Origin: a virus
Virus record (IMG/VR): IMGVR_UViG_3300014949_000001
Length of the DNA stretch: 43,035 nt
Reading direction: 5' to 3' (one strand)
Positions 1-43,035 of this stretch are shown here, piece by piece. The number at the start of each line of letters is the position of its first letter. Positions within the stretch are counted from its first letter, which is position 1. Both the position numbers and the translations under genes were made by a program. The notes beneath the pieces were generated by a model that did no database searches, was not told the origin of the DNA, and saw only the letters and a program-made list of their open reading frames with translations.

Positions 1-99
1 GCCGCTGCGCAGCGCATACAGCCCGCCGACCGTCAGCTCCACCGGCCACGGTATGATCTCCGCTCGCTTCGACTCCCACGCAATCTCTCCGCTGTTTCC
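1..99. repeat. Terminal direct repeat, left copy (identical to 42937-43035)
   Basis: Read directly: bases 1-99 equal 42937-43035 base for base. This is typical of a circular contig written linearly with an assembler overlap. Confidence 0.95.
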
Positions 100-129
100 G
101 ATCTGCACGCGGCGCACCCGATACATCAT
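1..129 (-). CDS. 5' part of a 58-aa hypothetical protein that spans the circular junction (continues 42936->42889)
   Basis: ATGATG at 129-124 is preceded by GGGAGGAAAGACC. The frame stays open to base 1 and continues in frame through the repeat to TGA at 42891-42889 (MMYRVRRVQIGNSGEIAWESKRAEIIPWPVELTVGGLYALRSGRLYRVEGREDHGAES). Confidence 0.6.
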   Translation of the reverse strand, partial: MMYRVRRVQIGNSGEIAWESKRAEIIPWPVELTVGGLYALRSG

Positions 130-141
130 GGTCTTTCCTCC

Positions 142-789
142 CTAACTTTCGTATGGAGACGGCCAGCTCCAGTCCCAGTATTCGCCGCCGTCCCACTCGG
201 TTCTGAATGTGTTGTGTTTCCCGTCGCCGCCGAAGAAGAGATATTCCGGCGGCAGCACACGGCCCACATCTGTCTCGCCCTGTTTTTCCCGCTGCCATCT
301 GTCGATGACATCCAGCGCCAGTTCTTTGAGTACCGGAAGCACCGGGTTCGTCGGGTCGTACCCGTGATACTGTGCGCTCTGCGTGACGACGCTTATGATG
401 TTGTCCGGATAATACGGGTCATCGCTGTCTACGCGGTTCAGGATGTTCCAGTAGATCGCGGCCCATTCCGTCTTCGACTGGCAAATCCAGCCCTCGCCGA
501 AGCACGCCTGCGCCATATACCGGGCCTCTTCGTCCCAGTTCTGTTCCGGCTCTGGTTCTTCTTCCGGTTCCGGATTCTGAGCGGGCGGCTCGTCCGGCTC
601 CAGCTCCTGCGTCACCGGCTGCGCGGCTGCGGCTTCAGCCGCCTCTTTCGCTTCCTGCTTGCTGCGGTTCCGCGCAGTGCAGGCCAGCACTACGCCAGTC
701 ACCAGGATACACGCCGCTACCAGCAGCTGCAGCTGGCGGATTCTTCTCCGCCGCCTCCGGGAGTACCTGCGTCTATGGCCTTGCTGCAT
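142..789 (-). CDS. Membrane-anchored cell-wall hydrolase, SleB/CwlJ-like (Hydrolase_2-like)
   Basis: 215 aa. Basic N-terminus plus one TM helix, an acidic P/E linker, then a pattern resembling SleB-type hydrolases (ARYMAQACFGEG...AAIYWNILNRV...PDNIISVVTQSAQYHGY). RBS is GGGAGG. Confidence 0.55.
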   Translation of the reverse strand: MQQGHRRRYSRRRRRRIRQLQLLVAACILVTGVVLACTARNRSKQEAKEAAEAAAAQPVTQELEPDEPPAQNPEPEEEPEPEQNWDEEARYMAQACFGEGWICQSKTEWAAIYWNILNRVDSDDPYYPDNIISVVTQSAQYHGYDPTNPVLPVLKELALDVIDRWQREKQGETDVGRVLPPEYLFFGGDGKHNTFRTEWDGGEYWDWSWPSPYES

Positions 790-1030
790 ACCGGAATCCT
801 CCCGCCGCCCAAGTAAGCAGCACGCCAGCCACGCCGGTTCCCATCACGCGCACCGTTCCGATGCCGAGCGCCATGGTTCCGTTCTCCATACCACCGACGA
901 CGCCCAGCAGAAGCAGAAAACAAAGCGCCGCCAGCACGCCGCAAATCCTCCGTCTTGCCCGCACATCCTTCCGGCTGCGGTGCCGTGTCCGCTGCGTATG
1001 CTCTCGCAGCACAATGATCTTCTGCTCCAT
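773..1030 (-). CDS. Small hypothetical membrane protein
   Basis: 85 aa. Basic N-terminus followed by two hydrophobic G/L/V-rich segments. Has an RBS and overlaps the next gene start. Confidence 0.5.
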   Translation of the reverse strand: MEQKIIVLREHTQRTRHRSRKDVRARRRICGVLAALCFLLLLGVVGGMENGTMALGIGTVRVMGTGVAGVLLTWAAGGFRYAARP

Positions 1031-1046
1031 CTTCCTCGTCCTCTCT

Positions 1047-1463
1047 TTATAGGAATGGCAGCGGCTCGCTGCCGCTCAGTTCTGTCCAGGTATCCGGCAG
1101 ATCATCGTCCGCAAGCGGTGCATCTGCGGCTGCGTCCTTCCGGCTGTCCGCAAAATACATACTTTCAACCTGAAGCTCTGTGCTCTTCCGGCTCTGATCG
1201 TGCCGGTCTTTCCATGTCCTGGTCTGCATCCGGCCCGCAGCCACGGCCATGCGTCCTTTGGAGAACCATTTGCAGATAAACTCTGCCGTGTTCCGCCAGG
1301 CAGTGCAGTCGATAAAGTCGGCGGCTCGCTGGCCGGTCTGCTCGTTCGGCTTTCCGTCCCGCTCTACAGCCAGCGTGAAGCTGCAGCAGGCGACGCCGGA
1401 GTTCGTGTGCCGCAGCTCTGGGTCTGCTGTCAGCCGTCCCATGATGATGCAGCTGTTCAGCAT
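1047..1463 (-). CDS. ssb: Single-stranded DNA-binding protein
   Basis: MLNSCIIMGRLTADPELRHT... OB-fold N-terminus and an acidic C-terminal tail ending DDDLPDTW..EPLPFL. Start chosen at 1463 (GGGAG RBS) rather than the ORF-track start at 1478. Confidence 0.9.
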   Translation of the reverse strand: MLNSCIIMGRLTADPELRHTNSGVACCSFTLAVERDGKPNEQTGQRAADFIDCTAWRNTAEFICKWFSKGRMAVAAGRMQTRTWKDRHDQSRKSTELQVESMYFADSRKDAAADAPLADDDLPDTWTELSGSEPLPFL

Positions 1464-1822
1464 GTGCCCAGCTCCCACTTCGCCATAATGTTCTGCGCGG
1501 CCCGCTCCGTCAGCCCGATGAAATCCTCGTCCGTCGTGCCCATGAGAATGGCGTTGCCAACGATGACGTCATTGTAGGCAGCAGACAGATCTGTCGCCGT
1601 CTGATTGACCGGCAGGCTCTGCAGCTTTCCTTCCTCGTTGACGATGAGTGCGAGGCCGACGCCGGGTTCCTGGCTCCATCCCTGTGCCAGCGCTGTCGGC
1701 ACCGCCTGGATGTGCCCTTCCACGATCTTCTGCATCTCTTCCAGGCTCAAACAGTCTCCGGGGTAGCAGTGCAGCAGCGCCATTTCCTCGTTCGGCCTGA
1801 TGATGATTGCATATCTCTCCAT
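1457..1822 (-). CDS. DUF3846-like protein
   Basis: 121 aa from the ATG at 1822 (RBS GAAGGAGG). The pattern ...LALIVNEEGKLQSLPVN...VIVGNAILMGTTDEDFIGLT... resembles DUF3846 proteins of phages and conjugative elements. Confidence 0.55.
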   Translation of the reverse strand: MERYAIIIRPNEEMALLHCYPGDCLSLEEMQKIVEGHIQAVPTALAQGWSQEPGVGLALIVNEEGKLQSLPVNQTATDLSAAYNDVIVGNAILMGTTDEDFIGLTERAAQNIMAKWELGTC

Positions 1823-1836
1823 GTGTTTTTCCTCCT

Positions 1837-2199
1837 TCACCAGTTCACGCACAATTCCTCGTCCAGAATCTGAAATGTTCCGGTCGGCTTCTCTTCCGTT
1901 GGCTGCAGGTCTTCCTCATCCATATAGTTCCTGCCGAACTCCCGCATGAAGTCCTCCTTCGTCCAGCCCATCCGCTCCATGGCCATCTTCTGGCCGTAGC
2001 GGTGCAGCTCGTCCATGGTCTCCCGGCAGCTGTGCACCGCTTTCTCCCCGAAGATGTGGCAGCTTCCGTGGCACAGGTAAACTGTCAGACCGTACTTCTC
2101 GCTCTTCTTGCGGTATGCGCCGCCGAAGATGTGGTGCTTGTCCAGCGGCTCTGCCGTCCCGTTCCTGCCGCACAGCCAGCAGCTTCTTCCTGTGTACAT
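1837..2199 (-). CDS. HNH-type nuclease, RecA-dependent nuclease (Ref)-like
   Basis: 120 aa. CWLCGR...LDKHHIFGGAYRKKSEKYGLTVYLCHGSCH metal-binding/HNH-like signature. Strong RBS GAAGGAGG. Confidence 0.5.
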   Translation of the reverse strand: MYTGRSCWLCGRNGTAEPLDKHHIFGGAYRKKSEKYGLTVYLCHGSCHIFGEKAVHSCRETMDELHRYGQKMAMERMGWTKEDFMREFGRNYMDEEDLQPTEEKPTGTFQILDEELCVNW

Positions 2200-2212
2200 C
2201 TTTCTGCCTCCT

Positions 2213-2506
2213 TCAGGTTTCTGCGGCGTGTCTCTTGCAGCGCCCGTCCACGCCTACGCCTTTGAACTTGCCCTTGTTCGCTCTCGCGCGGGCAGCGTCC
2301 AGCCGTGCCTTGTCGATGTCGTACTCGAATCTGCCGTTCGCATCCAGCTTGTCGGTCATGCCCCGGTTCAGCTCGCGGTATACGGAAGTCTCGTGCAGTC
2401 CCACCGCATCCGCGATGTCGCCCACCTTCCAGCCATCTTTGTACAGCCTTGCGATCTCCATGCGCACCTCGTCATCCATGACCTTGTATTTCAATTCAGT
2501 GCTCAA
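2213..2506 (-). CDS. Small helix-turn-helix DNA-binding protein (IS30-HTH/HTH_38-like fold)
   Basis: ...EIARLYKDGWKVGDIADAVGLHETSVYRELNRG... TTG start at 2506 is preferred (AAGGAG plus 8 nt). The upstream starts at 2551 and 2536 lie inside a terminator hairpin and its T-run. Confidence 0.6.
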   Translation of the reverse strand: MSTELKYKVMDDEVRMEIARLYKDGWKVGDIADAVGLHETSVYRELNRGMTDKLDANGRFEYDIDKARLDAARARANKGKFKGVGVDGRCKRHAAET

Positions 2507-2536
2507 CCTTCTCACTCCTTCCGCCCGTTTGAGCAT

Positions 2537-2581
2537 AAAAAAATATCGCAAGTCGAACCGTTTAGGTTCTTCTTGCGATAT
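2537..2581 (-). terminator. Rho-independent terminator downstream of the IS30-type transposase gene
   Basis: 10-bp stem ATATCGCAAG (2543-2552) / CTTGCGATAT (2572-2581) with an inner GAACC/GGTTC stem. On the minus strand it is followed by T7 (A-run 2537-2543). Confidence 0.75.
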
Positions 2582-3777
2582 ATTTTACAGGTTGCCCATG
2601 CAAAATGCAATACTTATCGCAAGATTTTTCAATTAAAAAATAGCCAGACTTTCACGCCATGATTTGTGCAAGTTGTTCATTGAACGCTCTGGCTGCCGTT
2701 GTCCGTCCCAAAATCTCCCGTGGGTAGTTGTTCATCCAGTCTGCCGCTGCGATGATCTCCTCGTCCGGCACCTCGTCGAAGTTCGTGCCCTTCGGGAACA
2801 GCCGCCGGAACATCTTGTTCAGATTCTCGTTGCTGCCGCGCTCATAGCTGCTGTACGGGTGGCAGTAGTACATCTTCGTCCGCTGCCCGCCGAAGATGGA
2901 AGTCTCCATGCCCTCACAGTCAGAGAACTCGCTGCCATTGTCCACGGTGATGCTGCGGAAGATTTTGCTGAACAGCGCGCCATACTTCCGCTCCAGTCCG
3001 TTCAGCGCCGCCACCACGTTCTCCATGGTCGCGCCGTACATGGGCAGCGTGATCTCGTTGCGGCTCAGTCTCTCCGTCAGTGTCAGCACGCACTTCTTCG
3101 TCTTTTGCTTGCCCTTCACAGTGTCCATCTCCCAGTGAAACGGCTCTTCCCGCTGGTTTATTTCCTCCGGCCTGCGTTCGATGCTCTCGCCCTGCGGTGG
3201 ACGCGATGCCGAGCGCACACGATTGTATCCGCGCTTGGTCTCTCCATGCAGCGGCAGGTCTTTGTTGGTGATGTTCAGAAATACGCCGTTCGTGATGTAG
3301 TTGTAGATGGTCTTCTCGCACACGCGCACGGAAAACTGTTTTCCCTCCAGTTCAATGTCCATCAGGACAGCAGCGGGGCTGCGCCCCTCGTCAGCGATCT
3401 TGCGCTCAATGTAGTCCGCCAGCGCATAGTCATTCCCCAGCTTGATCGGTCTGCCCTTGGCGGTCTTTCCGTATTCATACTGTTGTTGCGCGATGTCGGC
3501 GGAGTAGCGCTTGTCCGTGGTGTAGTCGCCGTTCAGGTGGTCGTACATCACGCCCGGACGCTTCAGCTCCCGGTACACGGTGGTGTAGTTGACGCGCAGC
3601 GCGTCCGCGATCTCCTGAATCCCGGCTCCGCCGTTGTACATCTGCTCGATCTTCAGTCTGTCAGTGTAGGTCAGGTGGTGGAACCGCTTGAACTTTCTCT
3701 CCATGCCGTGTTTCTCCTTTGCGCTTTCTTGCGCTTATTCTAAAGCTGATTACGGCAGGTGTCAATATATGCAAAAT
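2582..3777 (-). mobile_element. IS30-family element or phage-domesticated DDE recombinase unit (boundaries not resolved)
   Basis: A single transposase ORF bracketed by terminators. No convincing terminal inverted repeats were found by eye, so the extent is only the inter-terminator interval. Confidence 0.35.
2652..3704 (-). CDS. IS30-family DDE transposase
   Basis: 350 aa. N-terminal HTH (IQEIADALRVNYTTVYRELKR). DDE triad context HWEMDTV ... ITVDNGSEF ... HPYSSYERGSNENLNKMFRR. RBS AAAGGAG. Confidence 0.93.
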   Translation of the reverse strand: MERKFKRFHHLTYTDRLKIEQMYNGGAGIQEIADALRVNYTTVYRELKRPGVMYDHLNGDYTTDKRYSADIAQQQYEYGKTAKGRPIKLGNDYALADYIERKIADEGRSPAAVLMDIELEGKQFSVRVCEKTIYNYITNGVFLNITNKDLPLHGETKRGYNRVRSASRPPQGESIERRPEEINQREEPFHWEMDTVKGKQKTKKCVLTLTERLSRNEITLPMYGATMENVVAALNGLERKYGALFSKIFRSITVDNGSEFSDCEGMETSIFGGQRTKMYYCHPYSSYERGSNENLNKMFRRLFPKGTNFDEVPDEEIIAAADWMNNYPREILGRTTAARAFNEQLAQIMA

Positions 3778-3799
3778 CCCTCCGCCCGCAGGTGGAGGG
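3778..3799 (-). terminator. Terminator-like hairpin immediately after the XRE gene
   Basis: CCCTCC-N10-GGAGGG starts 1 nt after the stop at 3801-3803. On the minus strand it is followed by ATTTTGCATATATT. Confidence 0.55.
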
Positions 3800-3800
3800 A

Positions 3801-4043
3801 TTATTCTTTTCCCAGCAGCCAGTCCGTGCTCACGCGCAGCACCTCGGCCAGTATCGGCAGCTCAAAGTCCGGCACCACGCGCTTGCCGGTTTCAATTCTG
3901 CTCACGGCCATCTGTCCCAGCTGAAGGCCGGCCAGCTGCAGCTTCGCCGCCAGCTCTTCCTGTGACCAGCCCATACGCATTCGCGCCTCGCGCACCCGCT
4001 CGCCGCATAGATTAAAGCGATCTCCCAGTGTATACAGCCGCAC
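3801..4043 (-). CDS. XRE-family HTH transcriptional regulator (Cro/CI-like)
   Basis: 80 aa. GERVREARMRMGWSQEELAAKLQLAGLQLGQMAVSRIETGKRVV is a canonical HTH_3 pattern. GTG start with RBS GAGGAGG. Confidence 0.9.
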   Translation of the reverse strand: MRLYTLGDRFNLCGERVREARMRMGWSQEELAAKLQLAGLQLGQMAVSRIETGKRVVPDFELPILAEVLRVSTDWLLGKE

Positions 4044-4157
4044 AGCTCCGCCTCCTCATAATCATCTTTTGCATATTCTTGCTTGAACTTACCATGTCTT
4101 CGTGTTAATCTTATAAAAAAGATGATTAGACGGAAAATATTTTTTGGAGGTATACCT
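4044..4157. promoter_or_regulatory. Divergent control region with a 12-bp perfect inverted repeat
   Basis: TAATCATCTTTT (4059-4070) and AAAAGATGATTA (4117-4128) are exact reverse complements. Each therefore sits upstream of the RBS of one divergent gene in the same relative orientation. A TTGAAC-N17-TAATCT promoter-like pair lies at 4083-4111 (+). Confidence 0.5.
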
Positions 4158-4859
4158 ATGAAATGGCTCGTATATGGCTGCGGTCTTCTGATTTCCAGCG
4201 CCGCGCTTGTTGCTCTCTCCATGTCCGGTGTGTTTCCTGCCCTCGGCGGTATCGGCTCCGGGCTGTTGACAGTCTGCGTCTACTTTCTCGGTGTATATCT
4301 CGCGCCGCGCCTCATCATTCATCGCCTTCAGCAGCGTGTTTCGAAAGAGAAGCCCGAAGATATTGTTACCATTGAGCCAAATCGCAAGCCCGTTCGCCGC
4401 GATGTCGTCGGCTATCAGCTGGCTATATTTATCCTTGTTTGTGCATCGGTTCTCTTTGCTCTCCGATGCGGCAGCGCATCCAGCGAAGTCGAGCAGCTGC
4501 AGGCGCAGCTCGAAGAGCAATATCACGACCGTTATGAAGAAGGCTATGCAGATGCCGAAAGTACCGCCTATGAAAGCGGCTATGATGTCGGGTGTAAAGA
4601 TGGCTACAGCACCGGCTATGCCGACGGAGATGCTGCTGGCCGCAGTGCAATCCTGTCCACTTACTACAATGAGCTGCGCTTCTTTCGCAACGGCGCTTGT
4701 ATCGTCACGGAAGAAGGCTATCGTTATCACCACTATGGCTGCCATCACATTGCAGGGCGCGAGTATTGGATATACAACACCGAGTTGGCAGAATATAAAG
4801 GCTATTCTCCCTGCATTGATTGTTGGGAAGATGGGCTTTTGACAATTACACTGAGCTGA
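4158..4859 (+). CDS. Membrane protein with C-terminal Cys/His (Ada-like Zn-binding) motif; the only plus-strand gene
   Basis: 233 aa from the ATG at 4158 (GGAGG plus 8 nt). About 3 TM helices, a coiled-coil, a GY-rich acidic stretch, then YHHYGCHHIAGRE...YSPCIDCW. Has its own promoter region and terminator. Confidence 0.7.
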   Translation: MKWLVYGCGLLISSAALVALSMSGVFPALGGIGSGLLTVCVYFLGVYLAPRLIIHRLQQRVSKEKPEDIVTIEPNRKPVRRDVVGYQLAIFILVCASVLFALRCGSASSEVEQLQAQLEEQYHDRYEEGYADAESTAYESGYDVGCKDGYSTGYADGDAAGRSAILSTYYNELRFFRNGACIVTEEGYRYHHYGCHHIAGREYWIYNTELAEYKGYSPCIDCWEDGLLTITLS

Positions 4860-4869
4860 TAACGAAGCA

Positions 4870-4899
4870 GAACACCGCCGGGTCTCCCCGGCGGTGTTC
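4870..4899. terminator. Bidirectional rho-independent terminator between convergent genes
   Basis: Perfect 13-bp stem GAACACCGCCGGG / CCCGGCGGTGTTC with loop TCTC. Followed on the plus strand by a T-rich stretch (TTGTCTTAT); the minus-strand side is only weakly T-rich (TGCTTCGTTAT). It lies between the stops at 4859 (+) and 4905 (-). Confidence 0.85.
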
Positions 4900-4904
4900 T
4901 TGTC

Positions 4905-7900
4905 TTATCCCTTCGGCAGTACCAGCCCGCCGGTGTAGCTTGTGCCATCCGGCAGCACGATGCCGCTCTCTGTCTCAGCGTTCAGCGCATCGTAGACTTT
5001 CTGCCCCACGCTGGTGCTGTACGGGTTTTTCGCAGGCTTCCAGCTCTTGTTTGCCAGCTGCCACAGTGCAGCCTGCTGCGTCACCGTCAGGCTCTGCCCG
5101 CCGCCTGCTCCCGGCAGTACGATACCGTTACCGCCGCCGCCCATAGAATCAATGGCCGCTTCCACCTCTTCCTGCTTGAACGTGCCGTTGCCGTCAAAAT
5201 CGAACTTCGGCAGCAGCTCCCGGAATGCGACATACGCTTCCGGTGTCACGCCGTAGCTGTATCCCGTCTGCAGCTTGCTGTACTCGCTCTCCTGCATCAT
5301 CTCGCCCAGCACGTTCATCTGCTCTTCGGTGCTCAAGCCCGCATCCACCACTGCGCGGTAAAGCTGCAGGTCGCTCACGCTGTCCTTGCCGTCCTCCGGC
5401 TCCAGTGCGTTCAGGCTGTTTGCCAGCTCATAGGCTGCGTCATCACTCAGTCCCGCCGAAACGAAGCTGTCGTACCGTGCTGCCTCCGCCGGAATCTGAC
5501 TGTAATACTTGAAGCAGTCCCGCACGGTTTCCGCCTGCTCTGCGGTCAGATTCTGACTGTTCACCCAGTGGGAGAACTCCACCGCCTTCTCTGATGCGCC
5601 GCTGTACTTCTCGTTGACGGTGGTGTACTCGTTCTGCACCTTCAGGAACGTGTCAAAGTCCAATCCCGCCTGCTCGAATGCCATAATGTCATCGTCTCGG
5701 CTCGTGGTGTAGCTGCCGTCTTCCTGCTTCTCGCCGAATAGGCATCTGTACATCTCCCGCTTCTCGTCGTCCGTCAGTGGGCTTTCCGCCAGCGCGGTGC
5801 GCTTTGCGTTGGATGCTTCTGCTCCTTTCAGACTTCCCGCGTTTTTAACATCCAGCAGCACCTGCGTCACCGCGCCCATGTCTGCGTCGCTGTCGGCCAG
5901 TGCGTCCATCAGCTCCCGCTCTTTGTCGGTTGCCATCAGCCCATAATAGACCACGCTCTTTCCGTCGCCGGATATGTCTGCGGCCTGCAGCACTCTTCGT
6001 TCCGCTTCGGCCTTGCTTTCCGTCTCCGTTTTCTTCGTTCCGCGCAGTTCCTTCAGCAGGTTGTACGCATCTTCTTCCGGCACGCCAGCCTCCGTCATTC
6101 CCTGATAGGCGGCAGTCTCCTTTGCGCCAAAGCTCTTGAATCCGCTCTCTACCCAGTCTCTTCCGGTCTTCAGTGAGGTTTTCCCGAACAGCATGGCTTG
6201 CCCCGCGTTCAGTGCAGCCTGCCACGGGTCATCGTTGTATACCGGGTACTGCAGCAGATCATTGCCTTCGGCATCCACCGAATAGCTTCCCCCTTTGATC
6301 GTTGCGCTCAGTCCTTGGTAAATCTTCTTCAGCTGTCCGCCGCCGAATGGAAGCGCCAGATAGGTCAGCGGGTTCATCAGTTCTTTGCCCGCCGTGGCCA
6401 GCTTCTTCTTGGTGCTCCATGTGTCGCTCGTCACAGTCTTCAGCAGGTTGTCCCAATCCGGCAGAGCGCTGCTGATCGGGACGCGCCCGCCGCCCAGCAC
6501 GCCGCCGATGAACGGCAATTCCTCCGCCACATCGCCCAGCGTTTCGGTCACGGTGTCGTAGGCGTTTTTCTTCTCCGTCTCAAAAGACGGCATATCGCCT
6601 GTCACAGCACCTACGCCCAGCTCCACAAGGTTCGGCAGCTCATATCCGGTGATGTCGCCCACGGTGTCGTTCAGGATGCCCAGCGGGTCAAGCGCCGGTC
6701 TGCGTCCGATGAAATATTCGTAGACTTCATCGTACAGCCATGCGCCGAGGAAGAACTTGAACAGCGCCATTGCCAGCGCCGCCAGCCCCTTCTCCTTGTA
6801 TGCGCGCGGCATATCCTTGAAGAGATAGCTCAGCTGGTTGTTGACCTCCAGCTGGAACTGCGTGAAGACCTTCGTCATCGGATTGCTCCGATTGAACAGT
6901 GTCGGCGTGGAGCCTTTGCTGCGGTCAGCCATCACGCCCGCCGTCCAGTTGTCCGCCTCCGTCATGGCGGCAGTCTCGCTCATCCCGCGCTTCAGGTTCT
7001 GGTTGTACCGCGCACGCACCAGACTTCCGGCGGTAAACTGGTCGATATACTCCATCGGCGAAGACATGGTGGCCGATGCTTTCTGTGCCCATGTCCGCAC
7101 CAGCGGGTCGCTGCCCTTACGGTTGGTCAGGAAGGCAGACGCATCCACAATGCCGTCGTTTTCTTTGAAGCTCTGCAGCGTCTGCCACATGCCGCGCAGC
7201 AGTTCCCCGCGGTCAAGCATCGCGCCTCCCTGCGTCAGCGGGATGAAGTTTGTCAGCCACGATGCCGGGTTAATGGCCACCATGTTGGCAGCCACGCGGC
7301 TCTCCAGTCCCTTCACAAGGTTGTACATGTTTCTGCCCAGTGCCTGCTCCATGTTGCGGTCTGCGCGGCTCTTCTTGTTGGCCAGCAGGTTGGTGTACTC
7401 CTCCAGCTCCACCACGAAGTTCGACAGCGCAAACCGCCCGTCTTCGTAGATGCTGTCGATCTTGCTGCGCTTCTCTTCCTCTGTCAGCCGCGTGTCGGCG
7501 TACACCGTGTCCACCTGCTTGCGGATGCCCTCGTCGCCGGTGCGGTAGCGCGCCTGCGTCGCCAGTGTCCGCAGCTTCTGGATGTTGTCGGTCTGATAGA
7601 TAACGTCCGCCACGCCCTCGATGTATCGGTCGAAGCCCTCCACCGCGTCATAGGCCGTGTCGAAGCCGAGGCGCTGCTGTGCATTGCCGAACCACTGGAT
7701 GCCCGGTCGGAAGGTGTGCGTCAGTCCGTTGATGGTGGTGGGCAGTGCCGTCACCTGTGTGTCAATGCCCAATGCCCTGCCGAACAGTCCCATGATGCCG
7801 TCGCCGTCACCCGGCTGGAAATGTGGGAAGTAGCCGCTGCGGTAGTTCACTGGCTCGTACCCGTTGCGTACTCTGGCCTCGTTCATCTGCTGGAACAGCT

Positions 7901-10900
7901 CGTTGTAGATGCTTCGGAACTCCTCCACCGCGTGCTCGATCTTTGCCTTGTCCAGCTGCGGGTTCTGCTTCCACATCTCCTGCACAATACCGCGCCAGTC
8001 GCTCAGCGTCTTGCCGTCCCGCTCCGCCATGCGCCCTCTGCTGTTCTCCAGCATCCGGATGTTGTCCATCGCTTCGCCCAGCAGCTGCACGGCGTGCGCT
8101 TCAGAGATTTTCCCCACCTTCTGCATGGCCTTCGTTTCTTTGGTGCTCAGGTTCAGCTCCTGTACCCGCTCGCGCATTTTGTTCTTCAGTCGCGTGGACT
8201 TTGCCTGCGCCTCGTGCACCGGTGTGAAATACTCTGCAATGATCTCCTGCGCCAGCTTCTTGTCCTTCACGATGTCAAGGATATTGCGCTCCATCGTTTC
8301 GCGGGAATAGAGAATACCAGCTTTCTTGTCCTTCCAGTCGTTTGCCGTCTTTAAGAACTTGTCCGCCTCTTCCCGCAGCTTCGCCCGCTGGCTCTGCTTG
8401 TACTCCGTCAGCAGCTTCACCAGCCGTTCATACTCCGTCGTAGCCTCGTATACAGCGGTGATGCCCTTCACATTGTCCGTCTTCGGGTCAAGGTGCTCCA
8501 GCTCGATCTCGCCCTTCAGCAGCCGTCCCAGCTGCACATTGTCGTGGTCGGTCAGCAGGTTCTTCGCTTTTGCTTTCTCCGATTCCCACCGCGCCTTCTT
8601 CAGCTGCTTGTAGGCTTCTGTGACCTGTTCCGTCGTCATCGGTGTCTCCGCCGCCGCGTTTGCCTTTGCCGCACGCTCGTCAGCATAGCGTTTCACAGTG
8701 CGCAGGTCTCCAATGGTGTCTCCGATGGCAGCATCAAAGTCATTCTTCGCCCAGCGCTTGAACTCCTCCGCATCCCGTCCATAGTATTCGCTCAGGGATT
8801 TCTCCGTTTTTTCGATGCTCTGCGCCACTTCAAACATGCGCACCAGCTGGTCAGCCGGATGCGTCAGATCATCCGGGAACAGCTCCGGTGCCATGTCCTG
8901 CAGCTCTTGATACGCCACATCCACCGGCAGCCCGCCCTCGTTGACGATGCGCAGCCGCCCGAAGGCGCTCTTTCTGAAGTCATTGAAGTCCGCAATGTCG
9001 TGCTTGTCTTCCTCCGATATGGTCACAGCCTGCGTGCGAAGGTGATCTTTGATGTCCTTATACTGCTGGTAGAACTCCTCATCCACCACAATGCCCTCGC
9101 TGTATGCCTGCTCAAACAGCTCCGCCGCCGTCTCTTCCGAAACGCGCCCGGTGGTCAGGTACTCCTCGCTGATCTGCTGCACGATCTTCTGCAGGTATTC
9201 CCTCTGTGCAAAGCGCGGCACGCTCAGCGCGCGGCTTACGCGCCCAACAAGGGCGTTTTCAGCCCGCTTCAGGTAGTCCTGTGCCTTCTTCGGCAGCGAT
9301 GTACGGATGCTGTTCTTCTTCTCTTCGTCCTCCGCCGTCGGCAGCGTCGCCTCCGCCGTTTCCTCCTCTGTGACGGAATATTGCAGCGTCCGTTCATCAG
9401 TTGGCATAGTGAAACGCTCCACCACCGCATCGCGGTTTTCATAGCTCAGCGGCAGCAGGTTATGCACCCGCACCTCCGCGTCAGACCATGTGCCACCGAA
9501 GTCCTGCCCGGTCAGCGTCAGCTCTCCGATCTCGCTCTTGGAATACTTGTTGGAGGAATCGAACAGCAGCACCGGGATTTGTTCCACGCCTGCATTCCGC
9601 ATGGCCACCGCGCGGTGCCGCCCCTCATGTCCCTGTACCTCTCCTGTTTCGTGGTCGATGTTCAGCTGGATAGGCTGCCACCTTGTGGCTTCGCCCAGTT
9701 TCTCCGCGTCCAGTTCCTTGCTGTGCTGCTCCACGATCTGCCGTCCGCCCTCGCTGGTGGTCAGGTTCAGGAAGTCATCCGGTGTCATGTAGGCAATGTA
9801 CGCCTTCGCATACTTCGGGCTGCTCTTTGCTGCATAGTCTCTCAGGTAGGTGTCAATGGTACTTTCCTTCAGTTTGACCGCTCCGTCATACTCTCCGCCT
9901 TCGCTGATAGAGAACCGGATGTCCGGATTGTCTGTCGGGTTTTCGTTGGTGACGCTCTTGATCTGTTCCGGGGAGAAGGCGATGTATACCGCGTCCGGCG
10001 TTCCGTTGTCGTCCATCTCGATGTCAGTGGACTTTACGATGATACCGTCATGCCCGCCTTCCTGCGCCCAGCGCTTCAGGTCTCCGTGCCGGATGTCTGC
10101 CTGTCCGATTGCACTGCCCCAGCCTTCGTCCTCAATGACAAGCGGGTTTTTCAGGTTCAAATAAACCTGCATGATTTCCCCCTTGCCCTTGTAGCCGGTC
10201 GCCTCTCGTGCATACCCGGTTGCATCCTCAATGTATGGGCTAAAGTAAAATCCGAGATCACTGCCTCTGTCTGCAAAGTTTTCCCCGATGTGTGCCTTAT
10301 CGAAGACCGTAAACTTTGTTCCGGTTCCATGGTAGAGCGTCAGCAGCCGTCCCTCGCCATCCACCGCTTTGCTGTCCTTGAAGAACTCTTGCTGTGCTTC
10401 CGTCAGCTGCCTGCCGTTACTGTCCTCGCTGATGGAGAACTTCACCCCCTCCAGCCCGTTCACCAGCGCCTTCCGCTGTTCGTCGTTGCCGGTCTCGTAC
10501 TGTATGATGTTCACGCCCGTGGCCGCCTTCACCGCTGCGATCTCTTCCGCCGGTGCGCTGGTTGGCGCGATGATGGCCGCCGCCTCGCTGAAGGGGACTA
10601 CTCTCTGCGCCTTCGCCTCGTAGTATCCCGTAGGGATGTTGGCTGCGCGGTCAATGAGCGCAAGGATGCTCTTGGCGTGCCCGTCGGATATGGCATAACC
10701 TTCCTTGCGGAACGCCGCCTTCACCGCCGCCACGGTTTTCTTCCCCTTGGCCGCCTCTGCAATGATGCGGCTCAGGTTCTGCTCTTCCTCGAAGGTGTTG
10801 TTGAACCGGTGTTTTGTGGTACGCAGCAGATCGTCCGTCACCCGGTCAAGATAGATGCCGAGGTCTCGCAGCGCCTTCTCGTGTTCCTCTTCGCTCACCG

Positions 10901-13900
10901 TGCGCAGTCTCGCCTCGTCCGCGTGCATCTCGTCCACGTTCCGATATTCCCGCGTGGCCGTTGCCGCCAGTGTCTCCGGTGTCACGCCGTACATGTTCGC
11001 GCCCTTGGCTGCCGCCATGTTCATGGCCTTCACGATGTTCTCCGCCGTGTAGTCCCAGTGTGTCTGTGCAAAGCTGCGTCTGCCGCTGTCGGTCACTGCA
11101 TCCTCGCCGTTGTAGATGCCCCGCTCGCCCAGCAGCCCCTCCAGCTGTGGCTGCACCCAGTCTTTCACCGTCCGCAGCGCATCATTCCAGCTTCCGCCCG
11201 GTGCGATCATCTCCATCATCTTGGCCGCCGTGGCTTCCTTGTCGATCTCGCCCGCGCTTCCGCCGCTCTCATAGAACTCCTGCGTGCTCCGGATGAAGTC
11301 CTCCACCCGGTTAGGGAACACATTGTTCTTCATGTAGTAGTCGATGCGCTTCTCCTTGGATTCCGGTCTGCGGTTCAGGAAGTTGGCGTGTTCCTCTGCA
11401 TAGACCTCCCGAATGGCCTGTTCCGCCGGTTTCATCTCTTCCGCCGTCAGGCGCTCGCCGGTCATCAGCTTCACCGCCAGCCGCGCCACTTCCTGTTCGC
11501 CCACCGCGTCGAGGTACCGCTGAATGGTCGCGTTGCTGAAGAAACGGTCGAACTGCTTGTCACGGTACACCGGTTCAAGGCTCTTGCCCTCGCTCTGAAG
11601 GAATGCCGCCTGTACCTCCGGATGGTTCGCCAGCTTGTCGGCGATCTCTTCCGGCTCCCATCTGGTCTCATTCTCCAATCCGATCTTGCCCAGCGTGCCG
11701 CTGCCTTGGAAAACGCCGCCTGCAAACTGGCTGGACAGGTTCTTGATGTTCTCATCGAACGCCCGCCGCGCCTCGTAGTTCACCTCGCGCTCCACCAGCG
11801 CATTGTCCTTTGTCGGTGTCCATGCGTCGCCGCCGTACACCTTGTTACGCGGGTCTGCCTCCGGGTCTATGGTGGCACGTGGGAACACTACGCTGGTATC
11901 TCCGTACTTCGTGTGCCCCTCCGCCGCGTCCACGATGGCCACGGAAGGGGATGGGATGCCGCCCCAGTTCAAGGCCGCGTCACGAATAACAGACCAGTCC
12001 TTGTTGTGTACGGCAATCAGGTCTTTCGTCCGCTCCACCGGCTCGTCGATGGAGAAGCGCTTCTTGACAGGCGGCAGCTTCTCTGCTACACTATCGTCAG
12101 AGACGGATGCAGTGCTTCTGGCAGCTCCCGGTGACGGGTTCGTGCTTATTGCTGCATCCGCCTCTTTTTCTGTAAAAGAGGTCGGCTGCAGGTTTAGCAC
12201 ATCGTACAGTGCCATGCTTCCATTTTTCTTCGTGCCTACCACCACGTCCGCCGTGTAGTCGTTTCCGCCCACTCGCAGCAACACATTACCTCTGGCGAAG
12301 TCCGTGATTCTGTCCTTGCGCGGATGGTTTAGCCCTTCGTTCACCCAGTCCGTCGTTGCGCGCAGAATTTCGTCGGCATTGTCCGTGGCGCTTAGCTTGT
12401 CCGCGTGCAGCTGCGGGTCGTTGTTATAGAGCCACTGCATGTACCGGGAGAAAGTCATCTCCTGTCTGCTTCTGCCGTCAATCTGAATTTCGTTGTTCCC
12501 CACGGTGATGCCGTTGGGGAACTTTTTCTTCAGATTCTCCTTGACGGTCTTCACCCAGTCTGCCTCCGGCACGCCCGCAAGGATGTCCTGTTCCACCTCC
12601 ACGAACGGCTTGTTGTCCGTGGTCTTTCCGATGGCGTAGCCATCCCCACTGTCAGCAAACACCGTGTCCTCGCTGCCATAGTCAGGCGATGTCTCCCGGC
12701 GCTCCTGCGCCGTCAGCTCCCGTCGCTTCGCAGTGTCCCGCGCCTCGATCTCTCCCGCCGTGTCGCGGTACAGGTCGGTCGGCATCCGGCCTCCGTTCCT
12801 CGCGTTGCGGTCGATGCTGTCCCGCAGGCTGTACCAGTCCCACACGCGGTCGCCGTACTGTTCCTCCAGCTGGTCTCTGCGCTCGTCGTATCGCACCCAC
12901 TCCGGCGGGTCTGGCTCGATCTGCTCCCATGTGTTCAGGTCAACCTTCCCGCGCGGCACCTTCGGTGCCATGGCATCCAGCTCTTCCATAGCCGCAACGA
13001 ACTGCGGGTCGCTCTCCCGTATCTGCTCATACTGTTCCTGCAGTCGTGCGCCCTCGCGCCGTTCCTCCGCCGTCCTGCTGTCAAATCCGTTTTCCATTCT
13101 CCGGTTCCAGTAGGCGGGGTTTGCCCCGCTGGCAAATCCTTCCCGGCTCTGGATGGCGTGCTGCACCTCATGGATGAGGGAGTTCAGCAGCGCCTCCGGC
13201 CTGTTCTTCAGGTCGCGGCTCAGCTCGATGCTGTCAAACTTCCGGCTGTATCCGCCGTTCTGTCCGTCCTCCAGCGTGTGGAATGTCACGCTCAAATCTG
13301 CCATATCCGGATAGGCTTCAAACAGCTCCGGCGCAGACACCAGCTCTCCCAGCGTGGTGTAGTTGGGAATATCCGCCGCGTCGGTGCGCAGCTGCATCCT
13401 GCTGTCGTTGATCTCGAAGCGCCACTTGCCGTCCATGCCTTCGTGCCAGCCCGTCGCCTTGCGGATGCTCTCCATGTCGGCTCCGGCCTGCTGCATCTCC
13501 TGCGCTTCCCGCAGGCTTTCAAGGTTCGCGCCGTTGGCGTTCGCCCCGGCATAGCTGTGCTGCAATCTGCCCAGCCCCTGCTGCATGTCGATCTCCGGGT
13601 CATACATGTCGTTGAACGCCGCTTCTGCATCCTCTTCAGAGATTTCCCCGTTTGCCATCTGCTGCTGCAGCGTGTCCATATTCTGCGCCTGCGCAGCGGC
13701 TCGCTGCTGCATGTCTGCGGTGAAGCTGCTCTGTGTCTCCTGCAGGGCGCTCTGGTAATAATTCTTCGCCTTCGTCAGGAACGCCCGCTCCTGCGCGTCG
13801 CTGTTGCCCAGCTTTGCCAGCAGCTCGTTGATAAACTGCAGGATGCGCCGTCCCAGCGTCCGGTTCTGCTGCACCATGGCGCGGATGCTTTGCTCGTCGG

Positions 13901-16900
13901 TCAGCAGATACTTTTCCACATACTCCGCCACGATCTCCGAATCAATGGCCGCGTTGTCCGTCAGGTTCTCGCCGTGCCGCGCATACAGTTCCGCCTTCTG
14001 CTGCCGCATGGCCTGCAGGTCTCCGCCGGTCTGCCGGATGCGGTTCAATACCAGCTTCTGCAAATCGCTGTAGCTTCCGCTTGCCTCGATGCTGTGCGTC
14101 AGTTCGTGGCTGATGATCTGCGCCACCGGGTTCTGGCTGCGTGCGTTGACATAGATTTTTCCGTCTGCCGGGTTGTAGTAGCCGTTGTGCATTCCTCCGG
14201 TGCTATCCGCGCCTTCGTCGAAGAACACCACCTCGCGCCCCACGATGTTGGCGATGCGCTGTACATTGGCGATGGTGTCCTCGTCCACGCCCGCAAGAAT
14301 GCCCGTGCGTTCCGTTTCCGTCTCGGCTCTCGCAGCCCTCTGCCGCGTTTCCGCCTGTTCCGCCGTCGGCAAAACGCCCAGCCGATCAGCCTCCATGGTC
14401 TCTCTCAGCGGCGCAGGTTGGCGTTCCTGCTCCGTTGTGCGCTGCTGCGTCTGCGTTTCTGCCTGCTCAGCTGTCGGCAGTTCCGTTCCGCCGGTCTCTT
14501 CCGCCGTCGGCAGCACCACGCCTTTCGTCTGTTCCTGAGCGGTTCCGGTTTGTCCTGCAGTTGGTTCCGTCCCTTCCAGCATTCTGGTGGTCTCCGCAAA
14601 CAGTCTGCCGATCTCCGTATCCGTCAGCTTCTTGCCCTTGTTCAACTTGTTCTTCAGCTCTTGTCCCAGCTTGTATGCCTCGCTGTTTTCATCAAGGGTC
14701 TCCGCCGTCTCGATGATGCTGTTCACCATCTCGTCGCCCATCTTGCGCAGCGTGCTGCCGGTCTGCTGGTATCCGGCGTTTCGCTGCACCGTTCCGATGC
14801 CCACACCCGCCGTGGCCATGGTGCCGCCGGATAGTGCGCCGCCGAGGAAGTCCAGCCCCATCTCCGCCGCCTGCTGCGCCACTGCAAGGCCGAAGGCTTC
14901 GCCCTCCGTCTTGCCCTCCGCCATATATGCGTCGATGGTCTGCTGCCACTCGCTCTTGTCCTTGGCGATGAGGATGTCGGCAAACAGGTTGATGAAGTCG
15001 CTGCCCACTTCCTCCGCGCCTTCCGTGAGCGCATTCTTCAGGATATATTTGATGGCTCCGTCTTCCCACTTGCTTTTCAGCAGCGCCTCGATGCTGAACT
15101 TCTCTGTAAACACTTCCGCCGCACCCGCGATGGTTCCCAGTGTGAACGCCTGCGTGTCTGTCAGTCCTCTATCCTTCGCTGCAATGGTGGCATCCGCCGC
15201 CGCACCGGTGCCCATAACGGCAAGAGACATTCCCTCGCTCAGTGCGCCGCCTCCGCCGAATCCGCCCGTGATCGCAGTATTCAGCAGGAAGTCGCCCATA
15301 CTCATGCCGGTCTGGTACAGGAAGCTGCCCGCCTGCCCCCAGTTCCCGCTCTGTTCAATGGTCTCCGCCACCTGATTGCGAATGGCGTTGTTGGCGTAGG
15401 AAAAGCGGTTGTACGCCGCATTCTGGTCAATGGTTCCGGTGCCGAGATAGTCCGCCGCTTGTCCGAGATAGCTCAGTCCCTTCATCGGGGAAGTCAGCAC
15501 GCTGAACACACTGCTGCCCACCGGAGATTCCTTTGCATAGTCTCTCCAGTACGCCTCTTCTTCCTGCCGCTGGCGATAGTTCAGATCGCCCGTCAGGTAG
15601 TCATAGTAGGCATGTGCCGCGTCCTTGCCCTGCGAGGCGTACAGATAGTTGAAGATGGCCACTTCTTCGTCGGTCATCTGCTGCGATTCCGATCTGTTTT
15701 CCGTCGCCATGCCGAACAGAGCGCCCAGCGGGTTGCTGTCCCCGCCATAGTTCGCCCCGGCTTGATTTGTGATGTACGCGCCCGCCTCGCTGTTGCCGTT
15801 GATGTACTCATACAGCGGGTCATCCCAGCCGCTGGCATCGTCACTGTAGTTATCAAACAGAACGTCGATGTTGGAGCGCTTCTTTCCGTTTGCCGTGCTC
15901 TTGTATTGGCTCTTTTCGCCAAAGTCTTCCGCGCTGGTCAGGTCGGCATACTGGTAATATTTCTTCCAGTCCAGCTCCTCCTGCAGCAAATCCGCCGCGC
16001 CCTGTGCCTCCGCGATCTTGCCGTCCATGGCCTTGGCCTGCGCCTGCAGCGCCTGTGCCTGCTGGCTCCATTGCATCAGCTCATTCGTCCCGCCGCGCCG
16101 GGAAGATACCTTGTTCATCAGCTGCTGTGCCTGCTTCTGCAGCGCCTTTTGCTGCTCTTGCAGCCGCTTCACATTGCTCTGCGCCGCCGTCAGGTCGGCG
16201 TTTATGGCGTTCTCGTCCGTTCGGATGGTCTTCTTCCAGTTGTCGAACAGGTTCTGCTGCTCTGTGCGGTAGGCTTCATAGTCCTCCGCCGCCTGCTTGT
16301 ACTGGTTCCACGCAGGCTCATAGGCGGCATAAGCGGCATCCACCGCTTTCGTCGCGTCTTCATACTGTTTCAGCGTGCTGGCATATTCCTGCTGCATCTG
16401 CTGCACAATCCCGGACGCAATAGCGCTGCTGCCCGCGTACTGCTGCAACTCCGGCAGCTTCCCACTCAGCTCGTTCAGCTTCGTATAGAGATTGCCCGCC
16501 GTCTCATTGGCGTTCTGCAGCTCCTCCGCCTTCTTTTTGGCGTTCGCCTCATAGGTGGTCACGGTGTTGTATTTCCGCTCCATATCCATGCCCAGCTTCG
16601 GCTGCGAATAGTATTTCCCATCCGCCGTCGCGCCCACGAGGTAGTTCTGATAGCTGCCGTACTTCTGCTGCATGGCAGTGGAGCGGTTGTACTCGCTCTC
16701 CGTTAGCTTATCAGATGCAGCTGCGCGTGCGGCATAGTTCTGCCGCACGCTGCTGTCATACTCGTCTCTGGTTTTCCCGCTCCGCTCGAAGGCTGTGTTG
16801 CCGCTGGCAGGGTTCTTCTGCGTGTCTGCCTTGCCCAGCTTCTGATTGCTCCACGTGGAAAAGGTCTGCGCCTTTTGCAGCGTGCCGGTCGTCTGTCTCA

Positions 16901-16934
16901 TTTTGTTGTTGCTCCACTCAGAAAAGGATGCCAT
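4905..16934 (-). CDS. Giant 4009-aa polyvalent virion/ejection protein (coiled-coil and Gly-rich hydrophobic N-region, two HExxH domains, ART-like, ParB-like, long C-terminal structural region)
   Basis: Uninterrupted 12,030-nt ORF with RBS TAAGGAGG. It is the last gene of the structural operon and ends at a strong terminator. Motifs are listed in the sub-features below. Confidence 0.9.
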   Translation of the reverse strand: MASFSEWSNNKMRQTTGTLQKAQTFSTWSNQKLGKADTQKNPASGNTAFERSGKTRDEYDSSVRQNYAARAAASDKLTESEYNRSTAMQQKYGSYQNYLVGATADGKYYSQPKLGMDMERKYNTVTTYEANAKKKAEELQNANETAGNLYTKLNELSGKLPELQQYAGSSAIASGIVQQMQQEYASTLKQYEDATKAVDAAYAAYEPAWNQYKQAAEDYEAYRTEQQNLFDNWKKTIRTDENAINADLTAAQSNVKRLQEQQKALQKQAQQLMNKVSSRRGGTNELMQWSQQAQALQAQAKAMDGKIAEAQGAADLLQEELDWKKYYQYADLTSAEDFGEKSQYKSTANGKKRSNIDVLFDNYSDDASGWDDPLYEYINGNSEAGAYITNQAGANYGGDSNPLGALFGMATENRSESQQMTDEEVAIFNYLYASQGKDAAHAYYDYLTGDLNYRQRQEEEAYWRDYAKESPVGSSVFSVLTSPMKGLSYLGQAADYLGTGTIDQNAAYNRFSYANNAIRNQVAETIEQSGNWGQAGSFLYQTGMSMGDFLLNTAITGGFGGGGALSEGMSLAVMGTGAAADATIAAKDRGLTDTQAFTLGTIAGAAEVFTEKFSIEALLKSKWEDGAIKYILKNALTEGAEEVGSDFINLFADILIAKDKSEWQQTIDAYMAEGKTEGEAFGLAVAQQAAEMGLDFLGGALSGGTMATAGVGIGTVQRNAGYQQTGSTLRKMGDEMVNSIIETAETLDENSEAYKLGQELKNKLNKGKKLTDTEIGRLFAETTRMLEGTEPTAGQTGTAQEQTKGVVLPTAEETGGTELPTAEQAETQTQQRTTEQERQPAPLRETMEADRLGVLPTAEQAETRQRAARAETETERTGILAGVDEDTIANVQRIANIVGREVVFFDEGADSTGGMHNGYYNPADGKIYVNARSQNPVAQIISHELTHSIEASGSYSDLQKLVLNRIRQTGGDLQAMRQQKAELYARHGENLTDNAAIDSEIVAEYVEKYLLTDEQSIRAMVQQNRTLGRRILQFINELLAKLGNSDAQERAFLTKAKNYYQSALQETQSSFTADMQQRAAAQAQNMDTLQQQMANGEISEEDAEAAFNDMYDPEIDMQQGLGRLQHSYAGANANGANLESLREAQEMQQAGADMESIRKATGWHEGMDGKWRFEINDSRMQLRTDAADIPNYTTLGELVSAPELFEAYPDMADLSVTFHTLEDGQNGGYSRKFDSIELSRDLKNRPEALLNSLIHEVQHAIQSREGFASGANPAYWNRRMENGFDSRTAEERREGARLQEQYEQIRESDPQFVAAMEELDAMAPKVPRGKVDLNTWEQIEPDPPEWVRYDERRDQLEEQYGDRVWDWYSLRDSIDRNARNGGRMPTDLYRDTAGEIEARDTAKRRELTAQERRETSPDYGSEDTVFADSGDGYAIGKTTDNKPFVEVEQDILAGVPEADWVKTVKENLKKKFPNGITVGNNEIQIDGRSRQEMTFSRYMQWLYNNDPQLHADKLSATDNADEILRATTDWVNEGLNHPRKDRITDFARGNVLLRVGGNDYTADVVVGTKKNGSMALYDVLNLQPTSFTEKEADAAISTNPSPGAARSTASVSDDSVAEKLPPVKKRFSIDEPVERTKDLIAVHNKDWSVIRDAALNWGGIPSPSVAIVDAAEGHTKYGDTSVVFPRATIDPEADPRNKVYGGDAWTPTKDNALVEREVNYEARRAFDENIKNLSSQFAGGVFQGSGTLGKIGLENETRWEPEEIADKLANHPEVQAAFLQSEGKSLEPVYRDKQFDRFFSNATIQRYLDAVGEQEVARLAVKLMTGERLTAEEMKPAEQAIREVYAEEHANFLNRRPESKEKRIDYYMKNNVFPNRVEDFIRSTQEFYESGGSAGEIDKEATAAKMMEMIAPGGSWNDALRTVKDWVQPQLEGLLGERGIYNGEDAVTDSGRRSFAQTHWDYTAENIVKAMNMAAAKGANMYGVTPETLAATATREYRNVDEMHADEARLRTVSEEEHEKALRDLGIYLDRVTDDLLRTTKHRFNNTFEEEQNLSRIIAEAAKGKKTVAAVKAAFRKEGYAISDGHAKSILALIDRAANIPTGYYEAKAQRVVPFSEAAAIIAPTSAPAEEIAAVKAATGVNIIQYETGNDEQRKALVNGLEGVKFSISEDSNGRQLTEAQQEFFKDSKAVDGEGRLLTLYHGTGTKFTVFDKAHIGENFADRGSDLGFYFSPYIEDATGYAREATGYKGKGEIMQVYLNLKNPLVIEDEGWGSAIGQADIRHGDLKRWAQEGGHDGIIVKSTDIEMDDNGTPDAVYIAFSPEQIKSVTNENPTDNPDIRFSISEGGEYDGAVKLKESTIDTYLRDYAAKSSPKYAKAYIAYMTPDDFLNLTTSEGGRQIVEQHSKELDAEKLGEATRWQPIQLNIDHETGEVQGHEGRHRAVAMRNAGVEQIPVLLFDSSNKYSKSEIGELTLTGQDFGGTWSDAEVRVHNLLPLSYENRDAVVERFTMPTDERTLQYSVTEEETAEATLPTAEDEEKKNSIRTSLPKKAQDYLKRAENALVGRVSRALSVPRFAQREYLQKIVQQISEEYLTTGRVSEETAAELFEQAYSEGIVVDEEFYQQYKDIKDHLRTQAVTISEEDKHDIADFNDFRKSAFGRLRIVNEGGLPVDVAYQELQDMAPELFPDDLTHPADQLVRMFEVAQSIEKTEKSLSEYYGRDAEEFKRWAKNDFDAAIGDTIGDLRTVKRYADERAAKANAAAETPMTTEQVTEAYKQLKKARWESEKAKAKNLLTDHDNVQLGRLLKGEIELEHLDPKTDNVKGITAVYEATTEYERLVKLLTEYKQSQRAKLREEADKFLKTANDWKDKKAGILYSRETMERNILDIVKDKKLAQEIIAEYFTPVHEAQAKSTRLKNKMRERVQELNLSTKETKAMQKVGKISEAHAVQLLGEAMDNIRMLENSRGRMAERDGKTLSDWRGIVQEMWKQNPQLDKAKIEHAVEEFRSIYNELFQQMNEARVRNGYEPVNYRSGYFPHFQPGDGDGIMGLFGRALGIDTQVTALPTTINGLTHTFRPGIQWFGNAQQRLGFDTAYDAVEGFDRYIEGVADVIYQTDNIQKLRTLATQARYRTGDEGIRKQVDTVYADTRLTEEEKRSKIDSIYEDGRFALSNFVVELEEYTNLLANKKSRADRNMEQALGRNMYNLVKGLESRVAANMVAINPASWLTNFIPLTQGGAMLDRGELLRGMWQTLQSFKENDGIVDASAFLTNRKGSDPLVRTWAQKASATMSSPMEYIDQFTAGSLVRARYNQNLKRGMSETAAMTEADNWTAGVMADRSKGSTPTLFNRSNPMTKVFTQFQLEVNNQLSYLFKDMPRAYKEKGLAALAMALFKFFLGAWLYDEVYEYFIGRRPALDPLGILNDTVGDITGYELPNLVELGVGAVTGDMPSFETEKKNAYDTVTETLGDVAEELPFIGGVLGGGRVPISSALPDWDNLLKTVTSDTWSTKKKLATAGKELMNPLTYLALPFGGGQLKKIYQGLSATIKGGSYSVDAEGNDLLQYPVYNDDPWQAALNAGQAMLFGKTSLKTGRDWVESGFKSFGAKETAAYQGMTEAGVPEEDAYNLLKELRGTKKTETESKAEAERRVLQAADISGDGKSVVYYGLMATDKERELMDALADSDADMGAVTQVLLDVKNAGSLKGAEASNAKRTALAESPLTDDEKREMYRCLFGEKQEDGSYTTSRDDDIMAFEQAGLDFDTFLKVQNEYTTVNEKYSGASEKAVEFSHWVNSQNLTAEQAETVRDCFKYYSQIPAEAARYDSFVSAGLSDDAAYELANSLNALEPEDGKDSVSDLQLYRAVVDAGLSTEEQMNVLGEMMQESEYSKLQTGYSYGVTPEAYVAFRELLPKFDFDGNGTFKQEEVEAAIDSMGGGGNGIVLPGAGGGQSLTVTQQAALWQLANKSWKPAKNPYSTSVGQKVYDALNAETESGIVLPDGTSYTGGLVLPKG
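9435..9827 (-). other. Domain in giant ORF: ParB/sulfiredoxin-like
   Basis: IDHETGEVQGHEGRHRAVAMRNAGVEQIPVLLFD. GHEGRHR is encoded at about 9612-9632 (aa ~2435). Confidence 0.45.
9930..10367 (-). other. Domain in giant ORF: ADP-ribosyltransferase-like (ART-PolyVal-like)
   Basis: RLLTLYHGTGTKFTVFDKAHIG...GSDLGFYFSPYIEDATGYA...VYLNLKNPL. LYHGT starts at about 10337 (aa ~2200). Confidence 0.5.
13035..13547 (-). other. Domain in giant ORF: second HExxH domain
   Basis: TGWHEGMDGKWRFEINDS...LLNSLIHEVQHAIQSREGF. HEVQH is encoded at about 13158-13172 (aa ~1255). Confidence 0.45.
13935..14297 (-). other. Domain in giant ORF: zincin-like metallopeptidase (HExxH no. 1)
   Basis: VVFFDEG...HNGYYNPADGKIYVNARSQNPVAQIISHELTHSIE. 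HELTH is encoded at about 14094-14108 (aa ~943). It resembles the metallopeptidase module of phage and conjugative-element polyvalent proteins. Confidence 0.55.
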
Positions 16935-16946
16935 ACCGTGTCCTCC

Positions 16947-18482
16947 TTACTTGCTGGCGGCGTATTCGCAGTAATCTTTGATATAGTCCGCGTAGCTGTT
17001 GTAGTTCTTTACCTCGGTACCGCCGGTGCCGTACTGCTGCAGCGATGCCTTCCTGCGGCTCCACTCGCTCTTGGTCATCAGGCCGGAGCGCACGCTGCCA
17101 TCCACACCCGCCGCCTTCATGTAGGCAATGGCACTGTCGTAGTCGGTCACGCCGGAGATATTCCCGCCGCCGGAATCGCCGCCGCTCTTGGTGAATCCCG
17201 CCTGTGTCAGCATTGCCTCCGTAATGCCGGGATTGCTCTGCAGGATGCCGTTCCATGTGTCAGCGTCGATGTTCGTTCCGTAGGCCGCCTTCAGCGCTGC
17301 GATGTCCTGCGCGCTCAGCCCGGTCGTCTCGGTCTCCTGCGGCGTTGTGTTTCCGCCGCCTCCACTGCTTCGGCTTCCTCTGGAAGGGGACTTGCCCGCC
17401 GCCGTGGTGTTAAATCGGTTCAGCGCCGCTGCATCCGGGTTGATGCCCAGTTCCCGCAGTCCGGAGTAGTCGCCGTACTGTGCAGCCAGCTGTGCCTTCT
17501 CTAGTGCCTCGCCGCGAAGTCCCGTCTGCTGGTTGATCTCGTCAAGCAGGTTCTGGTAGCTGAAACTGCGGTCTGTGTTGTACTGGTTCAGCTCGTTCAG
17601 ATACTTCGTGTAGTCCAGCTGCTCCAGCCCGCTCGCCGTCTGCAGGTCGTTGTTGATGCGGTTGTACTCGTCCATCCATGCCTGATAGTCGAAGGCACGG
17701 TTGGTGTTGTACTGCTGCATCTCGTTGAGGAACTTGTCGTAGTCGCTCTGCTCCGCACCCTGCACCGCGCCGAGGTCAGAGAGCTTCATGTTGTAGTCGT
17801 TCATGTACTTGTTGTAGGCCAGCTGGTAAAGCTCCGGGATTTTGTCCGTCATCTGGCTGGCGTAGTAGTCGCCCGCCTGCGCCGCCGCGTTCACCGCGTA
17901 GCTGGACGGAATGCCTCCGCTGGCTGCCGCCGCCGCGCCCAGCGCGTCCTGCGTGGCTCTCTGGCCTTCCCGCGTGTACTGCTTGCGGTACTGGCTGTAA
18001 AGCTGGTCGTTCTCCGGGTCATAGCTGAAGTCCTTCCGGTTCACGATCTGGCTAAGCAAGTCCTGAATGGTCGCGTCGTAGCGGTTGTTGTATTCCGGCT
18101 GCGCCTCGCCGTAGGAATAGCTGCCGTAGCCCAGCTGCTTGTCCAAAAGGCCGCTGATGGTGTCGGCATAGTTGTTTTTGTAGGTCGGCGCTGCGCTGCT
18201 CTGGAAGTCCTTGGGGGATAGCGGGTCAAGGTAGAAGTTTGCGCCCCTCTGCCCGCCGGTGTACCCGCCGTAGCTGGAGCGGATGCCCTCCGCGCCGAGG
18301 TTGGCCAGCGCCCGTGCCTCGTCCGTGGCAGCGTTTTTGTAGTCCTGCTTGTACTTCAGGATGCTCATTCCTGCGTCCGGGTTCTGCTGCGCCAGCTTCA
18401 GGTCTGCGTCAGAGAACTGCCCGCCGAGGCCGCTGCTCTGCATTGCTTTCTGAAAATCGTCGTATGTGTATCTGTTTGCCAT
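16947..18482 (-). CDS. Hypothetical virion protein, Q/N/Y-rich with internal duplication
   Basis: 511 aa from the ATG at 18482 (MANRYTYDDF..., RBS AAGGGG). Contains the repeat DY(D/T)K(F/Y)LNE(M/L)(Q/N)QYNT(N/D)R(A/S)F(D/S)YQ. Sits between tail genes and the giant ORF. Confidence 0.6.
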   Translation of the reverse strand: MANRYTYDDFQKAMQSSGLGGQFSDADLKLAQQNPDAGMSILKYKQDYKNAATDEARALANLGAEGIRSSYGGYTGGQRGANFYLDPLSPKDFQSSAAPTYKNNYADTISGLLDKQLGYGSYSYGEAQPEYNNRYDATIQDLLSQIVNRKDFSYDPENDQLYSQYRKQYTREGQRATQDALGAAAAASGGIPSSYAVNAAAQAGDYYASQMTDKIPELYQLAYNKYMNDYNMKLSDLGAVQGAEQSDYDKFLNEMQQYNTNRAFDYQAWMDEYNRINNDLQTASGLEQLDYTKYLNELNQYNTDRSFSYQNLLDEINQQTGLRGEALEKAQLAAQYGDYSGLRELGINPDAAALNRFNTTAAGKSPSRGSRSSGGGGNTTPQETETTGLSAQDIAALKAAYGTNIDADTWNGILQSNPGITEAMLTQAGFTKSGGDSGGGNISGVTDYDSAIAYMKAAGVDGSVRSGLMTKSEWSRRKASLQQYGTGGTEVKNYNSYADYIKDYCEYAASK

Positions 18483-18496
18483 AGTCCGCCCCTTTC

Positions 18497-20104
18497 TTAT
18501 AGTTCGCTGCCGTTGTACACTTCCCGCACCAGCGAATACAGTCTGCATCCGCCGTTTCCGGTCATCCGGATGCGGAAGTGGTCGCACCGGCGCGGGATGA
18601 TCGGCAGATAGTAGCTGCGCTTCACTTCCGTCTGCAGCGTCTTCACCGTCCTCCACACGCCGTCGCTGTCGAACTGCATGTCGATCTGCACGCTTGCATC
18701 TTCATCCAGCTCCAGCCGCAGCAGCAGCTTTCCGATTCCCTTCTTCTCCGGTGTCGCCGCGGAAGAGGACGAATAGGTGGTGTATTCGTAGAAGTCCGCC
18801 CACTCCGCCTTCCATGCCACCATCGCTTCCTGCACCGCGCCTTGCGGCACGCTTCTGGCGTTGCCGTTCATCCAGAGCTTGCCGGTCGCATCAAGGCAGT
18901 ACAGCTCCTCATTCCAGCCCCAGCCCACAGCCTGCGTGCTGTCCTCCCGGTGCCACAGGTTGGTGCGGGTGTCGAAGGCAAACAGCTGATACACCCCCGT
19001 CGTGTCCTGCAGCGAGACGAAATACTTTGTCCCGTCGCTGCCCGCCACGCCGTTCCGGAAGCGCTGCGTGCCGAATGCCGCGCTCACGCTCTGCGGGATG
19101 CCGCCGCTCCATGCCACGATGCCTGTCCGGCTCAGGTAGAAAAGCGTCTCCCCCGCAATGGCAAGGCTCTCGTCGCTGCCTTTTTCCACGCCCAAGCTGG
19201 CGCTGCCCATCACCTGAAAATTGGACGGTTTGTCGCCGTATACCTTGTAGATGTGTTCCTCCTTGAAGAAGCACGGATAGCCGAGATAGCTGCAGCACGC
19301 CGTAAAATCTCCGGTGCTTGCCACATCCACCGCAAAGCTGTCCGTCGCCACGCCGTCAAATATATTCCAGTTGAAGATGTCGCCCAGCTTGCTGGCGTAG
19401 ATCGTGTCGCCCTTGCATCCCCACAGCCGGTTTTCATTCTCGCAGATATAGTCTAACTCTGGAACCGTGCGGCTGAGTTGCAATATTTCGCTGTCTCCGC
19501 CGTCCGAGATGGTGAAGGTGTTCTCATAGAAGCGCAGGTTGTCCCCGTCAATCTCCCGGATAATGGCGGTCTTGTTGTTCTCCGGATGCGTCGTCGCGCC
19601 GGAGATCGTCACCGCGTCGCCCTCGTTGAACTTTGCTCCCGCACCCACAGCGTAGATGGTGTTGGCTTTTGCTTCCTCGCCCGCGTAGGTGCCGTCCTGA
19701 ATCTTCGCGCTCCCGCTCCAGCTGCTTTCCAGTGCGCCGAAGTCGCCCGTCAGGCGGTTGTAGTATTTCTTGTCCGGCAGGATGACGATGTACGCGCCGA
19801 GGCTCGTGAACTTCTTGTGCCCGTCGGTGACGATGCCCTTCAGCTCGCCGTCGGCGTAAAAGCCCGTTCCATCCGCCCAGTACAGCCCGTCGTGGGCATA
19901 TAAACCGTTCGGTTTCGTCAGCGTCCGACATGTCCACCGCCTTGTACGCGGGCTTAAAAGGGGATAGAAGTCGCTCGTCAGATTCTCCATGTCCCACAGG
20001 TCTCCGTTCTCTGCTGCGAGCGTGTGGTTGTATCCGCCGAACTTTACCTGCTTGCGCTTGCTGATGCCGTCGCCGTAGGCCATGGATGGCAGCCCGGTCG
20101 CCAT
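18497..20104 (-). CDS. Hypothetical structural protein (possible tail hub or nozzle, beta-rich)
   Basis: 535 aa. Its start overlaps the upstream stop (TAATG). The functional call is based on position among the tail genes only. Confidence 0.5.
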   Translation of the reverse strand: MATGLPSMAYGDGISKRKQVKFGGYNHTLAAENGDLWDMENLTSDFYPLLSPRTRRWTCRTLTKPNGLYAHDGLYWADGTGFYADGELKGIVTDGHKKFTSLGAYIVILPDKKYYNRLTGDFGALESSWSGSAKIQDGTYAGEEAKANTIYAVGAGAKFNEGDAVTISGATTHPENNKTAIIREIDGDNLRFYENTFTISDGGDSEILQLSRTVPELDYICENENRLWGCKGDTIYASKLGDIFNWNIFDGVATDSFAVDVASTGDFTACCSYLGYPCFFKEEHIYKVYGDKPSNFQVMGSASLGVEKGSDESLAIAGETLFYLSRTGIVAWSGGIPQSVSAAFGTQRFRNGVAGSDGTKYFVSLQDTTGVYQLFAFDTRTNLWHREDSTQAVGWGWNEELYCLDATGKLWMNGNARSVPQGAVQEAMVAWKAEWADFYEYTTYSSSSAATPEKKGIGKLLLRLELDEDASVQIDMQFDSDGVWRTVKTLQTEVKRSYYLPIIPRRCDHFRIRMTGNGGCRLYSLVREVYNGSEL

Positions 20105-20487
20105 TATCCCTCACCTCCGAACACAATGAACTTCTCCAGCGCTTCCAGCTGCATGGGCGTGATCTTCTCCGGCACCGGCGCGTGCTGCACCGTGAAGTCA
20201 TCCTCCACCTGCGTCATGCCCAGCGCCCTGCGTTCCCTCTGGTATCCCGCCGCCGCGTCTGCGTCCCGATAAGGGAAGGTGCCCCGCTCCGTCCATTTGA
20301 TATTGCCCTTTTCGTCCTTCTCCGCGTACTTCTCCGCCAGCTTCAGTTCCTCATTCTGTAGAAACTCCACATGGCTCTGCAGCTGCTTCTTCACCATCAT
20401 CACAGCAAACGCCGTCTGATAGTCCATTTCCTTCTGCTGCAGCTGCACCGCCGCCAAATAGGCGTTTGCGCATTCGATCAAATACAT
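20104..20487 (-). CDS. Hypothetical protein (tail-module position)
   Basis: 127 aa in a compact operon context. No confident family assignment. Confidence 0.5.
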   Translation of the reverse strand: MYLIECANAYLAAVQLQQKEMDYQTAFAVMMVKKQLQSHVEFLQNEELKLAEKYAEKDEKGNIKWTERGTFPYRDADAAAGYQRERRALGMTQVEDDFTVQHAPVPEKITPMQLEALEKFIVFGGEG

Positions 20488-20498
20488 GCTTTCCCTCC

Positions 20499-21494
20499 TT
20501 AGCTGCTGCTCACTTGAAGCAGCGTCCCGTTGACATACACATCTCCCGTCAGGTAGATGCCACTGTCACCTCTGATGGTCATTCTCGTCCCCGCATACAG
20601 GAACACGTTCTCGTCCGCCTCCATACTGATGCCGCTGGCACTCTGCAGCTTCATGGCAAAGCCCACGCCCTGCACATAGTTGGTGTAGATGAACATGCGG
20701 TATGTGCGCTCGTACTCCGTGCCCGCGCCCTGATCGTCCAGTCGGATGCCGCCCGCCACATAGTTGGTGTTCAGGTAGCAGAACTCGATCTCGCCGCCCA
20801 CGGTTCCGTTGGCTTTCAGTACGCTTTTGAAGGTGCTGCCCTCGATGGTGCAGCCGTAGATGTCGATAGCCTCGATGGTGCCCGTGGTGATGTTGTCCCC
20901 GTTGATGGTCGTCCAGCCGCTGGTGGACAGGTCTGTGAAGCTCACCATGCCGGAGAAGCTGATGGACTGGCTGCTCAGCTGCACGCCGTTGGCCAAAAGC
21001 CGAATGGTGGAGCTGGATGAGCCGTTGGTCACGCTCAGCGTCATGCCGTTCACCGTCTGCGTCAGGGAAGAGATGTTCCCCTCTGCGTCCGAGATGCGGC
21101 TTGTCAGGCTTGTGGCCGTCTGCTGCAGGGTGGAGATGCTGCCCTCCGCGCTGCTGATGCGGCTTGTCAGGCTTGTGGTGGTGGCGGTGAGCTGCGTGAT
21201 GTTTCCCTCCGCGTCGCTCAGCCGCGCGCCCAGTCCCGCCGCCGTCACTGTCAGCGCCGCGATATTTGCCTCGTCATCCTTCAGCTGCACATACACCGGC
21301 TCCGTGATGATGTTTGCGATCTCCTCCAGCCCCGCGTCGTTGAAGTTCTCTTTGTCAAGGTTTCCCATGCTGTAGCGCAGCTGCTCCAGCAGCATGTAGA
21401 GATAGCTTGTGATCTTCTCAAACTTCTCGTCCGTGCTCTGCTCCTGCGTCAGCGTCGGGAAAGTGGTGTCTGCCGTCAGCAGGTTTGATGGCAT
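20499..21494 (-). CDS. Tail fibre/tail-associated protein with 21-aa tandem repeats
   Basis: 331 aa, RBS AAAGGAGG. Has a coiled-coil repeat region followed by a beta-rich C-terminus. Confidence 0.6.
   Translation of the reverse strand: MPSNLLTADTTFPTLTQEQSTDEKFEKITSYLYMLLEQLRYSMGNLDKENFNDAGLEEIANIITEPVYVQLKDDEANIAALTVTAAGLGARLSDAEGNITQLTATTTSLTSRISSAEGSISTLQQTATSLTSRISDAEGNISSLTQTVNGMTLSVTNGSSSSTIRLLANGVQLSSQSISFSGMVSFTDLSTSGWTTINGDNITTGTIEAIDIYGCTIEGSTFKSVLKANGTVGGEIEFCYLNTNYVAGGIRLDDQGAGTEYERTYRMFIYTNYVQGVGFAMKLQSASGISMEADENVFLYAGTRMTIRGDSGIYLTGDVYVNGTLLQVSSS
21045..21233 (-). repeat. 3 x 63-bp in-frame tandem repeat inside the tail-fibre-like gene
   Basis: GATGCGGCTTGTCAGGCTTGTGG recurs at 21092 and 21155 (period 63). 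The peptide units are LGARLSDAEGNITQLTATTTS, LTSRISSAEGSISTLQQTATS and LTSRISDAEGNISSLTQTVNG. Confidence 0.85.
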
Positions 21495-21519
21495 CTTTCA
21501 TGCCTCCTTTCGCGCAGAA

Positions 21520-21552
21520 GGCGGAGACCGGCGGAATGCACCGGCCTCCGCC
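21520..21552 (-). terminator. Possible terminator after the endolysin gene
   Basis: 12-bp stem GGCGGAGACCGG / CCGGCCTCCGCC with 1 mismatch and a 9-nt loop. The T-tract on the minus strand is weak. Confidence 0.35.
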
Positions 21553-21558
21553 GCTCTC

Positions 21559-22323
21559 TTAGTCCTTCACCGCAGGCTCCATGCCCACAGCCTTCAGCTT
21601 GCGGTCAAACGCCCCGCCGCGATACTCCAGTACAAGAGTACGCACCATGTCGTGGCTCAGGTCGATGATGTCCTCGTTGCCCGTCGGGTCGCTGCCGTCG
21701 CCGCCGAGGATGTTTGCATCCATCAACTTTTCAACGATGTCGTGGAACTCCTTGTTCTTGATGTCCCGCAGCCGTTCGTATCTCACCATGTTTTCTTCCT
21801 CCAGTCTTTCGTTTACTTCCTTTGCGATCTGCCCGTGATGCTCGTACAGCCAGTTGCCGGGGCAGCTCTTATTGGCAAACCAGCGGTGCACCGTCATGTT
21901 CTGCTTTTCCACCTGACCTACGAGGTTTTGATCTCCCTTCCACCGCAGTTCAGGGATGTGATTCCGCTTGCAGATGTCCACCAGCAGATTGATGAGGCTC
22001 ATGTAGGCTTCCTCCGTGATCGGCCACGGCTCGCCGTCTGCGCAGTTGGCCACCTCGATGGTCACAGCCCGGTTGTCGTTGCTGGCGCTTGAAGTGCACC
22101 AGCTGCGGTTTCCCTCGTCCACATACAGCGCGATTCTGCCGTCGCTGCCGATGCCGTAGTTGCTGCTGGCCTCCCGCGATCTGTCTGCAAACAGTCTGCC
22201 GCAGCTCTCCACGCTCAGGTTTCCCGCCATGCAGTGGATGCTGATGGTGTCGATGGCGTGCCTGCGCTTGCCGGAGTGGTTCGGGCTGAGCCGGGTATAG
22301 CTCACCAGCTTACTGTTGCTCAT
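21559..22323 (-). CDS. N-acetylmuramoyl-L-alanine amidase endolysin (Amidase_2/PGRP-like)
   Basis: 254 aa. ...IDTISIHCMAGNLSVESC...SSNYGIGSDGRIALYVDE...AVTIEVAN...HRWFANKSCPG... It follows holin-like genes. Confidence 0.88.
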   Translation of the reverse strand: MSNSKLVSYTRLSPNHSGKRRHAIDTISIHCMAGNLSVESCGRLFADRSREASSNYGIGSDGRIALYVDEGNRSWCTSSASNDNRAVTIEVANCADGEPWPITEEAYMSLINLLVDICKRNHIPELRWKGDQNLVGQVEKQNMTVHRWFANKSCPGNWLYEHHGQIAKEVNERLEEENMVRYERLRDIKNKEFHDIVEKLMDANILGGDGSDPTGNEDIIDLSHDMVRTLVLEYRGGAFDRKLKAVGMEPAVKD

Positions 22324-22669
22324 GGTCTTCCTCCTTGCCGGGTGTCGCGGTGCTCAGCATGTCCTTCAGCTTCTTCAGCACATCCACCGCATACGCCGTG
22401 AACGCCGCCAGCAGCGCGATATGTACCGCCGTCATCAGGTTCACCGTCTGTCCCTCCGCCTCGATGACCAGCAGATCAGGGTTCAGCCAGCCTACGTAGT
22501 ACACCGCGATGAGTGACGCAGCCACCACGCCGCCCTTGATGCAGCCGTTGCGGAACTTCATCATGTCCCATGTGCCCTCCATGAAGGCGTTCACGCTGCC
22601 GAGGGCGATGTTTGCCGCGATCAGCAGCACCAGCCCGATACCCAGTCTCACGATTGCAATGTCCGTCAT
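22310..22669 (-). CDS. Holin (multi-TM small membrane protein)
   Basis: 119 aa with 3-4 TM helices and a charged C-terminus. It overlaps the amidase start by 14 nt. Confidence 0.65.
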   Translation of the reverse strand: MTDIAIVRLGIGLVLLIAANIALGSVNAFMEGTWDMMKFRNGCIKGGVVAASLIAVYYVGWLNPDLLVIEAEGQTVNLMTAVHIALLAAFTAYAVDVLKKLKDMLSTATPGKEEDHEQQ

Positions 22670-22682
22670 GGTCTTGCTCCTT

Positions 22683-22952
22683 TCATAAGTCCGTTACCTG
22701 TTCTTCCTTCCTGCCGATACCGCCGAAGCTCTCCCGCTTTTCAAACAGGCTCTTCGCGCAGTACAGCAGCACCACGCCGATGATCTCCGTCACCGCCGTC
22801 CGGCTCAGGCTTTCCGCAATCTCCGTCCTGCCGAGGAAGGCGAGGGCGTAGCTGCACCACACCCAGCCGATGCCGTTGATAAGGCACGCCCACACAATGC
22901 GCTTGGTGGTCGTTGTCTTACTTGGCCGTCTTCTCTGATGCCTGCCCTTCAT
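22683..22952 (-). CDS. Small 2-TM membrane protein (holin/antiholin-like)
   Basis: 89 aa from the ATG at 22952 (MKGRHQRRRPSK... then two TM segments). ATGA overlap with the upstream gene. Confidence 0.45.
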   Translation of the reverse strand: MKGRHQRRRPSKTTTTKRIVWACLINGIGWVWCSYALAFLGRTEIAESLSRTAVTEIIGVVLLYCAKSLFEKRESFGGIGRKEEQVTDL

Positions 22953-23188
22953 GCCCCTCTCTCCAGATCGTCGATGCGGTGGTTTGCCACCTTCAGCTTT
23001 TCCTCGAAGACCGCCGCCGCCTCTTCCAGATGGTAGGTGCGCTCCACCAAACCGTTGTGCTTCGCTACTTTCTGCTCCAGCTCCTCCAGCCGGTAGGCGA
23101 TGAGCGCCGCGCTTTTCTTGTTTGCGAAGTACGCCCCCGCCATGGTGCCGATCAGGCTCAGCACAGCCACAATGACCGTCTCCGTCAT
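22949..23188 (-). CDS. Small N-terminal-TM plus coiled-coil protein (BhlA/UviB holin-like)
   Basis: 79 aa from the ATG at 23188 (MTETVIVAVLSLIGTMAGAYFANKK... coiled coil). ATGA overlap. Confidence 0.4.
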   Translation of the reverse strand: MTETVIVAVLSLIGTMAGAYFANKKSAALIAYRLEELEQKVAKHNGLVERTYHLEEAAAVFEEKLKVANHRIDDLERGA

Positions 23189-23796
23189 GCCGTCGCCTCC
23201 GTCCATCCATACGCACCCGGCTCCCACACGTTCGCGTCCATATCGCTCGTCCAGTGTTTGCCGTTGTGGCTCACCTTTGCGCCCTTGGCGTAGGCATCTG
23301 TGCTGCCCACCGGCTGGCTCCACTCCGGCCATTCCTCCGCCGGGTCGGAGATGCCCACCCACAGCGACGGGCTGTCCTCCGGTTTCCAGTCCGCCTGCGA
23401 GGTGTGCGCCTGCAGGCATTTGTAGAGCTTTCCGCTGCGTTCCCTGATCTGTCCTGCGGTGTAGGCCACCGGGTACGTCCACGGGCTGAACAGCTCCGCG
23501 TGCTCTCCCGCCGTCACGCCGTCGATGTCTCCTCTCTCTGTCATGGTGACAAAGGCGATGCCCGCCGCCTCACTGCTGCTCTGCAAAACCGCGCCGGTGT
23601 CCTTCTCAATGAGCTGCACTTCCTCCAGTTCATCAAGCCCCGTGTGCCCCATCAGACGGTATACCGTGCCGTCCACGGCCACGCCCTGTGCGTCCTCCTC
23701 TTCGCAGAGGATGTAGAAGCCGTCCGCGTGCCTGCGGATGTAGTTCGGCTTCTCTGTCAGCGCGATCACGCCGCCGTCCTTTCTGATCTCGTACAT
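23185..23796 (-). CDS. Protein with two CBM5/12-like carbohydrate-binding repeats
   Basis: 203 aa. YKCLQAHTSQADWKPEDSPSLW and VSHNGKHWTSDMDANVWEPG..W resemble chitin/carbohydrate-binding CBM5/12 repeats. Confidence 0.5.
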   Translation of the reverse strand: MYEIRKDGGVIALTEKPNYIRRHADGFYILCEEEDAQGVAVDGTVYRLMGHTGLDELEEVQLIEKDTGAVLQSSSEAAGIAFVTMTERGDIDGVTAGEHAELFSPWTYPVAYTAGQIRERSGKLYKCLQAHTSQADWKPEDSPSLWVGISDPAEEWPEWSQPVGSTDAYAKGAKVSHNGKHWTSDMDANVWEPGAYGWTEATA

Positions 23797-23800
23797 GCTT

Positions 23801-24919
23801 TCACGCTCCTTTTTCCATCAGTCGTTTGTAGAACCTGTCCATCCGCCGCAGCACCCGGTAGCTGTTGCCCCGCCGCATGTGGCCGCGCCAGCTCTCGTAT
23901 GCCGTGCGGATGTCTTCCTCTGTCATTCTGCCTTCCGCCATCCATCGCCGGAAGGTCTTCAGCTTCCGCCGCATCCGCCTTGCGCTTTTGCGGCACATCT
24001 TCCGCCGCACCTTCCCCGTCTCCGTCAGATAGAATCGCGTCTTCAGGAAGTGCAGCTCCTGCAGCTTTACAATGCGCGTCTTCTTCTCGTTCATCCGGAT
24101 GCCGAGGTCTGCGCATACCGCCCGGATTTGCTTCAGGCATTCCTGCAGGTAGTCCCGGCTCTCGTGGATGAGATAGCCGTCGTCCATATATCTGCCGTAG
24201 CCCTCGATGTGCAGTTGCTCCTTGATGAAGTGGTCAAGCCGGTTTGGCAGCATCAGCGCGTCGATCTGGCTCACCTGACTGCCGAGGCCGAAGCCCCGCT
24301 CGCCAAAGTCCTCCATCAGACCGCACGCCAGCTTTCGCACCCGCTCGTCCCGGATGCGCCGCTCGCTCTCTGCGTAGATCGGCGCGTGCGGCGCGGAGTT
24401 GAAGTAGTCCGAAAAGTCGAATACCAGCGCCCAGCCGTCCGTCCCGTGCTTTCGGTAGTACCGCTGCAGGTGGCAGGTCAGCCTATCCATGGCAAAGTCG
24501 ATGCCCTTGCCCTTCAGGCTCGCCGCGTTGTCGTACACGAACGCCGCCGAGAACAGCGGCACCAGCGCGTTGTCGCACAGGCAGCGCTGCACCACCCGCT
24601 CCGCAATGTGCACGCTGCGGATGTGCCGCAGCTTTCCCCGTTCCATCAGGTCGAAGGCGAAAAAGCCCTTGGTCTTCCATGTGCCGTCCATCAGCTCCCG
24701 GTGCGTCCGGGCGATGTTGGCGGTAAAGTTTCCGAGATACCGCTGCGTGGAGCATTTCCATCCCACGCCCTTGCAGCATTCCCGTCCCGCCCGGTACAGG
24801 TGCTCGTAGCTGAATACCTGTTCAAAGCTCCCGCACGCCTCGCTGCGTGCATCTCTTCGCCGCTGGCGTTCCGCTTTTCTTCTCCTGTACCGTGCCTCGT
24901 GTCTCTCTTCGCTCGTCAT
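23801..24919 (-). CDS. DGR-type reverse transcriptase
   Basis: 372 aa. YMDD catalytic motif (GRYMDDGY) and the DGR-typical GLGSQVSQ motif. It lies 228 nt downstream of the TR. Confidence 0.92.
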   Translation of the reverse strand: MTSEERHEARYRRRKAERQRRRDARSEACGSFEQVFSYEHLYRAGRECCKGVGWKCSTQRYLGNFTANIARTHRELMDGTWKTKGFFAFDLMERGKLRHIRSVHIAERVVQRCLCDNALVPLFSAAFVYDNAASLKGKGIDFAMDRLTCHLQRYYRKHGTDGWALVFDFSDYFNSAPHAPIYAESERRIRDERVRKLACGLMEDFGERGFGLGSQVSQIDALMLPNRLDHFIKEQLHIEGYGRYMDDGYLIHESRDYLQECLKQIRAVCADLGIRMNEKKTRIVKLQELHFLKTRFYLTETGKVRRKMCRKSARRMRRKLKTFRRWMAEGRMTEEDIRTAYESWRGHMRRGNSYRVLRRMDRFYKRLMEKGA

Positions 24920-25147
24920 AATTCTCCTCGCCCGTTAGGGCATCCCCTGTACGGAATTATTCTTGGGTGCGTGTTCTATCCGCGTGGCAGTACCAGCCAT
25001 GGAACGGGCTGTCCGCACATTCGCCCGCCATGCAAGCAGCGTCCGGCTGACTGCATCAGAGGATTGTTTTGGCTGTGCCGGGAACAAGCTCTCCTTCTGC
25101 AAGGGTGCTGCTTCGCCGCTGCCGGTTACTGTCCTGACCCATCTCTT

Positions 25148-25280
25148 GCAGAATCCGAAGGCCACGCCATTCGCATTGCTCGCGTTGTTGTAGTTGGCGT
25201 TGCCGTTGCTGTTGACATTGCAGAAATTCGTGGAGTTGCTGCCATTCGGAGAGCGCTCCCACCAGTTGTTCGCGCTGCCG
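25148..25280 (-). repeat. DGR template repeat (TR)
   Basis: 133 bp aligning gap-free to 25808-25940 and to 39203-~39310. In the VR frame it encodes 14 Asn AAY codons. It lies in an intergenic position between avd and the RT. Confidence 0.93.
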
Positions 25281-25315
25281 CAAGTGCAACAAATACAGAG
25301 CTTGACCCATGTTTT

Positions 25316-25744
25316 TCATTCCGGAAGGTCTTTGTACCGCTGCCGGTCGTTCTTCTTCACCGCCGCAATGAGCTTCGCTTCCTCGCAGATGAGGTCGCCC
25401 CAGCGCTGCATCGCCTTGTGAATCCACCCGTAGCCCTCCGGGTTCTGCAAAATGCTGTCATACAGCAGCTGCAGCTTTGGGCTGAGGTTCTGCAGCGCGT
25501 TATTCGCTCGCATCAGCTCGTCCCTGCGCAGCTGCGCCTCGTGCCGGTTCGTCGGCCAGATGTTGTTTGCCGCCCGTACCCGGTCATGCACCTCGCTGCT
25601 CAGCTCCATGATGCGTCCCGTCAGAAATCGCTCGTACCGCTTCGGTGCCTTCATGCAGCACGCAAAGGTGTGTGCCTCCAGCTGCCTTGCCGTTTCGATG
25701 AACTGCACGCTGCTCTCGCCTCGTTTGGATTTGTAGACCGACAT
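25316..25744 (-). CDS. avd: Accessory variability determinant (Avd, four-helix-bundle protein)
   Basis: 142 aa from the ATG at 25744 (RBS GGAAGGGAG). Basic and helical, with ...KAPKRYERFLTGRI...RVRAANNIWPTNRHEAQLRRDELMRANNAL... It lies between VR1 and the TR. Confidence 0.8.
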   Translation of the reverse strand: MSVYKSKRGESSVQFIETARQLEAHTFACCMKAPKRYERFLTGRIMELSSEVHDRVRAANNIWPTNRHEAQLRRDELMRANNALQNLSPKLQLLYDSILQNPEGYGWIHKAMQRWGDLICEEAKLIAAVKKNDRQRYKDLPE

Positions 25745-25761
25745 GGTTCTCTCCCTTCCAT

Positions 25762-25783
25762 CCCGCAGCACACAGGCTGCGGG
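25762..25783 (-). promoter_or_regulatory. GC hairpin 3' of VR1 (DGR target-recognition hairpin candidate)
   Basis: CCCGCAGC / GCTGCGGG 8-bp stem with a 6-nt loop, 18 nt past the target stop codon. Confidence 0.7.
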
Positions 25784-25801
25784 ATTGCCTCAGATGCTGG
25801 A

Positions 25802-27460
25802 TTAAAAGCAGAAGCCGAAGGCCACGCCATACGCACCGCTCGCGGAGCTGCAGATGGCGCCGCCGTCGCTGTTGACAACGCAGAAAAACGTGGAGTCGCT
25901 GCCATACGGAGAGCGCTCCCACCAGGCGTACGCGCTGCCGTTGAACTTCTTCACCTTGCTGTTGCCCGCCTTGTAGTAGTCATACTGCGTGCCCTCGCCG
26001 CTCTTGGAATAGCTGACGCTGCCGAAAATCTCGATCTCGCTCAGCAGAAACAGCTTGTCCGCCGTGGTGTTGATGGTGGCGCTCTGACTGCCCGCCGAGG
26101 TCAGCTTGTTCACCTCCCGGATGCCGTTCTGTACCTCCGTCGGCATCAGCGCCAGAATGGCAGGCAGGTGTGTGCTTCGCATGGCGCAGCTCGTCCAGCC
26201 GCCGCTGTTGGTGTTGGAGCTGTTCATGTTCTTGGCCTCGCCGTAGCAGTCGTGCAGCTGGAAGGTCAGCGGTGCCTTCCCGCCGGATGCGTATGTGTCG
26301 TGGTTCTTGCCGATGATGTCTACCTGATAGCTCGCGCCATTGATGGTCATCGTCTTGCTGTTGCCCACCACCCATGTGCTCGGCACGCTGCCCGAATGGC
26401 ACGCCGCGATGATGGCAGCCCAGTCGTTGTCCGCGAAGTTGTCCTTCAGGAAGCTCACCGTCACCGCGCAGGTCTTGTTCGCCGGTGCGGTGTAGTTCGT
26501 TCCCGCCGCCACGCTGATGGTGATCGTCGCGCTGCCGTTGGCCTTGCCCGTCACCGTCACCGTGTTGCCCGATACGCTCACCGTTGCCGCCGCTGTGTTG
26601 TTGCTCGTGGCGCTGATCTTGCCGTCACCGCTGCGCGTCACCGTGATGGTCTTGCTCTTCGTCGTGGTGTCCAGCGTCATGCTGGCGGGGGAGATGGAGA
26701 GGCTGCCCGCCGCCTTCCCGATACTCCAGCTCACGCTCTTCGCCGTCGTCGTGCCGTCCGCCCAGCGGTAGTTGCTCTTCGGCGTGAAGGTTGCCGTGTA
26801 GCTTCCCGCGTTCGTGCCCGTGGTCGTGCCGCCGATGGTCAGCTGTGCCGTGTTGTAGTTGTTCCATGTGGGGGACTGGCTGCCGCCGTTGTAGGTCAGG
26901 CTCCCGCTCTGGCTCGGCACCGTGGAGATCGTCTTCCGGTTCACCGTCACGCCGGTGGTGGCCGTCTTGGTCACGTTCCGCTCCGTGTAGCTCACCGTGA
27001 TCGTCTGCGTGCCCACGGTATTAAGCGTCGCGGGGCTGCAGCTGTAGCCCGTCACATTGGCGGTGGCTCCGTCGGAGTAGGTGGCCTTCACCACCATGCC
27101 CGCGCTCTGGAAGCTGTCGCCATACTCATAGACCTTCTTCGTCGGCTGCGCCGTGATCTCGATCTTCGTCAGCCGGTGGATGACCGTGATGGTCTGCTCC
27201 GCCGTCTTCGTCACGCCGCCCTCTGTGTAGCGGATGGTCACCTTCGTTGTGCCGTCCGCCAGCGGTGTATTCGGCTCGTAGCTATAGCCCGTGCATTTCA
27301 GCGTCGCGCCGTTGCTGTAGGTCGCAGTCACCACCATGCCCGCCGGGTCAAAGGTCTCGCCCTGCGTGTAGGTGGTCTTTGTAGGCGGTGTTGTGATGGC
27401 GATTCCGGTCAGCTTGATGCCGCCGCCTCCGCCGCCCACCATGTTGAATACCAAACTCAT
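25802..27460 (-). CDS. DGR target protein 1: tandem Ig-like (Big_3/Big_2-like) stalk plus C-terminal lectin-fold-like variable domain
   Basis: 552 aa. Repeats ...TTPPTKTTYTQGETFDPAGMVVTATYSNG... and a Big_2-like segment. The C-terminus WWERSPYGSDSTFFCVVNSDGGAICSSASGAYGVAFGFCF is VR1. ATGA overlap with the tail-fibre gene. Confidence 0.9.
   Translation of the reverse strand: MSLVFNMVGGGGGGIKLTGIAITTPPTKTTYTQGETFDPAGMVVTATYSNGATLKCTGYSYEPNTPLADGTTKVTIRYTEGGVTKTAEQTITVIHRLTKIEITAQPTKKVYEYGDSFQSAGMVVKATYSDGATANVTGYSCSPATLNTVGTQTITVSYTERNVTKTATTGVTVNRKTISTVPSQSGSLTYNGGSQSPTWNNYNTAQLTIGGTTTGTNAGSYTATFTPKSNYRWADGTTTAKSVSWSIGKAAGSLSISPASMTLDTTTKSKTITVTRSGDGKISATSNNTAAATVSVSGNTVTVTGKANGSATITISVAAGTNYTAPANKTCAVTVSFLKDNFADNDWAAIIAACHSGSVPSTWVVGNSKTMTINGASYQVDIIGKNHDTYASGGKAPLTFQLHDCYGEAKNMNSSNTNSGGWTSCAMRSTHLPAILALMPTEVQNGIREVNKLTSAGSQSATINTTADKLFLLSEIEIFGSVSYSKSGEGTQYDYYKAGNSKVKKFNGSAYAWWERSPYGSDSTFFCVVNSDGGAICSSASGAYGVAFGFCF
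25808..25940 (-). repeat. DGR variable repeat 1 (VR1)
   Basis: 133 bp with 21 hand-counted mismatches to the TR. All are at TR coding-strand adenines. It ends one codon before the stop. Confidence 0.93.
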
Positions 27461-29259
27461 GCCGTTGCCTCCGTTCTCAGAATGTTCACGGTCAGATTGG
27501 CCGTGGGTGCTTCATTGCAGTGGAAGGTCATCTTTCCCGCCGTGGTCACATCGTCGGCGTAGATCACCGCCTCTGCGTAGCCTGCAAAGCTGTCTCCCGC
27601 AGGGCATACCGTGTAGGCGTACCCGCTCGTGACGAACTTGCTGTTGCTCACAGTCTGCGCGTTGCCGCTCCATCCCGCCGCCGTCAGTGTCACCGTGAAG
27701 GAAAGTGCCTTCCCGCTCTTGCCGTTCCAGCCCGTCCGCTCTGCCGCCGTGATGTGCGCGGTGGTGTTGCCCTCGTGATCGTCGAGGTTGCCCTGCACGG
27801 CTGCCGCAGCGCCCGCTGTCTCTTTCCCTGCAAGTGCGGTACGGATGTCGCTGTGCGCCGTACTGGAGCTGTTATGCGCCGATACCGCGCTTGCCGCCGT
27901 CCCCGTCGGGTCTGCGCCCGCCTGTGCCGCCGTCACCCGATGCGGGTTGTCCGTGTTTCCGGTGTGTGCGCCGAGGCTCGTTGCGTTGGCTTTCTTGTCC
28001 AGCTCCGTCTTCACGCCGCCGCTGGTCACGGGGTTCGTGCTGTTCGCCGTCGGGGCTGTGTCGAAGGTCAGCTTGTCCTGCTTGCCGTTCCACTTGGTGC
28101 GCTCCGCCGCTGTGATGTGCGCCGTGGTGTCGCCCTCGTGGCCGTCCAGATTGCTCTGCACCGCCGCCGCAGCGCCGGAGGCATCCGCCCCCACCATCTC
28201 CGCCGTGTAGTCGCCCTTCTGCGGCTTCACGATGCCGCCGCGCCCGTTGAAGCTGGTCACGCCACCGCCCGCAATGGCCTGTGCGCTCTCGCACCAGTAT
28301 TTGGCGTTGTTGCTGTCCTCGCCCTCGCGGGTGCCGGTGCCGCCCACCGCCCAGCTTTCGGCGGTCTTGCTGGTGGCTGCCACCTGTGTGGCGTTCTGCG
28401 CCGCCGCTGCGGCGCTTTCCTCCGCGTCTGCGGCAGCGCCCTCCGCCTTCACTTGTGCGCTCTGTGCCTTGCTCTGTGCGCTCACCGCGCCCGTCTTGGC
28501 GGTTTCCGCTGCGGTCTTGGCGCTCGTCGCCGTGCTTGCTGCCGTCTCCGCCGCCGTCTGTGCATCCTCTGCCGCGCTCTGCGCGTTTTCCGCCTTGCTG
28601 GCAGAGGTTGCCGCCGCCGTCTTGCTGCTCGCCGCTGCAGTCTCGCTGGCCTTGGCGTTCGTCTCAGCAGTCTGTGCTGCGGTCTTGGCGCTCGTTGCCG
28701 TGCTGGCCGCTGTCTCTGCCGCCGCCTTGGCGCTTCGCGCGTCTGTCGCGCTCTGTGCTGCCGCTGTGGCGTTGGTGCCGCTGGTGGAGGCGTAGCCCTT
28801 GGCGCTGCTCTCCGCCGTCTGTGCTTCTCCCGCCGCGTCCGTGGCTGTCTTGGCGCTTGCTGCCGCCGCTGCGGCTTTCTCCGTTGCGGTGTCTGCGCCG
28901 CTCTTGGCTGCGGCTGCGTCTGCGCCGGTGGTCTGTGCTGCGGTCTCCGCCGCACTCTGCGCCGCCTCCGCCGCCGTCTTGGCGTTCTGTGCCGCCGCCA
29001 GCGTCTGGCTCACCACATCGCCCTGCAGCTCGCTCAGGCTCAGCAGCTCCTGCCACTGTGTGTCGCTTTCGTACTTCCACTGCAGCTGCTGCGCGGTTTC
29101 GTCATAGCGGATGACGATAGGCTCGCCGCCGTCACCCTTCAGGCTCTTCAGCCATTCCTCCTCCGTCCCCTGAAAGCCGTGCTTCACGGCGATGCCGTAG
29201 GCGGTGATGTAATACCCGCGCCACTCGGTTCCGATCTTCGTGTTTCCGTACCCGCTCAT
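27457..29259 (-). CDS. Tail fibre protein (Ala-rich coiled-coil shaft, duplicated HEGxTTAHITAAERTxWNGK motif)
   Basis: 600 aa from the ATG at 29259 (ATGA overlap, RBS GAGGAGG). The shaft is a long A/T/S/Q/E-rich repeat region. Confidence 0.75.
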   Translation of the reverse strand: MSGYGNTKIGTEWRGYYITAYGIAVKHGFQGTEEEWLKSLKGDGGEPIVIRYDETAQQLQWKYESDTQWQELLSLSELQGDVVSQTLAAAQNAKTAAEAAQSAAETAAQTTGADAAAAKSGADTATEKAAAAAASAKTATDAAGEAQTAESSAKGYASTSGTNATAAAQSATDARSAKAAAETAASTATSAKTAAQTAETNAKASETAAASSKTAAATSASKAENAQSAAEDAQTAAETAASTATSAKTAAETAKTGAVSAQSKAQSAQVKAEGAAADAEESAAAAAQNATQVAATSKTAESWAVGGTGTREGEDSNNAKYWCESAQAIAGGGVTSFNGRGGIVKPQKGDYTAEMVGADASGAAAAVQSNLDGHEGDTTAHITAAERTKWNGKQDKLTFDTAPTANSTNPVTSGGVKTELDKKANATSLGAHTGNTDNPHRVTAAQAGADPTGTAASAVSAHNSSSTAHSDIRTALAGKETAGAAAAVQGNLDDHEGNTTAHITAAERTGWNGKSGKALSFTVTLTAAGWSGNAQTVSNSKFVTSGYAYTVCPAGDSFAGYAEAVIYADDVTTAGKMTFHCNEAPTANLTVNILRTEATA

Positions 29260-29621
29260 ACATATACCTCCTCGTGGGTATCTGCCGGACGGTAGTTGAG
29301 GGCAAACCAGCGCATGAACTCGCCGAAGAAGCTGTTGAACATCTGCATCGTGTTCTGGTATTTGTTGTACTCGCCGTTGGCGAAGTCGATCATGGCCGTC
29401 AGGTATGCCCAGTAGATTTTGTCGTGCGGCGGCTGCGCCAGCAGTTCCTTGTCCTTGTCCGCGTCGTACTGGTAGGTGATGATCTCCTCGCTCGCCCACA
29501 GTAAGACCTCGGTCTGCACCAGCCCTTCACACTCGTTCAGCCACTTTGTCTTCGCCTCGTTTGAGAAGGCGTTAGGCTTGATCTCATCTACATAGTCGAT
29601 GACGCTCTTCAGTGTCGCCAT
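29256..29621 (-). CDS. Hypothetical head-tail connector/adaptor-position protein
   Basis: 121 aa, first gene after the capsid-gene terminator, RBS GGAAAGGGGG. The call is based on position only. Confidence 0.4.
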   Translation of the reverse strand: MATLKSVIDYVDEIKPNAFSNEAKTKWLNECEGLVQTEVLLWASEEIITYQYDADKDKELLAQPPHDKIYWAYLTAMIDFANGEYNKYQNTMQMFNSFFGEFMRWFALNYRPADTHEEVYV

Positions 29622-29644
29622 TATCCGTCCCCCTTTCCTCGAAA

Positions 29645-29679
29645 TGAAAAGCGGGGCAGCGGCCTGCGCCGCCGCCCCG
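29645..29679 (-). terminator. Rho-independent terminator/attenuator after the major capsid gene
   Basis: 12-bp stem (1 mismatch) CGGGGCAGCGGC / GCCGCCGCCCCG at 29652-29679 with a 4-nt loop. On the minus strand it is followed by CTTTTCATTTC. Confidence 0.75.
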
Positions 29680-29696
29680 TCCGGTCTGTGTTCTGA

Positions 29697-30716
29697 TTAG
29701 CCGCCAGTCGATGTGGCAATGAGCTGCGTGCCGCCGGTCACGCCGCCCACGGCATAGCCGCGCCAGTCGTTGAAACCGGCGATGAAGCGGGCGTAGCCCT
29801 TCCACACGTTGGCATCGTTGCCCGCCAGCTCGCTTCTGACCTCCAGCTGCACGCGGTCAAGCCACATGGCGCTGCCGTACTCGTCGTTGTACTTCTTGTC
29901 CAGCAGAATCCACGGGGAAGTGCCGGACGCGATGAACTGGTTCAGGTACGGCCACACCACCACGTTCCAGCGGCCAAAGTTGTAGTTGAAGCCGTTGTTG
30001 GCAGTGGCAGGGTCTTTGTCCGCGCCGATGGCTGCGAACACGTCGCGCTTGAGCTTGTAGTCGTTGGGGATGAGGATGGTGGTGGGAGCCACATCCAGTA
30101 CCTCGTCGTTGTCGCCACGGAAGTCCTGCATCTTCGCCTCCATCGCCATCAGCGCGTCGTTGCTGAAGGCATCAGAGAACTGGTTGGACTGGTTGGACTT
30201 GCCCAGCTTGCTGGGGTGGTTGGTGGCGAACAGGCACTTGCCATCGGCGGTCTTCGCGTCAAAGGTCTTGCCGGAGAAGGTGGTCTCCGTCTTCTTCTGG
30301 ATAGCCGCGCCGATGAGGGCAGCGCCGAACTTCTCGCGGGTGCGGTAGTAGCTGGTGATGAAGCCAGCGGGCTGCTTCTTCAAATCCATCAGCTTTGCAT
30401 CCTCCACGATCTCGCGGGACAGGGAGAAGCTGTTCTTCCACGTCATGTGTTCGAGGAACTTTGCGAAGCCCTCCTGCATACCGTCCACGGGGTAGTCGCC
30501 GTTCTCGCCCACCGGCTGGAAGCCGTCCATGGCCGTCATGGTGGAGAACTTTTCGCCCCAGTGGTTGCTGCTGCCCATATTGAACAGCTCCGGCAACATA
30601 CTGGTCTGTTCAAATGCCTCGCCCCTCTTTTCGAGGAACATCTTGATCGGCTCCTGAGACTTGCCGAAAATGCTGTCCTGAAGGCCGGAGCCTTCGGTAA
30701 AGGTGATATTAGCCAT
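29697..30716 (-). CDS. Major capsid protein (HK97-fold type by position and size)
   Basis: 339 aa. It follows the scaffold and decoration-like genes and is followed by a strong terminator. Confidence 0.8.
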   Translation of the reverse strand: MANITFTEGSGLQDSIFGKSQEPIKMFLEKRGEAFEQTSMLPELFNMGSSNHWGEKFSTMTAMDGFQPVGENGDYPVDGMQEGFAKFLEHMTWKNSFSLSREIVEDAKLMDLKKQPAGFITSYYRTREKFGAALIGAAIQKKTETTFSGKTFDAKTADGKCLFATNHPSKLGKSNQSNQFSDAFSNDALMAMEAKMQDFRGDNDEVLDVAPTTILIPNDYKLKRDVFAAIGADKDPATANNGFNYNFGRWNVVVWPYLNQFIASGTSPWILLDKKYNDEYGSAMWLDRVQLEVRSELAGNDANVWKGYARFIAGFNDWRGYAVGGVTGGTQLIATSTGG

Positions 30717-30742
30717 TGTTCACTGTACTCCTTTCGTCGTTC

Positions 30743-31135
30743 TTAGAAGCGCACGCGGCACATGCTGCCGCTGGCGGTGCCGTCCATGTACACCACCTCC
30801 GCCACGCCGTTGGTGGTCGTGGCCGTGACCTGCAGGCCGTCCGTGTACAGCGTCACCTTGTCGCCCAGCTTGATGCTGGTTGCGGCAGCTGCAAAGGTGG
30901 TCTCCAGAATCATGTCCTTGCCCACGCGGATAACGGGGATGATGTCGCCCGCCGTGCACTCGCCGTCCTTTTCGCACATGGAGATGTAAGTGGGCGCGGT
31001 TGCGCCGGTAGCCGGCGCCAGCTGGCCGGTGGTCTGCGTCAGTGCCATGCCCACCTTGGGTGTGATGGCGCTTGCGGGCAGGTATTCAATACCCGGCACG
31101 CGGTTGTCATCAGTGGAATAAATCTTGAAAGCCAT
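30743..31135 (-). CDS. Head decoration-like protein (DUF2190-like)
   Basis: 130 aa, G/A/T-rich beta protein lying between the scaffold and capsid genes. Confidence 0.45.
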   Translation of the reverse strand: MAFKIYSTDDNRVPGIEYLPASAITPKVGMALTQTTGQLAPATGATAPTYISMCEKDGECTAGDIIPVIRVGKDMILETTFAAAATSIKLGDKVTLYTDGLQVTATTTNGVAEVVYMDGTASGSMCRVRF

Positions 31136-31158
31136 TGTGCTTTTCTCCTTTCGCTTCG

Positions 31159-32097
31159 TCAGCCCTTTTTATGGCTGCGGTTGTAGTGTGCCTGTATCTC
31201 TGCATCCGTGGCACCCGGATTCAGCGCGCGGTACATCTCCTTCACTTCAGCCGGTACGCTCACCGCGCCCGCGCCTCGTTCCTTGGTCTGTCCCATGTGC
31301 TGCTTGCCCTGCAGGTTGTTGAGAGCTGCCTGTCTGGTGGCCGCCGCCGCGCTGCTGGTCAGAGCCTCGAAGTTTGCCAGCCGGTAGGCATCCACCAGCG
31401 TGTTGCCCTTCTTCACCAGCTCGTAGAACTTCGGATAGGTCTCCATGGCCGCAAGGTCTTTCAGCTCCCGGATGTTGGGGTTCAGCTTGCCGATCTCCTT
31501 TAGCTGTTCGTCCACCTTCACCCGTGCCTGTGCCTCGTTGGCCTCCTGCTGCGCCCGCTCCGCCGCCGCCTGCGCTTCCTTGGCCTGCTTCACTTCCGGC
31601 AGGTCGTTCACGAATGCGTTGAACTCCTCGTCGCTCATCCCGCTCTTCTTCAGCACGCGGGCTTTGCGCTCTGCATCGAAGCGCTGCCGGTACTCGTCGT
31701 ACTCCGCCTTCGATGTGATGGGCTGCTTCGTGTACGGGTTCACCAGTCCGCTGTTTCGGAACGCCTCGTCGATGGTGCGCCTCGCTTCTTCCTGTGCGTC
31801 TGTGCGCGCCTTCTCCACGGCGGCATCCCGCTCCGCCTCCGCCTTGCGGCGTGCCGCTGCAAACGCTGCGTTCTGCTCCGGGGTCTGCTTGCCCGTCTCA
31901 CTATGATCTTCGCCGTCCTCCGCAGCTCCCTGCGGTTCTTCGGCGCTTGTGTCCTGCGTCTCTTCTTCGGCAGGGTCGGCGGCTTCCTGCTCTTCTGCGC
32001 CTTGCGCCTGTGTGGTCTCGTCCGTGGCAGGGTCGGCGATCTCCTGCTCTTTTCCGCCTTCGTCAATGCCAAACAATGCGCCGTAGTCGATGTCCAT
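31159..32097 (-). CDS. Scaffolding protein
   Basis: 312 aa. Very acidic N-terminus, long A/E/K/R coiled-coil. Position is between the portal and capsid genes. Confidence 0.7.
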   Translation of the reverse strand: MDIDYGALFGIDEGGKEQEIADPATDETTQAQGAEEQEAADPAEEETQDTSAEEPQGAAEDGEDHSETGKQTPEQNAAFAAARRKAEAERDAAVEKARTDAQEEARRTIDEAFRNSGLVNPYTKQPITSKAEYDEYRQRFDAERKARVLKKSGMSDEEFNAFVNDLPEVKQAKEAQAAAERAQQEANEAQARVKVDEQLKEIGKLNPNIRELKDLAAMETYPKFYELVKKGNTLVDAYRLANFEALTSSAAAATRQAALNNLQGKQHMGQTKERGAGAVSVPAEVKEMYRALNPGATDAEIQAHYNRSHKKG

Positions 32098-32164
32098 GTG
32101 TTGTGCTCCTCTCTGGATTTTTGCGCTTTTCCTGCGAATGTGGGGCTTGCTTTGTCAGATGGTC

Positions 32165-32302
32165 TTACTTGTTCTTGCTGCCTCTCAGGTCGTTGCCGGT
32201 CTTCACGGTGCCGTTGCCCTTCTTGTTGTCGCCGCTGAAGGGTGCCTTCACCACCTGCGCGCCGGTGTTCTTGATGCTGCCAGCGTAGGTCTTATCTGCC
32301 AT
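32165..32302 (-). CDS. Unlisted 45-aa basic Gly/Lys/Asn-rich protein
   Basis: Hand-translated as MADKTYAGSIKNTGAQVVKAPFSGDNKKGNGTVKTGNDLRGSKNK*. Strong RBS GAAAGGAGGACGCAGAG-ATG. It falls below the 60-aa cutoff of the ORF track. Confidence 0.6.
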   Translation of the reverse strand: MADKTYAGSIKNTGAQVVKAPFSGDNKKGNGTVKTGNDLRGSKNK

Positions 32303-32429
32303 CTCTGCGTCCTCCTTTCTTTCCTTGATGCTCCTTTGTGTCACGGTCGGCGGCGCGGGTGCCCCAGTCCCGCGCCGCTTCCCGCTTCAGGAGGTCGGGC
32401 GATACCCGAATGATAGGGAAGTATCTATG

Positions 32430-34544
32430 TCAGACGGGAGCATTTGCTCCCATGGTCTGCCCGGAATCACGCGCAGCGTCCTGCTGCGCTCTCTGGATGA
32501 CGGCCTGTGCGGTCTGCATGTCCAGCCCGCCATTCTGCTGCCGCTGCATCTGCGCCTGCTGCATCTGCTGCTGTGCCATCTGCATCTGCATGGCCATCTG
32601 CTGCTGCAGCTGCTGTTTGTGCAGTTCCTCTTCGAGGTATGCCCGCGTCTCTCCGGCTCCCGGATAGTGCAGCAGCTCCATCTTCGTCCAGAACAGGATG
32701 AGCGTCTGAATCTGCGCCGGGTCTCCGAAGGCTCCGGTCTGCAGGTTCATGCGCGTCTCCTGCCACATGGCCTCGCGGTTCGATGCCAGCGGGGCGGAGG
32801 TATCGCAGCTGAAGAGGAACTGATCGTTCCAGCACCACTCTCCCGCCGCGTCCTGTTCAAGGAAGTCATAGCGGTTGAACGTCTCGTACTGTGCGTTGCC
32901 GTGGATGTCGTTGGACACCACCGGCCTCGGCTCGTCCGTGTACGCCAGCTTGAACTTGAACATGGCCTCGAACAGCGCCGCATACGCCGCGTCTTTCATC
33001 ACGCGCTTGCTTTCCAGTCTGCCAGCACTCTGCGCCGCCGCGAACTCCTTTGCCTTGCCGCTGGTGGCCGTGCGGTCTGTCCGCCCCTGAAAGCTGTCCG
33101 TGATGCCGATGATCTGGCGTGCCTCTTCGTATACCTGCGACAGGTACACCATGTCCTGCTCCACGTTGCCCTGCAGGTCGTATACGTCGATCAGCGCTTT
33201 GGTGGCCGCATTGCCCGGTCGGATGACCTTCATGTCCTCCGCGTCCACGCGGATGCTGGCCTCGTCCGGCAGCGTGATGTAACTGCCCGATTTCAGCAGC
33301 TTGTCGATGATCTTGCTCTCGATGCGGTTGGTGGTGTTCTGCTGGTCAGCGATCTTGTCAATATCGCTGTCTCCCAAGAACCTGCCGTACACGCTCACGT
33401 TCTTCTGCAGGATGACCGGGAAGATGTCTGGCTTGTAGAACGGCACCTTCGTCGGCTCCTCGATGATCTCCACCACCGGCAGCCCCAGCTCGTCCGTCTC
33501 CGTGTCGGATGCCGCCTCTCGGCGCACCATGCCGCCGATGGTGCTGCCGTCGCTTCTGGTGACGGCCACAGGGATTTCCTCGAACTCTTCCTCGGTCTCC
33601 TCCCACTTGCTTCCGCCGCAGTACGGGCATTTTTTCCGCCCGCCCCGCAGCGGCAGCGGCCTCGTCTCTCTTGCAAGCGCATCCGCCGCCGCGTCAAAGT
33701 CCACCTCCGCCGCCGTGCTCATGCCGTTCGGCAGTAGGATGTCCGGCGCGTCCATCTCCGGCTCTGTCAGCAGCGGCTCCACCGCGCCGCACTTCACGCA
33801 CCTGCGCAGCCGCCTCGCCTGATAGTCTTCAAGGTCTTCCAGCTGCGTGTCGTTCACCCAGCTATAAAGACCGATGCCTCCCTTGTCGTTGCGGTAGTAT
33901 GCGATGTACTGCGTCACAAGGTCGTTCGCCGTGGTGTCCCCACCGGTGCCCTTGATGTCCGGCTCTTCCTCGCTCTCGTCTGATACGTCCACATCGTAGC
34001 GCCTGCGGATGTATTCCTTCGTCTGCGGGATTTTGAGGATGATGTAGTCCATGTCCTCGATGCCGGTGTACACGCCGTCCTGCGGGATGATCTGCTTCGG
34101 GTGAAGCGTGGATACCGCCAGCTCCCCAATGGTGAAGTGCGTCCGCTGCGTGTTGTCCCACTCCACCAGAAACGCCGCGCCGCCCTGAATGGGCACCGTC
34201 CGCTCCATGATGTCGTTGAGCTGTTCAAACGGCATTCTGTCAAGCTCGTTGCGCAGCATGTCCTCGATGAGCTTTGCTTTCATCTCGTCCTGCTTGCGTC
34301 TGGCCGTCACCTTCGGCTGCGGAATGTTGCTGTCTGTCTGCGCCTCGATGATCTCCGCGCAGATATTGCGCACATGCACGGCCTTCGTCTTCCGCTCGCC
34401 CTGCACGATAGGCCGCATCTCGTTCGTCCCGGCATACAGCGCCTCCCGCTCGTCCATGCGGCTGGTCTCGCCGTCGTATGCCGCTTCGTTGGTCTTCAGC
34501 CTGTCCTGCCAAAGCCGCAGCTTGTTCTTGTCCTGTTTCTTCAT
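32430..34544 (-). CDS. Portal protein (with CxxC...CxxC insertion and Q/M-rich C-terminal tail)
   Basis: 704 aa, immediately downstream of the large terminase, RBS AGGAGG. Confidence 0.8.
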   Translation of the reverse strand: MKKQDKNKLRLWQDRLKTNEAAYDGETSRMDEREALYAGTNEMRPIVQGERKTKAVHVRNICAEIIEAQTDSNIPQPKVTARRKQDEMKAKLIEDMLRNELDRMPFEQLNDIMERTVPIQGGAAFLVEWDNTQRTHFTIGELAVSTLHPKQIIPQDGVYTGIEDMDYIILKIPQTKEYIRRRYDVDVSDESEEEPDIKGTGGDTTANDLVTQYIAYYRNDKGGIGLYSWVNDTQLEDLEDYQARRLRRCVKCGAVEPLLTEPEMDAPDILLPNGMSTAAEVDFDAAADALARETRPLPLRGGRKKCPYCGGSKWEETEEEFEEIPVAVTRSDGSTIGGMVRREAASDTETDELGLPVVEIIEEPTKVPFYKPDIFPVILQKNVSVYGRFLGDSDIDKIADQQNTTNRIESKIIDKLLKSGSYITLPDEASIRVDAEDMKVIRPGNAATKALIDVYDLQGNVEQDMVYLSQVYEEARQIIGITDSFQGRTDRTATSGKAKEFAAAQSAGRLESKRVMKDAAYAALFEAMFKFKLAYTDEPRPVVSNDIHGNAQYETFNRYDFLEQDAAGEWCWNDQFLFSCDTSAPLASNREAMWQETRMNLQTGAFGDPAQIQTLILFWTKMELLHYPGAGETRAYLEEELHKQQLQQQMAMQMQMAQQQMQQAQMQRQQNGGLDMQTAQAVIQRAQQDAARDSGQTMGANAPV

Positions 34545-34556
34545 AGCGTCCTCCTG

Positions 34557-36074
34557 TTATCGCTGCGGATTGCCCCAGCGTTTACGCAGCATCTCCCGCT
34601 CCGTCGGTGATGCGTTCTCATAGTCCTCCCACATGGATGCCGTCCATAGCCGCGCCACCGTTTCCTTCTGTGCGATGTAGCTCTGCTGCGGCCTGATGTA
34701 GTGTGCGATGGCAAGGCTCAGCACGCAGTCATCGTGTGCTCCCAGCTCCGCCTCCGGCTTCAGCGTCTCCGGATTGCGCACGAATGTCAGCATCTCCTGC
34801 AGCGTTGTCTCGTCGTTCACGATGGTGATGTCATCGCGCACCGCCTTGATAAGCTCCGCAAGGATGACCGGCCTCGTCTTCGTGTTGGTGAGAAAGCCAA
34901 AGCTCTGCTTGATCTTGTGCGTGTAATCGTCGATGCTCTCCCGGATGTACTGCTTCGGATACCGCAGCCGCTCCAGCTCCATCACCGGGTAAGTGGAGAA
35001 GTTGGTCTCAATGCCGATGAGCGCCGTGTTGTAGTGCAGCCCCAAGCAGTAGACCTGCCGTGCGAACACATCCTCGTCGAACTTGCCCCGCAGCACCGCC
35101 ACCTGCTCTCCAGTTCTGTTGTCCAGCACCTGCGTCACAAAGCTGTCGCTGCCTTCTCCGGCAGTGTCTCCGCCGATCACATAGGGCACGCCCTTCTCCG
35201 GCTTCTTGTAGACCTTGATGCAGCCGTCCCTCGCGTCCTCCCATCGGATGTCCGTCAGCGTCAGCCCGTCATCCGCGTATGTGAAGAGGCCGGTGCACAC
35301 CGGTTCCTTCAGCTCCTGCAGCCGTCTTCCGATGGCCTTGCCGTTGAATACCGTCTTGCCCGTCACGCCCCACATGCCGAGGCAGTAGACCTGATAGTAA
35401 TATTCGTCCGTCTCCTGAAAGCTCTCCAGCGTCCGTATGGCTGCCGCATCCAGAAAACGGTTGTCCTTGTAGGTGCTCTCGTGCACCCGCGCTCGTTTGT
35501 CCCGCCGGTCAAAAAATCGTTTCTTCAGCCAGTGCTGAATGCTGATCGGGTTGAAGCTCAGGATGATCTGCTGGTACTCCCGCGTCTTTCCGCGCAGTCG
35601 GATGTCAAGCTGGTTGAAGTCTCCCTCCAGCAGCTCGCTGGCCTCTTCAATCCAGATGCCCGTGATGTTGTAGATGGATTTCAGCTTCTCAACGTCATCC
35701 AGTCCCGCAAAGATGATCTCGCTGCCGTTTTGGAAAGAGATGGTCAGGTCTGATTTGTTGGCCTTGTACCCGCTGTCCGGGTAGAACTCCGCCAGCTGTC
35801 CCAAAAGCTGCTTGAAGCAGCTCTCCCGCAGCGTCCTGGCGACCTTCCGGCAAACCAGAAACCGGTGCCCCGGCTCTGTGATGGCCCGCTCCAGAATCTT
35901 TCGTCCCGCGAAGATCGACTTTCCGGAACCGCCGCCGCCCTTCAGAACCAGGTATCTGTGCTCGTCCCAGAACAGCGGCAGGAACGTGCGATTGTTCGTC
36001 TCCCGGAGATTCCGGAACCACAGCGCACATTCGACCTTCAGGTCAAGTTCCTTCTGCGTCTGCTTCTTCGCCAT
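34557..36074 (-). CDS. terL: Terminase large subunit
   Basis: 505 aa. Walker A LVLKGGGGSGKS, an ATPase domain plus a nuclease domain of terminase length. Confidence 0.93.
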   Translation of the reverse strand: MAKKQTQKELDLKVECALWFRNLRETNNRTFLPLFWDEHRYLVLKGGGGSGKSIFAGRKILERAITEPGHRFLVCRKVARTLRESCFKQLLGQLAEFYPDSGYKANKSDLTISFQNGSEIIFAGLDDVEKLKSIYNITGIWIEEASELLEGDFNQLDIRLRGKTREYQQIILSFNPISIQHWLKKRFFDRRDKRARVHESTYKDNRFLDAAAIRTLESFQETDEYYYQVYCLGMWGVTGKTVFNGKAIGRRLQELKEPVCTGLFTYADDGLTLTDIRWEDARDGCIKVYKKPEKGVPYVIGGDTAGEGSDSFVTQVLDNRTGEQVAVLRGKFDEDVFARQVYCLGLHYNTALIGIETNFSTYPVMELERLRYPKQYIRESIDDYTHKIKQSFGFLTNTKTRPVILAELIKAVRDDITIVNDETTLQEMLTFVRNPETLKPEAELGAHDDCVLSLAIAHYIRPQQSYIAQKETVARLWTASMWEDYENASPTEREMLRKRWGNPQR

Positions 36075-36576
36075 CGTCTTCTCGCTCCGTCATAAGCAGC
36101 GCGTCGCGTTCCTCGGCCAGCAGCGCCAGCTTGTCTGCAATGCGCAGCTCACCGGCACCCATCGAGCTGCGCGTCTTTTCGCCCAGCTCAACTTCCTGCT
36201 TCTGCCGCCAGCCGTAGTTGTTCTGCAGATTGAAGATGATACCTTGCAGTCCCTTCTCCCGTGTCAAAAGCTCCTGCTCCAGATACGCTTCAATCCGCGC
36301 TCTGGCTTCGGCTGTCACGTCTGCCAGCTCCGGATGCAGCGCGGGGTCTGCGTAGTTCTGCCAGGTGCTGCGGTCGATGCCCAGCTGCAGGCACAGTCCG
36401 GCGATCGACGGCGGCACGACATACTGCAGAAGCTGAATCTCATCGCCGTCGTCGTTCCGGATGATGCTGCCCGTGTCGTCTCTGGCCGGAATCGTGCGCG
36501 AAATGCTGCGGAAATACCGTTCCGTTTCCTCCCGCAGCTTCTTTCTGGTGTATTTTTTGGGCCTTCCTGCCGCCAT
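36043..36576 (-). CDS. terS: Terminase small subunit (GP3_package-like)
   Basis: 177 aa from the ATG at 36576 (MAAGRPKKYTRKKLREETERYF...PSIAGLCLQLGIDRSTWQNY...IIFNLQNNYGW). RBS GGGAGGTG. The longer track ORF is an N-terminal over-extension. Confidence 0.8.
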   Translation of the reverse strand: MAAGRPKKYTRKKLREETERYFRSISRTIPARDDTGSIIRNDDGDEIQLLQYVVPPSIAGLCLQLGIDRSTWQNYADPALHPELADVTAEARARIEAYLEQELLTREKGLQGIIFNLQNNYGWRQKQEVELGEKTRSSMGAGELRIADKLALLAEERDALLMTEREDDGEEADAEGT

Positions 36577-36742
36577 CTGCGCCACCTCCCGTCCCGGCGC
36601 TCTAAGGTTCCCGCGCGTGCGCACCCGTATGCGTGCGCTTGTCGTGGGGAAAAATTCAAATATACTCTCCGCACCGCTCAAATCCCGCCTAATGCGCGGC
36701 GCCCTCCCGCAGGGTCTTGCTGCAATATCGAGTGCATGCCCC

Positions 36743-36787
36743 GTCACGATGCCATGATACTGGAAAAGTCACGTCACGAAGTGTCAA
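36743..36787 (-). promoter_or_regulatory. Possible late regulatory region upstream of terS (three CGTGAC motifs, TTGACA box)
   Basis: The minus strand reads TTGACActtCGTGACGTGACttttccagTATCATggcatCGTGAC. The TTGACA/TATCAT spacing is 22 nt, which is non-canonical. Confidence 0.25.
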
Positions 36788-36806
36788 CTTTTTCGGCACC
36801 TTGCAC

Positions 36807-36835
36807 AAAAAGCAGGGCTGCACGCCTGCAGTCCC
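36807..36835 (-). terminator. Terminator after the 90-aa gene
   Basis: GGG(A)CTGCA-GGCG-TGCAGCCC hairpin with a 1-nt bulge, followed by TGCTTTTTG on the minus strand. Confidence 0.55.
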
Positions 36836-36852
36836 GCTTTTCGTTGCCCGAA

Positions 36853-37125
36853 TTATAGCTTTTTGGGGAAATCCTCGTAGTACCTTCGCACCATCCGGTG
36901 CAGCGTGGACTTGCTCAGGCAGTGCTTCATGCACACCGCCGTCGCCGTCGCGTCTGTTGTCACGAACTCAAACAGCGCCTGGTAGCTCTCCCCGCCATGT
37001 TCCAGGCACAGGTTGAGGATAACCCGCTGGTCTTCTTCCGGCAGGTCTTTGTAAAGGCGTGAGGTGAAATAGATATACCCCTGCCGGTTGTAGTCTACCT
37101 TCACGCCAGATTTGAAACGGAACAT
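36853..37125 (-). CDS. Hypothetical protein, possible late-gene transcriptional activator (C-terminal HTH-like)
   Basis: 90 aa. ...CMKHCLSKSTLHRMVRRYYEDF. Lies directly upstream of the packaging module, as RinA/ArpU-type activators do. Assignment is weak. Confidence 0.3.
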   Translation of the reverse strand: MFRFKSGVKVDYNRQGYIYFTSRLYKDLPEEDQRVILNLCLEHGGESYQALFEFVTTDATATAVCMKHCLSKSTLHRMVRRYYEDFPKKL

Positions 37126-37160
37126 TCCCTCACGCCCTTTCTCTTACGCCGTCGTCTGTC

Positions 37161-37370
37161 TCATGCGCCTGCGAAGCTCTCGCGGATGACGCCGCCGCGC
37201 ACCCGGAAGCTGACGACGTGGTATCTCCTCAGTGGGTGGATGTACGTCACCGTCCCCGTGAATGGCTTGCGCTCCTTCTTCGGCTGCTTTCTGTCTTTTG
37301 CTTGGACGATCTCCGTCTCCCCGAATGTCTCCGGGATTCTCTGTACGATGTCTCCGATCTTCATGTTCAT
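37161..37370 (-). CDS. Hypothetical protein
   Basis: 69 aa, ATGA overlap with the upstream gene. Confidence 0.5.
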   Translation of the reverse strand: MNMKIGDIVQRIPETFGETEIVQAKDRKQPKKERKPFTGTVTYIHPLRRYHVVSFRVRGGVIRESFAGA

Positions 37371-37801
37371 ATCTCCTTGATCTCGATTCCGTATCTGTCC
37401 TGCATCATCTTCCGCTTGATGATATACTTCTGTGTCCGCGTCGCCCGGCTCTTCACGTCCTCGACGATCTTCTCCCAGCCGGTCTGCGTCTTCCGCTCAT
37501 AGCAGAAGTCCGCGCAGTACCGGATGGCGCGGATGCGTCTTCCGTCCGGCGTGGTGTATGCTTCCTGCAGCGTGAAGTCCTGCTGCAGCCGCAGCTCGCG
37601 GATGAGTCCTGCCTGCAGCATGGCTTGCAGTTCCCGAAACCTTCCGGCCTCCTTCTTGCTGTCAAAGCGGATGCCCTCTGCCATCTCCGGCTCGTTCCGG
37701 TACTTCCTGGCCTTCTGTATCTGCGCTGTTTTGAGCTGAGCGAGTGCCTGCTGCTGCGCACGCAGCGGCAGGTCTTCCAGCCGTATGCCTATTGCCCCCA
37801 C
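37367..37801 (-). CDS. DUF1064-like protein
   Basis: ...KYRNEPEMAEGIRFDSKKEAGRFRELQAMLQAGLIRELRLQ...YCADFCYE...IVEDVKS... The start is uncertain (GTG at 37801 overlaps the Rep stop). The 250-aa track ORF is over-extended. Confidence 0.55.
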   Translation of the reverse strand: MGAIGIRLEDLPLRAQQQALAQLKTAQIQKARKYRNEPEMAEGIRFDSKKEAGRFRELQAMLQAGLIRELRLQQDFTLQEAYTTPDGRRIRAIRYCADFCYERKTQTGWEKIVEDVKSRATRTQKYIIKRKMMQDRYGIEIKEI

Positions 37802-38544
37802 CTCCGTCTCATCTCGAAGTGAATATAAACGCCCTTGTTGACGGCGTTGCGGACATAGCTGATGGATGTCAGCTGGTATTCCGGATACCGCTGCTCCAGC
37901 TGCACCCATGCGTTCTTTTCCTCGATGGCGTCTACCAGGCTTCCCACCTCGTCCATCGTGATCTTCCCGTCGTACTGGGCAGGCTCCGGCTGCACCAGGT
38001 TCCGGCTCTGGTTCCAGTGGCGGAAGAACAGTTTGTCCTTCGCGATATAGTGCGCAAGGCCCGTTACGCCATCCGGCCCGAACTGCAGACGGATGCTGTT
38101 TGCATAGCCGCGTCCCCACAGCTTCTCGATCTCATCGCGGTCGAGTCCGCCGCTGATGATGAGATGGTGGTGGATGCGGTTTGTCTTCTTTCCGTATTCC
38201 GTGCAGCTGATATACTTGAACTCCTTGCCGAGCTTTGTATATCTCCGCTTCAGACGGCGGATGTAATTCTGCAGATCGCGCTGAGCACCTTCTTTTGTCT
38301 CTGGCTCTTCTCCCGGCCGGTAGGTGAGATGCAGAGCGATGTCGTCTTCCGTGAAATTCGTATGTACCAGGCGCGTGAGTCTCTTCTCTGCGTTCTTCTG
38401 GTTAAGTCTTCTCTGAATCTCGCTCGTCGGCTTGCAGCGGCTGCGTCTGCGGCCTGGTTTCTGAAACACCGGATATATGTCCGCGTCCATGTAATTGCCG
38501 CAGACATATACGCTTTCGCGGATGAAGGTGCGCCCCTGATACAT
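37789..38544 (-). CDS. HUH-superfamily rolling-circle replication initiator (Rep)
   Basis: 251 aa carrying all three RCR motifs: I ALHLTY, II RIHHHLIISG, III GLAHYIAKD. RBS GAAGGAGG. Confidence 0.8.
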   Translation of the reverse strand: MYQGRTFIRESVYVCGNYMDADIYPVFQKPGRRRSRCKPTSEIQRRLNQKNAEKRLTRLVHTNFTEDDIALHLTYRPGEEPETKEGAQRDLQNYIRRLKRRYTKLGKEFKYISCTEYGKKTNRIHHHLIISGGLDRDEIEKLWGRGYANSIRLQFGPDGVTGLAHYIAKDKLFFRHWNQSRNLVQPEPAQYDGKITMDEVGSLVDAIEEKNAWVQLEQRYPEYQLTSISYVRNAVNKGVYIHFEMRRRWGQ

Positions 38545-38601
38545 GGCCCTGTGTCCTCCTTCAGAGAATGGTTGCTAAGTTAAGATTGCTTACAAGCCTT
38601 A

Positions 38602-38699
38602 ATTCGCGCGTACGCGCGAATATATAATGTATATGGCCAGCCTGCCATCGTCAGTGCCGGGAGGCTGTCCCCGGCAGACAGGGCGCAGCTGCGCCCTGT
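38602..38699. promoter_or_regulatory. Palindrome cluster in the 415-bp non-coding leader of rep (candidate origin or operator)
   Basis: Perfect 20-bp palindrome ATTCGCGCGTACGCGCGAAT (38602-38621). 7-bp stem TGCCGGG/CCCGGCA (38655-38676). Perfect 22-bp palindrome ACAGGGCGCAGCTGCGCCCTGT (38678-38699). Confidence 0.5.
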
Positions 38700-38958
38700 T
38701 TCGGCTAATGTTCTTTCTGAATGAAGTATCCTCGGCACCAGGCTGGCGGCCTTCCGTCTGCGCAGCCGTCCATTCCCGTCGGAAATAGCTGGGTAATTCT
38801 TCCATAGCAGGTACTTGGCTGCAGCATCCGGATTCCGTCCGGCCTCGGAGGTGTTTGCTCCGCTGCGCCTGCTCGGTACCCGCAGCGAAGCGCCGTCATG
38901 CTGCCCGGCTGCTCTTCGCGGAAGGCCCATGCGCAGCTGCTGCATCCCTGCTTCCTCG

Positions 38959-39132
38959 TCACGCTGGCCCCAGCTTTTCTGTCTCGCACGCTCTGGCAAT
39001 GAGCGTCCATCGCTGCTTCCATGTCATGGCCGCCGCAATGATGGCCCGCAGCCGGTCGACGCCCTCTACCTCGACCGTTCCATACGCCTTGTGCGTCACG
39101 CGCCAGCGATAGTTCTGAGCCTGTTTCTGCAT
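38959..39132 (-). CDS. Hypothetical 57-aa protein
   Basis: MQKQAQNYRWRVTHKAYGTVEVEGVDRLRAIIAAAMTWKQRW... RBS AAAGGAG plus 7 nt. The upstream part of the track ORF overlaps VR2 in another frame and is spurious. Confidence 0.55.
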   Translation of the reverse strand: MQKQAQNYRWRVTHKAYGTVEVEGVDRLRAIIAAAMTWKQRWTLIARACETEKLGPA

Positions 39133-39152
39133 CGTGCGCTCCTTTCTGCGCC

Positions 39153-39180
39153 GATCTGCACGCGCACAGGCGTGCAGATC
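39153..39180 (-). promoter_or_regulatory. GC hairpin 3' of VR2 (second DGR target-recognition hairpin candidate)
   Basis: Perfect 11-bp stem GATCTGCACGC / GCGTGCAGATC with a 6-nt loop, 16 nt past the stop codon. Same geometry and near-identical loop as the VR1 hairpin. Confidence 0.7.
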
Positions 39181-39196
39181 ATAGGTAGATTCCGGA

Positions 39197-39871
39197 TTAA
39201 AGGCAGAAGCCGAAGGCCACGCCAAACGCATAGCTCGCGTAGGTGTAGCCGGCGGAGCCGTTGCTGTAGACACCGCAGAAACGCGTGGAGTCGCTGGCAT
39301 ACGGCGAGCGGAGCCAGTACCACCATGTTCCTCTTCCCGGAACTTCCTTCACGCGGCTGCGTTCCGAGTCAAACAGTTCAAACTGTTCGTCTCCCAGATC
39401 GCCGGGCGCCCACTCAGCCGCCGCCTTTGCGCCGAACATTTCCGTAAACGACGGCAGCCACAGCTTGTCCTGCGTCTGCACTTCTTCGCCGTTGATCTTC
39501 TGCCGGATGGTGCGCGGCACGATCATCGCCTGCAGCTCTTTCGGCAGTCGAGGCAATACATCTTCGTTCAGCCACTTGCGCATCGCGCTGTCCTTCCAGC
39601 CGCCTTTGTTCGTCGCGTGGTCGTTCATTGCGCGCATCTTCTCCATGCAGTCCTTCAGTACAACCATCACGCGGCCTTCCTTCGTGACGTGCACCACCTG
39701 CGCCGTCAGCTGCTCAAACACATCATTCTCATTGTCTGCGTCCGCCTCAAGGCAGATCGGGAACTCGCTGCCGACCTCCAGCATGATTTCCGCCAGGTTC
39801 ATCTGCTCCTGCACGGTCTTCAGCTGCGCCCAGTCCGTCGTGATCGTCGTTCTTTTTGTGATGTCAAACAT
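39197..39871 (-). CDS. DGR target protein 2: standalone lectin-fold-like variable-domain protein (paralogue of the C-terminal domain of target 1)
   Basis: 224 aa with no Ig stalk, signal peptide or TM. ...GGWKDSAMRKWLNEDVLPRLPKEL...KLWLPSFTEMFG...WWYWLRSPYASDSTRFCGVYSNGSAGYTYASYAFGVAFGFCL. The C-terminus is VR2. Confidence 0.85.
   Translation of the reverse strand: MFDITKRTTITTDWAQLKTVQEQMNLAEIMLEVGSEFPICLEADADNENDVFEQLTAQVVHVTKEGRVMVVLKDCMEKMRAMNDHATNKGGWKDSAMRKWLNEDVLPRLPKELQAMIVPRTIRQKINGEEVQTQDKLWLPSFTEMFGAKAAAEWAPGDLGDEQFELFDSERSRVKEVPGRGTWWYWLRSPYASDSTRFCGVYSNGSAGYTYASYAFGVAFGFCL
39203..39310 (-). repeat. DGR variable repeat 2 (VR2), remote from the cassette
   Basis: 39203-39296 aligns gap-free to TR 25148-25241 with 16 mismatches, all at TR coding-strand adenines. 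Homology decays at 39297-39310, where there are 3 non-adenine mismatches. Confidence 0.88.
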
Positions 39872-39895
39872 ATCTTTTCCTCCTGAATCTGTCCG

Positions 39896-40231
39896 TCAGC
39901 CCATCATCTCTGCCAAATCGAGCAGCAGTCCGATGGTCTCGTCGTACTTTGCTTCCAGCCGCAGGGCGCAGTTCTCCATGCTCTCGTCTCCGAACGGGCA
40001 GGCGAAGTGTCTGGCCTCGTCGCAGACCTGCCGCCCACATTCGTTTGCCAGCTCTACGATCTCCCTGGCCCCTTTCAGACGTGTGCGCAGCTTCTGAAAC
40101 TGTTCGATCTTTGCCGGGCTTAGAACCTGATGCTCATACAGCCCCAGCTGCTGCACGAGGTCTTCTTTCTTCTCCGCGCTCCAGTACCCGCTCTTGATGC
40201 CGCTGCAGCGCTCTGCCGTCATAGCCTTCAT
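39896..40231 (-). CDS. Hypothetical protein
   Basis: 111 aa from the ATG at 40231 (MKAMTAERCSGIKSGYW...). The track ORF is over-extended into the upstream gene. Confidence 0.5.
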   Translation of the reverse strand: MKAMTAERCSGIKSGYWSAEKKEDLVQQLGLYEHQVLSPAKIEQFQKLRTRLKGAREIVELANECGRQVCDEARHFACPFGDESMENCALRLEAKYDETIGLLLDLAEMMG

Positions 40232-40235
40232 GCCG

Positions 40236-40940
40236 TCACTCCCACGCTGCGTCTGCCTTCTGCGGCACAACCTGCTTGTGATGCGCCCCGCATTTTTCGC
40301 AGTAGTAATACCGCGTGCTGCCGTCTGTCCGCTCCAGAACCCATGCGTGATTGCACTGGCTCCGGTCCGGAACCTTCGGCAGCCGCTGCTCCAGACGTTC
40401 CAGTTTCCGTCTGCGCCACTCGTCCACGGCATCCCGGCAGTCATGCAGCAGCATCATCTGCTCCAGCATGATCTGCACGTCTGCGATCTCTTCGGCGATG
40501 GCATCCGCGTTGTCCTCTCCGCGCACGCTTTTGCAAAGCTCCTTCTGCAGCTCAGAAAGTTCCTCTGCCGCCACGACGCTCTGCATCTCCGCGCCCCATG
40601 CCCGCAGCGCCCTGTTGCAGAGCGTGCGCATCTCATCGAGCGTTTCGTCGTCCAGGCCCGGCGCTGTGCCTTTGCGGTTCGCCTTGTTGAAGACGTCCCA
40701 CTGCAGCCGGTATCCTTCCAACTCCCAGAGCTTGTTCGCGATATGCTCCAGGCAGATGCGCTCGCCCGTGCGCTTGTCGTAGTTCGCCGGGTCAACGCAC
40801 GCGCTGTCGGCCGTCAGAACGAACCCGTTCTTCAGCTTCGCCGTTACCACCGTGCATTTCCCGAACAGCGTCAGTGTGCGGATGTCCGCTTCGCTGAGAA
40901 GCGCATCGATTCTATCCTTGGTGATCTTAATATCGCTCAT
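40236..40940 (-). CDS. Fusion of an N4 Gp49/Sf6 Gp66-like domain, a MazG-like NTP pyrophosphohydrolase domain and a C-terminal Zn-ribbon
   Basis: 234 aa. ...VVTAKLKNGFVLTADSACVDPANYDKRTGERICLEHIANKLWELEGY..., then ...AEELSELQKELCK...EEIADVQIMLEQM..., then CNH..CEKCGAHH. Confidence 0.55.
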   Translation of the reverse strand: MSDIKITKDRIDALLSEADIRTLTLFGKCTVVTAKLKNGFVLTADSACVDPANYDKRTGERICLEHIANKLWELEGYRLQWDVFNKANRKGTAPGLDDETLDEMRTLCNRALRAWGAEMQSVVAAEELSELQKELCKSVRGEDNADAIAEEIADVQIMLEQMMLLHDCRDAVDEWRRRKLERLEQRLPKVPDRSQCNHAWVLERTDGSTRYYYCEKCGAHHKQVVPQKADAAWE

Positions 40941-40954
40941 GGCTTATCCCTCCT

Positions 40955-41593
40955 TCACGTTCCCGGCGCCTCAATGATGCGGACGCCGTATTCCTCAGCG
41001 CAGGTGTGCTCGATCTTGCATCCGCGTGCGCCTTCCCAACCTGTTGCAAAATATGCAATATCTGCTGTTGCGAGCAGCTTCAGGCTTTCGCCCAGGAACC
41101 AGAGCGGCCGGTTGCACGCCGGGGCGTTTTCGAAGTAACTGTCGATGATCTCGACTTCGTCTCCGACGGCCTCTTTTGCCTGGCAGATCGCGACCTTCCG
41201 CTCCGCGATGATTTCCTCCTTGCTCTTGCCCTGCATGGGCTGCGATATGAATAGCTTCTTCATTCGTGTATCCTCCTTGTCTTCAAATTCTTTTAGGTGC
41301 TCGCGCAGTTCCGCGCACACCCACGCTGCCTGATAGAGCAGCCCGACTACATGTTCCGTCGTCCGAACATCATCGAAAAGCCATTCCGGCATCATCATAA
41401 TCAGGTCATCGTCAGAGATGTCTGGCTCTACATATTGGCACTGGTAGCTCAGAATCTTCCGCGTCAGATTGAGCAGGGAAATATCTGCACCGTTCTTTCC
41501 ATATTCGCGCACCCAAACCTCTTTGTCCTTGACATAAAACAGGTTGAGCGCCATTTCGAGATTGTTCTTCGGGGCATCTGTTGTGATCCTCAT
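40955..41593 (-). CDS. Two-domain protein: unknown N-domain plus DUF4406/nucleoside 2-deoxyribosyltransferase-like C-domain, with a second in-frame start at 41263
   Basis: 212 aa from the ATG at 41593 (RBS GAAGGAGGG). An internal ATG at 41263 also has AAGGAGG. C-domain: MKKLFISQPMQGKSKEEI...LATADIAYFATGWEGARGCKIEHTCAEEYG. Confidence 0.6.
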   Translation of the reverse strand: MRITTDAPKNNLEMALNLFYVKDKEVWVREYGKNGADISLLNLTRKILSYQCQYVEPDISDDDLIMMMPEWLFDDVRTTEHVVGLLYQAAWVCAELREHLKEFEDKEDTRMKKLFISQPMQGKSKEEIIAERKVAICQAKEAVGDEVEIIDSYFENAPACNRPLWFLGESLKLLATADIAYFATGWEGARGCKIEHTCAEEYGVRIIEAPGT

Positions 41594-41613
41594 ACGTTCC
41601 CTCCTTCTTGTAA

Positions 41614-42747
41614 TTATTCCGCCGCTTTGGCGGCTAGGTATCTGATCGCGTCGTCCATCGTGATTTGTTCTGCTGCATTTATCAGGGCCGCTTCCGGGTC
41701 TCGCCACTCGACGCCGATATAATCCAGCACGCGACCCCAGCCGTACCAGTTCCCGCGATCGTCCTGCATGACATGGTTCATCCACATTTCCCATTCTTTC
41801 GGGTTCCGCTCCCAGAGCCGGTCGAACCGATGCGGACGTTTCTCCATGTGTATGCCAAAGCCGCACATACTGCACCCAGTTCTCTGCGCTTTCGTTGTCC
41901 GCAGCGTTCCGTCTGCGTCTCGCGCGATCTCGCCGTAAATTTCCGGAACCGGCACCTGCAAATCTAACGCGAGCTGCAGCAGGTCTTGTCTTGAAAAAAT
42001 TGCGAATGGGCAGCTGCGCTTTGTACCTGCTGATATGTAGTTGCACCCGTGCATCATCAAAGCCTTCTGTCTGCGCCCACCTTCAGACGCCATCAGCCCC
42101 ATGTATGGAAAGCACCCAGTTTCCTTTGCATAGTCATTGCACGGCTTTTCCTTCAGGTAGTAGCAGCATTTATCCGACACAAGGAAGTCCGGCGTCATGT
42201 AGTTGACGTCCTCGCGCTCGTTTTCGTATCCGCCGAACAGCTCCAGCCACTTCTGCGCCAGCTTCATTCGTGTCCCCGTCCGGTATCCACCATAGGCCCC
42301 AGTTTCTCCAGTGATGATTGCATGACGAACCGTCGCGTTTTTCTCGCTCGGATTCTGAAGCAGCGAGATTTTCCCAGCGACCTCTTTTGAGATGACCGGC
42401 CATCCATATTCCCGCAGCACTTCGACCTTGCTCTTTAGCGGCTTCAACGGCTGCACGCCAAGCTGTTTATGCACCCTCTGGATGGACTTGTCCTCCAGCG
42501 ATGAGACAGAAACCGCAGGCACATCAATTCCGATGCTGCGCAGGAATAAAAGCAGCGTGATGGAGTCCAGGCCGCCGACTGCGACATAGCAGTTCCCTGC
42601 GACATCGGGGTGGTTGTAGAACTCCCACGCACGGATTCTCGCGTATTTCACCTTGAAGGCATAATCCATCTGCTGCTTTACGCGGAAATCAGCGATCTTG
42701 CGGTCTGTGTCCATCCGCGCGTTTCGCTCCAGCACATTCTCTTTCAC
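41614..42747 (-). CDS. PAPS-reductase-family (PP-loop ATP-pyrophosphatase-like) protein
   Basis: 377 aa from the GTG at 42747 (GTGA overlap with the upstream stop). PP-loop-like VAVGGLDSITLL, later CPFAIFSRQDL...RTGCSMCGFG. Confidence 0.7.
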   Translation of the reverse strand: MKENVLERNARMDTDRKIADFRVKQQMDYAFKVKYARIRAWEFYNHPDVAGNCYVAVGGLDSITLLLFLRSIGIDVPAVSVSSLEDKSIQRVHKQLGVQPLKPLKSKVEVLREYGWPVISKEVAGKISLLQNPSEKNATVRHAIITGETGAYGGYRTGTRMKLAQKWLELFGGYENEREDVNYMTPDFLVSDKCCYYLKEKPCNDYAKETGCFPYMGLMASEGGRRQKALMMHGCNYISAGTKRSCPFAIFSRQDLLQLALDLQVPVPEIYGEIARDADGTLRTTKAQRTGCSMCGFGIHMEKRPHRFDRLWERNPKEWEMWMNHVMQDDRGNWYGWGRVLDYIGVEWRDPEAALINAAEQITMDDAIRYLAAKAAE

Positions 42748-42905
42748 GTCCGCACAACTCCTTCCGCCTCGTCCTTCTCTCGTTTTTCCATGCACCACTC
42801 CGCGATCTCCGGGCAGTTGAACCTGCCCACGCAGACCTCTTCGTCGCACATCGGGCAGCACACCCATGGCGCCTCCCGCATATACGGGTCAACTTTCTGC
42901 TCCAT
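42744..42905 (-). CDS. Small Cys-rich (Zn-ribbon-like) protein
   Basis: 53 aa from the ATG at 42905 (MEQKVDPYMREAPWVCCPMCDEEVCVGRFNCPEIAEWC...). RBS GGGAGAG. Confidence 0.55.
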   Translation of the reverse strand: MEQKVDPYMREAPWVCCPMCDEEVCVGRFNCPEIAEWCMEKREKDEAEGVVRT

Positions 42906-43035
42906 GATCTTCTCTCCCTTCCACGCGGTACAGCCTGCCGCTGCGCAGCGCATACAGCCCGCCGACCGTCAGCTCCACCGGCCACGGTATGATCTCCGCT
43001 CGCTTCGACTCCCACGCAATCTCTCCGCTGTTTCC
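42889..43035 (-). CDS. 3' part of the junction-spanning 58-aa ORF (42937-43035 duplicates 1-99)
   Basis: Same frame as feature 1-129. Stop TGA at 42891-42889. Confidence 0.6.
   Translation of the reverse strand, partial: GNSGEIAWESKRAEIIPWPVELTVGGLYALRSGRLYRVEGREDHGAES
42937..43035. repeat. Terminal direct repeat, right copy (identical to 1-99)
   Basis: Direct comparison of the two ends. Confidence 0.95.

Follow-up and report, generated by a model that had tools for sequence, protein, structure and literature searches.

A 4009-residue open reading frame in a podovirus-like gut phage genome and its probable role as a polyvalent ejection protein

Introduction

The IMG/VR virus record IMGVR_UViG_3300014949_000001 is a stretch of 43,035 nt (the window) in which a single open reading frame (ORF) occupies 12,030 of the 42,936 nt of the genome, or 28%. 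What kind of protein does so large a gene encode, and at which stage of the phage cycle would that protein act? A first-pass annotation had proposed a multi-enzyme polyvalent virion protein standing in place of a tape measure protein (TMP). Polyvalent proteins are believed to act before any other phage product once a cell has been infected, and to our knowledge very few have been studied experimentally. Their occurrence in phages, and the rationale for their packaging and autoproteolysis, were set out by Iyer, Burroughs, Anand, de Souza & Aravind (2017; PMC5512222).

Judging from its sequence, the product of the giant ORF is a genuine single 446-kDa polyvalent protein of this known kind. HMM searches for polyvalent families returned three Pfam domains (PBECR5, LPD23 and ART-PolyVal), each above its gathering threshold, and relatives carry the same domain vocabulary, which upholds the central claim of the first-pass annotation. 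The window encodes a well-resolved example of such a protein, the largest of its family among those compared, and not a new kind of system. As an explanation of the whole locus we favor, with a probability of roughly 0.7, an ejection-type polyvalent protein with swappable cassettes that is packaged and injected.

Results and Discussion

The giant ORF is a single intact gene

The coordinates, length and ATG start of the uninterrupted ORF (Table 1) are as first annotated, and the probability of meeting no stop across 4009 codons at the given base composition is about 1e-61. Its strong ribosome binding site overlaps the stop of the 569-aa gene upstream, an arrangement suggestive of translational coupling between the two. 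A terminator-like hairpin lies 5 nt past the stop codon, indicating that the giant ORF closes its transcription unit, as had been claimed.

An ORF of this size could also arise from a chimeric contig or from sequencing errors that merge several genes; in some relatives (L018 and L017) the region is divided among several genes, and many database matches are shorter than 900 aa. Such an artefact is effectively refuted by the low chance of the ORF and by its conservation. It is unbroken (4013-4030 codons) in at least eight near-identical independent IMG/VR contigs, and one MAG contig shows 100% identity to the window over the matched region, so the ORF is not chimeric. Median length is 2781 aa among the best 150 family representatives, taken from 3112 cluster representatives at E≤1e-3. 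The family comprises more than 3000 clusters at 50% identity, with lengths from 787 to 4019 codons, and the window protein is the largest member among those compared. None of the best 150 representatives (at most 3891 aa) is as long, and neither is any of the 63 complete genomic copies (median 2684), consistent with its earlier description as unusually large.

Table 1. Features of the giant gene, its product and its immediate surroundings. Positions are those of the window; residues (aa) are those of the giant protein.
Feature	Position	Strand	Residues	Basis or remark
phrog_511 'internal virion protein' gene	18497..20104	-		E 2.1e-77; upstream of giant ORF
569-aa ORF	16947..18656	-		Immediate upstream neighbor of giant ORF; no family match
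Ribosome binding site AAGGAGGA	16935..16950	-		Shine-Dalgarno 6 nt upstream of start; overlaps stop of 569-aa gene
Giant polyvalent protein gene	4905..16934	-	1-4009	4009 aa, ATG start, 445.7 kDa, pI 4.8
A/Q/E/K-rich, Pro/Gly-poor helical segment, putative coiled coil	15915..16577	-	120-340	Composition; matches phrog_22978
Gly-rich, moderately hydrophobic conserved scaffold segments	14790..15269	-	556-715	In 65/150 representatives
Acidic linker with three (V)LPTAE repeats	14298..14537	-	800-879	Fourth LPTAE at aa 2531
First HExxH module, zincin-like	13560..14297	-	880-1125	HELTH at 943-947; in 89/150 representatives
LPD23 domain	13389..13559	-	1126-1182	Pfam PF18838, E 5.7e-25
Second HExxH module, DUF6782-type putative metallopeptidase	12615..13388	-	1183-1440	HEVQH at 1255-1259; homologue matches to PF20573
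LPD3-like domain	12216..12560	-	1459-1573	PF18798, E 2.7e-4, 21.6 bits vs gathering score 27 (sub-threshold)
PBECR5 RNase (predicted)	11373..12062	-	1625-1854	PF18814, E 9.1e-50; starts at junction RFSIDE
Module of no assigned family	10443..11372	-	1855-2164	Same 4 representatives as PBECR5; no Pfam match
ART-PolyVal ADP-ribosyltransferase cassette (predicted)	9918..10442	-	2165-2339	PF18760, E 1.6e-23; between KFSISE and RFSISE
Rare module with GHEGRHRAVA...IPVLL	9366..9917	-	2340-2523	ParB/Srx-like by motif only; 4 homologues; ends at junction QYSVTE
All-alpha C-terminal chassis, family-defining	5715..9347	-	2530-3740	3112 cluster representatives at E≤1e-3
Less conserved C-terminal tail	4908..5714	-	3741-4009	EF-hand-like loop DFDGNGTFKQEE at aa 3912-3923; G[IL]VLP repeats
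Terminator-like GC-rich hairpin, 14 bp	4869..4900	-		Begins 5 nt 3' of giant ORF stop

Genome organization and gene neighborhood

The two ends of the window share a 99-bp overlap, indicating a circular assembly. On sequence grounds it belongs to a temperate, podovirus-like phage that infects gut Oscillospiraceae/Butyricicoccaceae. Hosts of the phage are monoderm. The podovirus morphotype is predicted from HMM matches only, to P22_portal (E 2e-11) and to a needle-like protein (E 2e-6).

Profile searches identified genes for TerS, TerL, a P22-type portal, MCP and an internal virion protein upstream of the giant ORF on the same strand, together with the needle-like gene. The order runs from the needle-like gene through a 127-aa ORF, the phrog_511 internal virion protein gene and the 569-aa ORF to the giant ORF; in MT835607, too, a homologue of the phrog_511 gene precedes the giant ORF. 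From its position alone, the 569-aa product is probably a further internal virion protein. The two genes upstream of the giant ORF matched no NCBIfam model, and phmmer returned nothing for them against the PDB. Coming after an internal virion protein gene and closing the virion module, the giant gene is assigned by gene order to the ejection/internal-protein slot rather than to a tape-measure slot. Tail, needle and DGR-diversified receptor-binding genes are separate from it. It borders both the late module and a transposase-like/SSB early region, and since every gene is on the same strand, its membership in the late operon is unproven.

In agreement with the first-pass annotation, no tail tube, sheath or TMP was recognized in any ORF of the genome, nor did profile searches match tail-assembly-chaperone or baseplate families. 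The phrase "in place of a tape measure" is right in that no TMP was found; it is imprecise, because a podovirus-type genome has no TMP slot. We also considered that the giant protein is itself the TMP of a long-tailed phage, decorated with enzymatic domains. Its N-terminal helical segment, Gly-rich hydrophobic segments and peptidase-like module are superficially TMP-like, a weak, non-significant profile match to a TMP chain was obtained (E 0.13), and its BFVD neighbors bear automatic "Myoviridae sp." or "Siphoviridae sp." labels. The lack of matches to long-tail families just described, with the P22-type portal and needle-like gene, makes this very unlikely. At roughly 0.15 nm of tail per TMP residue, a TMP of 4009 aa would imply a tail some 600 nm long, and a ruler is hard to reconcile with the 787 to 4019 codon range of the family or with near-identical strains that differ by a 167-aa cassette. 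Globular domains, moreover, make up most of the protein.

N-terminal scaffold and HExxH modules

By sequence comparison, the N-terminal tier starts with a conserved scaffold of about 880 aa, after which comes an HExxH module shared by many relatives. A helical A/Q/E/K segment opens the scaffold and Gly-rich hydrophobic segments follow, at aa 556-586 and 693-714, as the first-pass annotation had noted. The helical segment had been described as a coiled coil of about 330 aa; composition supports an A/E/K/Q-rich helical stretch (47% A/E/K/Q and almost devoid of Pro or Gly at aa ~120-340), but one of about 220 aa, and the coiled coil is putative. The LPTAE motif, which is repeated in the acidic linker, occurs 32 times across the family versus 0.4 expected.

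The zincin-like module annotated at aa ~943 contains HELTH within a core (NPVAQIISHELTHSxE) kept in approximately 100 homologues. It matches no Pfam family and AF2 confidence is low there; its assignment as a zincin is modestly supported. In the second HExxH module, annotated at aa ~1255, H, E and H are each at least 90% conserved, the AF2 model is confident (pLDDT >90), and the module nearly always accompanies LPD23. A Pfam scan of the segment gave no direct match to DUF6782 (PF20573) for the window protein, but homologues related to it at E 1e-27 to 5e-52 score 25-30 bits (gathering score 27) exactly over HE[IL]QH, so that by transitive homology the module is classed as putatively DUF6782-type. 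A HExxH profile matched IrrE in the PDB (E 0.0019), and the top 10 Foldseek matches of the HExxH region are all minimal zincins (E 0.15-2, over only 50-60 residues); neither search distinguishes which of the two modules was matched. Top fold matches include IrrE, jannalysin, SPRTN and selecase. MPTase-PolyVal, a family named for checking by the first-pass annotation, was matched by neither HExxH segment at E≤1 and is recorded in none of 61 homologues; both modules appear to belong to other zincin-like families.

Cargo cassettes

Between the scaffold with its HExxH module and the C-terminal chassis, aa ~1126-2523 are read from sequence comparison as a variable cargo region of discrete cassettes. 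These are, in order, LPD23 with the DUF6782-type zincin, the LPD3-like domain, PBECR5 with a partner module, ART-PolyVal and a rare module with a ParB motif. PBECR5 is the strongest enzymatic domain of the protein (170.2 bits vs gathering score 25). The ART-PolyVal match (aa 2192-2334, 84.4 bits vs gathering score 31.2) covers profile positions 1-139 of 140, and the strand-1 His corresponds to H2202, which is 96% conserved; the catalytic Tyr and Asp of the H-Y-D triad have no unambiguous assignment. The ART-like module proposed at aa ~2200 is well founded on this evidence. A ParB/Srx-like module had also been proposed, at aa ~2435. Its motif (GHEGRHRAVAM...IPVLL) is present at aa ~2436, but the module has only four homologues, the segment has no Pfam match, nor do five family members at E≤10, and a PDB profile search at E≤10 recovered no ParB/Srx chain; the sole match from these searches, Disabled-1, was judged spurious. 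The ParB/Srx assignment is unconfirmed. The first module list was right about ART and the two HExxH motifs and overlooked PBECR5 (9e-50), LPD23 (6e-25) and the sub-threshold LPD3.

Module occupancy differs widely among the 150 representatives: the chassis is present in all 150, the first HExxH module in 89, LPD23 with the second HExxH module in 44, ART in 23, LPD3 in 16, PBECR5 in 4 and the ParB-like module in 1. Cargo of relatives includes LPD3 (common), ADPrib_exo_Tox, DUF6782 and, in 6 of 18 relatives, the head-protein-associated domain MuF_C.

Junction motif and cassette exchange

A conserved junction motif, [RKQ][FY]S[IV]x[ED], separates the cassettes. It was seen 101 times in the family, compared to 4.7 expected from shuffles, and links 33 unrelated upstream clusters with 29 unrelated downstream clusters. 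Comparison with related genomes, as the first-pass annotation had suggested, did reveal swapped modules. In a 96% identical relative (L012), exactly aa 2172-2338, the ART cassette, are missing, and the resulting junction, GIKFSISE joined to DGEYDG, falls between two FSISE motifs. In a second relative (L009), blastp shows that aa 46-1435 and 2456-3983 are kept and the middle is replaced; the left breakpoint of this replacement, at aa ~1435, is off any junction motif. Two more (L013 and L016) have only the C-terminal part in common with the window by blastp. We conclude that the coding sequence of the junction motif supplies microhomology for cassette gain and loss. The motif was also considered as a prohead protease site (L/I-x-E type); no protease gene was identified in the window, and this reading remains speculative for that reason.

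C-terminal chassis

The C-terminal tier is modeled as a conserved all-alpha chassis of about 1450 aa. The AF2 model of aa 2841-3720 is all-alpha with pLDDT 86 and pTM 0.82, and the C-terminal hydrophobic helix noted in the first-pass annotation is found within the chassis at aa 3383-3401. A structural search of BFVD gave 94 matches in other viral polyvalent proteins; these are downstream fragments of proteins named by their cargo (PolyVal ART, LPD, nuclease, methylase, MuF-C). Whole-protein and profile sequence searches found no PDB match for the chassis, and with Foldseek the best PDB match had E 0.26 and TM ~0.1, the top matches being unrelated helical membrane transporters. Neither the chassis nor the N-terminal scaffold matched a Pfam LPD family, and no NCBIfam model matched the giant protein. 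The analysis flags a conserved domain of about 1200 aa that is missing from Pfam, PDB and NCBIfam. The chassis also occurs elsewhere as stand-alone genes; in L018 it is the last virion gene before the holin and lysin, after an SLT-domain gene.

Packaging, injection and proposed mode of action

By analogy, the giant protein most likely travels inside the capsid and enters the host cell together with the DNA. We infer this from two precedents, phage phi24B gp47 and the N4 vRNAP. The former (vb_24B_48, 2807-2811 aa) is, like the window protein, a giant polyvalent protein of a podovirus, encoded by the last gene of the late region. The protein of 2811 aa has LPD and MuF-C domains, is abundant in virions by mass spectrometry and has been put forward as an ejection protein carried in the capsid (bioRxiv 10.64898/2026.04.10.717836). 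We consider it the best experimental analogue of the window protein. The two are not detectably homologous (hhalign probability 0.2; nothing by phmmer), and gp47 differs in its LPD domains, lack of a junction motif, Gram-negative host and T=9 capsid. The N4 vRNAP (gp50), of about 3500 aa, is encapsidated and ejected with partner ejection proteins, as reported in PMC13434306; other schitovirus vRNAPs are comparable, and some relatives carry ART or MPTase domains (PMC5512222). The predicted likeness lies in a giant, multi-domain podovirus protein that is encapsidated and ejected; in contrast to N4 vRNAP, the window protein has no detected RNAP module and no homology to it, and its predicted cargo is RNase, ART and peptidase in place of transcription machinery.

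The protein might instead stay in the producing cell as an unpackaged polyprotein, acting early or late as an anti-defence or takeover factor, or be released at lysis. Its virion presence is only predicted, its gene lies at the border of the late module and the early region with operon membership unproven on a one-strand genome, and its chassis bears no similarity to solved ejection proteins. We judge this unlikely in view of the apparent translational coupling to preceding late genes, the internal virion protein gene upstream and the packaging precedent of phi24B gp47. The stand-alone chassis of L018 lies among virion genes just before the lysis cassette, relatives carry MuF_C cargo, and a non-structural late product would hardly warrant 28% of a 43-kb genome.

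A position outside the capsid was also weighed, with the protein as a tail-tip or wall-penetrating device whose zincins degrade peptidoglycan or surface proteins. Monoderm Clostridia as hosts, two metallopeptidase-like modules and the SLT-domain gene adjoining the split version in L018 would fit such a device. We find it quite unlikely, however, as beta-rich, Ig, lectin and fibre-type domains are all missing from the giant protein, RNase and ART cargo must reach targets in the cytoplasm, and long all-alpha or helical regions are more typical of ejection proteins. Tail, needle and receptor-binding functions have genes of their own.

For the preferred reading, a packaged and injected protein, we propose the following course. 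One to a few copies would be packaged inside the capsid beside the neighboring internal virion proteins and would leave by way of the portal and tail, either before the DNA or together with it. Scaffold and chassis would serve packaging, translocation and envelope-spanning roles, and the enzymatic cassettes would go to work in the host cytoplasm as soon as infection begins, with RNase and ADP-ribosyltransferase directed against host or defence factors. The zincin modules may free the cassettes by autoproteolysis, possibly at junction or LPTAE motifs; alternatively, they may attack host or wall targets. Proteolysis at junction motifs is something we purely infer. Because the hosts are monoderm, ejectosome models from Gram-negative systems carry over imperfectly.

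Comparison with other polyvalent, ejection and toxin systems

The polyvalent proteins of Iyer et al. (PMC5512222) likewise unite LPD domains with unrelated effectors (ART-PolyVal, PBECR RNase, zincin-like peptidases) on a single chain, are encoded beside virion genes in portal-terminase phages, and are predicted to be packaged, injected and possibly autoprocessed. The window protein differs from them in lacking MPTase-PolyVal, ArdC-N, SNF2 and methylase domains, in its predicted all-alpha C-terminal module of about 1450 aa and N-terminal scaffold outside the Pfam LPD families, and in an explicit junction motif at which the loss of a cassette is documented.

Phages T7 (gp14/15/16) and P22 (gp7/20/16) resemble the window in that the ejection genes close the virion module, behind those for tail and needle, and in their largely alpha-helical products. 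The window protein is 3 to 7 times larger and is predicted to carry cytoplasmic effector enzymes. PDB sequence, profile and Foldseek searches revealed no resemblance, in sequence or in fold, between it and any ejection protein of solved structure, T7 gp15/gp16 and the cyanophage A4 pre-ejectosome included. The N-terminus of T7 gp16 is a lytic transglycosylase, and the SLT partner of the split version in L018 resembles it.

Polymorphic toxins such as CdiA ("VENN") and Rhs ("PxxxxDPxGL") combine a conserved delivery scaffold with exchangeable effectors, and the motif that demarcates them is also a recombination joint. The window protein is analogous in its fixed scaffold, swappable effector domains and short motif between them. 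Unlike in polymorphic toxins, its cargo is internal, between two scaffolds, and not C-terminal; there are several cassettes per protein, the vehicle would be a phage and not a secretion system, and no immunity genes are evident. Chassis and N-terminal scaffold might together form a generic "effector delivery vehicle" of polyvalent proteins in gut, freshwater and marine viromes, with junctions that are both recombination joints and zincin-cut release sites after injection; we offer this tentatively, as a possibility with the odds against it. If true, it would be the phage counterpart of the polymorphic-toxin architecture, delivering a programmable enzyme cocktail into Gram-positive gut bacteria. 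The modular layout and the natural ART-minus variant make concrete experiments feasible on cassettes against defences, on junction cleavage and on the role of the chassis.

Distribution of the family

The family is restricted for the most part to uncultured prophages from Oscillospiraceae and further gut Clostridia. Across 50,697 phage records, nucleotide and tblastn searches found a relative of the giant gene only in MT835607, an unannotated faecal contig, and in no cultured phage. The few further matches in these records are to neighboring genes only. EF-hand domains, of which the C-terminal tail of the window protein has a candidate loop, occur in relatives too.

Reality and borders of the giant ORF

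The window ends share an exact 99-bp overlap (1-99 = 42937-43035), so the assembly closes into a circle and the genome is complete at ~42,936 bp; all genes are on the minus strand. The giant ORF uses 28% of this genome and, from an ATG start, encodes a protein of 445.7 kDa with a pI of 4.8. AAGGAGGA lies 6 nt before the ATG and overlaps the stop codon of the preceding gene. A terminator-like, GC-rich 14-bp hairpin begins 5 nt past the stop, indicating that the ORF closes a transcription unit, as the first-pass annotation had proposed. A stop-free run of this length has a chance probability of ~1e-61. That the ORF is an assembly artefact is ruled out by intact frames of 4013-4030 codons in at least eight independent, near-identical IMG/VR contigs and by a Butyricicoccaceae MAG contig with 100% identity to the window over the compared region. 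The giant ORF is a real gene.

Domain content of the giant protein

A Pfam search with the entire giant protein as query returned three domains over threshold, PBECR5, LPD23 and ART-PolyVal, from families all defined from polyvalent proteins (PMC5512222), with LPD3 under threshold. We conclude that the giant protein belongs to the polyvalent class. The first-pass annotation had essentially this reading and its ART call was right, while the strongest Pfam domain, the PBECR5 RNase, was absent from its list. Its Gly-rich segments and hydrophobic helix (aa 3383-3401) were both found; its coiled coil corresponds to an A/Q/E/K-rich, Pro/Gly-poor stretch at aa 120-340, but this is ~220 aa long rather than ~330 and is considered putative. 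The C-terminal tail carries a canonical EF-hand Ca-binding loop, DFDGNGTFKQEE, with weak Pfam EF-hand matches; relatives have strong EF-hand domains. Three G[IL]VLP repeats are located at the extreme C-terminus.

Features of the giant protein and the window, with module occurrence among the 150 best representatives of the family
Feature	Giant protein (aa)	Window (nt)	Pfam E-value	Occurrence
Giant ORF, 4009 aa (-)		4905-16934		
First HExxH module (HELTH)	943			89/150
LPD23	1126-1182		6e-25, over threshold	44/150
Second HExxH module (HEVQH)	1255			44/150
LPD3	1459-1573		2.7e-4, under threshold	16/150
PBECR5 (occurrence with partner module)	1625-1854		9e-50, over threshold	4/150
ART-PolyVal	2192-2334		2e-23, over threshold	23/150
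ParB-like module				1/150
Gly-rich region				65/150
Chassis				150/150
EF-hand loop	3912-3923	5166-5201		
Transposase region		2213-3704		
Amidase_2 endolysin		21559-22323		
DGR		23801-27460, 39197-39871		
DGR RT		23801-24919		
DGR TR		25148-25280		
DGR Avd-like gene		25316-25771		
DGR VR1		25808-25940		
Second DGR VR		39203-39335		
Tail-protein gene		27457-29499		
Nucleotide-metabolism-like cluster		40236-42867		

Both HExxH motifs are genuine and maintained by selection. The first lies within the core NPVAQIISHELTHSxE, kept in ~100 homologues, and conservation of H1255, E1256 and H1259 in the second is at least 90% among homologues. Neither module directly matched MPTase-PolyVal or any other Pfam family. 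Homologues of the LPD23 and HExxH unit (E 1e-27 to 5e-52) have a DUF6782 'putative metallopeptidase' match exactly over the HExxH, and a profile of the HExxH region matched the zincin IrrE (E 0.0019). AF2 modelled LPD23 and the second HExxH module with pLDDT >90, and the first module poorly; the top fold matches were all minimal zincins (PprI/IrrE, jannalysin, SPRTN, selecase, HtpX), although short and with non-significant E-values. With moderate confidence, both modules are read as zincin-like, though not as MPTase-PolyVal. The ParB/Srx-like call was derived solely from the motif GHEGRHRAVAMRNAGVEQIPVLL, which is there; Pfam and PDB-profile searches returned no match for this module and only four homologues were detectable; the call is unconfirmed.

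Scaffold, cargo and chassis

Comparison with relatives at the sequence level shows an architecture of scaffold, cargo and junctions. One related locus keeps aa 46-1435 (63% identity) and aa 2456-3983 (83%) and has the middle replaced; two others have only the C-terminal ~1450 aa in common with the giant protein. In a fourth, L012, identity is 96%, and precisely the ART cassette, aa 2172-2338, is missing. When aa 2540-3739 served as query in an exhaustive HMMER search, 3112 cluster representatives passed E<=1e-3 and 1693 passed E<=1e-30; almost all are giant proteins that have this conserved module, the chassis, at the C-terminus. Median length was 2781 aa in the best 150 and 2684 codons (range 787-4019) in 63 complete genomic copies. 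The giant protein, longer than any of these 150 representatives and 63 genomic copies and justly called unusually large, adds a new member, the largest observed, to an already known class. Surveying 18 diverse members with Pfam added MuF_C, SHOCT, EF-hand, ADPrib_exo_Tox and DUF6782 as further cargo.

The AF2 model of aa 2841-3720 is all-alpha and confident (pLDDT 86, pTM 0.82). The chassis had no match in Pfam, NCBIfam, PDB sequences or PDB folds. In BFVD, which collects predicted structures of viral proteins, it had 94 significant matches, each to the downstream fragment of another giant phage protein. These fragments come from viromes of gut, freshwater and marine origin and are named for their cargo (PolyVal ART, LPD3, LPD38, nuclease, DNA methylase, MuF-C, EF-hand); identity is often only 10-14%, with TM 0.4-0.5. 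The chassis is therefore a C-terminal module that is widespread among phage polyvalent proteins and has no name. It also occurs as its own gene: in L018 (3295-12448) the virion genes end, ahead of holin and lysin, with an 815-aa version; separate genes of 635, 201, 392 (SLT) and 693 aa precede it, and an HNH homing-endonuclease gene is inserted within this series. In L017 (1971-5796) the region is split into consecutive 442-aa and 844-aa genes, matching aa 2530-2758 and aa 2796-3629.

Junction motifs

The PBECR5, ART and ParB-like cassettes and the chassis are bordered exactly by copies of the motif [RKQ][FY]S[IV]x[ED], at aa 1626, 2165, 2340 and 2518. Across 150 representatives it was seen 101 times versus 4.7 expected from shuffles, a count inflated by relatedness. 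It joins 33 unrelated upstream clusters to 29 unrelated downstream clusters, and is thus a true junction motif, not a piece of any single domain. In L012 the sequence across the deletion, GIKFSISE|DGEYDG, places the recombination between the two FSISE-coding microhomologies. A second motif, LPTAE (32 seen versus 0.4 expected), is found at the chassis start and at the linker between the conserved N-terminal part (N-scaffold) and the first HExxH module.

Genome context and proposed role

On the coding strand, replication genes are followed by TerS, TerL, a P22-type portal, two unknown genes, MCP, a tail protein, a diversity-generating retroelement (DGR; target gene, Avd, TR, RT), endolysin, a needle-like or gp58-like protein, a 127-aa ORF, phrog_511 'internal virion protein' (E 2e-77), a 569-aa unknown and the giant ORF; past it lie two small unknowns, a transposase-like gene and SSB. 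In family searches, no window ORF matched a tail tube, sheath or tape measure, in keeping with the first-pass annotation, nor a tail-assembly chaperone. The layout is that of a short-tailed phage, with the giant gene in the ejection/internal-protein slot of a podovirus-type virion-gene context. A position 'in place of a tape measure' is thus imprecise, but the alternative given, the place of an internal-core gene, is right.

Relatives were found almost exclusively in MAGs of Oscillospiraceae, Butyricicoccaceae and other Clostridia, some within 100-575 kb contigs and therefore prophages; no related cultured phage was present among 50,697 records. Directly downstream of the giant gene are a phrog_4646 'transposase' gene (350 aa, E 2e-124) and an adjoining small DNA-binding paralogue. 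No tyrosine or serine integrase was seen in the window, though relatives are integrated in large bacterial contigs, and the transposase region may be a transposase-mediated lysogeny module.

We propose that the giant protein would be packaged within the capsid and ejected together with the DNA, with chassis and N-scaffold mediating packaging and translocation. Immediately after entry, the PBECR5 RNase and ART may hit host or defence targets, and the zincins may autoprocess the protein or attack host targets. Going by the ejection-protein content of P22, a capsid holding a 43-kb genome would have room for a few copies of a 446-kDa protein. Precedents support packaging and ejection: phi24B gp47 (2811 aa, LPD and MuF-C domains) is abundant in virions and a proposed ejection protein (bioRxiv 10.64898/2026.04.10.717836), and its gene is the last late gene of its genome, but it is not homologous to the giant protein; N4 vRNAP is another precedent (PMC13434306); and Iyer et al. 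give a general rationale for polyvalent-protein packaging (PMC5512222). For specialists, the interest lies in the size of this uncultured family, its structurally shared, unannotated chassis, and junction-motif cassettes with a natural ART-minus variant; it would be greater if the junctions served for cleavage as well as recombination, on a generic vehicle for effector delivery.

Other features of the genome

The DGR is complete. VR1 is located 3'-terminally in a Big_3/Big_2/DUF6273 tail-associated gene, and 21/21 TR-VR1 mismatches fall at TR adenines. The second VR, at the 3' end of ORF 39197-39871, lies 13 kb away among early genes, with 23/37 mismatches at A. Within the tail-protein gene, repeats form an array with a 63-nt period (28487-28727) and a 96-nt pair (27718 and 28081); GC peaks locally here at 0.667, and AT skew is extreme. 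The Amidase_2 endolysin gene, placed between the DGR and the needle-like gene, is embedded in the middle of the virion genes instead of following the last structural gene. An early-region cluster of MazG-like NTP pyrophosphohydrolase, nucleoside 2-deoxyribosyltransferase-like and PAPS-reductase-like proteins may be a nucleotide or DNA-modification module.

Follow-up and report, generated by a model that had tools for sequence, protein, structure and literature searches.

Introduction

Does the reverse transcriptase (RT) cassette of this phage genome represent a genuine, complete diversity-generating retroelement (DGR), has it recently been active, and which proteins does it diversify? The window analysed here is the whole stretch of 43,035 nucleotides, which represents a closed genome of ~43 kb with direct terminal repeats. 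A P22-like portal is present, while genes for a tail tube or sheath are absent. A first-pass annotation had described a complete DGR at this locus. All parts named there, as well as their order and orientation, stood up to our analysis; what had been missed are a remote second gene bearing a VR (VR2) and a spacer RNA of the Rfam family RT-2. The locus is a genuine and complete DGR, by which the tips of two phage proteins are rewritten at adenine-coded positions. With high confidence we assign it to a podovirus-like phage of gut Clostridia whose lineage was DGR-active in the recent past. DGRs of this kind, including the two-target layout, are already well described.

Results

On the minus strand the cassette runs in the order target - avd - TR - structured RNA - RT. 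The coordinates of all features, including those of the remote second target, are summarized in Table 1.

Table 1. Features of the DGR and its two target genes (positions refer to the window)
Feature	Position	Strand	Description
DGR reverse transcriptase	23801..24919	-	372 aa; motifs YMDD and LGSQVSQ; Arg corresponding to Brt R74
Structured RNA, Rfam RT-2 (RF03077)	24922..25143	-	fills the TR-RT spacer; covariance-model match
TR	25148..25280	-	133 bp, 36 adenines, 14 AAY codons; 0-1 base differences in 13 close relatives
avd-like accessory gene	25316..25744	-	142 aa, pI 9.4, four-helix bundle (AF2 model)
VR1 hairpin	25760..25785	-	GC-rich, 22 nt downstream of VR1; 10-bp stem, 6-nt loop CTGTGT
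Target gene 1	25802..27460	-	552 aa; short N-terminus, Big_3 x2, Big_2, C-terminal DUF6273 (Pfam)
IMH-like 3' end of VR1	25808..25828	-	GGCGTGGCCTTCGGCTTCTGC; 14-nt A-free GC-rich block; fixed C against A in TR
VR1	25808..25940	-	133 bp; differs from TR at 21 positions, each a TR adenine; ends one codon before the stop
Tail-fibre-like gene	27457..29259	-	PHROG tail families; probable ATG at 29259; context, outside the DGR
VR2 hairpin	39153..39180	-	GC-rich, 22 nt downstream of VR2; 11-bp stem, loop CTGTGC
Target gene 2	39197..39871	-	224 aa, single DUF6273 domain; outside the structural module
VR2	39203..39296	-	94 bp; 16 TR mismatches, all at TR adenines

The core evidence comes from the comparison of TR and VR1. 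The first-pass annotation had aligned both over 133 bp without gaps and counted 21 mismatches by hand, each at a coding-strand A of the TR; the computed alignment agrees, and the roughly 36 TR adenines estimated there are exactly 36. Seen on the plus strand, the affected T positions are changed to C (10), A (8) and G (3). The hypergeometric probability of all 21 mismatches hitting one of the 36 A sites is P = 3.8e-15. The homology stops abruptly at either end, and VR1 indeed terminates one codon before the stop of its gene. The translation of the TR, GSANNWWERSPNGSNSTNFCNVNSNGNANYNNASNANGVAFGFC, contains the 14 AAY codons reported before, and none of the TR codons can mutate into a stop. Because of this codon composition ~10^20 protein variants are reachable from the TR.

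An independent repeat search found this 133-nt family again, together with a third copy at 39203-39335, within which VR2 lies. The A-only pattern of VR2 (16/16 over 94 bp) has a probability of P = 6.6e-11. Its homology to the TR runs on to about 39310, and the two non-A differences found there are alleles of a related TR type. A search for a third VR with A-masked 40-mers of the TR returned none.

Both VRs share an identical 21-nt end, GGCGTGGCCTTCGGCTTCTGC, at which the TR reads GGATTC. The 3'-most mismatch between TR and VR1 lies within this motif (GGCTTC in the VR). Since C is found at this position in 15/15 VR1 and 15/15 VR2 copies tabulated, the 3'-most of the 21 mismatches is a fixed IMH/IMH* difference and not a mutagenesis event. 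The flank TTTAATCC..ATCT is likewise common to both VRs and is absent after the TR. The stem sequences of the hairpins downstream of VR1 and VR2 differ, with each change being compensated. By analogy with the element described for BPP-1, where a 4-nt GRNA loop is critical (PMC3240598), the VR1 hairpin is a putative target-recognition hairpin or cruciform. This hairpin is not a terminator, as it has no T-run. The block from the fibre gene through target, avd and TR to the RT holds no intrinsic terminator, and a sigma-70 promoter scan of positions 23000-30000 found none.

Each VR occupies the extreme 3' end of a gene encoding a DUF6273 domain, to which a C-type lectin-like fold is assigned in the literature (PMC10743442). 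In target 1 this domain (aa 408-546; 57.4 bits against PF19789, cut-off 23.5) carries VR1, and the protein matches PHROG 37900. The Ig-like repeats noticed at first pass are two Big_3 domains and one Big_2 domain. The ATGA overlap is there as well, the start of target 1 overlapping the stop of the upstream fibre gene. Target 1 is probably translationally coupled to the tail-fibre gene directly before it and virion-borne. From gene order alone target 1 would be a receptor-binding tip, and an adhesin or decoration role appears equally possible. In its explicit form, namely that the same DGR serves a Hoc-like or tentaclin-like protein with Ig repeats, an adhesin or a decoration protein, which binds mucus, glycans or other environmental ligands, we regard the latter as a tentative reading, to be taken seriously though somewhat unlikely. 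It draws on the Big_3 and Big_2 repeats with their terminal DUF6273 domain, on the match of the DUF6273 region of target 1 to PHROG 10993 ('Hoc-like head decoration'), and on the fact that pairs of large and small DUF6273 targets are left without a settled function in the literature (PMC11792537, PMC10743442). However, the PHROG 10993 match spans the variable domain only and includes no capsid-binding part, and the ATGA overlap on a fibre-like gene suggests co-expression and co-assembly with the latter.

Target 2 (89.2 bits against PF19789; cut-off 23.5) is a paralogue of the C-terminus of target 1, with 38% identity over 156 aa. It is located ~13.4 kb away from the TR, flanked by an N4-gp49/Sf6-gp66-like gene on one side and by a hammerhead ribozyme and a Rep gene on the other. 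An AF2 model built from a 32-sequence alignment is poor (pLDDT 62), with values below 50 across most of the VR-encoded residues 186-217; with this model, Foldseek gave only meaningless matches in the PDB and only other DUF6273 models in BFVD. A PDB sequence search with the target profile yielded nothing, and hhalign detected no signal between the DUF6273 profile and BPP-1 Mtd (probability 0.07%). We consider it unlikely that target 2 is a non-structural binder, and not a virion receptor-binding protein, with its hypervariation serving a role other than adsorption. Such a protein could, for example, recognise a variable intracellular or defence component of the host; if so, one TR would diversify two functionally unrelated interfaces.

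To evaluate DGR activity we compared the locus with its relatives, which number in the hundreds in IMG/VR. VR1 is distinct in 15/15 related IMG/VR contigs, most of which are near-identical otherwise. Population variation, which the first-pass annotation had expected at the TR-adenine positions, affects 34 of 36 A sites in these VR1 copies compared to 5 of 97 non-A sites. When 13 close relatives are aligned across the cassette, the TR shows 0-1 differences in 133 bp and VR1 shows 14-22, while avd and spacer differ by 0-4%. VR2 is distinct in 14/14 relatives, and in three contigs with a divergent TR it agrees with the contig's own TR at every non-A site. VR2 is not always kept converted, because in one related contig (L004/L082) it mismatches its own TR at 6 non-A sites. 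In the VR2 of the window two alleles of the other TR type persist, confined to the 5' edge, and this pattern marks a partial conversion by the resident TR. As far as can be read from these sequences, the diversity of VR1 at A sites, the invariant TR and a VR2 that tracks the TR together indicate recent DGR activity in the lineage. That the DGR is instead a fossil, whose repeats and genes are relics diversifying nothing in this genome, is in our view improbable. The unconverted VR2 of the one relative would fit such a relic, as would the lack of read-level variation of some gut-phage DGRs in culture (PMC11792537). Yet RT, avd, RT-2 RNA, IMH and hairpins are all intact, VR1 differs in every related contig while the TR hardly changes, and the VR2 of the window is converted to the resident TR type.

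The RT of 372 aa described at first pass is present, with YMDD and GFGLGSQVSQ as its motifs. In DGR RTs the motif [I/V/L]GxxxSQ replaces QGxxxSP (PMC7826257); the RT encoded here has this motif along with an Arg matching R74 (PMC7826257). Its top PDB match, over the full length, is the Brt chain of the DGR RNP (8ub7_A, E 2.7e-19; group II maturase, E 9e-4), and BLASTP aligns it to Brt with 26% identity over 339 aa (E 3e-23). By similarity it is closest to Brt and not to group II or retron RTs, in line with the grouping proposed before. An assignment of the RT to a group II intron, retron or defence system, with the repeat as an unrelated product of duplication or gene conversion, has a practically negligible probability: the top NCBIfam match of the RT is group_II_RT_mat (70.5 bits), accompanied by weak DRT and retron matches, but TIGR04416 at 70.5 bits falls far short of its cut-off of 300, retron_St85 reaches 22 bits against 235, the Drt models stay far under their cut-offs, PADLOC yields only generic RT-domain matches (<=70 bits), the window holds no group II intron or retron RNA at Rfam gathering thresholds, Brt is by far the best match of solved structure, and the mismatches are A-only (P = 4e-15). 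Scores below the family cut-offs, together with the missing RNAs, led us to reject the group II intron, retron and DRT readings.

The basic 142-aa ORF, which had been called Avd-like, has a pI of 9.4 and four predicted helices (AF2 pLDDT 87.7). The top Foldseek matches of this model (2gsc, 2rld, 8ube_D, 8ub7_E and 4dwl_B) all belong to the Avd/S23-IVP family, bAvd included; target-normalised TM-scores (TMt), 8ube_D, 8ub7_E and 4dwl_B among them, are 0.70-0.77, with probabilities of 0.95-1.0 and weak E-values of 0.09-1.3. At the sequence level the ORF matches phrog_3206 ('Avd protein of DGR') weakly (E 1.4e-3) and the Avd of Roseburia phage Shimadzu with E 1e-5. Searches against Pfam and NCBIfam, as well as PDB sequence searches with Avd and with its profile, gave nothing, and hhalign of the Avd profile against bAvd gave no signal (probability 0.16%). 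Based on the structural model, the ORF is predicted to be an Avd-fold accessory protein.

The spacer between TR and RT matches RT-2 with 142.2 bits (gathering threshold 40) over the full model (positions 1-222 of 222), none of its pairs being flagged as non-canonical, and the RNA ends 2 nt before the ATG of the RT. RT-2 also lies in the TR-RT spacer of Roseburia phage Shimadzu and of 9 related loci. The RNA is presumed to be the scaffold and priming element of the DGR RNA. It is well supported that RT-2, an orphan Rfam motif, represents the spacer RNA (scaffold and priming) of this large DGR clade of gut Clostridia, and this family is now tied to the TR-RT spacer of DGRs. A search for an RNA duplex resembling the cPRT-stop pairing of BPP-1, run on the spacer and the sequence upstream of the TR, returned a long duplex that is uninterpretable.

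Discussion

By analogy with BPP-1, the avd-TR-spacer transcript would fold around the RT-Avd complex, and the spacer RNA would prime cDNA synthesis on the TR, with the RT misincorporating opposite template adenines only. The IMH and the downstream hairpin would then direct the mutagenised cDNA to VR1 and, independently of this, to VR2, each of which it would replace with a variable 5' crossover. The outcome would be hypervariable C-terminal ligand-binding surfaces on two proteins, the Ig-repeat target 1 and the small, stand-alone DUF6273 protein target 2.

The locus adds a clean, complete two-target example from a common lineage of human-gut phages and leaves the known picture of DGRs unchanged. 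Moreover, it offers natural evidence on three aspects of the mechanism for which BPP-1 is otherwise the main source: the IMH/IMH* marker is never converted, the hairpins of two independent targets are conserved in structure while their sequence is free, and a VR shows partial 5' conversion following a TR swap.

The proposed BPP-1-like layout (mtd-avd-TR-brt) holds for gene order and orientation. In both systems TR and VR differ at A positions only, the GC-rich IMH has its TR-specific counterpart in an IMH* that differs from it, and the VR is followed by a GC hairpin. Both also place a structured RNA in the TR-RT interval and have the same RT signature motif, the RTs being 26% identical over their full length. 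Unlike BPP-1, the DGR described here has two targets, one of them ~13.4 kb from the TR, and its target domain is DUF6273, which is without sequence similarity to Mtd. Its Avd is similar at the fold level only, its spacer RNA is Rfam RT-2 rather than RT-10 (PMC5737381), and its hairpin loop comprises 6 nt (CTGTGY) instead of the 4-nt GRNA.

A megablast search of positions 23000-30000 against INPHARED phages gave 0 matches. Among annotated phage records, the RT of Roseburia phage Shimadzu (LR596903) is the second-closest, with 49.7% identity. Shimadzu shares the layout tail fibre - Avd - TR - RT and the RT-2 RNA in the TR-RT spacer; its DGR is reported to diversify two proteins, one tail protein and one without assigned function (PMC11792537). 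However, Shimadzu, a myovirus, possesses genes for sheath, tube and tape measure, whereas the present phage has a P22-like portal and no tube or sheath genes, and the similarity of the two Avd proteins amounts to only 25% identity, limited to the N-terminal 77 aa. Other two-target DUF6273 DGRs occur in the Faecalibacterium prophages Lelie and CP11 and in the gut phages nd4 and nd12, with RTs that are only 34-39% identical to the one described here. In the tentaclins of nd4 and nd12 the variable domain is N-terminal, whereas here it is located at the C-terminus.

Repeat pair and cassette

The first-pass annotation had described a gap-free match between a template repeat (TR) and a variable region (VR1) of a diversity-generating retroelement (DGR), with mismatches at adenines only. 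This is borne out by the computed alignment, which covers 133 bp without gaps and contains 21 mismatches, all 21 of them at a plus-strand T in the TR, which on the coding minus strand is an A. The approximate figure of 36 TR adenines on the coding strand proves exact, and the probability that 21 random mismatches all land on 36 of 133 A sites is P = 3.8e-15. The likeness of TR and VR1 breaks off sharply at both ends, and the same 133-nt family is recovered by a generic repeat search. Translated in the VR frame, the TR reads GSANNWWERSPNGSNSTNFCNVNSNGNANYNNASNANGVAFGFC and contains the 14 AAY codons counted earlier. Of the TR adenines, 19 fall on codon position 1, 16 on position 2 and one on position 3; some 10^20.7 protein variants can be reached, and adenine mutagenesis turns no TR codon into a stop. 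As annotated, VR1 ends one codon ahead of the stop of the 552-aa target 1 ORF, whose ATG and the stop codon of the gene upstream overlap in ATGA, and the order target - avd-like ORF - TR - RT is likewise recovered, with a spacer between TR and RT and all genes on the minus strand. In a close relative (locus L003, 4980-5112 of IMGVR_UViG_3300045988_001299), VR1 lacks four codons (12 nt, in frame) compared to its own TR, and A-site substitutions are present in it all the same.

Features of the DGR and its surroundings in window positions
Feature	Position	Strand	Basis
350-aa ORF	2652-3704	minus	HTH_38 + integrase core (rve)
Polyvalent-protein ORF	4905-16934	minus	
203-aa protein	23185-23796	minus	two CBM_5_12 carbohydrate-binding modules
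RT gene	24919..23801	minus	ORF
RT-2 RNA (RF03077)	25143..24922	minus	Rfam 142 bits vs gathering score 40, model 1-222, full-length
TR	25148-25280	minus	
Avd-like ORF	25744..25316	minus	ORF
VR1	25808-25940	minus	
Target 1 gene	27460..25802	minus	ORF
Fibre gene, mechanical ORF	27457-29499	minus	starts at GTG 29499
Type II hammerhead ribozyme	38636-38706	minus	Rfam RF02276, 46.7 bits vs gathering score 37, E 1.3e-6
VR2	39203-39335	minus	match of A-masked TR fragments; VR2 itself 39203-39296
Target 2 gene	39871..39197	minus	ORF
N4-gp49/Sf6-gp66-family gene	40236-40940		

The reverse transcriptase (RT) matches Pfam RVT_1 and PHROG 1423 (E 1e-80). Its closest solved structure is 8ub7_A, the 328-aa RT chain of the Bordetella phage DGR ribonucleoprotein (full-length, E 2.7e-19), while the second-best structure match, a group II maturase, reaches only E 9e-4. 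In a direct BLASTP comparison it shares 26% identity over 339 aa (E 3e-23) with Brt, the RT of the reference DGR of Bordetella phage BPP-1. In this alignment an Arg of the RT lies opposite Brt R74, and its LGSQVSQ, an instance of the DGR signature [I/V/L]GxxxSQ, opposite IGSLTSQ of Brt; both positions have a role in adenine mutagenesis (PMC7826257). Group II, retron and DRT identities were rejected, the respective model scores lying far under the cut-offs, and Rfam finds neither group II intron RNA nor retron RNA in the window. The 203-aa protein directly follows the RT and precedes the holin/amidase genes.

Sequence searches with the Avd-like ORF (142 aa, pI 9.4) give no match in Pfam, NCBIfam or PDB; its weak matches are to phrog_3206 ('Avd protein of DGR'; E 1.4e-3) and, at E 1e-5, to the protein annotated as Avd in Roseburia phage Shimadzu. 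Its AF2 model, built with 34 homologues, is a confident bundle of four helices (pLDDT 87.7, pTM 0.82). Among the ten top Foldseek matches in the PDB, nine belong to the Avd / S23-intervening-sequence family, including 2gsc, 2rld and the Avd chains 8ube_D and 8ub7_E, and the BPP-1 Avd, 4dwl_B, appears at rank 25. For these family matches, target-normalised TM-scores (TMt) are mostly 0.70-0.77 and probabilities 0.95-1.0, with weak E-values. The model thus points to an Avd protein at the fold level only.

A second target

The cassette was annotated as a complete element with VR1 as its target, and it is indeed present, but a second target had been overlooked. About 13.4 kb from the TR, A-masked TR fragments find a further match at the 3' end of a 224-aa ORF (target 2); the start-to-start distance between VR1 and this second repeat copy is 13,395 bp. 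Over 39203-39296 (94 bp), VR2 differs from the TR at 16 positions, 16/16 of them TR adenines (P 6.6e-11). Target 2 consists of one DUF6273 domain (89 bits). At 38% identity (E 5e-28) it resembles aa 402-552 of target 1, a protein in which two Big_3 domains and one Big_2 domain are combined with a C-terminal DUF6273. To probe for a C-type-lectin fold, target 2 was modelled with AF2; this model has a pLDDT of only 62 and, in the VR part, below 50, and Foldseek gives no meaningful match in the PDB and only other DUF6273 models in BFVD. A comparison of the DUF6273 profile with Mtd, the BPP-1 target, by hhalign was negative.

The target 2 gene is located outside the structural module, with the N4-gp49/Sf6-gp66-family gene as its 5' neighbour and a 57-aa ORF, the hammerhead ribozyme and a Rep (ORF2/G2P) gene on its 3' side. 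The ribozyme lies about 490 nt downstream of the target 2 gene and just upstream of the Rep gene. One target 2 homologue (P0060) is annotated with DUF6273 and Phage_gp49_66 domains together; this could be a sign of a functional link or an artefact of gene calling. The gene upstream of target 1 matches tail-fibre PHROGs; it probably starts at ATG 29259, which is preceded by GAGGAGG, giving about 600 aa, and contains long Ala-rich tandem repeats.

Spacer RNA and target recognition

The RT-2 RNA begins 4 nt past the TR and stops 2 nt ahead of the RT start. The same motif occupies the TR-RT spacer of Shimadzu, and in nine related loci, with RT identities from 74% down to 47%, it lies directly 5' of the RT. 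In the paper defining RT-1 to RT-19, RT-10 is the BPP-1 spacer motif, and other RT motifs are speculated to be DGR-linked as well (PMC5737381). RT-2 is clearly the DGR spacer motif here, as RT-10 is in BPP-1.

VR1 and VR2 share an identical 21-mer end, GGCGTGGCCTTCGGCTTCTGC, the TR counterpart being GGCGTGGCCTTCGGATTCTGC. Where tabulated, the A/C difference between these ends is constant, with C in 15/15 VR1 and 15/15 VR2 and A in every related TR examined; it is therefore a marker of IMH and IMH*, the VR-side and TR-side 3' end elements, and not a mutagenesis event. Hence, although all 21 TR/VR1 mismatches lie at A, as claimed, one of them is this fixed IMH/IMH* difference. Beyond the TR homology the flanks of VR1 and VR2 are still alike (TTTAATCC.G.ATCT), whereas the TR flank is unlike them. 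A GC-rich hairpin with a 10-11-bp stem is located 22 nt downstream of each VR. All differences between the two stems, ATCCCGCAGC and ATCTGCACGC, are compensated; both hairpins lack a T-run and are followed by the ribosome-binding site of the next gene. This arrangement matches the BPP-1 rule, according to which IMH and a GC hairpin are needed and the structure but not the sequence of the stem counts (PMC3240598). The near-identical loops, CTGTGT and CTGTGC, deviate from it, having 6 nt instead of the canonical 4-nt GRNA, an extension of which by 2 nt ends BPP-1 homing (PMC3240598). GAAA or GTAA loops are found in more distant members of the RT clade. In the related locus L014 (~4937-5640), the VR1 hairpin and avd are separated by an insertion of 175 bp, and the sequence immediately past the hairpin is unlike that of all other relatives.

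Variation among relatives

IMG/VR holds 250 relatives of the RT, about 18 with at least 96% RT identity. Among the 15 genomes with a recognisable VR1, VR1 is distinct in 15/15, with 34/36 A sites variable compared to 5/97 non-A sites. Relative to the window, 13 close relatives show 0-1 differences in the TR, 14-22 (12-17%) in VR1 and 0-4% in avd and spacer. VR2 is distinct in all 14 target 2 relatives. Such a pattern speaks for activity of the element in its lineage.

Some contigs carry a divergent DGR with a 71% identical RT and a TR with differences at several non-A sites; VR2 equals the contig's own TR at all non-A sites in three such contigs. The window VR2 agrees with the window TR at the diagnostic non-A sites apart from two; these are the ones closest to the 5' edge of VR2, and they carry the alleles of the other TR type. 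Such a footprint would be expected from a partial conversion in which the position of the 5' crossover varies. In IMGVR_UViG_3300045988_005966 (loci L004 and L082), the TR is identical to that of the window and VR2 differs at 6 non-A sites, all six with alleles of the related, foreign TR type. Since these six alleles are kept, VR2 conversion is not universal; this VR2 is either unconverted after recombination or part of a chimeric assembly.

Known relatives and genome context

Megablast of 23000-30000 against INPHARED gave no nucleotide match. The closest annotated phage RTs are those of a human-faecal 'Bacteriophage sp.' record (53%) and of Shimadzu (50%), which has the same cassette order and likewise two reported targets. 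The layout, the target domain and the two-target arrangement are thus each already known, and what is new is modest: RT-2 is assigned to a DGR spacer, the hairpin loop is non-canonical, the IMH* marker is never converted, and VR2 bears a footprint of partial conversion. Near-identical RTs occur in contigs binned with Butyricicoccaceae and Oscillospiraceae MAGs, and a 60%-identical RT in a 202-kb Dysosmobacter contig.

Because its bases 1-99 are identical to 42937-43035, the window is a complete assembly; it represents a phage genome of about 42,936 bp that is circularly closed or terminally redundant. Its GC content is 59.7%; it encodes a P22-like portal, a Terminase_3 large terminase, capsid and amidase, and no tail tube or sheath genes are found in it. 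The single 4009-aa polyvalent-protein ORF, with PBECR5 nuclease, LPD23, ART-PolyVal ADP-ribosyltransferase and LPD3 domains, accounts for over a quarter of the genome. The 350-aa ORF looks, from its domains, like an IS30-type transposase or integrase.

Follow-up and report, generated by a model that had tools for sequence, protein, structure and literature searches.

A single-module DUF6273 protein encoded among phage replication genes is a second, non-adjacent target of one DGR template repeat

The window, i.e. the whole stretch of 43,035 nucleotides analysed here (IMG/VR virus record IMGVR_UViG_3300014949_000001), is circular: its first 99 nt are identical to its last 99 nt, which leaves a genome of 42,936 bp. 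A megablast search with 36000-43035 found no match among GenBank phages, so this phage lineage is not deposited among them, and a host search against genome contigs returned a sole match, the MAG of an 'uncultured Clostridia bacterium'. The genome carries a DGR with its template repeat (TR), an adjacent target gene (target 1) ending in a first variable repeat (VR1), and a remote gene (target 2) ending in a second one (VR2):

23801-24919, minus strand: DGR reverse transcriptase (RT), 372 aa (RVT_1, E 3.7e-13; phrog_1423, E 1e-80)
25148-25280, minus strand: TR with 12 AAY codons and no hairpin after it, the sole adenine-rich copy of the repeat in the window
25316-25771, minus strand: Avd-like accessory gene (weak match), 151 aa, between VR1 and TR
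25760-25785, minus strand: VR1 hairpin, 10-bp stem ATCCCGCAGC/GCTGCGGGAT, loop CTGTGT
25802-27460, minus strand: target 1 gene, 552 aa, Big_3, Big_2 and a C-terminal DUF6273 (Pfam, PHROG)
25808-25940, minus strand: VR1, the 3' end of target 1, all 21 mismatches in its 133 nt falling on TR adenines
36805-36844, minus strand: predicted intrinsic terminator with A-tract, GC stem and U-tract, situated between the final ORF of the replication module and the small terminase gene
39152-39181, minus strand: GC-rich hairpin or cruciform of VR2, stem of 11-12 bp, loop CTGTGC, without a U-tract
39181-39223, minus strand: GC-rich block and IMH-like sequence of VR2, from a three-way alignment, invariant in all relatives
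39197-39871, minus strand: target 2 gene, 224 aa, 25.5 kDa, pI 4.95, a single DUF6273 module
39203-39310, minus strand: VR2, the stretch homologous to the TR, with its hypervariable part at 39224-39301
39297 (GCC against GGC) and 39305 (TCG against TCT), minus strand: two non-adenine mismatches of VR2 to the TR of the window, both fitting the type-B TR of relatives

In the RT, YMDD (residue 244) and LGSQVSQ (residue 212) fit the YxDD and [LIVM]GxxxSQ motifs. The Avd-like ORF matches phrog_30516 (E 4.6e-16) and, only weakly, the 'Avd protein of DGR' phrog_3206 (E 9e-4); it has no Pfam match.

An initial annotation of this DNA had proposed a gap-free match between VR2 (39203-39296) and the TR in which only adenines differ, and our computation bears this out: the stretch aligns with TR 25148-25241 without gaps, 78/94 positions are identical, and all 16 mismatches fall at adenines of the coding (minus) strand, of which the 94 nt contain 28 (hypergeometric chance 6.6e-11). 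Over the same 94 nt VR1 is identical to the TR at 77 positions, with 17/17 mismatches at TR adenines. A gap-free scan of both strands found only three copies of TR 25148-25241 in the window, namely the TR, VR1 and VR2. VR2 lies 13.3 kb from VR1 and 13.96 kb from the TR, in agreement with the 13.3 and ~13.9 kb given earlier, and it ends the ORF at 39197-39871, i.e. it forms the extreme C-terminus of the 224-aa product, as had been stated. That the two VRs differ from the TR at different subsets of adenines holds only in part: three of the 28 adenine sites are changed only in VR2, four only in VR1 and eight in neither, but 13 are changed in both, with the same base at five of these.

Two ends of the repeat need a closer look. 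The mismatch at 39209 (A in the TR, C in the VR) is fixed, and because VR1 and every relative carry the same base it is part of the difference between IMH and IMH* and not a product of diversification. At the other end, adenine mutagenesis can be followed further 5', as far as the TAT codon (39299-39301); the earlier range, adenine-only within its limits, ended at 39296 for no other reason than the non-adenine mismatch at 39297. Counted from the first AAT codon on, VR2 shows 18 adenine mismatches to the TR versus one non-adenine mismatch.

Both VRs end in the same kind of recognition signals. In VR2 the GC-rich block GGCGTGGCCTTCGG (39210-39223) is followed by the IMH-like sequence CTTCTGCCTTTAATCCGGAATCT, which is common to VR1 and VR2; directly after GGCGTGGCCTTCGG both read CTTCTGCYTTTAATCCRGMATCT, in place of which the TR has ATTCTGCAAGAGATGG. 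The hairpin of VR2, situated within the 64-nt spacer ahead of the next ORF (DNA fold z -2.77, RNA fold z -3.06), stands at the same offset as that of VR1 and has a like loop but a different stem, and none follows the TR. Among relatives a hairpin at this fixed offset accompanies 69/95 VR copies versus 0/79 TRs, with at least six different stems. That the VR2 hairpin might terminate transcription was considered and rejected, as it has no U-tract and VR1 possesses the same element at the same offset. Such cis signals, a GC-rich block with an IMH and, downstream, a GC inverted repeat that the TR lacks, are also those of the BPP-1 DGR (PMC5758913).

The relatives provide the population view. In 14 IMG/VR relatives the target 2 gene is 98-100% conserved with the exception of VR2, which differs in every one of these otherwise near-identical genomes; its nucleotide diversity is 0.255 vs 0.040 upstream. 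In the type-B group of relatives, 26/29 TR-adenine sites are polymorphic vs 7/71 other sites (Fisher 1.7e-14). An invariant VR2 among relatives, which the initial annotation had foreseen as counter-evidence, is thus not what these genomes hold, and the pattern is that expected from ongoing diversification of VR2 in natural populations. In one relative (L009) the contig breaks at the VR. The adenine-only mismatches, the variation among relatives and the recognition signals together show VR2 to be, as far as sequence comparison can tell, a real, working second, non-adjacent target of a single TR and DGR, as originally proposed.

What this second target encodes is a small protein of simple build. 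Target 2 matches Pfam PF19789 (DUF6273) over residues 70-219 (E 3.7e-25; 89.2 bits against a cut-off of 23.5), and VR2 covers residues ~190-216, at the C-terminal end of this domain. An AlphaFold2 model from a 50-sequence alignment is one compact module with a pLDDT of 93.9; it replaced a weak one built on only 30 sequences (pLDDT 62.6), whose PDB fold search was meaningless. Fold and profile searches of the PDB gave a sole match, the DUF6273 domain of the IgA protease 9qa6, and no lectin, Mtd or TvpA match. Among the structural neighbours in BFVD are proteins that bear the annotation tail-collar fibre or receptor-binding protein, and DUF6273 modules are also found in bacterial giant proteins with Listeria-Bacteroides repeats and in the secreted IgA protease 9qa6. 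The whole 214-residue unit, N-terminal ~60 aa included, recurs both stand-alone and as tandem repeats, and target 2 therefore has no separate adaptor domain. Target 1, whose gene follows directly after that of a 680-aa tail protein, shares only its C-terminus with target 2 (38% identical over 156 aa, E 4e-28, both matching DUF6273), so the two are paralogues in this domain alone, as suggested before. The absence of an Ig stalk, a signal peptide and a TM segment from target 2 was likewise seen correctly: Pfam finds no Ig domains, and there is neither a signal-peptide-like N-terminus nor a TM-like segment (maximum 19-residue Kyte-Doolittle value 0.98).

The gene of target 2 is surrounded by genes for a Gp49+MazG fusion, a nucleoside deoxyribosyltransferase-like protein, a PAPS-reductase-like protein, an HUH-type Rep and DUF1064, and the domain matches agree with the neighbours named in the initial annotation (Gp49/MazG-like, PAPS-reductase-like, HUH Rep). 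A stand-alone small DUF6273 gene is located in the replication, recombination and DNA-modification module in 9/9 phage lineages examined, podo-like, sipho-like and myovirus genomes among them, and never in the structural module of these nine lineages with their three tail types. In L113-L115 the start codon of the small gene overlaps the upstream genes. The terminator predicted at 36805-36844 would set the unit with target 2 apart from the genes for packaging and structure, and the relative L109 has a terminator-like site at the same position (a consensus match only). A scan for sigma-70 promoters, again by consensus matches only, revealed no enrichment near target 2; the only promoter-like site that recurs in a relative lies upstream of Rep.

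These features can be joined in one mechanism. RNA of the TR (25148-25280) would be copied into cDNA by the RT (23801-24919), presumably together with the Avd-like protein, and TR adenines would be read at random during cDNA synthesis. The mutagenised cDNA would then replace VR2, 14 kb away, which would be recognised by the same cis signals as VR1: the GC-rich block, the IMH-like sequence absent from the TR, and the GC hairpin that follows after ~23 nt. Homology would set where each replacement ends on the 5' side, and this point would vary between events. Such rewriting would randomise 12 codons templated by AAY, all within the final ~35 residues of the 224-aa protein, which consists of one DUF6273 (putatively lectin-like) binding module and may be made together with the replication genes as a free-standing binder. 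Adenine mutagenesis from a TR, a VR at the 3' end of a gene and a variable 5' boundary are shared with the BPP-1 DGR. We hold with moderate confidence that VR2 is a working second DGR target whose product is more likely a free-standing binder than a built-in part of the tail; the latter preference is drawn because target 2 has no anchoring domain, because its gene belongs to the replication module in every lineage examined, and because a terminator is predicted before the terminase genes.

Alternatively, target 2 might be a second virion-borne receptor-binding or adhesion protein, encoded elsewhere but attached to tail or head in the way Mtd attaches to the tail fibres of BPP-1, so that the phage would carry two independently diversified binders. 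We regard this as possible but not as the probable case. Mtd (381 aa) docks on the tail fibre with beta-prism and beta-sandwich domains at its N-terminus, and its gene lies next to the cassette. Target 2, in contrast, is a single module without docking domains or any other anchoring domain (its N-terminal ~60 aa are part of the repeated module), shows no sequence or fold similarity to Mtd, and is encoded 14 kb from the cassette; position outside the structural module in all nine lineages and the predicted terminator between target 2 and the late genes likewise argue against a place on the virion. Nevertheless, target 1, whose gene adjoins a tail gene, has the same module as its tip, and the fibre and receptor-binding annotations among the BFVD neighbours point the same way. 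Most targets of phage DGRs are tail proteins (PMC8144416), and a virion role has been proposed by published authors (PMC10743442; bioRxiv 10.1101/2024.10.15.618418).

The initial annotation had gone further and described the product as free, apparently cytoplasmic and probably early. Its position in the replication module stands, and in 9/9 lineages this favours, without proving, the off-virion idea; the description as such, drawn from gene position, goes too far, and the module also occurs in virion fibre proteins and in secreted bacterial surface proteins. That target 2 is a soluble, DGR-programmable binder acting inside the infected cell, and no part of the virion, appears to us rather unlikely. 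In that case it would be co-expressed with genes for replication, DNA modification and counter-defence (methyltransferases, PAPS-reductase-like, MazG, Gp49/Tad2-like), and its prey could be, for example, a variable host defence or surface-biogenesis protein. For any off-virion reading gene position is circumstantial: in phage P22, too, the tailspike is encoded away from the rest of the structural genes. Moreover, in other proteins DUF6273 modules are extracellular or virion-borne, as in target 1, the BFVD fibre and receptor-binding neighbours, the giant proteins and 9qa6. A precedent for an intracellular role in a conflict system is provided by the cytoplasmic DGR-diversified sensors of multicellular bacteria, of which target 2 would be the phage-side counterpart; these sensors are reported to be bacterial and multidomain with an FGE-sulfatase-type lectin fold (PMC10907252), unlike target 2, and are a functional analogy and not relatives.

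It is very improbable that VR2 is a dead relic, diversified once and keeping its adenine pattern as a fossil. The phages Lelie and CP11 do show no read-level variation in culture (PMC11792537), and in contig 3300045988_005966 VR2 fits the type-B TR (15 adenine and 0 non-adenine mismatches) and not the type-A TR of its own contig (16 and 6). However, the four contigs with both loci yield same-contig pairs of TR and VR2 with 14/0, 20/0, 17/0 and 13/1 adenine/non-adenine mismatches, the cis elements are intact and invariant, and a VR2 that is different in each of 14 near-identical genomes already contradicts this reading at the population level. The VR2 of the window itself has been partly overwritten by the present TR. 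Its mismatches at 39297 and 39305 are relics of an earlier template, and because both fit the second TR type found in relatives, this VR2 is a hybrid, with its 5' end from a type-B TR and the rest from type-A, and not a decaying repeat. Comparison with the two TR types places the latest 5' crossover between 39272 and 39297, and this hybrid shows overwriting with a variable 5' crossover. A second TR as the source of the 39297 mismatch was considered and rejected, given only three repeat copies in the window and the fit to the type-B TR of relatives. Ordinary paralogy of two DUF6273 genes, or an assembly artefact, without retrohoming into VR2 is hardly conceivable: the two proteins are indeed paralogues and metagenome assemblies can be chimeric (the break in L009 lies at a VR), but the genes have no alignable DNA outside the repeat and 83% identity with adenine-only differences inside it, the chance probability is that given above, and Shimadzu, Dulem virus 34 and Fontainebleau each show the same pattern independently, so that this explanation is already contradicted.

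The novelty that the initial annotation had claimed was overstated, since a layout with a large and a small DUF6273 target has been published for Shimadzu, nd4/nd12, Lelie, CP11 and Toutatisvirus (bioRxiv 10.1101/575076; PMC10743442; PMC11792537; bioRxiv 10.1101/2024.10.15.618418), and a 2018 catalogue (PMC5758913) already covers non-adjacent DGR targets within prophages. The two-target architecture is already known and this gut phage window adds another instance; the placement in the replication module in 9/9 lineages is an addition to the published layout. In the Roseburia phage Shimadzu both VRs are rewritten in culture and in mice (bioRxiv 10.1101/575076). Its orf43 (GenBank LR596903) resembles target 2: a small stand-alone DUF6273 protein of 209 aa (34% identical), with a VR at the 3' end (15/15 mismatches at TR adenines, ~13 kb from the TR), a GC hairpin after the stop codon, and a position among replication genes, there with a DNA methyltransferase on one side and Erf/SSB/replication-initiation genes on the other. 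The first target of Shimadzu is likewise a tail gene adjoining avd-TR-RT. Unlike the phage of the window, however, Shimadzu is a myovirus with another backbone, and the annotation of its large target is tail fibre and not Ig-repeat protein.

In the Faecalibacterium phages Lelie/Toutatisvirus and CP11, too, one TR provides for two proteins, a large one with Ig domains and DUF6273 and a small one with DUF6273 only; each has its VR at the C-terminal end of the domain, and both VRs vary among cognate IMG/VR genomes (PMC11792537; bioRxiv 10.1101/2024.10.15.618418). In Toutatisvirus the second target is a core gene 17.5 kb from the TR (bioRxiv 10.1101/2024.10.15.618418). These are other lineages (CP11 has ~36 kb vs 42.9 kb here), and the papers on them do not analyse cis elements, replication-module context or swapping of TR types. 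nd4_tgt2 and nd12_tgt2 (234 and 294 aa) are, like target 2, DUF6273-only second targets of one TR; their authors describe a single globular domain of C-type lectin fold with the VR as a C-terminal surface beta-hairpin, and favour an Mtd-like receptor-binding role (PMC10743442). Their partner 'tentaclin' has its lectin domain N-terminal and the VR near the 5' end (PMC10743442); in target 1 the order is the opposite one, Big_3/Big_2 preceding DUF6273, and target 2, unlike tentaclin, has no Ig domain. With the small proteins of Shimadzu and Fontainebleau, tblastn returned no further annotated phages.

To our knowledge, DGRs are the only natural system that rewrites the binding site of a protein on demand, and in phages they have been interpreted almost exclusively as a means of altering receptor specificity. 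Small single-module DGR targets of the stand-alone DUF6273 kind are very abundant, and some clusters hold thousands of distinct sequences. The window offers a clean case, with one TR and two targets, both with complete recognition signals, and with many near-identical relatives, in which the differences between type-A and type-B TRs act as a natural 'marker' of where each rewriting event stopped. If the small DUF6273 proteins do act off the virion, phage DGRs would serve a second purpose.

A gap-free scan of both strands with the template repeat (TR, 25148-25241) of the diversity-generating retroelement (DGR) as query recovers only three copies in the window: the TR itself, the variable repeat VR1 at 25808, at the 3' end of target 1 (552 aa, 25802-27460), and VR2 at 39203. 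Counted on the minus strand, the strand of the genes here, all 16 mismatches of VR2 (39203-39296) fall at TR adenines, of which the stretch holds 28 (chance probability 6.6e-11), and so do those of VR1 (17/17 over the same stretch, 21/21 over 133 nt). The adenine-only pattern claimed in the initial annotation is thus upheld, as is the location of VR2 at the C-terminus of a 224-aa gene: it forms the last ~35 codons of ORF 39197-39871 (target 2). The claim that VR2 is altered at a different adenine subset than VR1 holds for three sites changed in VR2 only and four in VR1 only; however, 13 sites are altered in both (to the same base at 5) and 8 in neither, so that the mutated subsets overlap considerably. 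Because VR1, VR2 and every relative carry the same mismatch at 39209, it is part of the sequence that distinguishes VR from TR and does not count as diversification. The TR-like stretch of VR2 extends to 39310, with an adenine-variable codon at 39299-39301, past a non-adenine mismatch at 39297.

An IMG/VR scan yielded 14 contigs encoding a protein 79-94% identical to target 2. As aligned DNA the gene is nearly invariant outside VR2 (nucleotide diversity 0.255 in VR2 vs 0.040 upstream), and the invariance of VR2 across related genomes that the initial annotation had allowed for is not seen, VR2 being different in every one of the 14. A scan with the DGR reverse transcriptase (RT) located the cassette on many of these contigs, in which two TR types occur: type A, identical to the window TR, and type B, with several non-adenine differences.

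Mismatches of each VR2 to the TR of the same contig
Contig pair 1: 14 adenine, 0 non-adenine
Contig pair 2: 20 adenine, 0 non-adenine
Contig pair 3: 17 adenine, 0 non-adenine
Contig pair 4: 13 adenine, 1 non-adenine
Window: 18 adenine, 1 non-adenine

Within the type-B group polymorphism affects 26 of the 29 TR-adenine sites and 7 of the 71 remaining sites (Fisher 1.7e-14). The window bases at 39297 and 39305 are exactly those of type B, so that VR2 here is a hybrid: its 5' end was written from a type-B TR, whereas the type-A TR now in place has since rewritten the remainder, with a crossover between 39272 and 39297. This shows both DGR activity in the lineage and a variable, homology-set 5' boundary, an established DGR trait. 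We are highly confident that VR2 is actively serviced by the DGR.

Among near-identical phages both TR types are in circulation. Contig IMGVR_UViG_3300045988_005966 (L001/L022 in our labelling of relative loci) has a type-A TR yet a purely type-B VR2, with adenine/non-adenine mismatch counts of 16/6 to its own TR and 15/0 to type B; this discord, together with the window hybrid, suggests that recombination (cassette swapping), chimeric assembly or in-trans rewriting during co-infection could be at work. In contig 3300045988_011281 (L044) the RT is 71% identical to that of the window and the TR identical over 122 nt; TR and RT are not evolving in step there.

The variable part of VR1 and of VR2 is followed by the 14-nt GC-rich block GGCGTGGCCTTCGG, after which both VRs read CTTCTGCYTTTAATCCRGMATCT (IMH-like), whereas the TR reads ATTCTGCAAGAGATGG (IMH*). 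A GC hairpin stands 3' of both VRs at the same offset, with different stems and loops reported as the same:

39152-39181: VR2 hairpin, 11-12 bp stem, loop CTGTGC
25760-25785: VR1 hairpin, 10 bp stem, loop CTGTGT

No such hairpin follows the window TR when its flanks are compared with those of VR1 and VR2. Among relatives, a GC hairpin of 8-12 bp stands 22-26 nt past the anchor in 69 of 95 VR copies, its stem occurring in six or more sequence versions, and a comparable one is found in 0 of 79 TRs. The cis elements of BPP-1 comprise a GC-rich IMH start, an IMH unlike IMH* and an inverted repeat that follows the VR but not the TR (PMC5758913), and the window VRs present this same set. The window RT contains the YMDD and LGSQVSQ motifs; the assignment of the accessory Avd gene is a weak match. 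In L009 (2535-2723) the target-2 gene is broken inside the IMH by an N and followed by a second partial VR-like copy, probably an assembly collapse from VR heterogeneity.

Target 2 has a Pfam DUF6273 match (E 3.7e-25); target 1 carries the same domain at its C-terminus, in addition to Big_3 and Big_2. Over 156 aa the two share 38% identity, which bears out the proposed paralogy of target 2 with the C-terminal domain of target 1; a sequence scan of target 2 agrees with the reported lack of a TM segment or signal peptide, finding no TM-like stretch and an ordinary N-terminus. The family profile matches 8,263 cluster representatives, many of them stand-alone proteins of 205-240 aa spanning the whole profile, others giant proteins in which as many as 12 copies stand in tandem; in one giant protein the copies alternate with Listeria-Bacteroides repeats. 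Because the N-terminal ~60 residues recur in both the stand-alone proteins and the tandem copies, the N-terminus of target 2 is to be regarded as part of the module and not as a docking domain. An AlphaFold2 model from a deeper alignment is a single compact module (pLDDT 93.9), whose sole structural neighbour in the PDB is 9qa6, the IgA protease of Thomasclavelia ramosa, which has DUF6273 as its N-terminal domain (PMC12402451). Its viral structural neighbours are DUF6273 proteins, both stand-alone and inside fibre-like proteins. The lectin fold is a putative one, taken from the assignment in PMC10743442.

The genome is circular and 42,936 bp long, the first 99 nt of the window (1-99) being identical to its last 99 (42937-43035); the contig is a closed circle or a terminally redundant genome, and its size agrees with the ~42-kb contigs of relatives. 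All genes lie on the minus strand, in this order:

IS30-like integrase, DUF3846, SSB
PAPS-reductase-like gene, deoxyribosyltransferase-like gene, Gp49+MazG, one ORF
target 2, then a 57-aa ORF
Rep, DUF1064, two small ORFs
small and large terminase, portal, capsid, tail protein
target 1, Avd-like gene, TR, RT
endolysin, internal virion protein, 4,009-aa polyvalent protein

Ahead of the small terminase gene, where the replication block ends, a terminator-like hairpin with U-tract is predicted; relative L109 has one in the corresponding position. Target 2 and the small ORF are followed, shortly before Rep, by a promoter-like site (ATGGCA, 16-18 nt spacer, TATAAT or TATATT) that recurs in L109 (window 38619-38648, minus strand; L109 7052-7079, plus strand), so that target 2 may end one transcription unit and Rep start the next.

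Several other genes deserve mention. At 40236-40940 (minus; L109 4106-4657) an N4 Gp49 / Sf6 gp66 domain is fused to a MazG-type NTP pyrophosphohydrolase. The Gp49 domain of relatives, encoded four or five genes upstream of target 2, additionally matches Pfam 'Tad2-like', a counter-defence sponge family. The IS30-type HTH_38 + rve protein (window 2652-3704, minus; L109 1-802; L115 196-1251) occupies the same place in relatives, adjoining DUF3846 and SSB, and may be a phage integrase or transposase rather than an inserted IS. The 4,009-aa ORF (4905-16934, minus) carries a PBECR5 nuclease (E 9e-50), an ART-PolyVal ADP-ribosyltransferase (E 1.6e-23), LPD23 and LPD3; since it comes after the internal-virion-protein gene, it could encode a multi-toxin or counter-defence protein that is ejected. 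Degenerate 21-nt (7-codon) Ala/Thr-rich repeats occupy a long stretch (28375-29014, minus) of the 680-aa tail protein gene (27457-29499), which also has a 96-nt duplication at 27718 and 28081 (83% identical) and looks like a repeat-built fibre shaft.

Whether the position of target 2 is general was asked in a survey of stand-alone small DUF6273 genes in eight phage or contig rows besides the window.

Flanks of small DUF6273 genes
Shimadzu: DNA methyltransferase and Erf/SSB/Rep
Dulem virus 34: methyltransferase and Rep/DUF4406
Fontainebleau: DNA polymerase I and helicase
L109/L110: Gp49/Tad2-like ... Rep
L115: methylases ... Rep, DUF1064
L113: RecT, SSB, methylase, HNH ... PAPS reductase, DUF1064
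L114: Sak, SSB, replisome organiser, PAPS reductase ... DUF1064, ParB-methylase
L116: SbcC-like, DnaB_2, DnaC-like ... SAM synthetase, dUTPase

With the window included, all nine lineages place the gene in the replication module, and they cover P22-type, SPP1-type and contractile-tail phages. In Shimadzu (15/0), Dulem virus 34 (15/1) and Fontainebleau (15/0 adenine/non-adenine) its 3' end is a VR of the phage's own TR, followed by a GC hairpin. L113 has two such genes 6 kb apart in one replication block (7001-7636 and 13228-13887), one with an Asn-rich, TR-like tail (…NNSNYFCNVTSSGNSCNNYANASNG…), the other with a diversified tail, and with a common 3' flank. In L076-L096 (RT ~60% identical) a 228-aa small second target lies at about 17.0-18.0 kb (e.g. 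L090 17019-17705), ~6 kb downstream of the RT and past the endolysin, with an extra N-terminal CxxC motif (MYKYCPHCGKPF) and its own 10-bp GC hairpin (loop GTCA).

Comparable layouts have been published. Non-adjacent second targets inside prophages were already listed in a 2018 catalogue (PMC5758913); both VRs of Shimadzu, one in orf43 of unknown function, are rewritten in culture and mice (bioRxiv 10.1101/575076); Lelie and CP11, the latter with a genome smaller than the window's, have a large and a small DUF6273 target, both VRs varying among cognate genomes (PMC11792537); and the second target of Toutatisvirus, 17.5 kb from the TR, is a core gene kept in phages without a DGR (bioRxiv 10.1101/2024.10.15.618418). 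The window, 36000-43035 of which matches no GenBank phage, is therefore a further lineage of an already described arrangement. The DUF6273-only second target of nd4 and nd12 was read by its authors as an Mtd-like binder (PMC10743442).

We lean somewhat towards target 2 being a free-standing binder made with the replication genes, because it has no anchoring domain, its replication-module position is invariable across tail types, and a terminator is predicted behind the block. These same features weigh against a second receptor binder attached to the virion, a reading with perhaps one chance in three, for which the DUF6273 modules inside fibre-like proteins offer a parallel. That target 2 is a programmable binder acting inside the cell on a variable host factor is possible but rather improbable; if true, it would be a real surprise.
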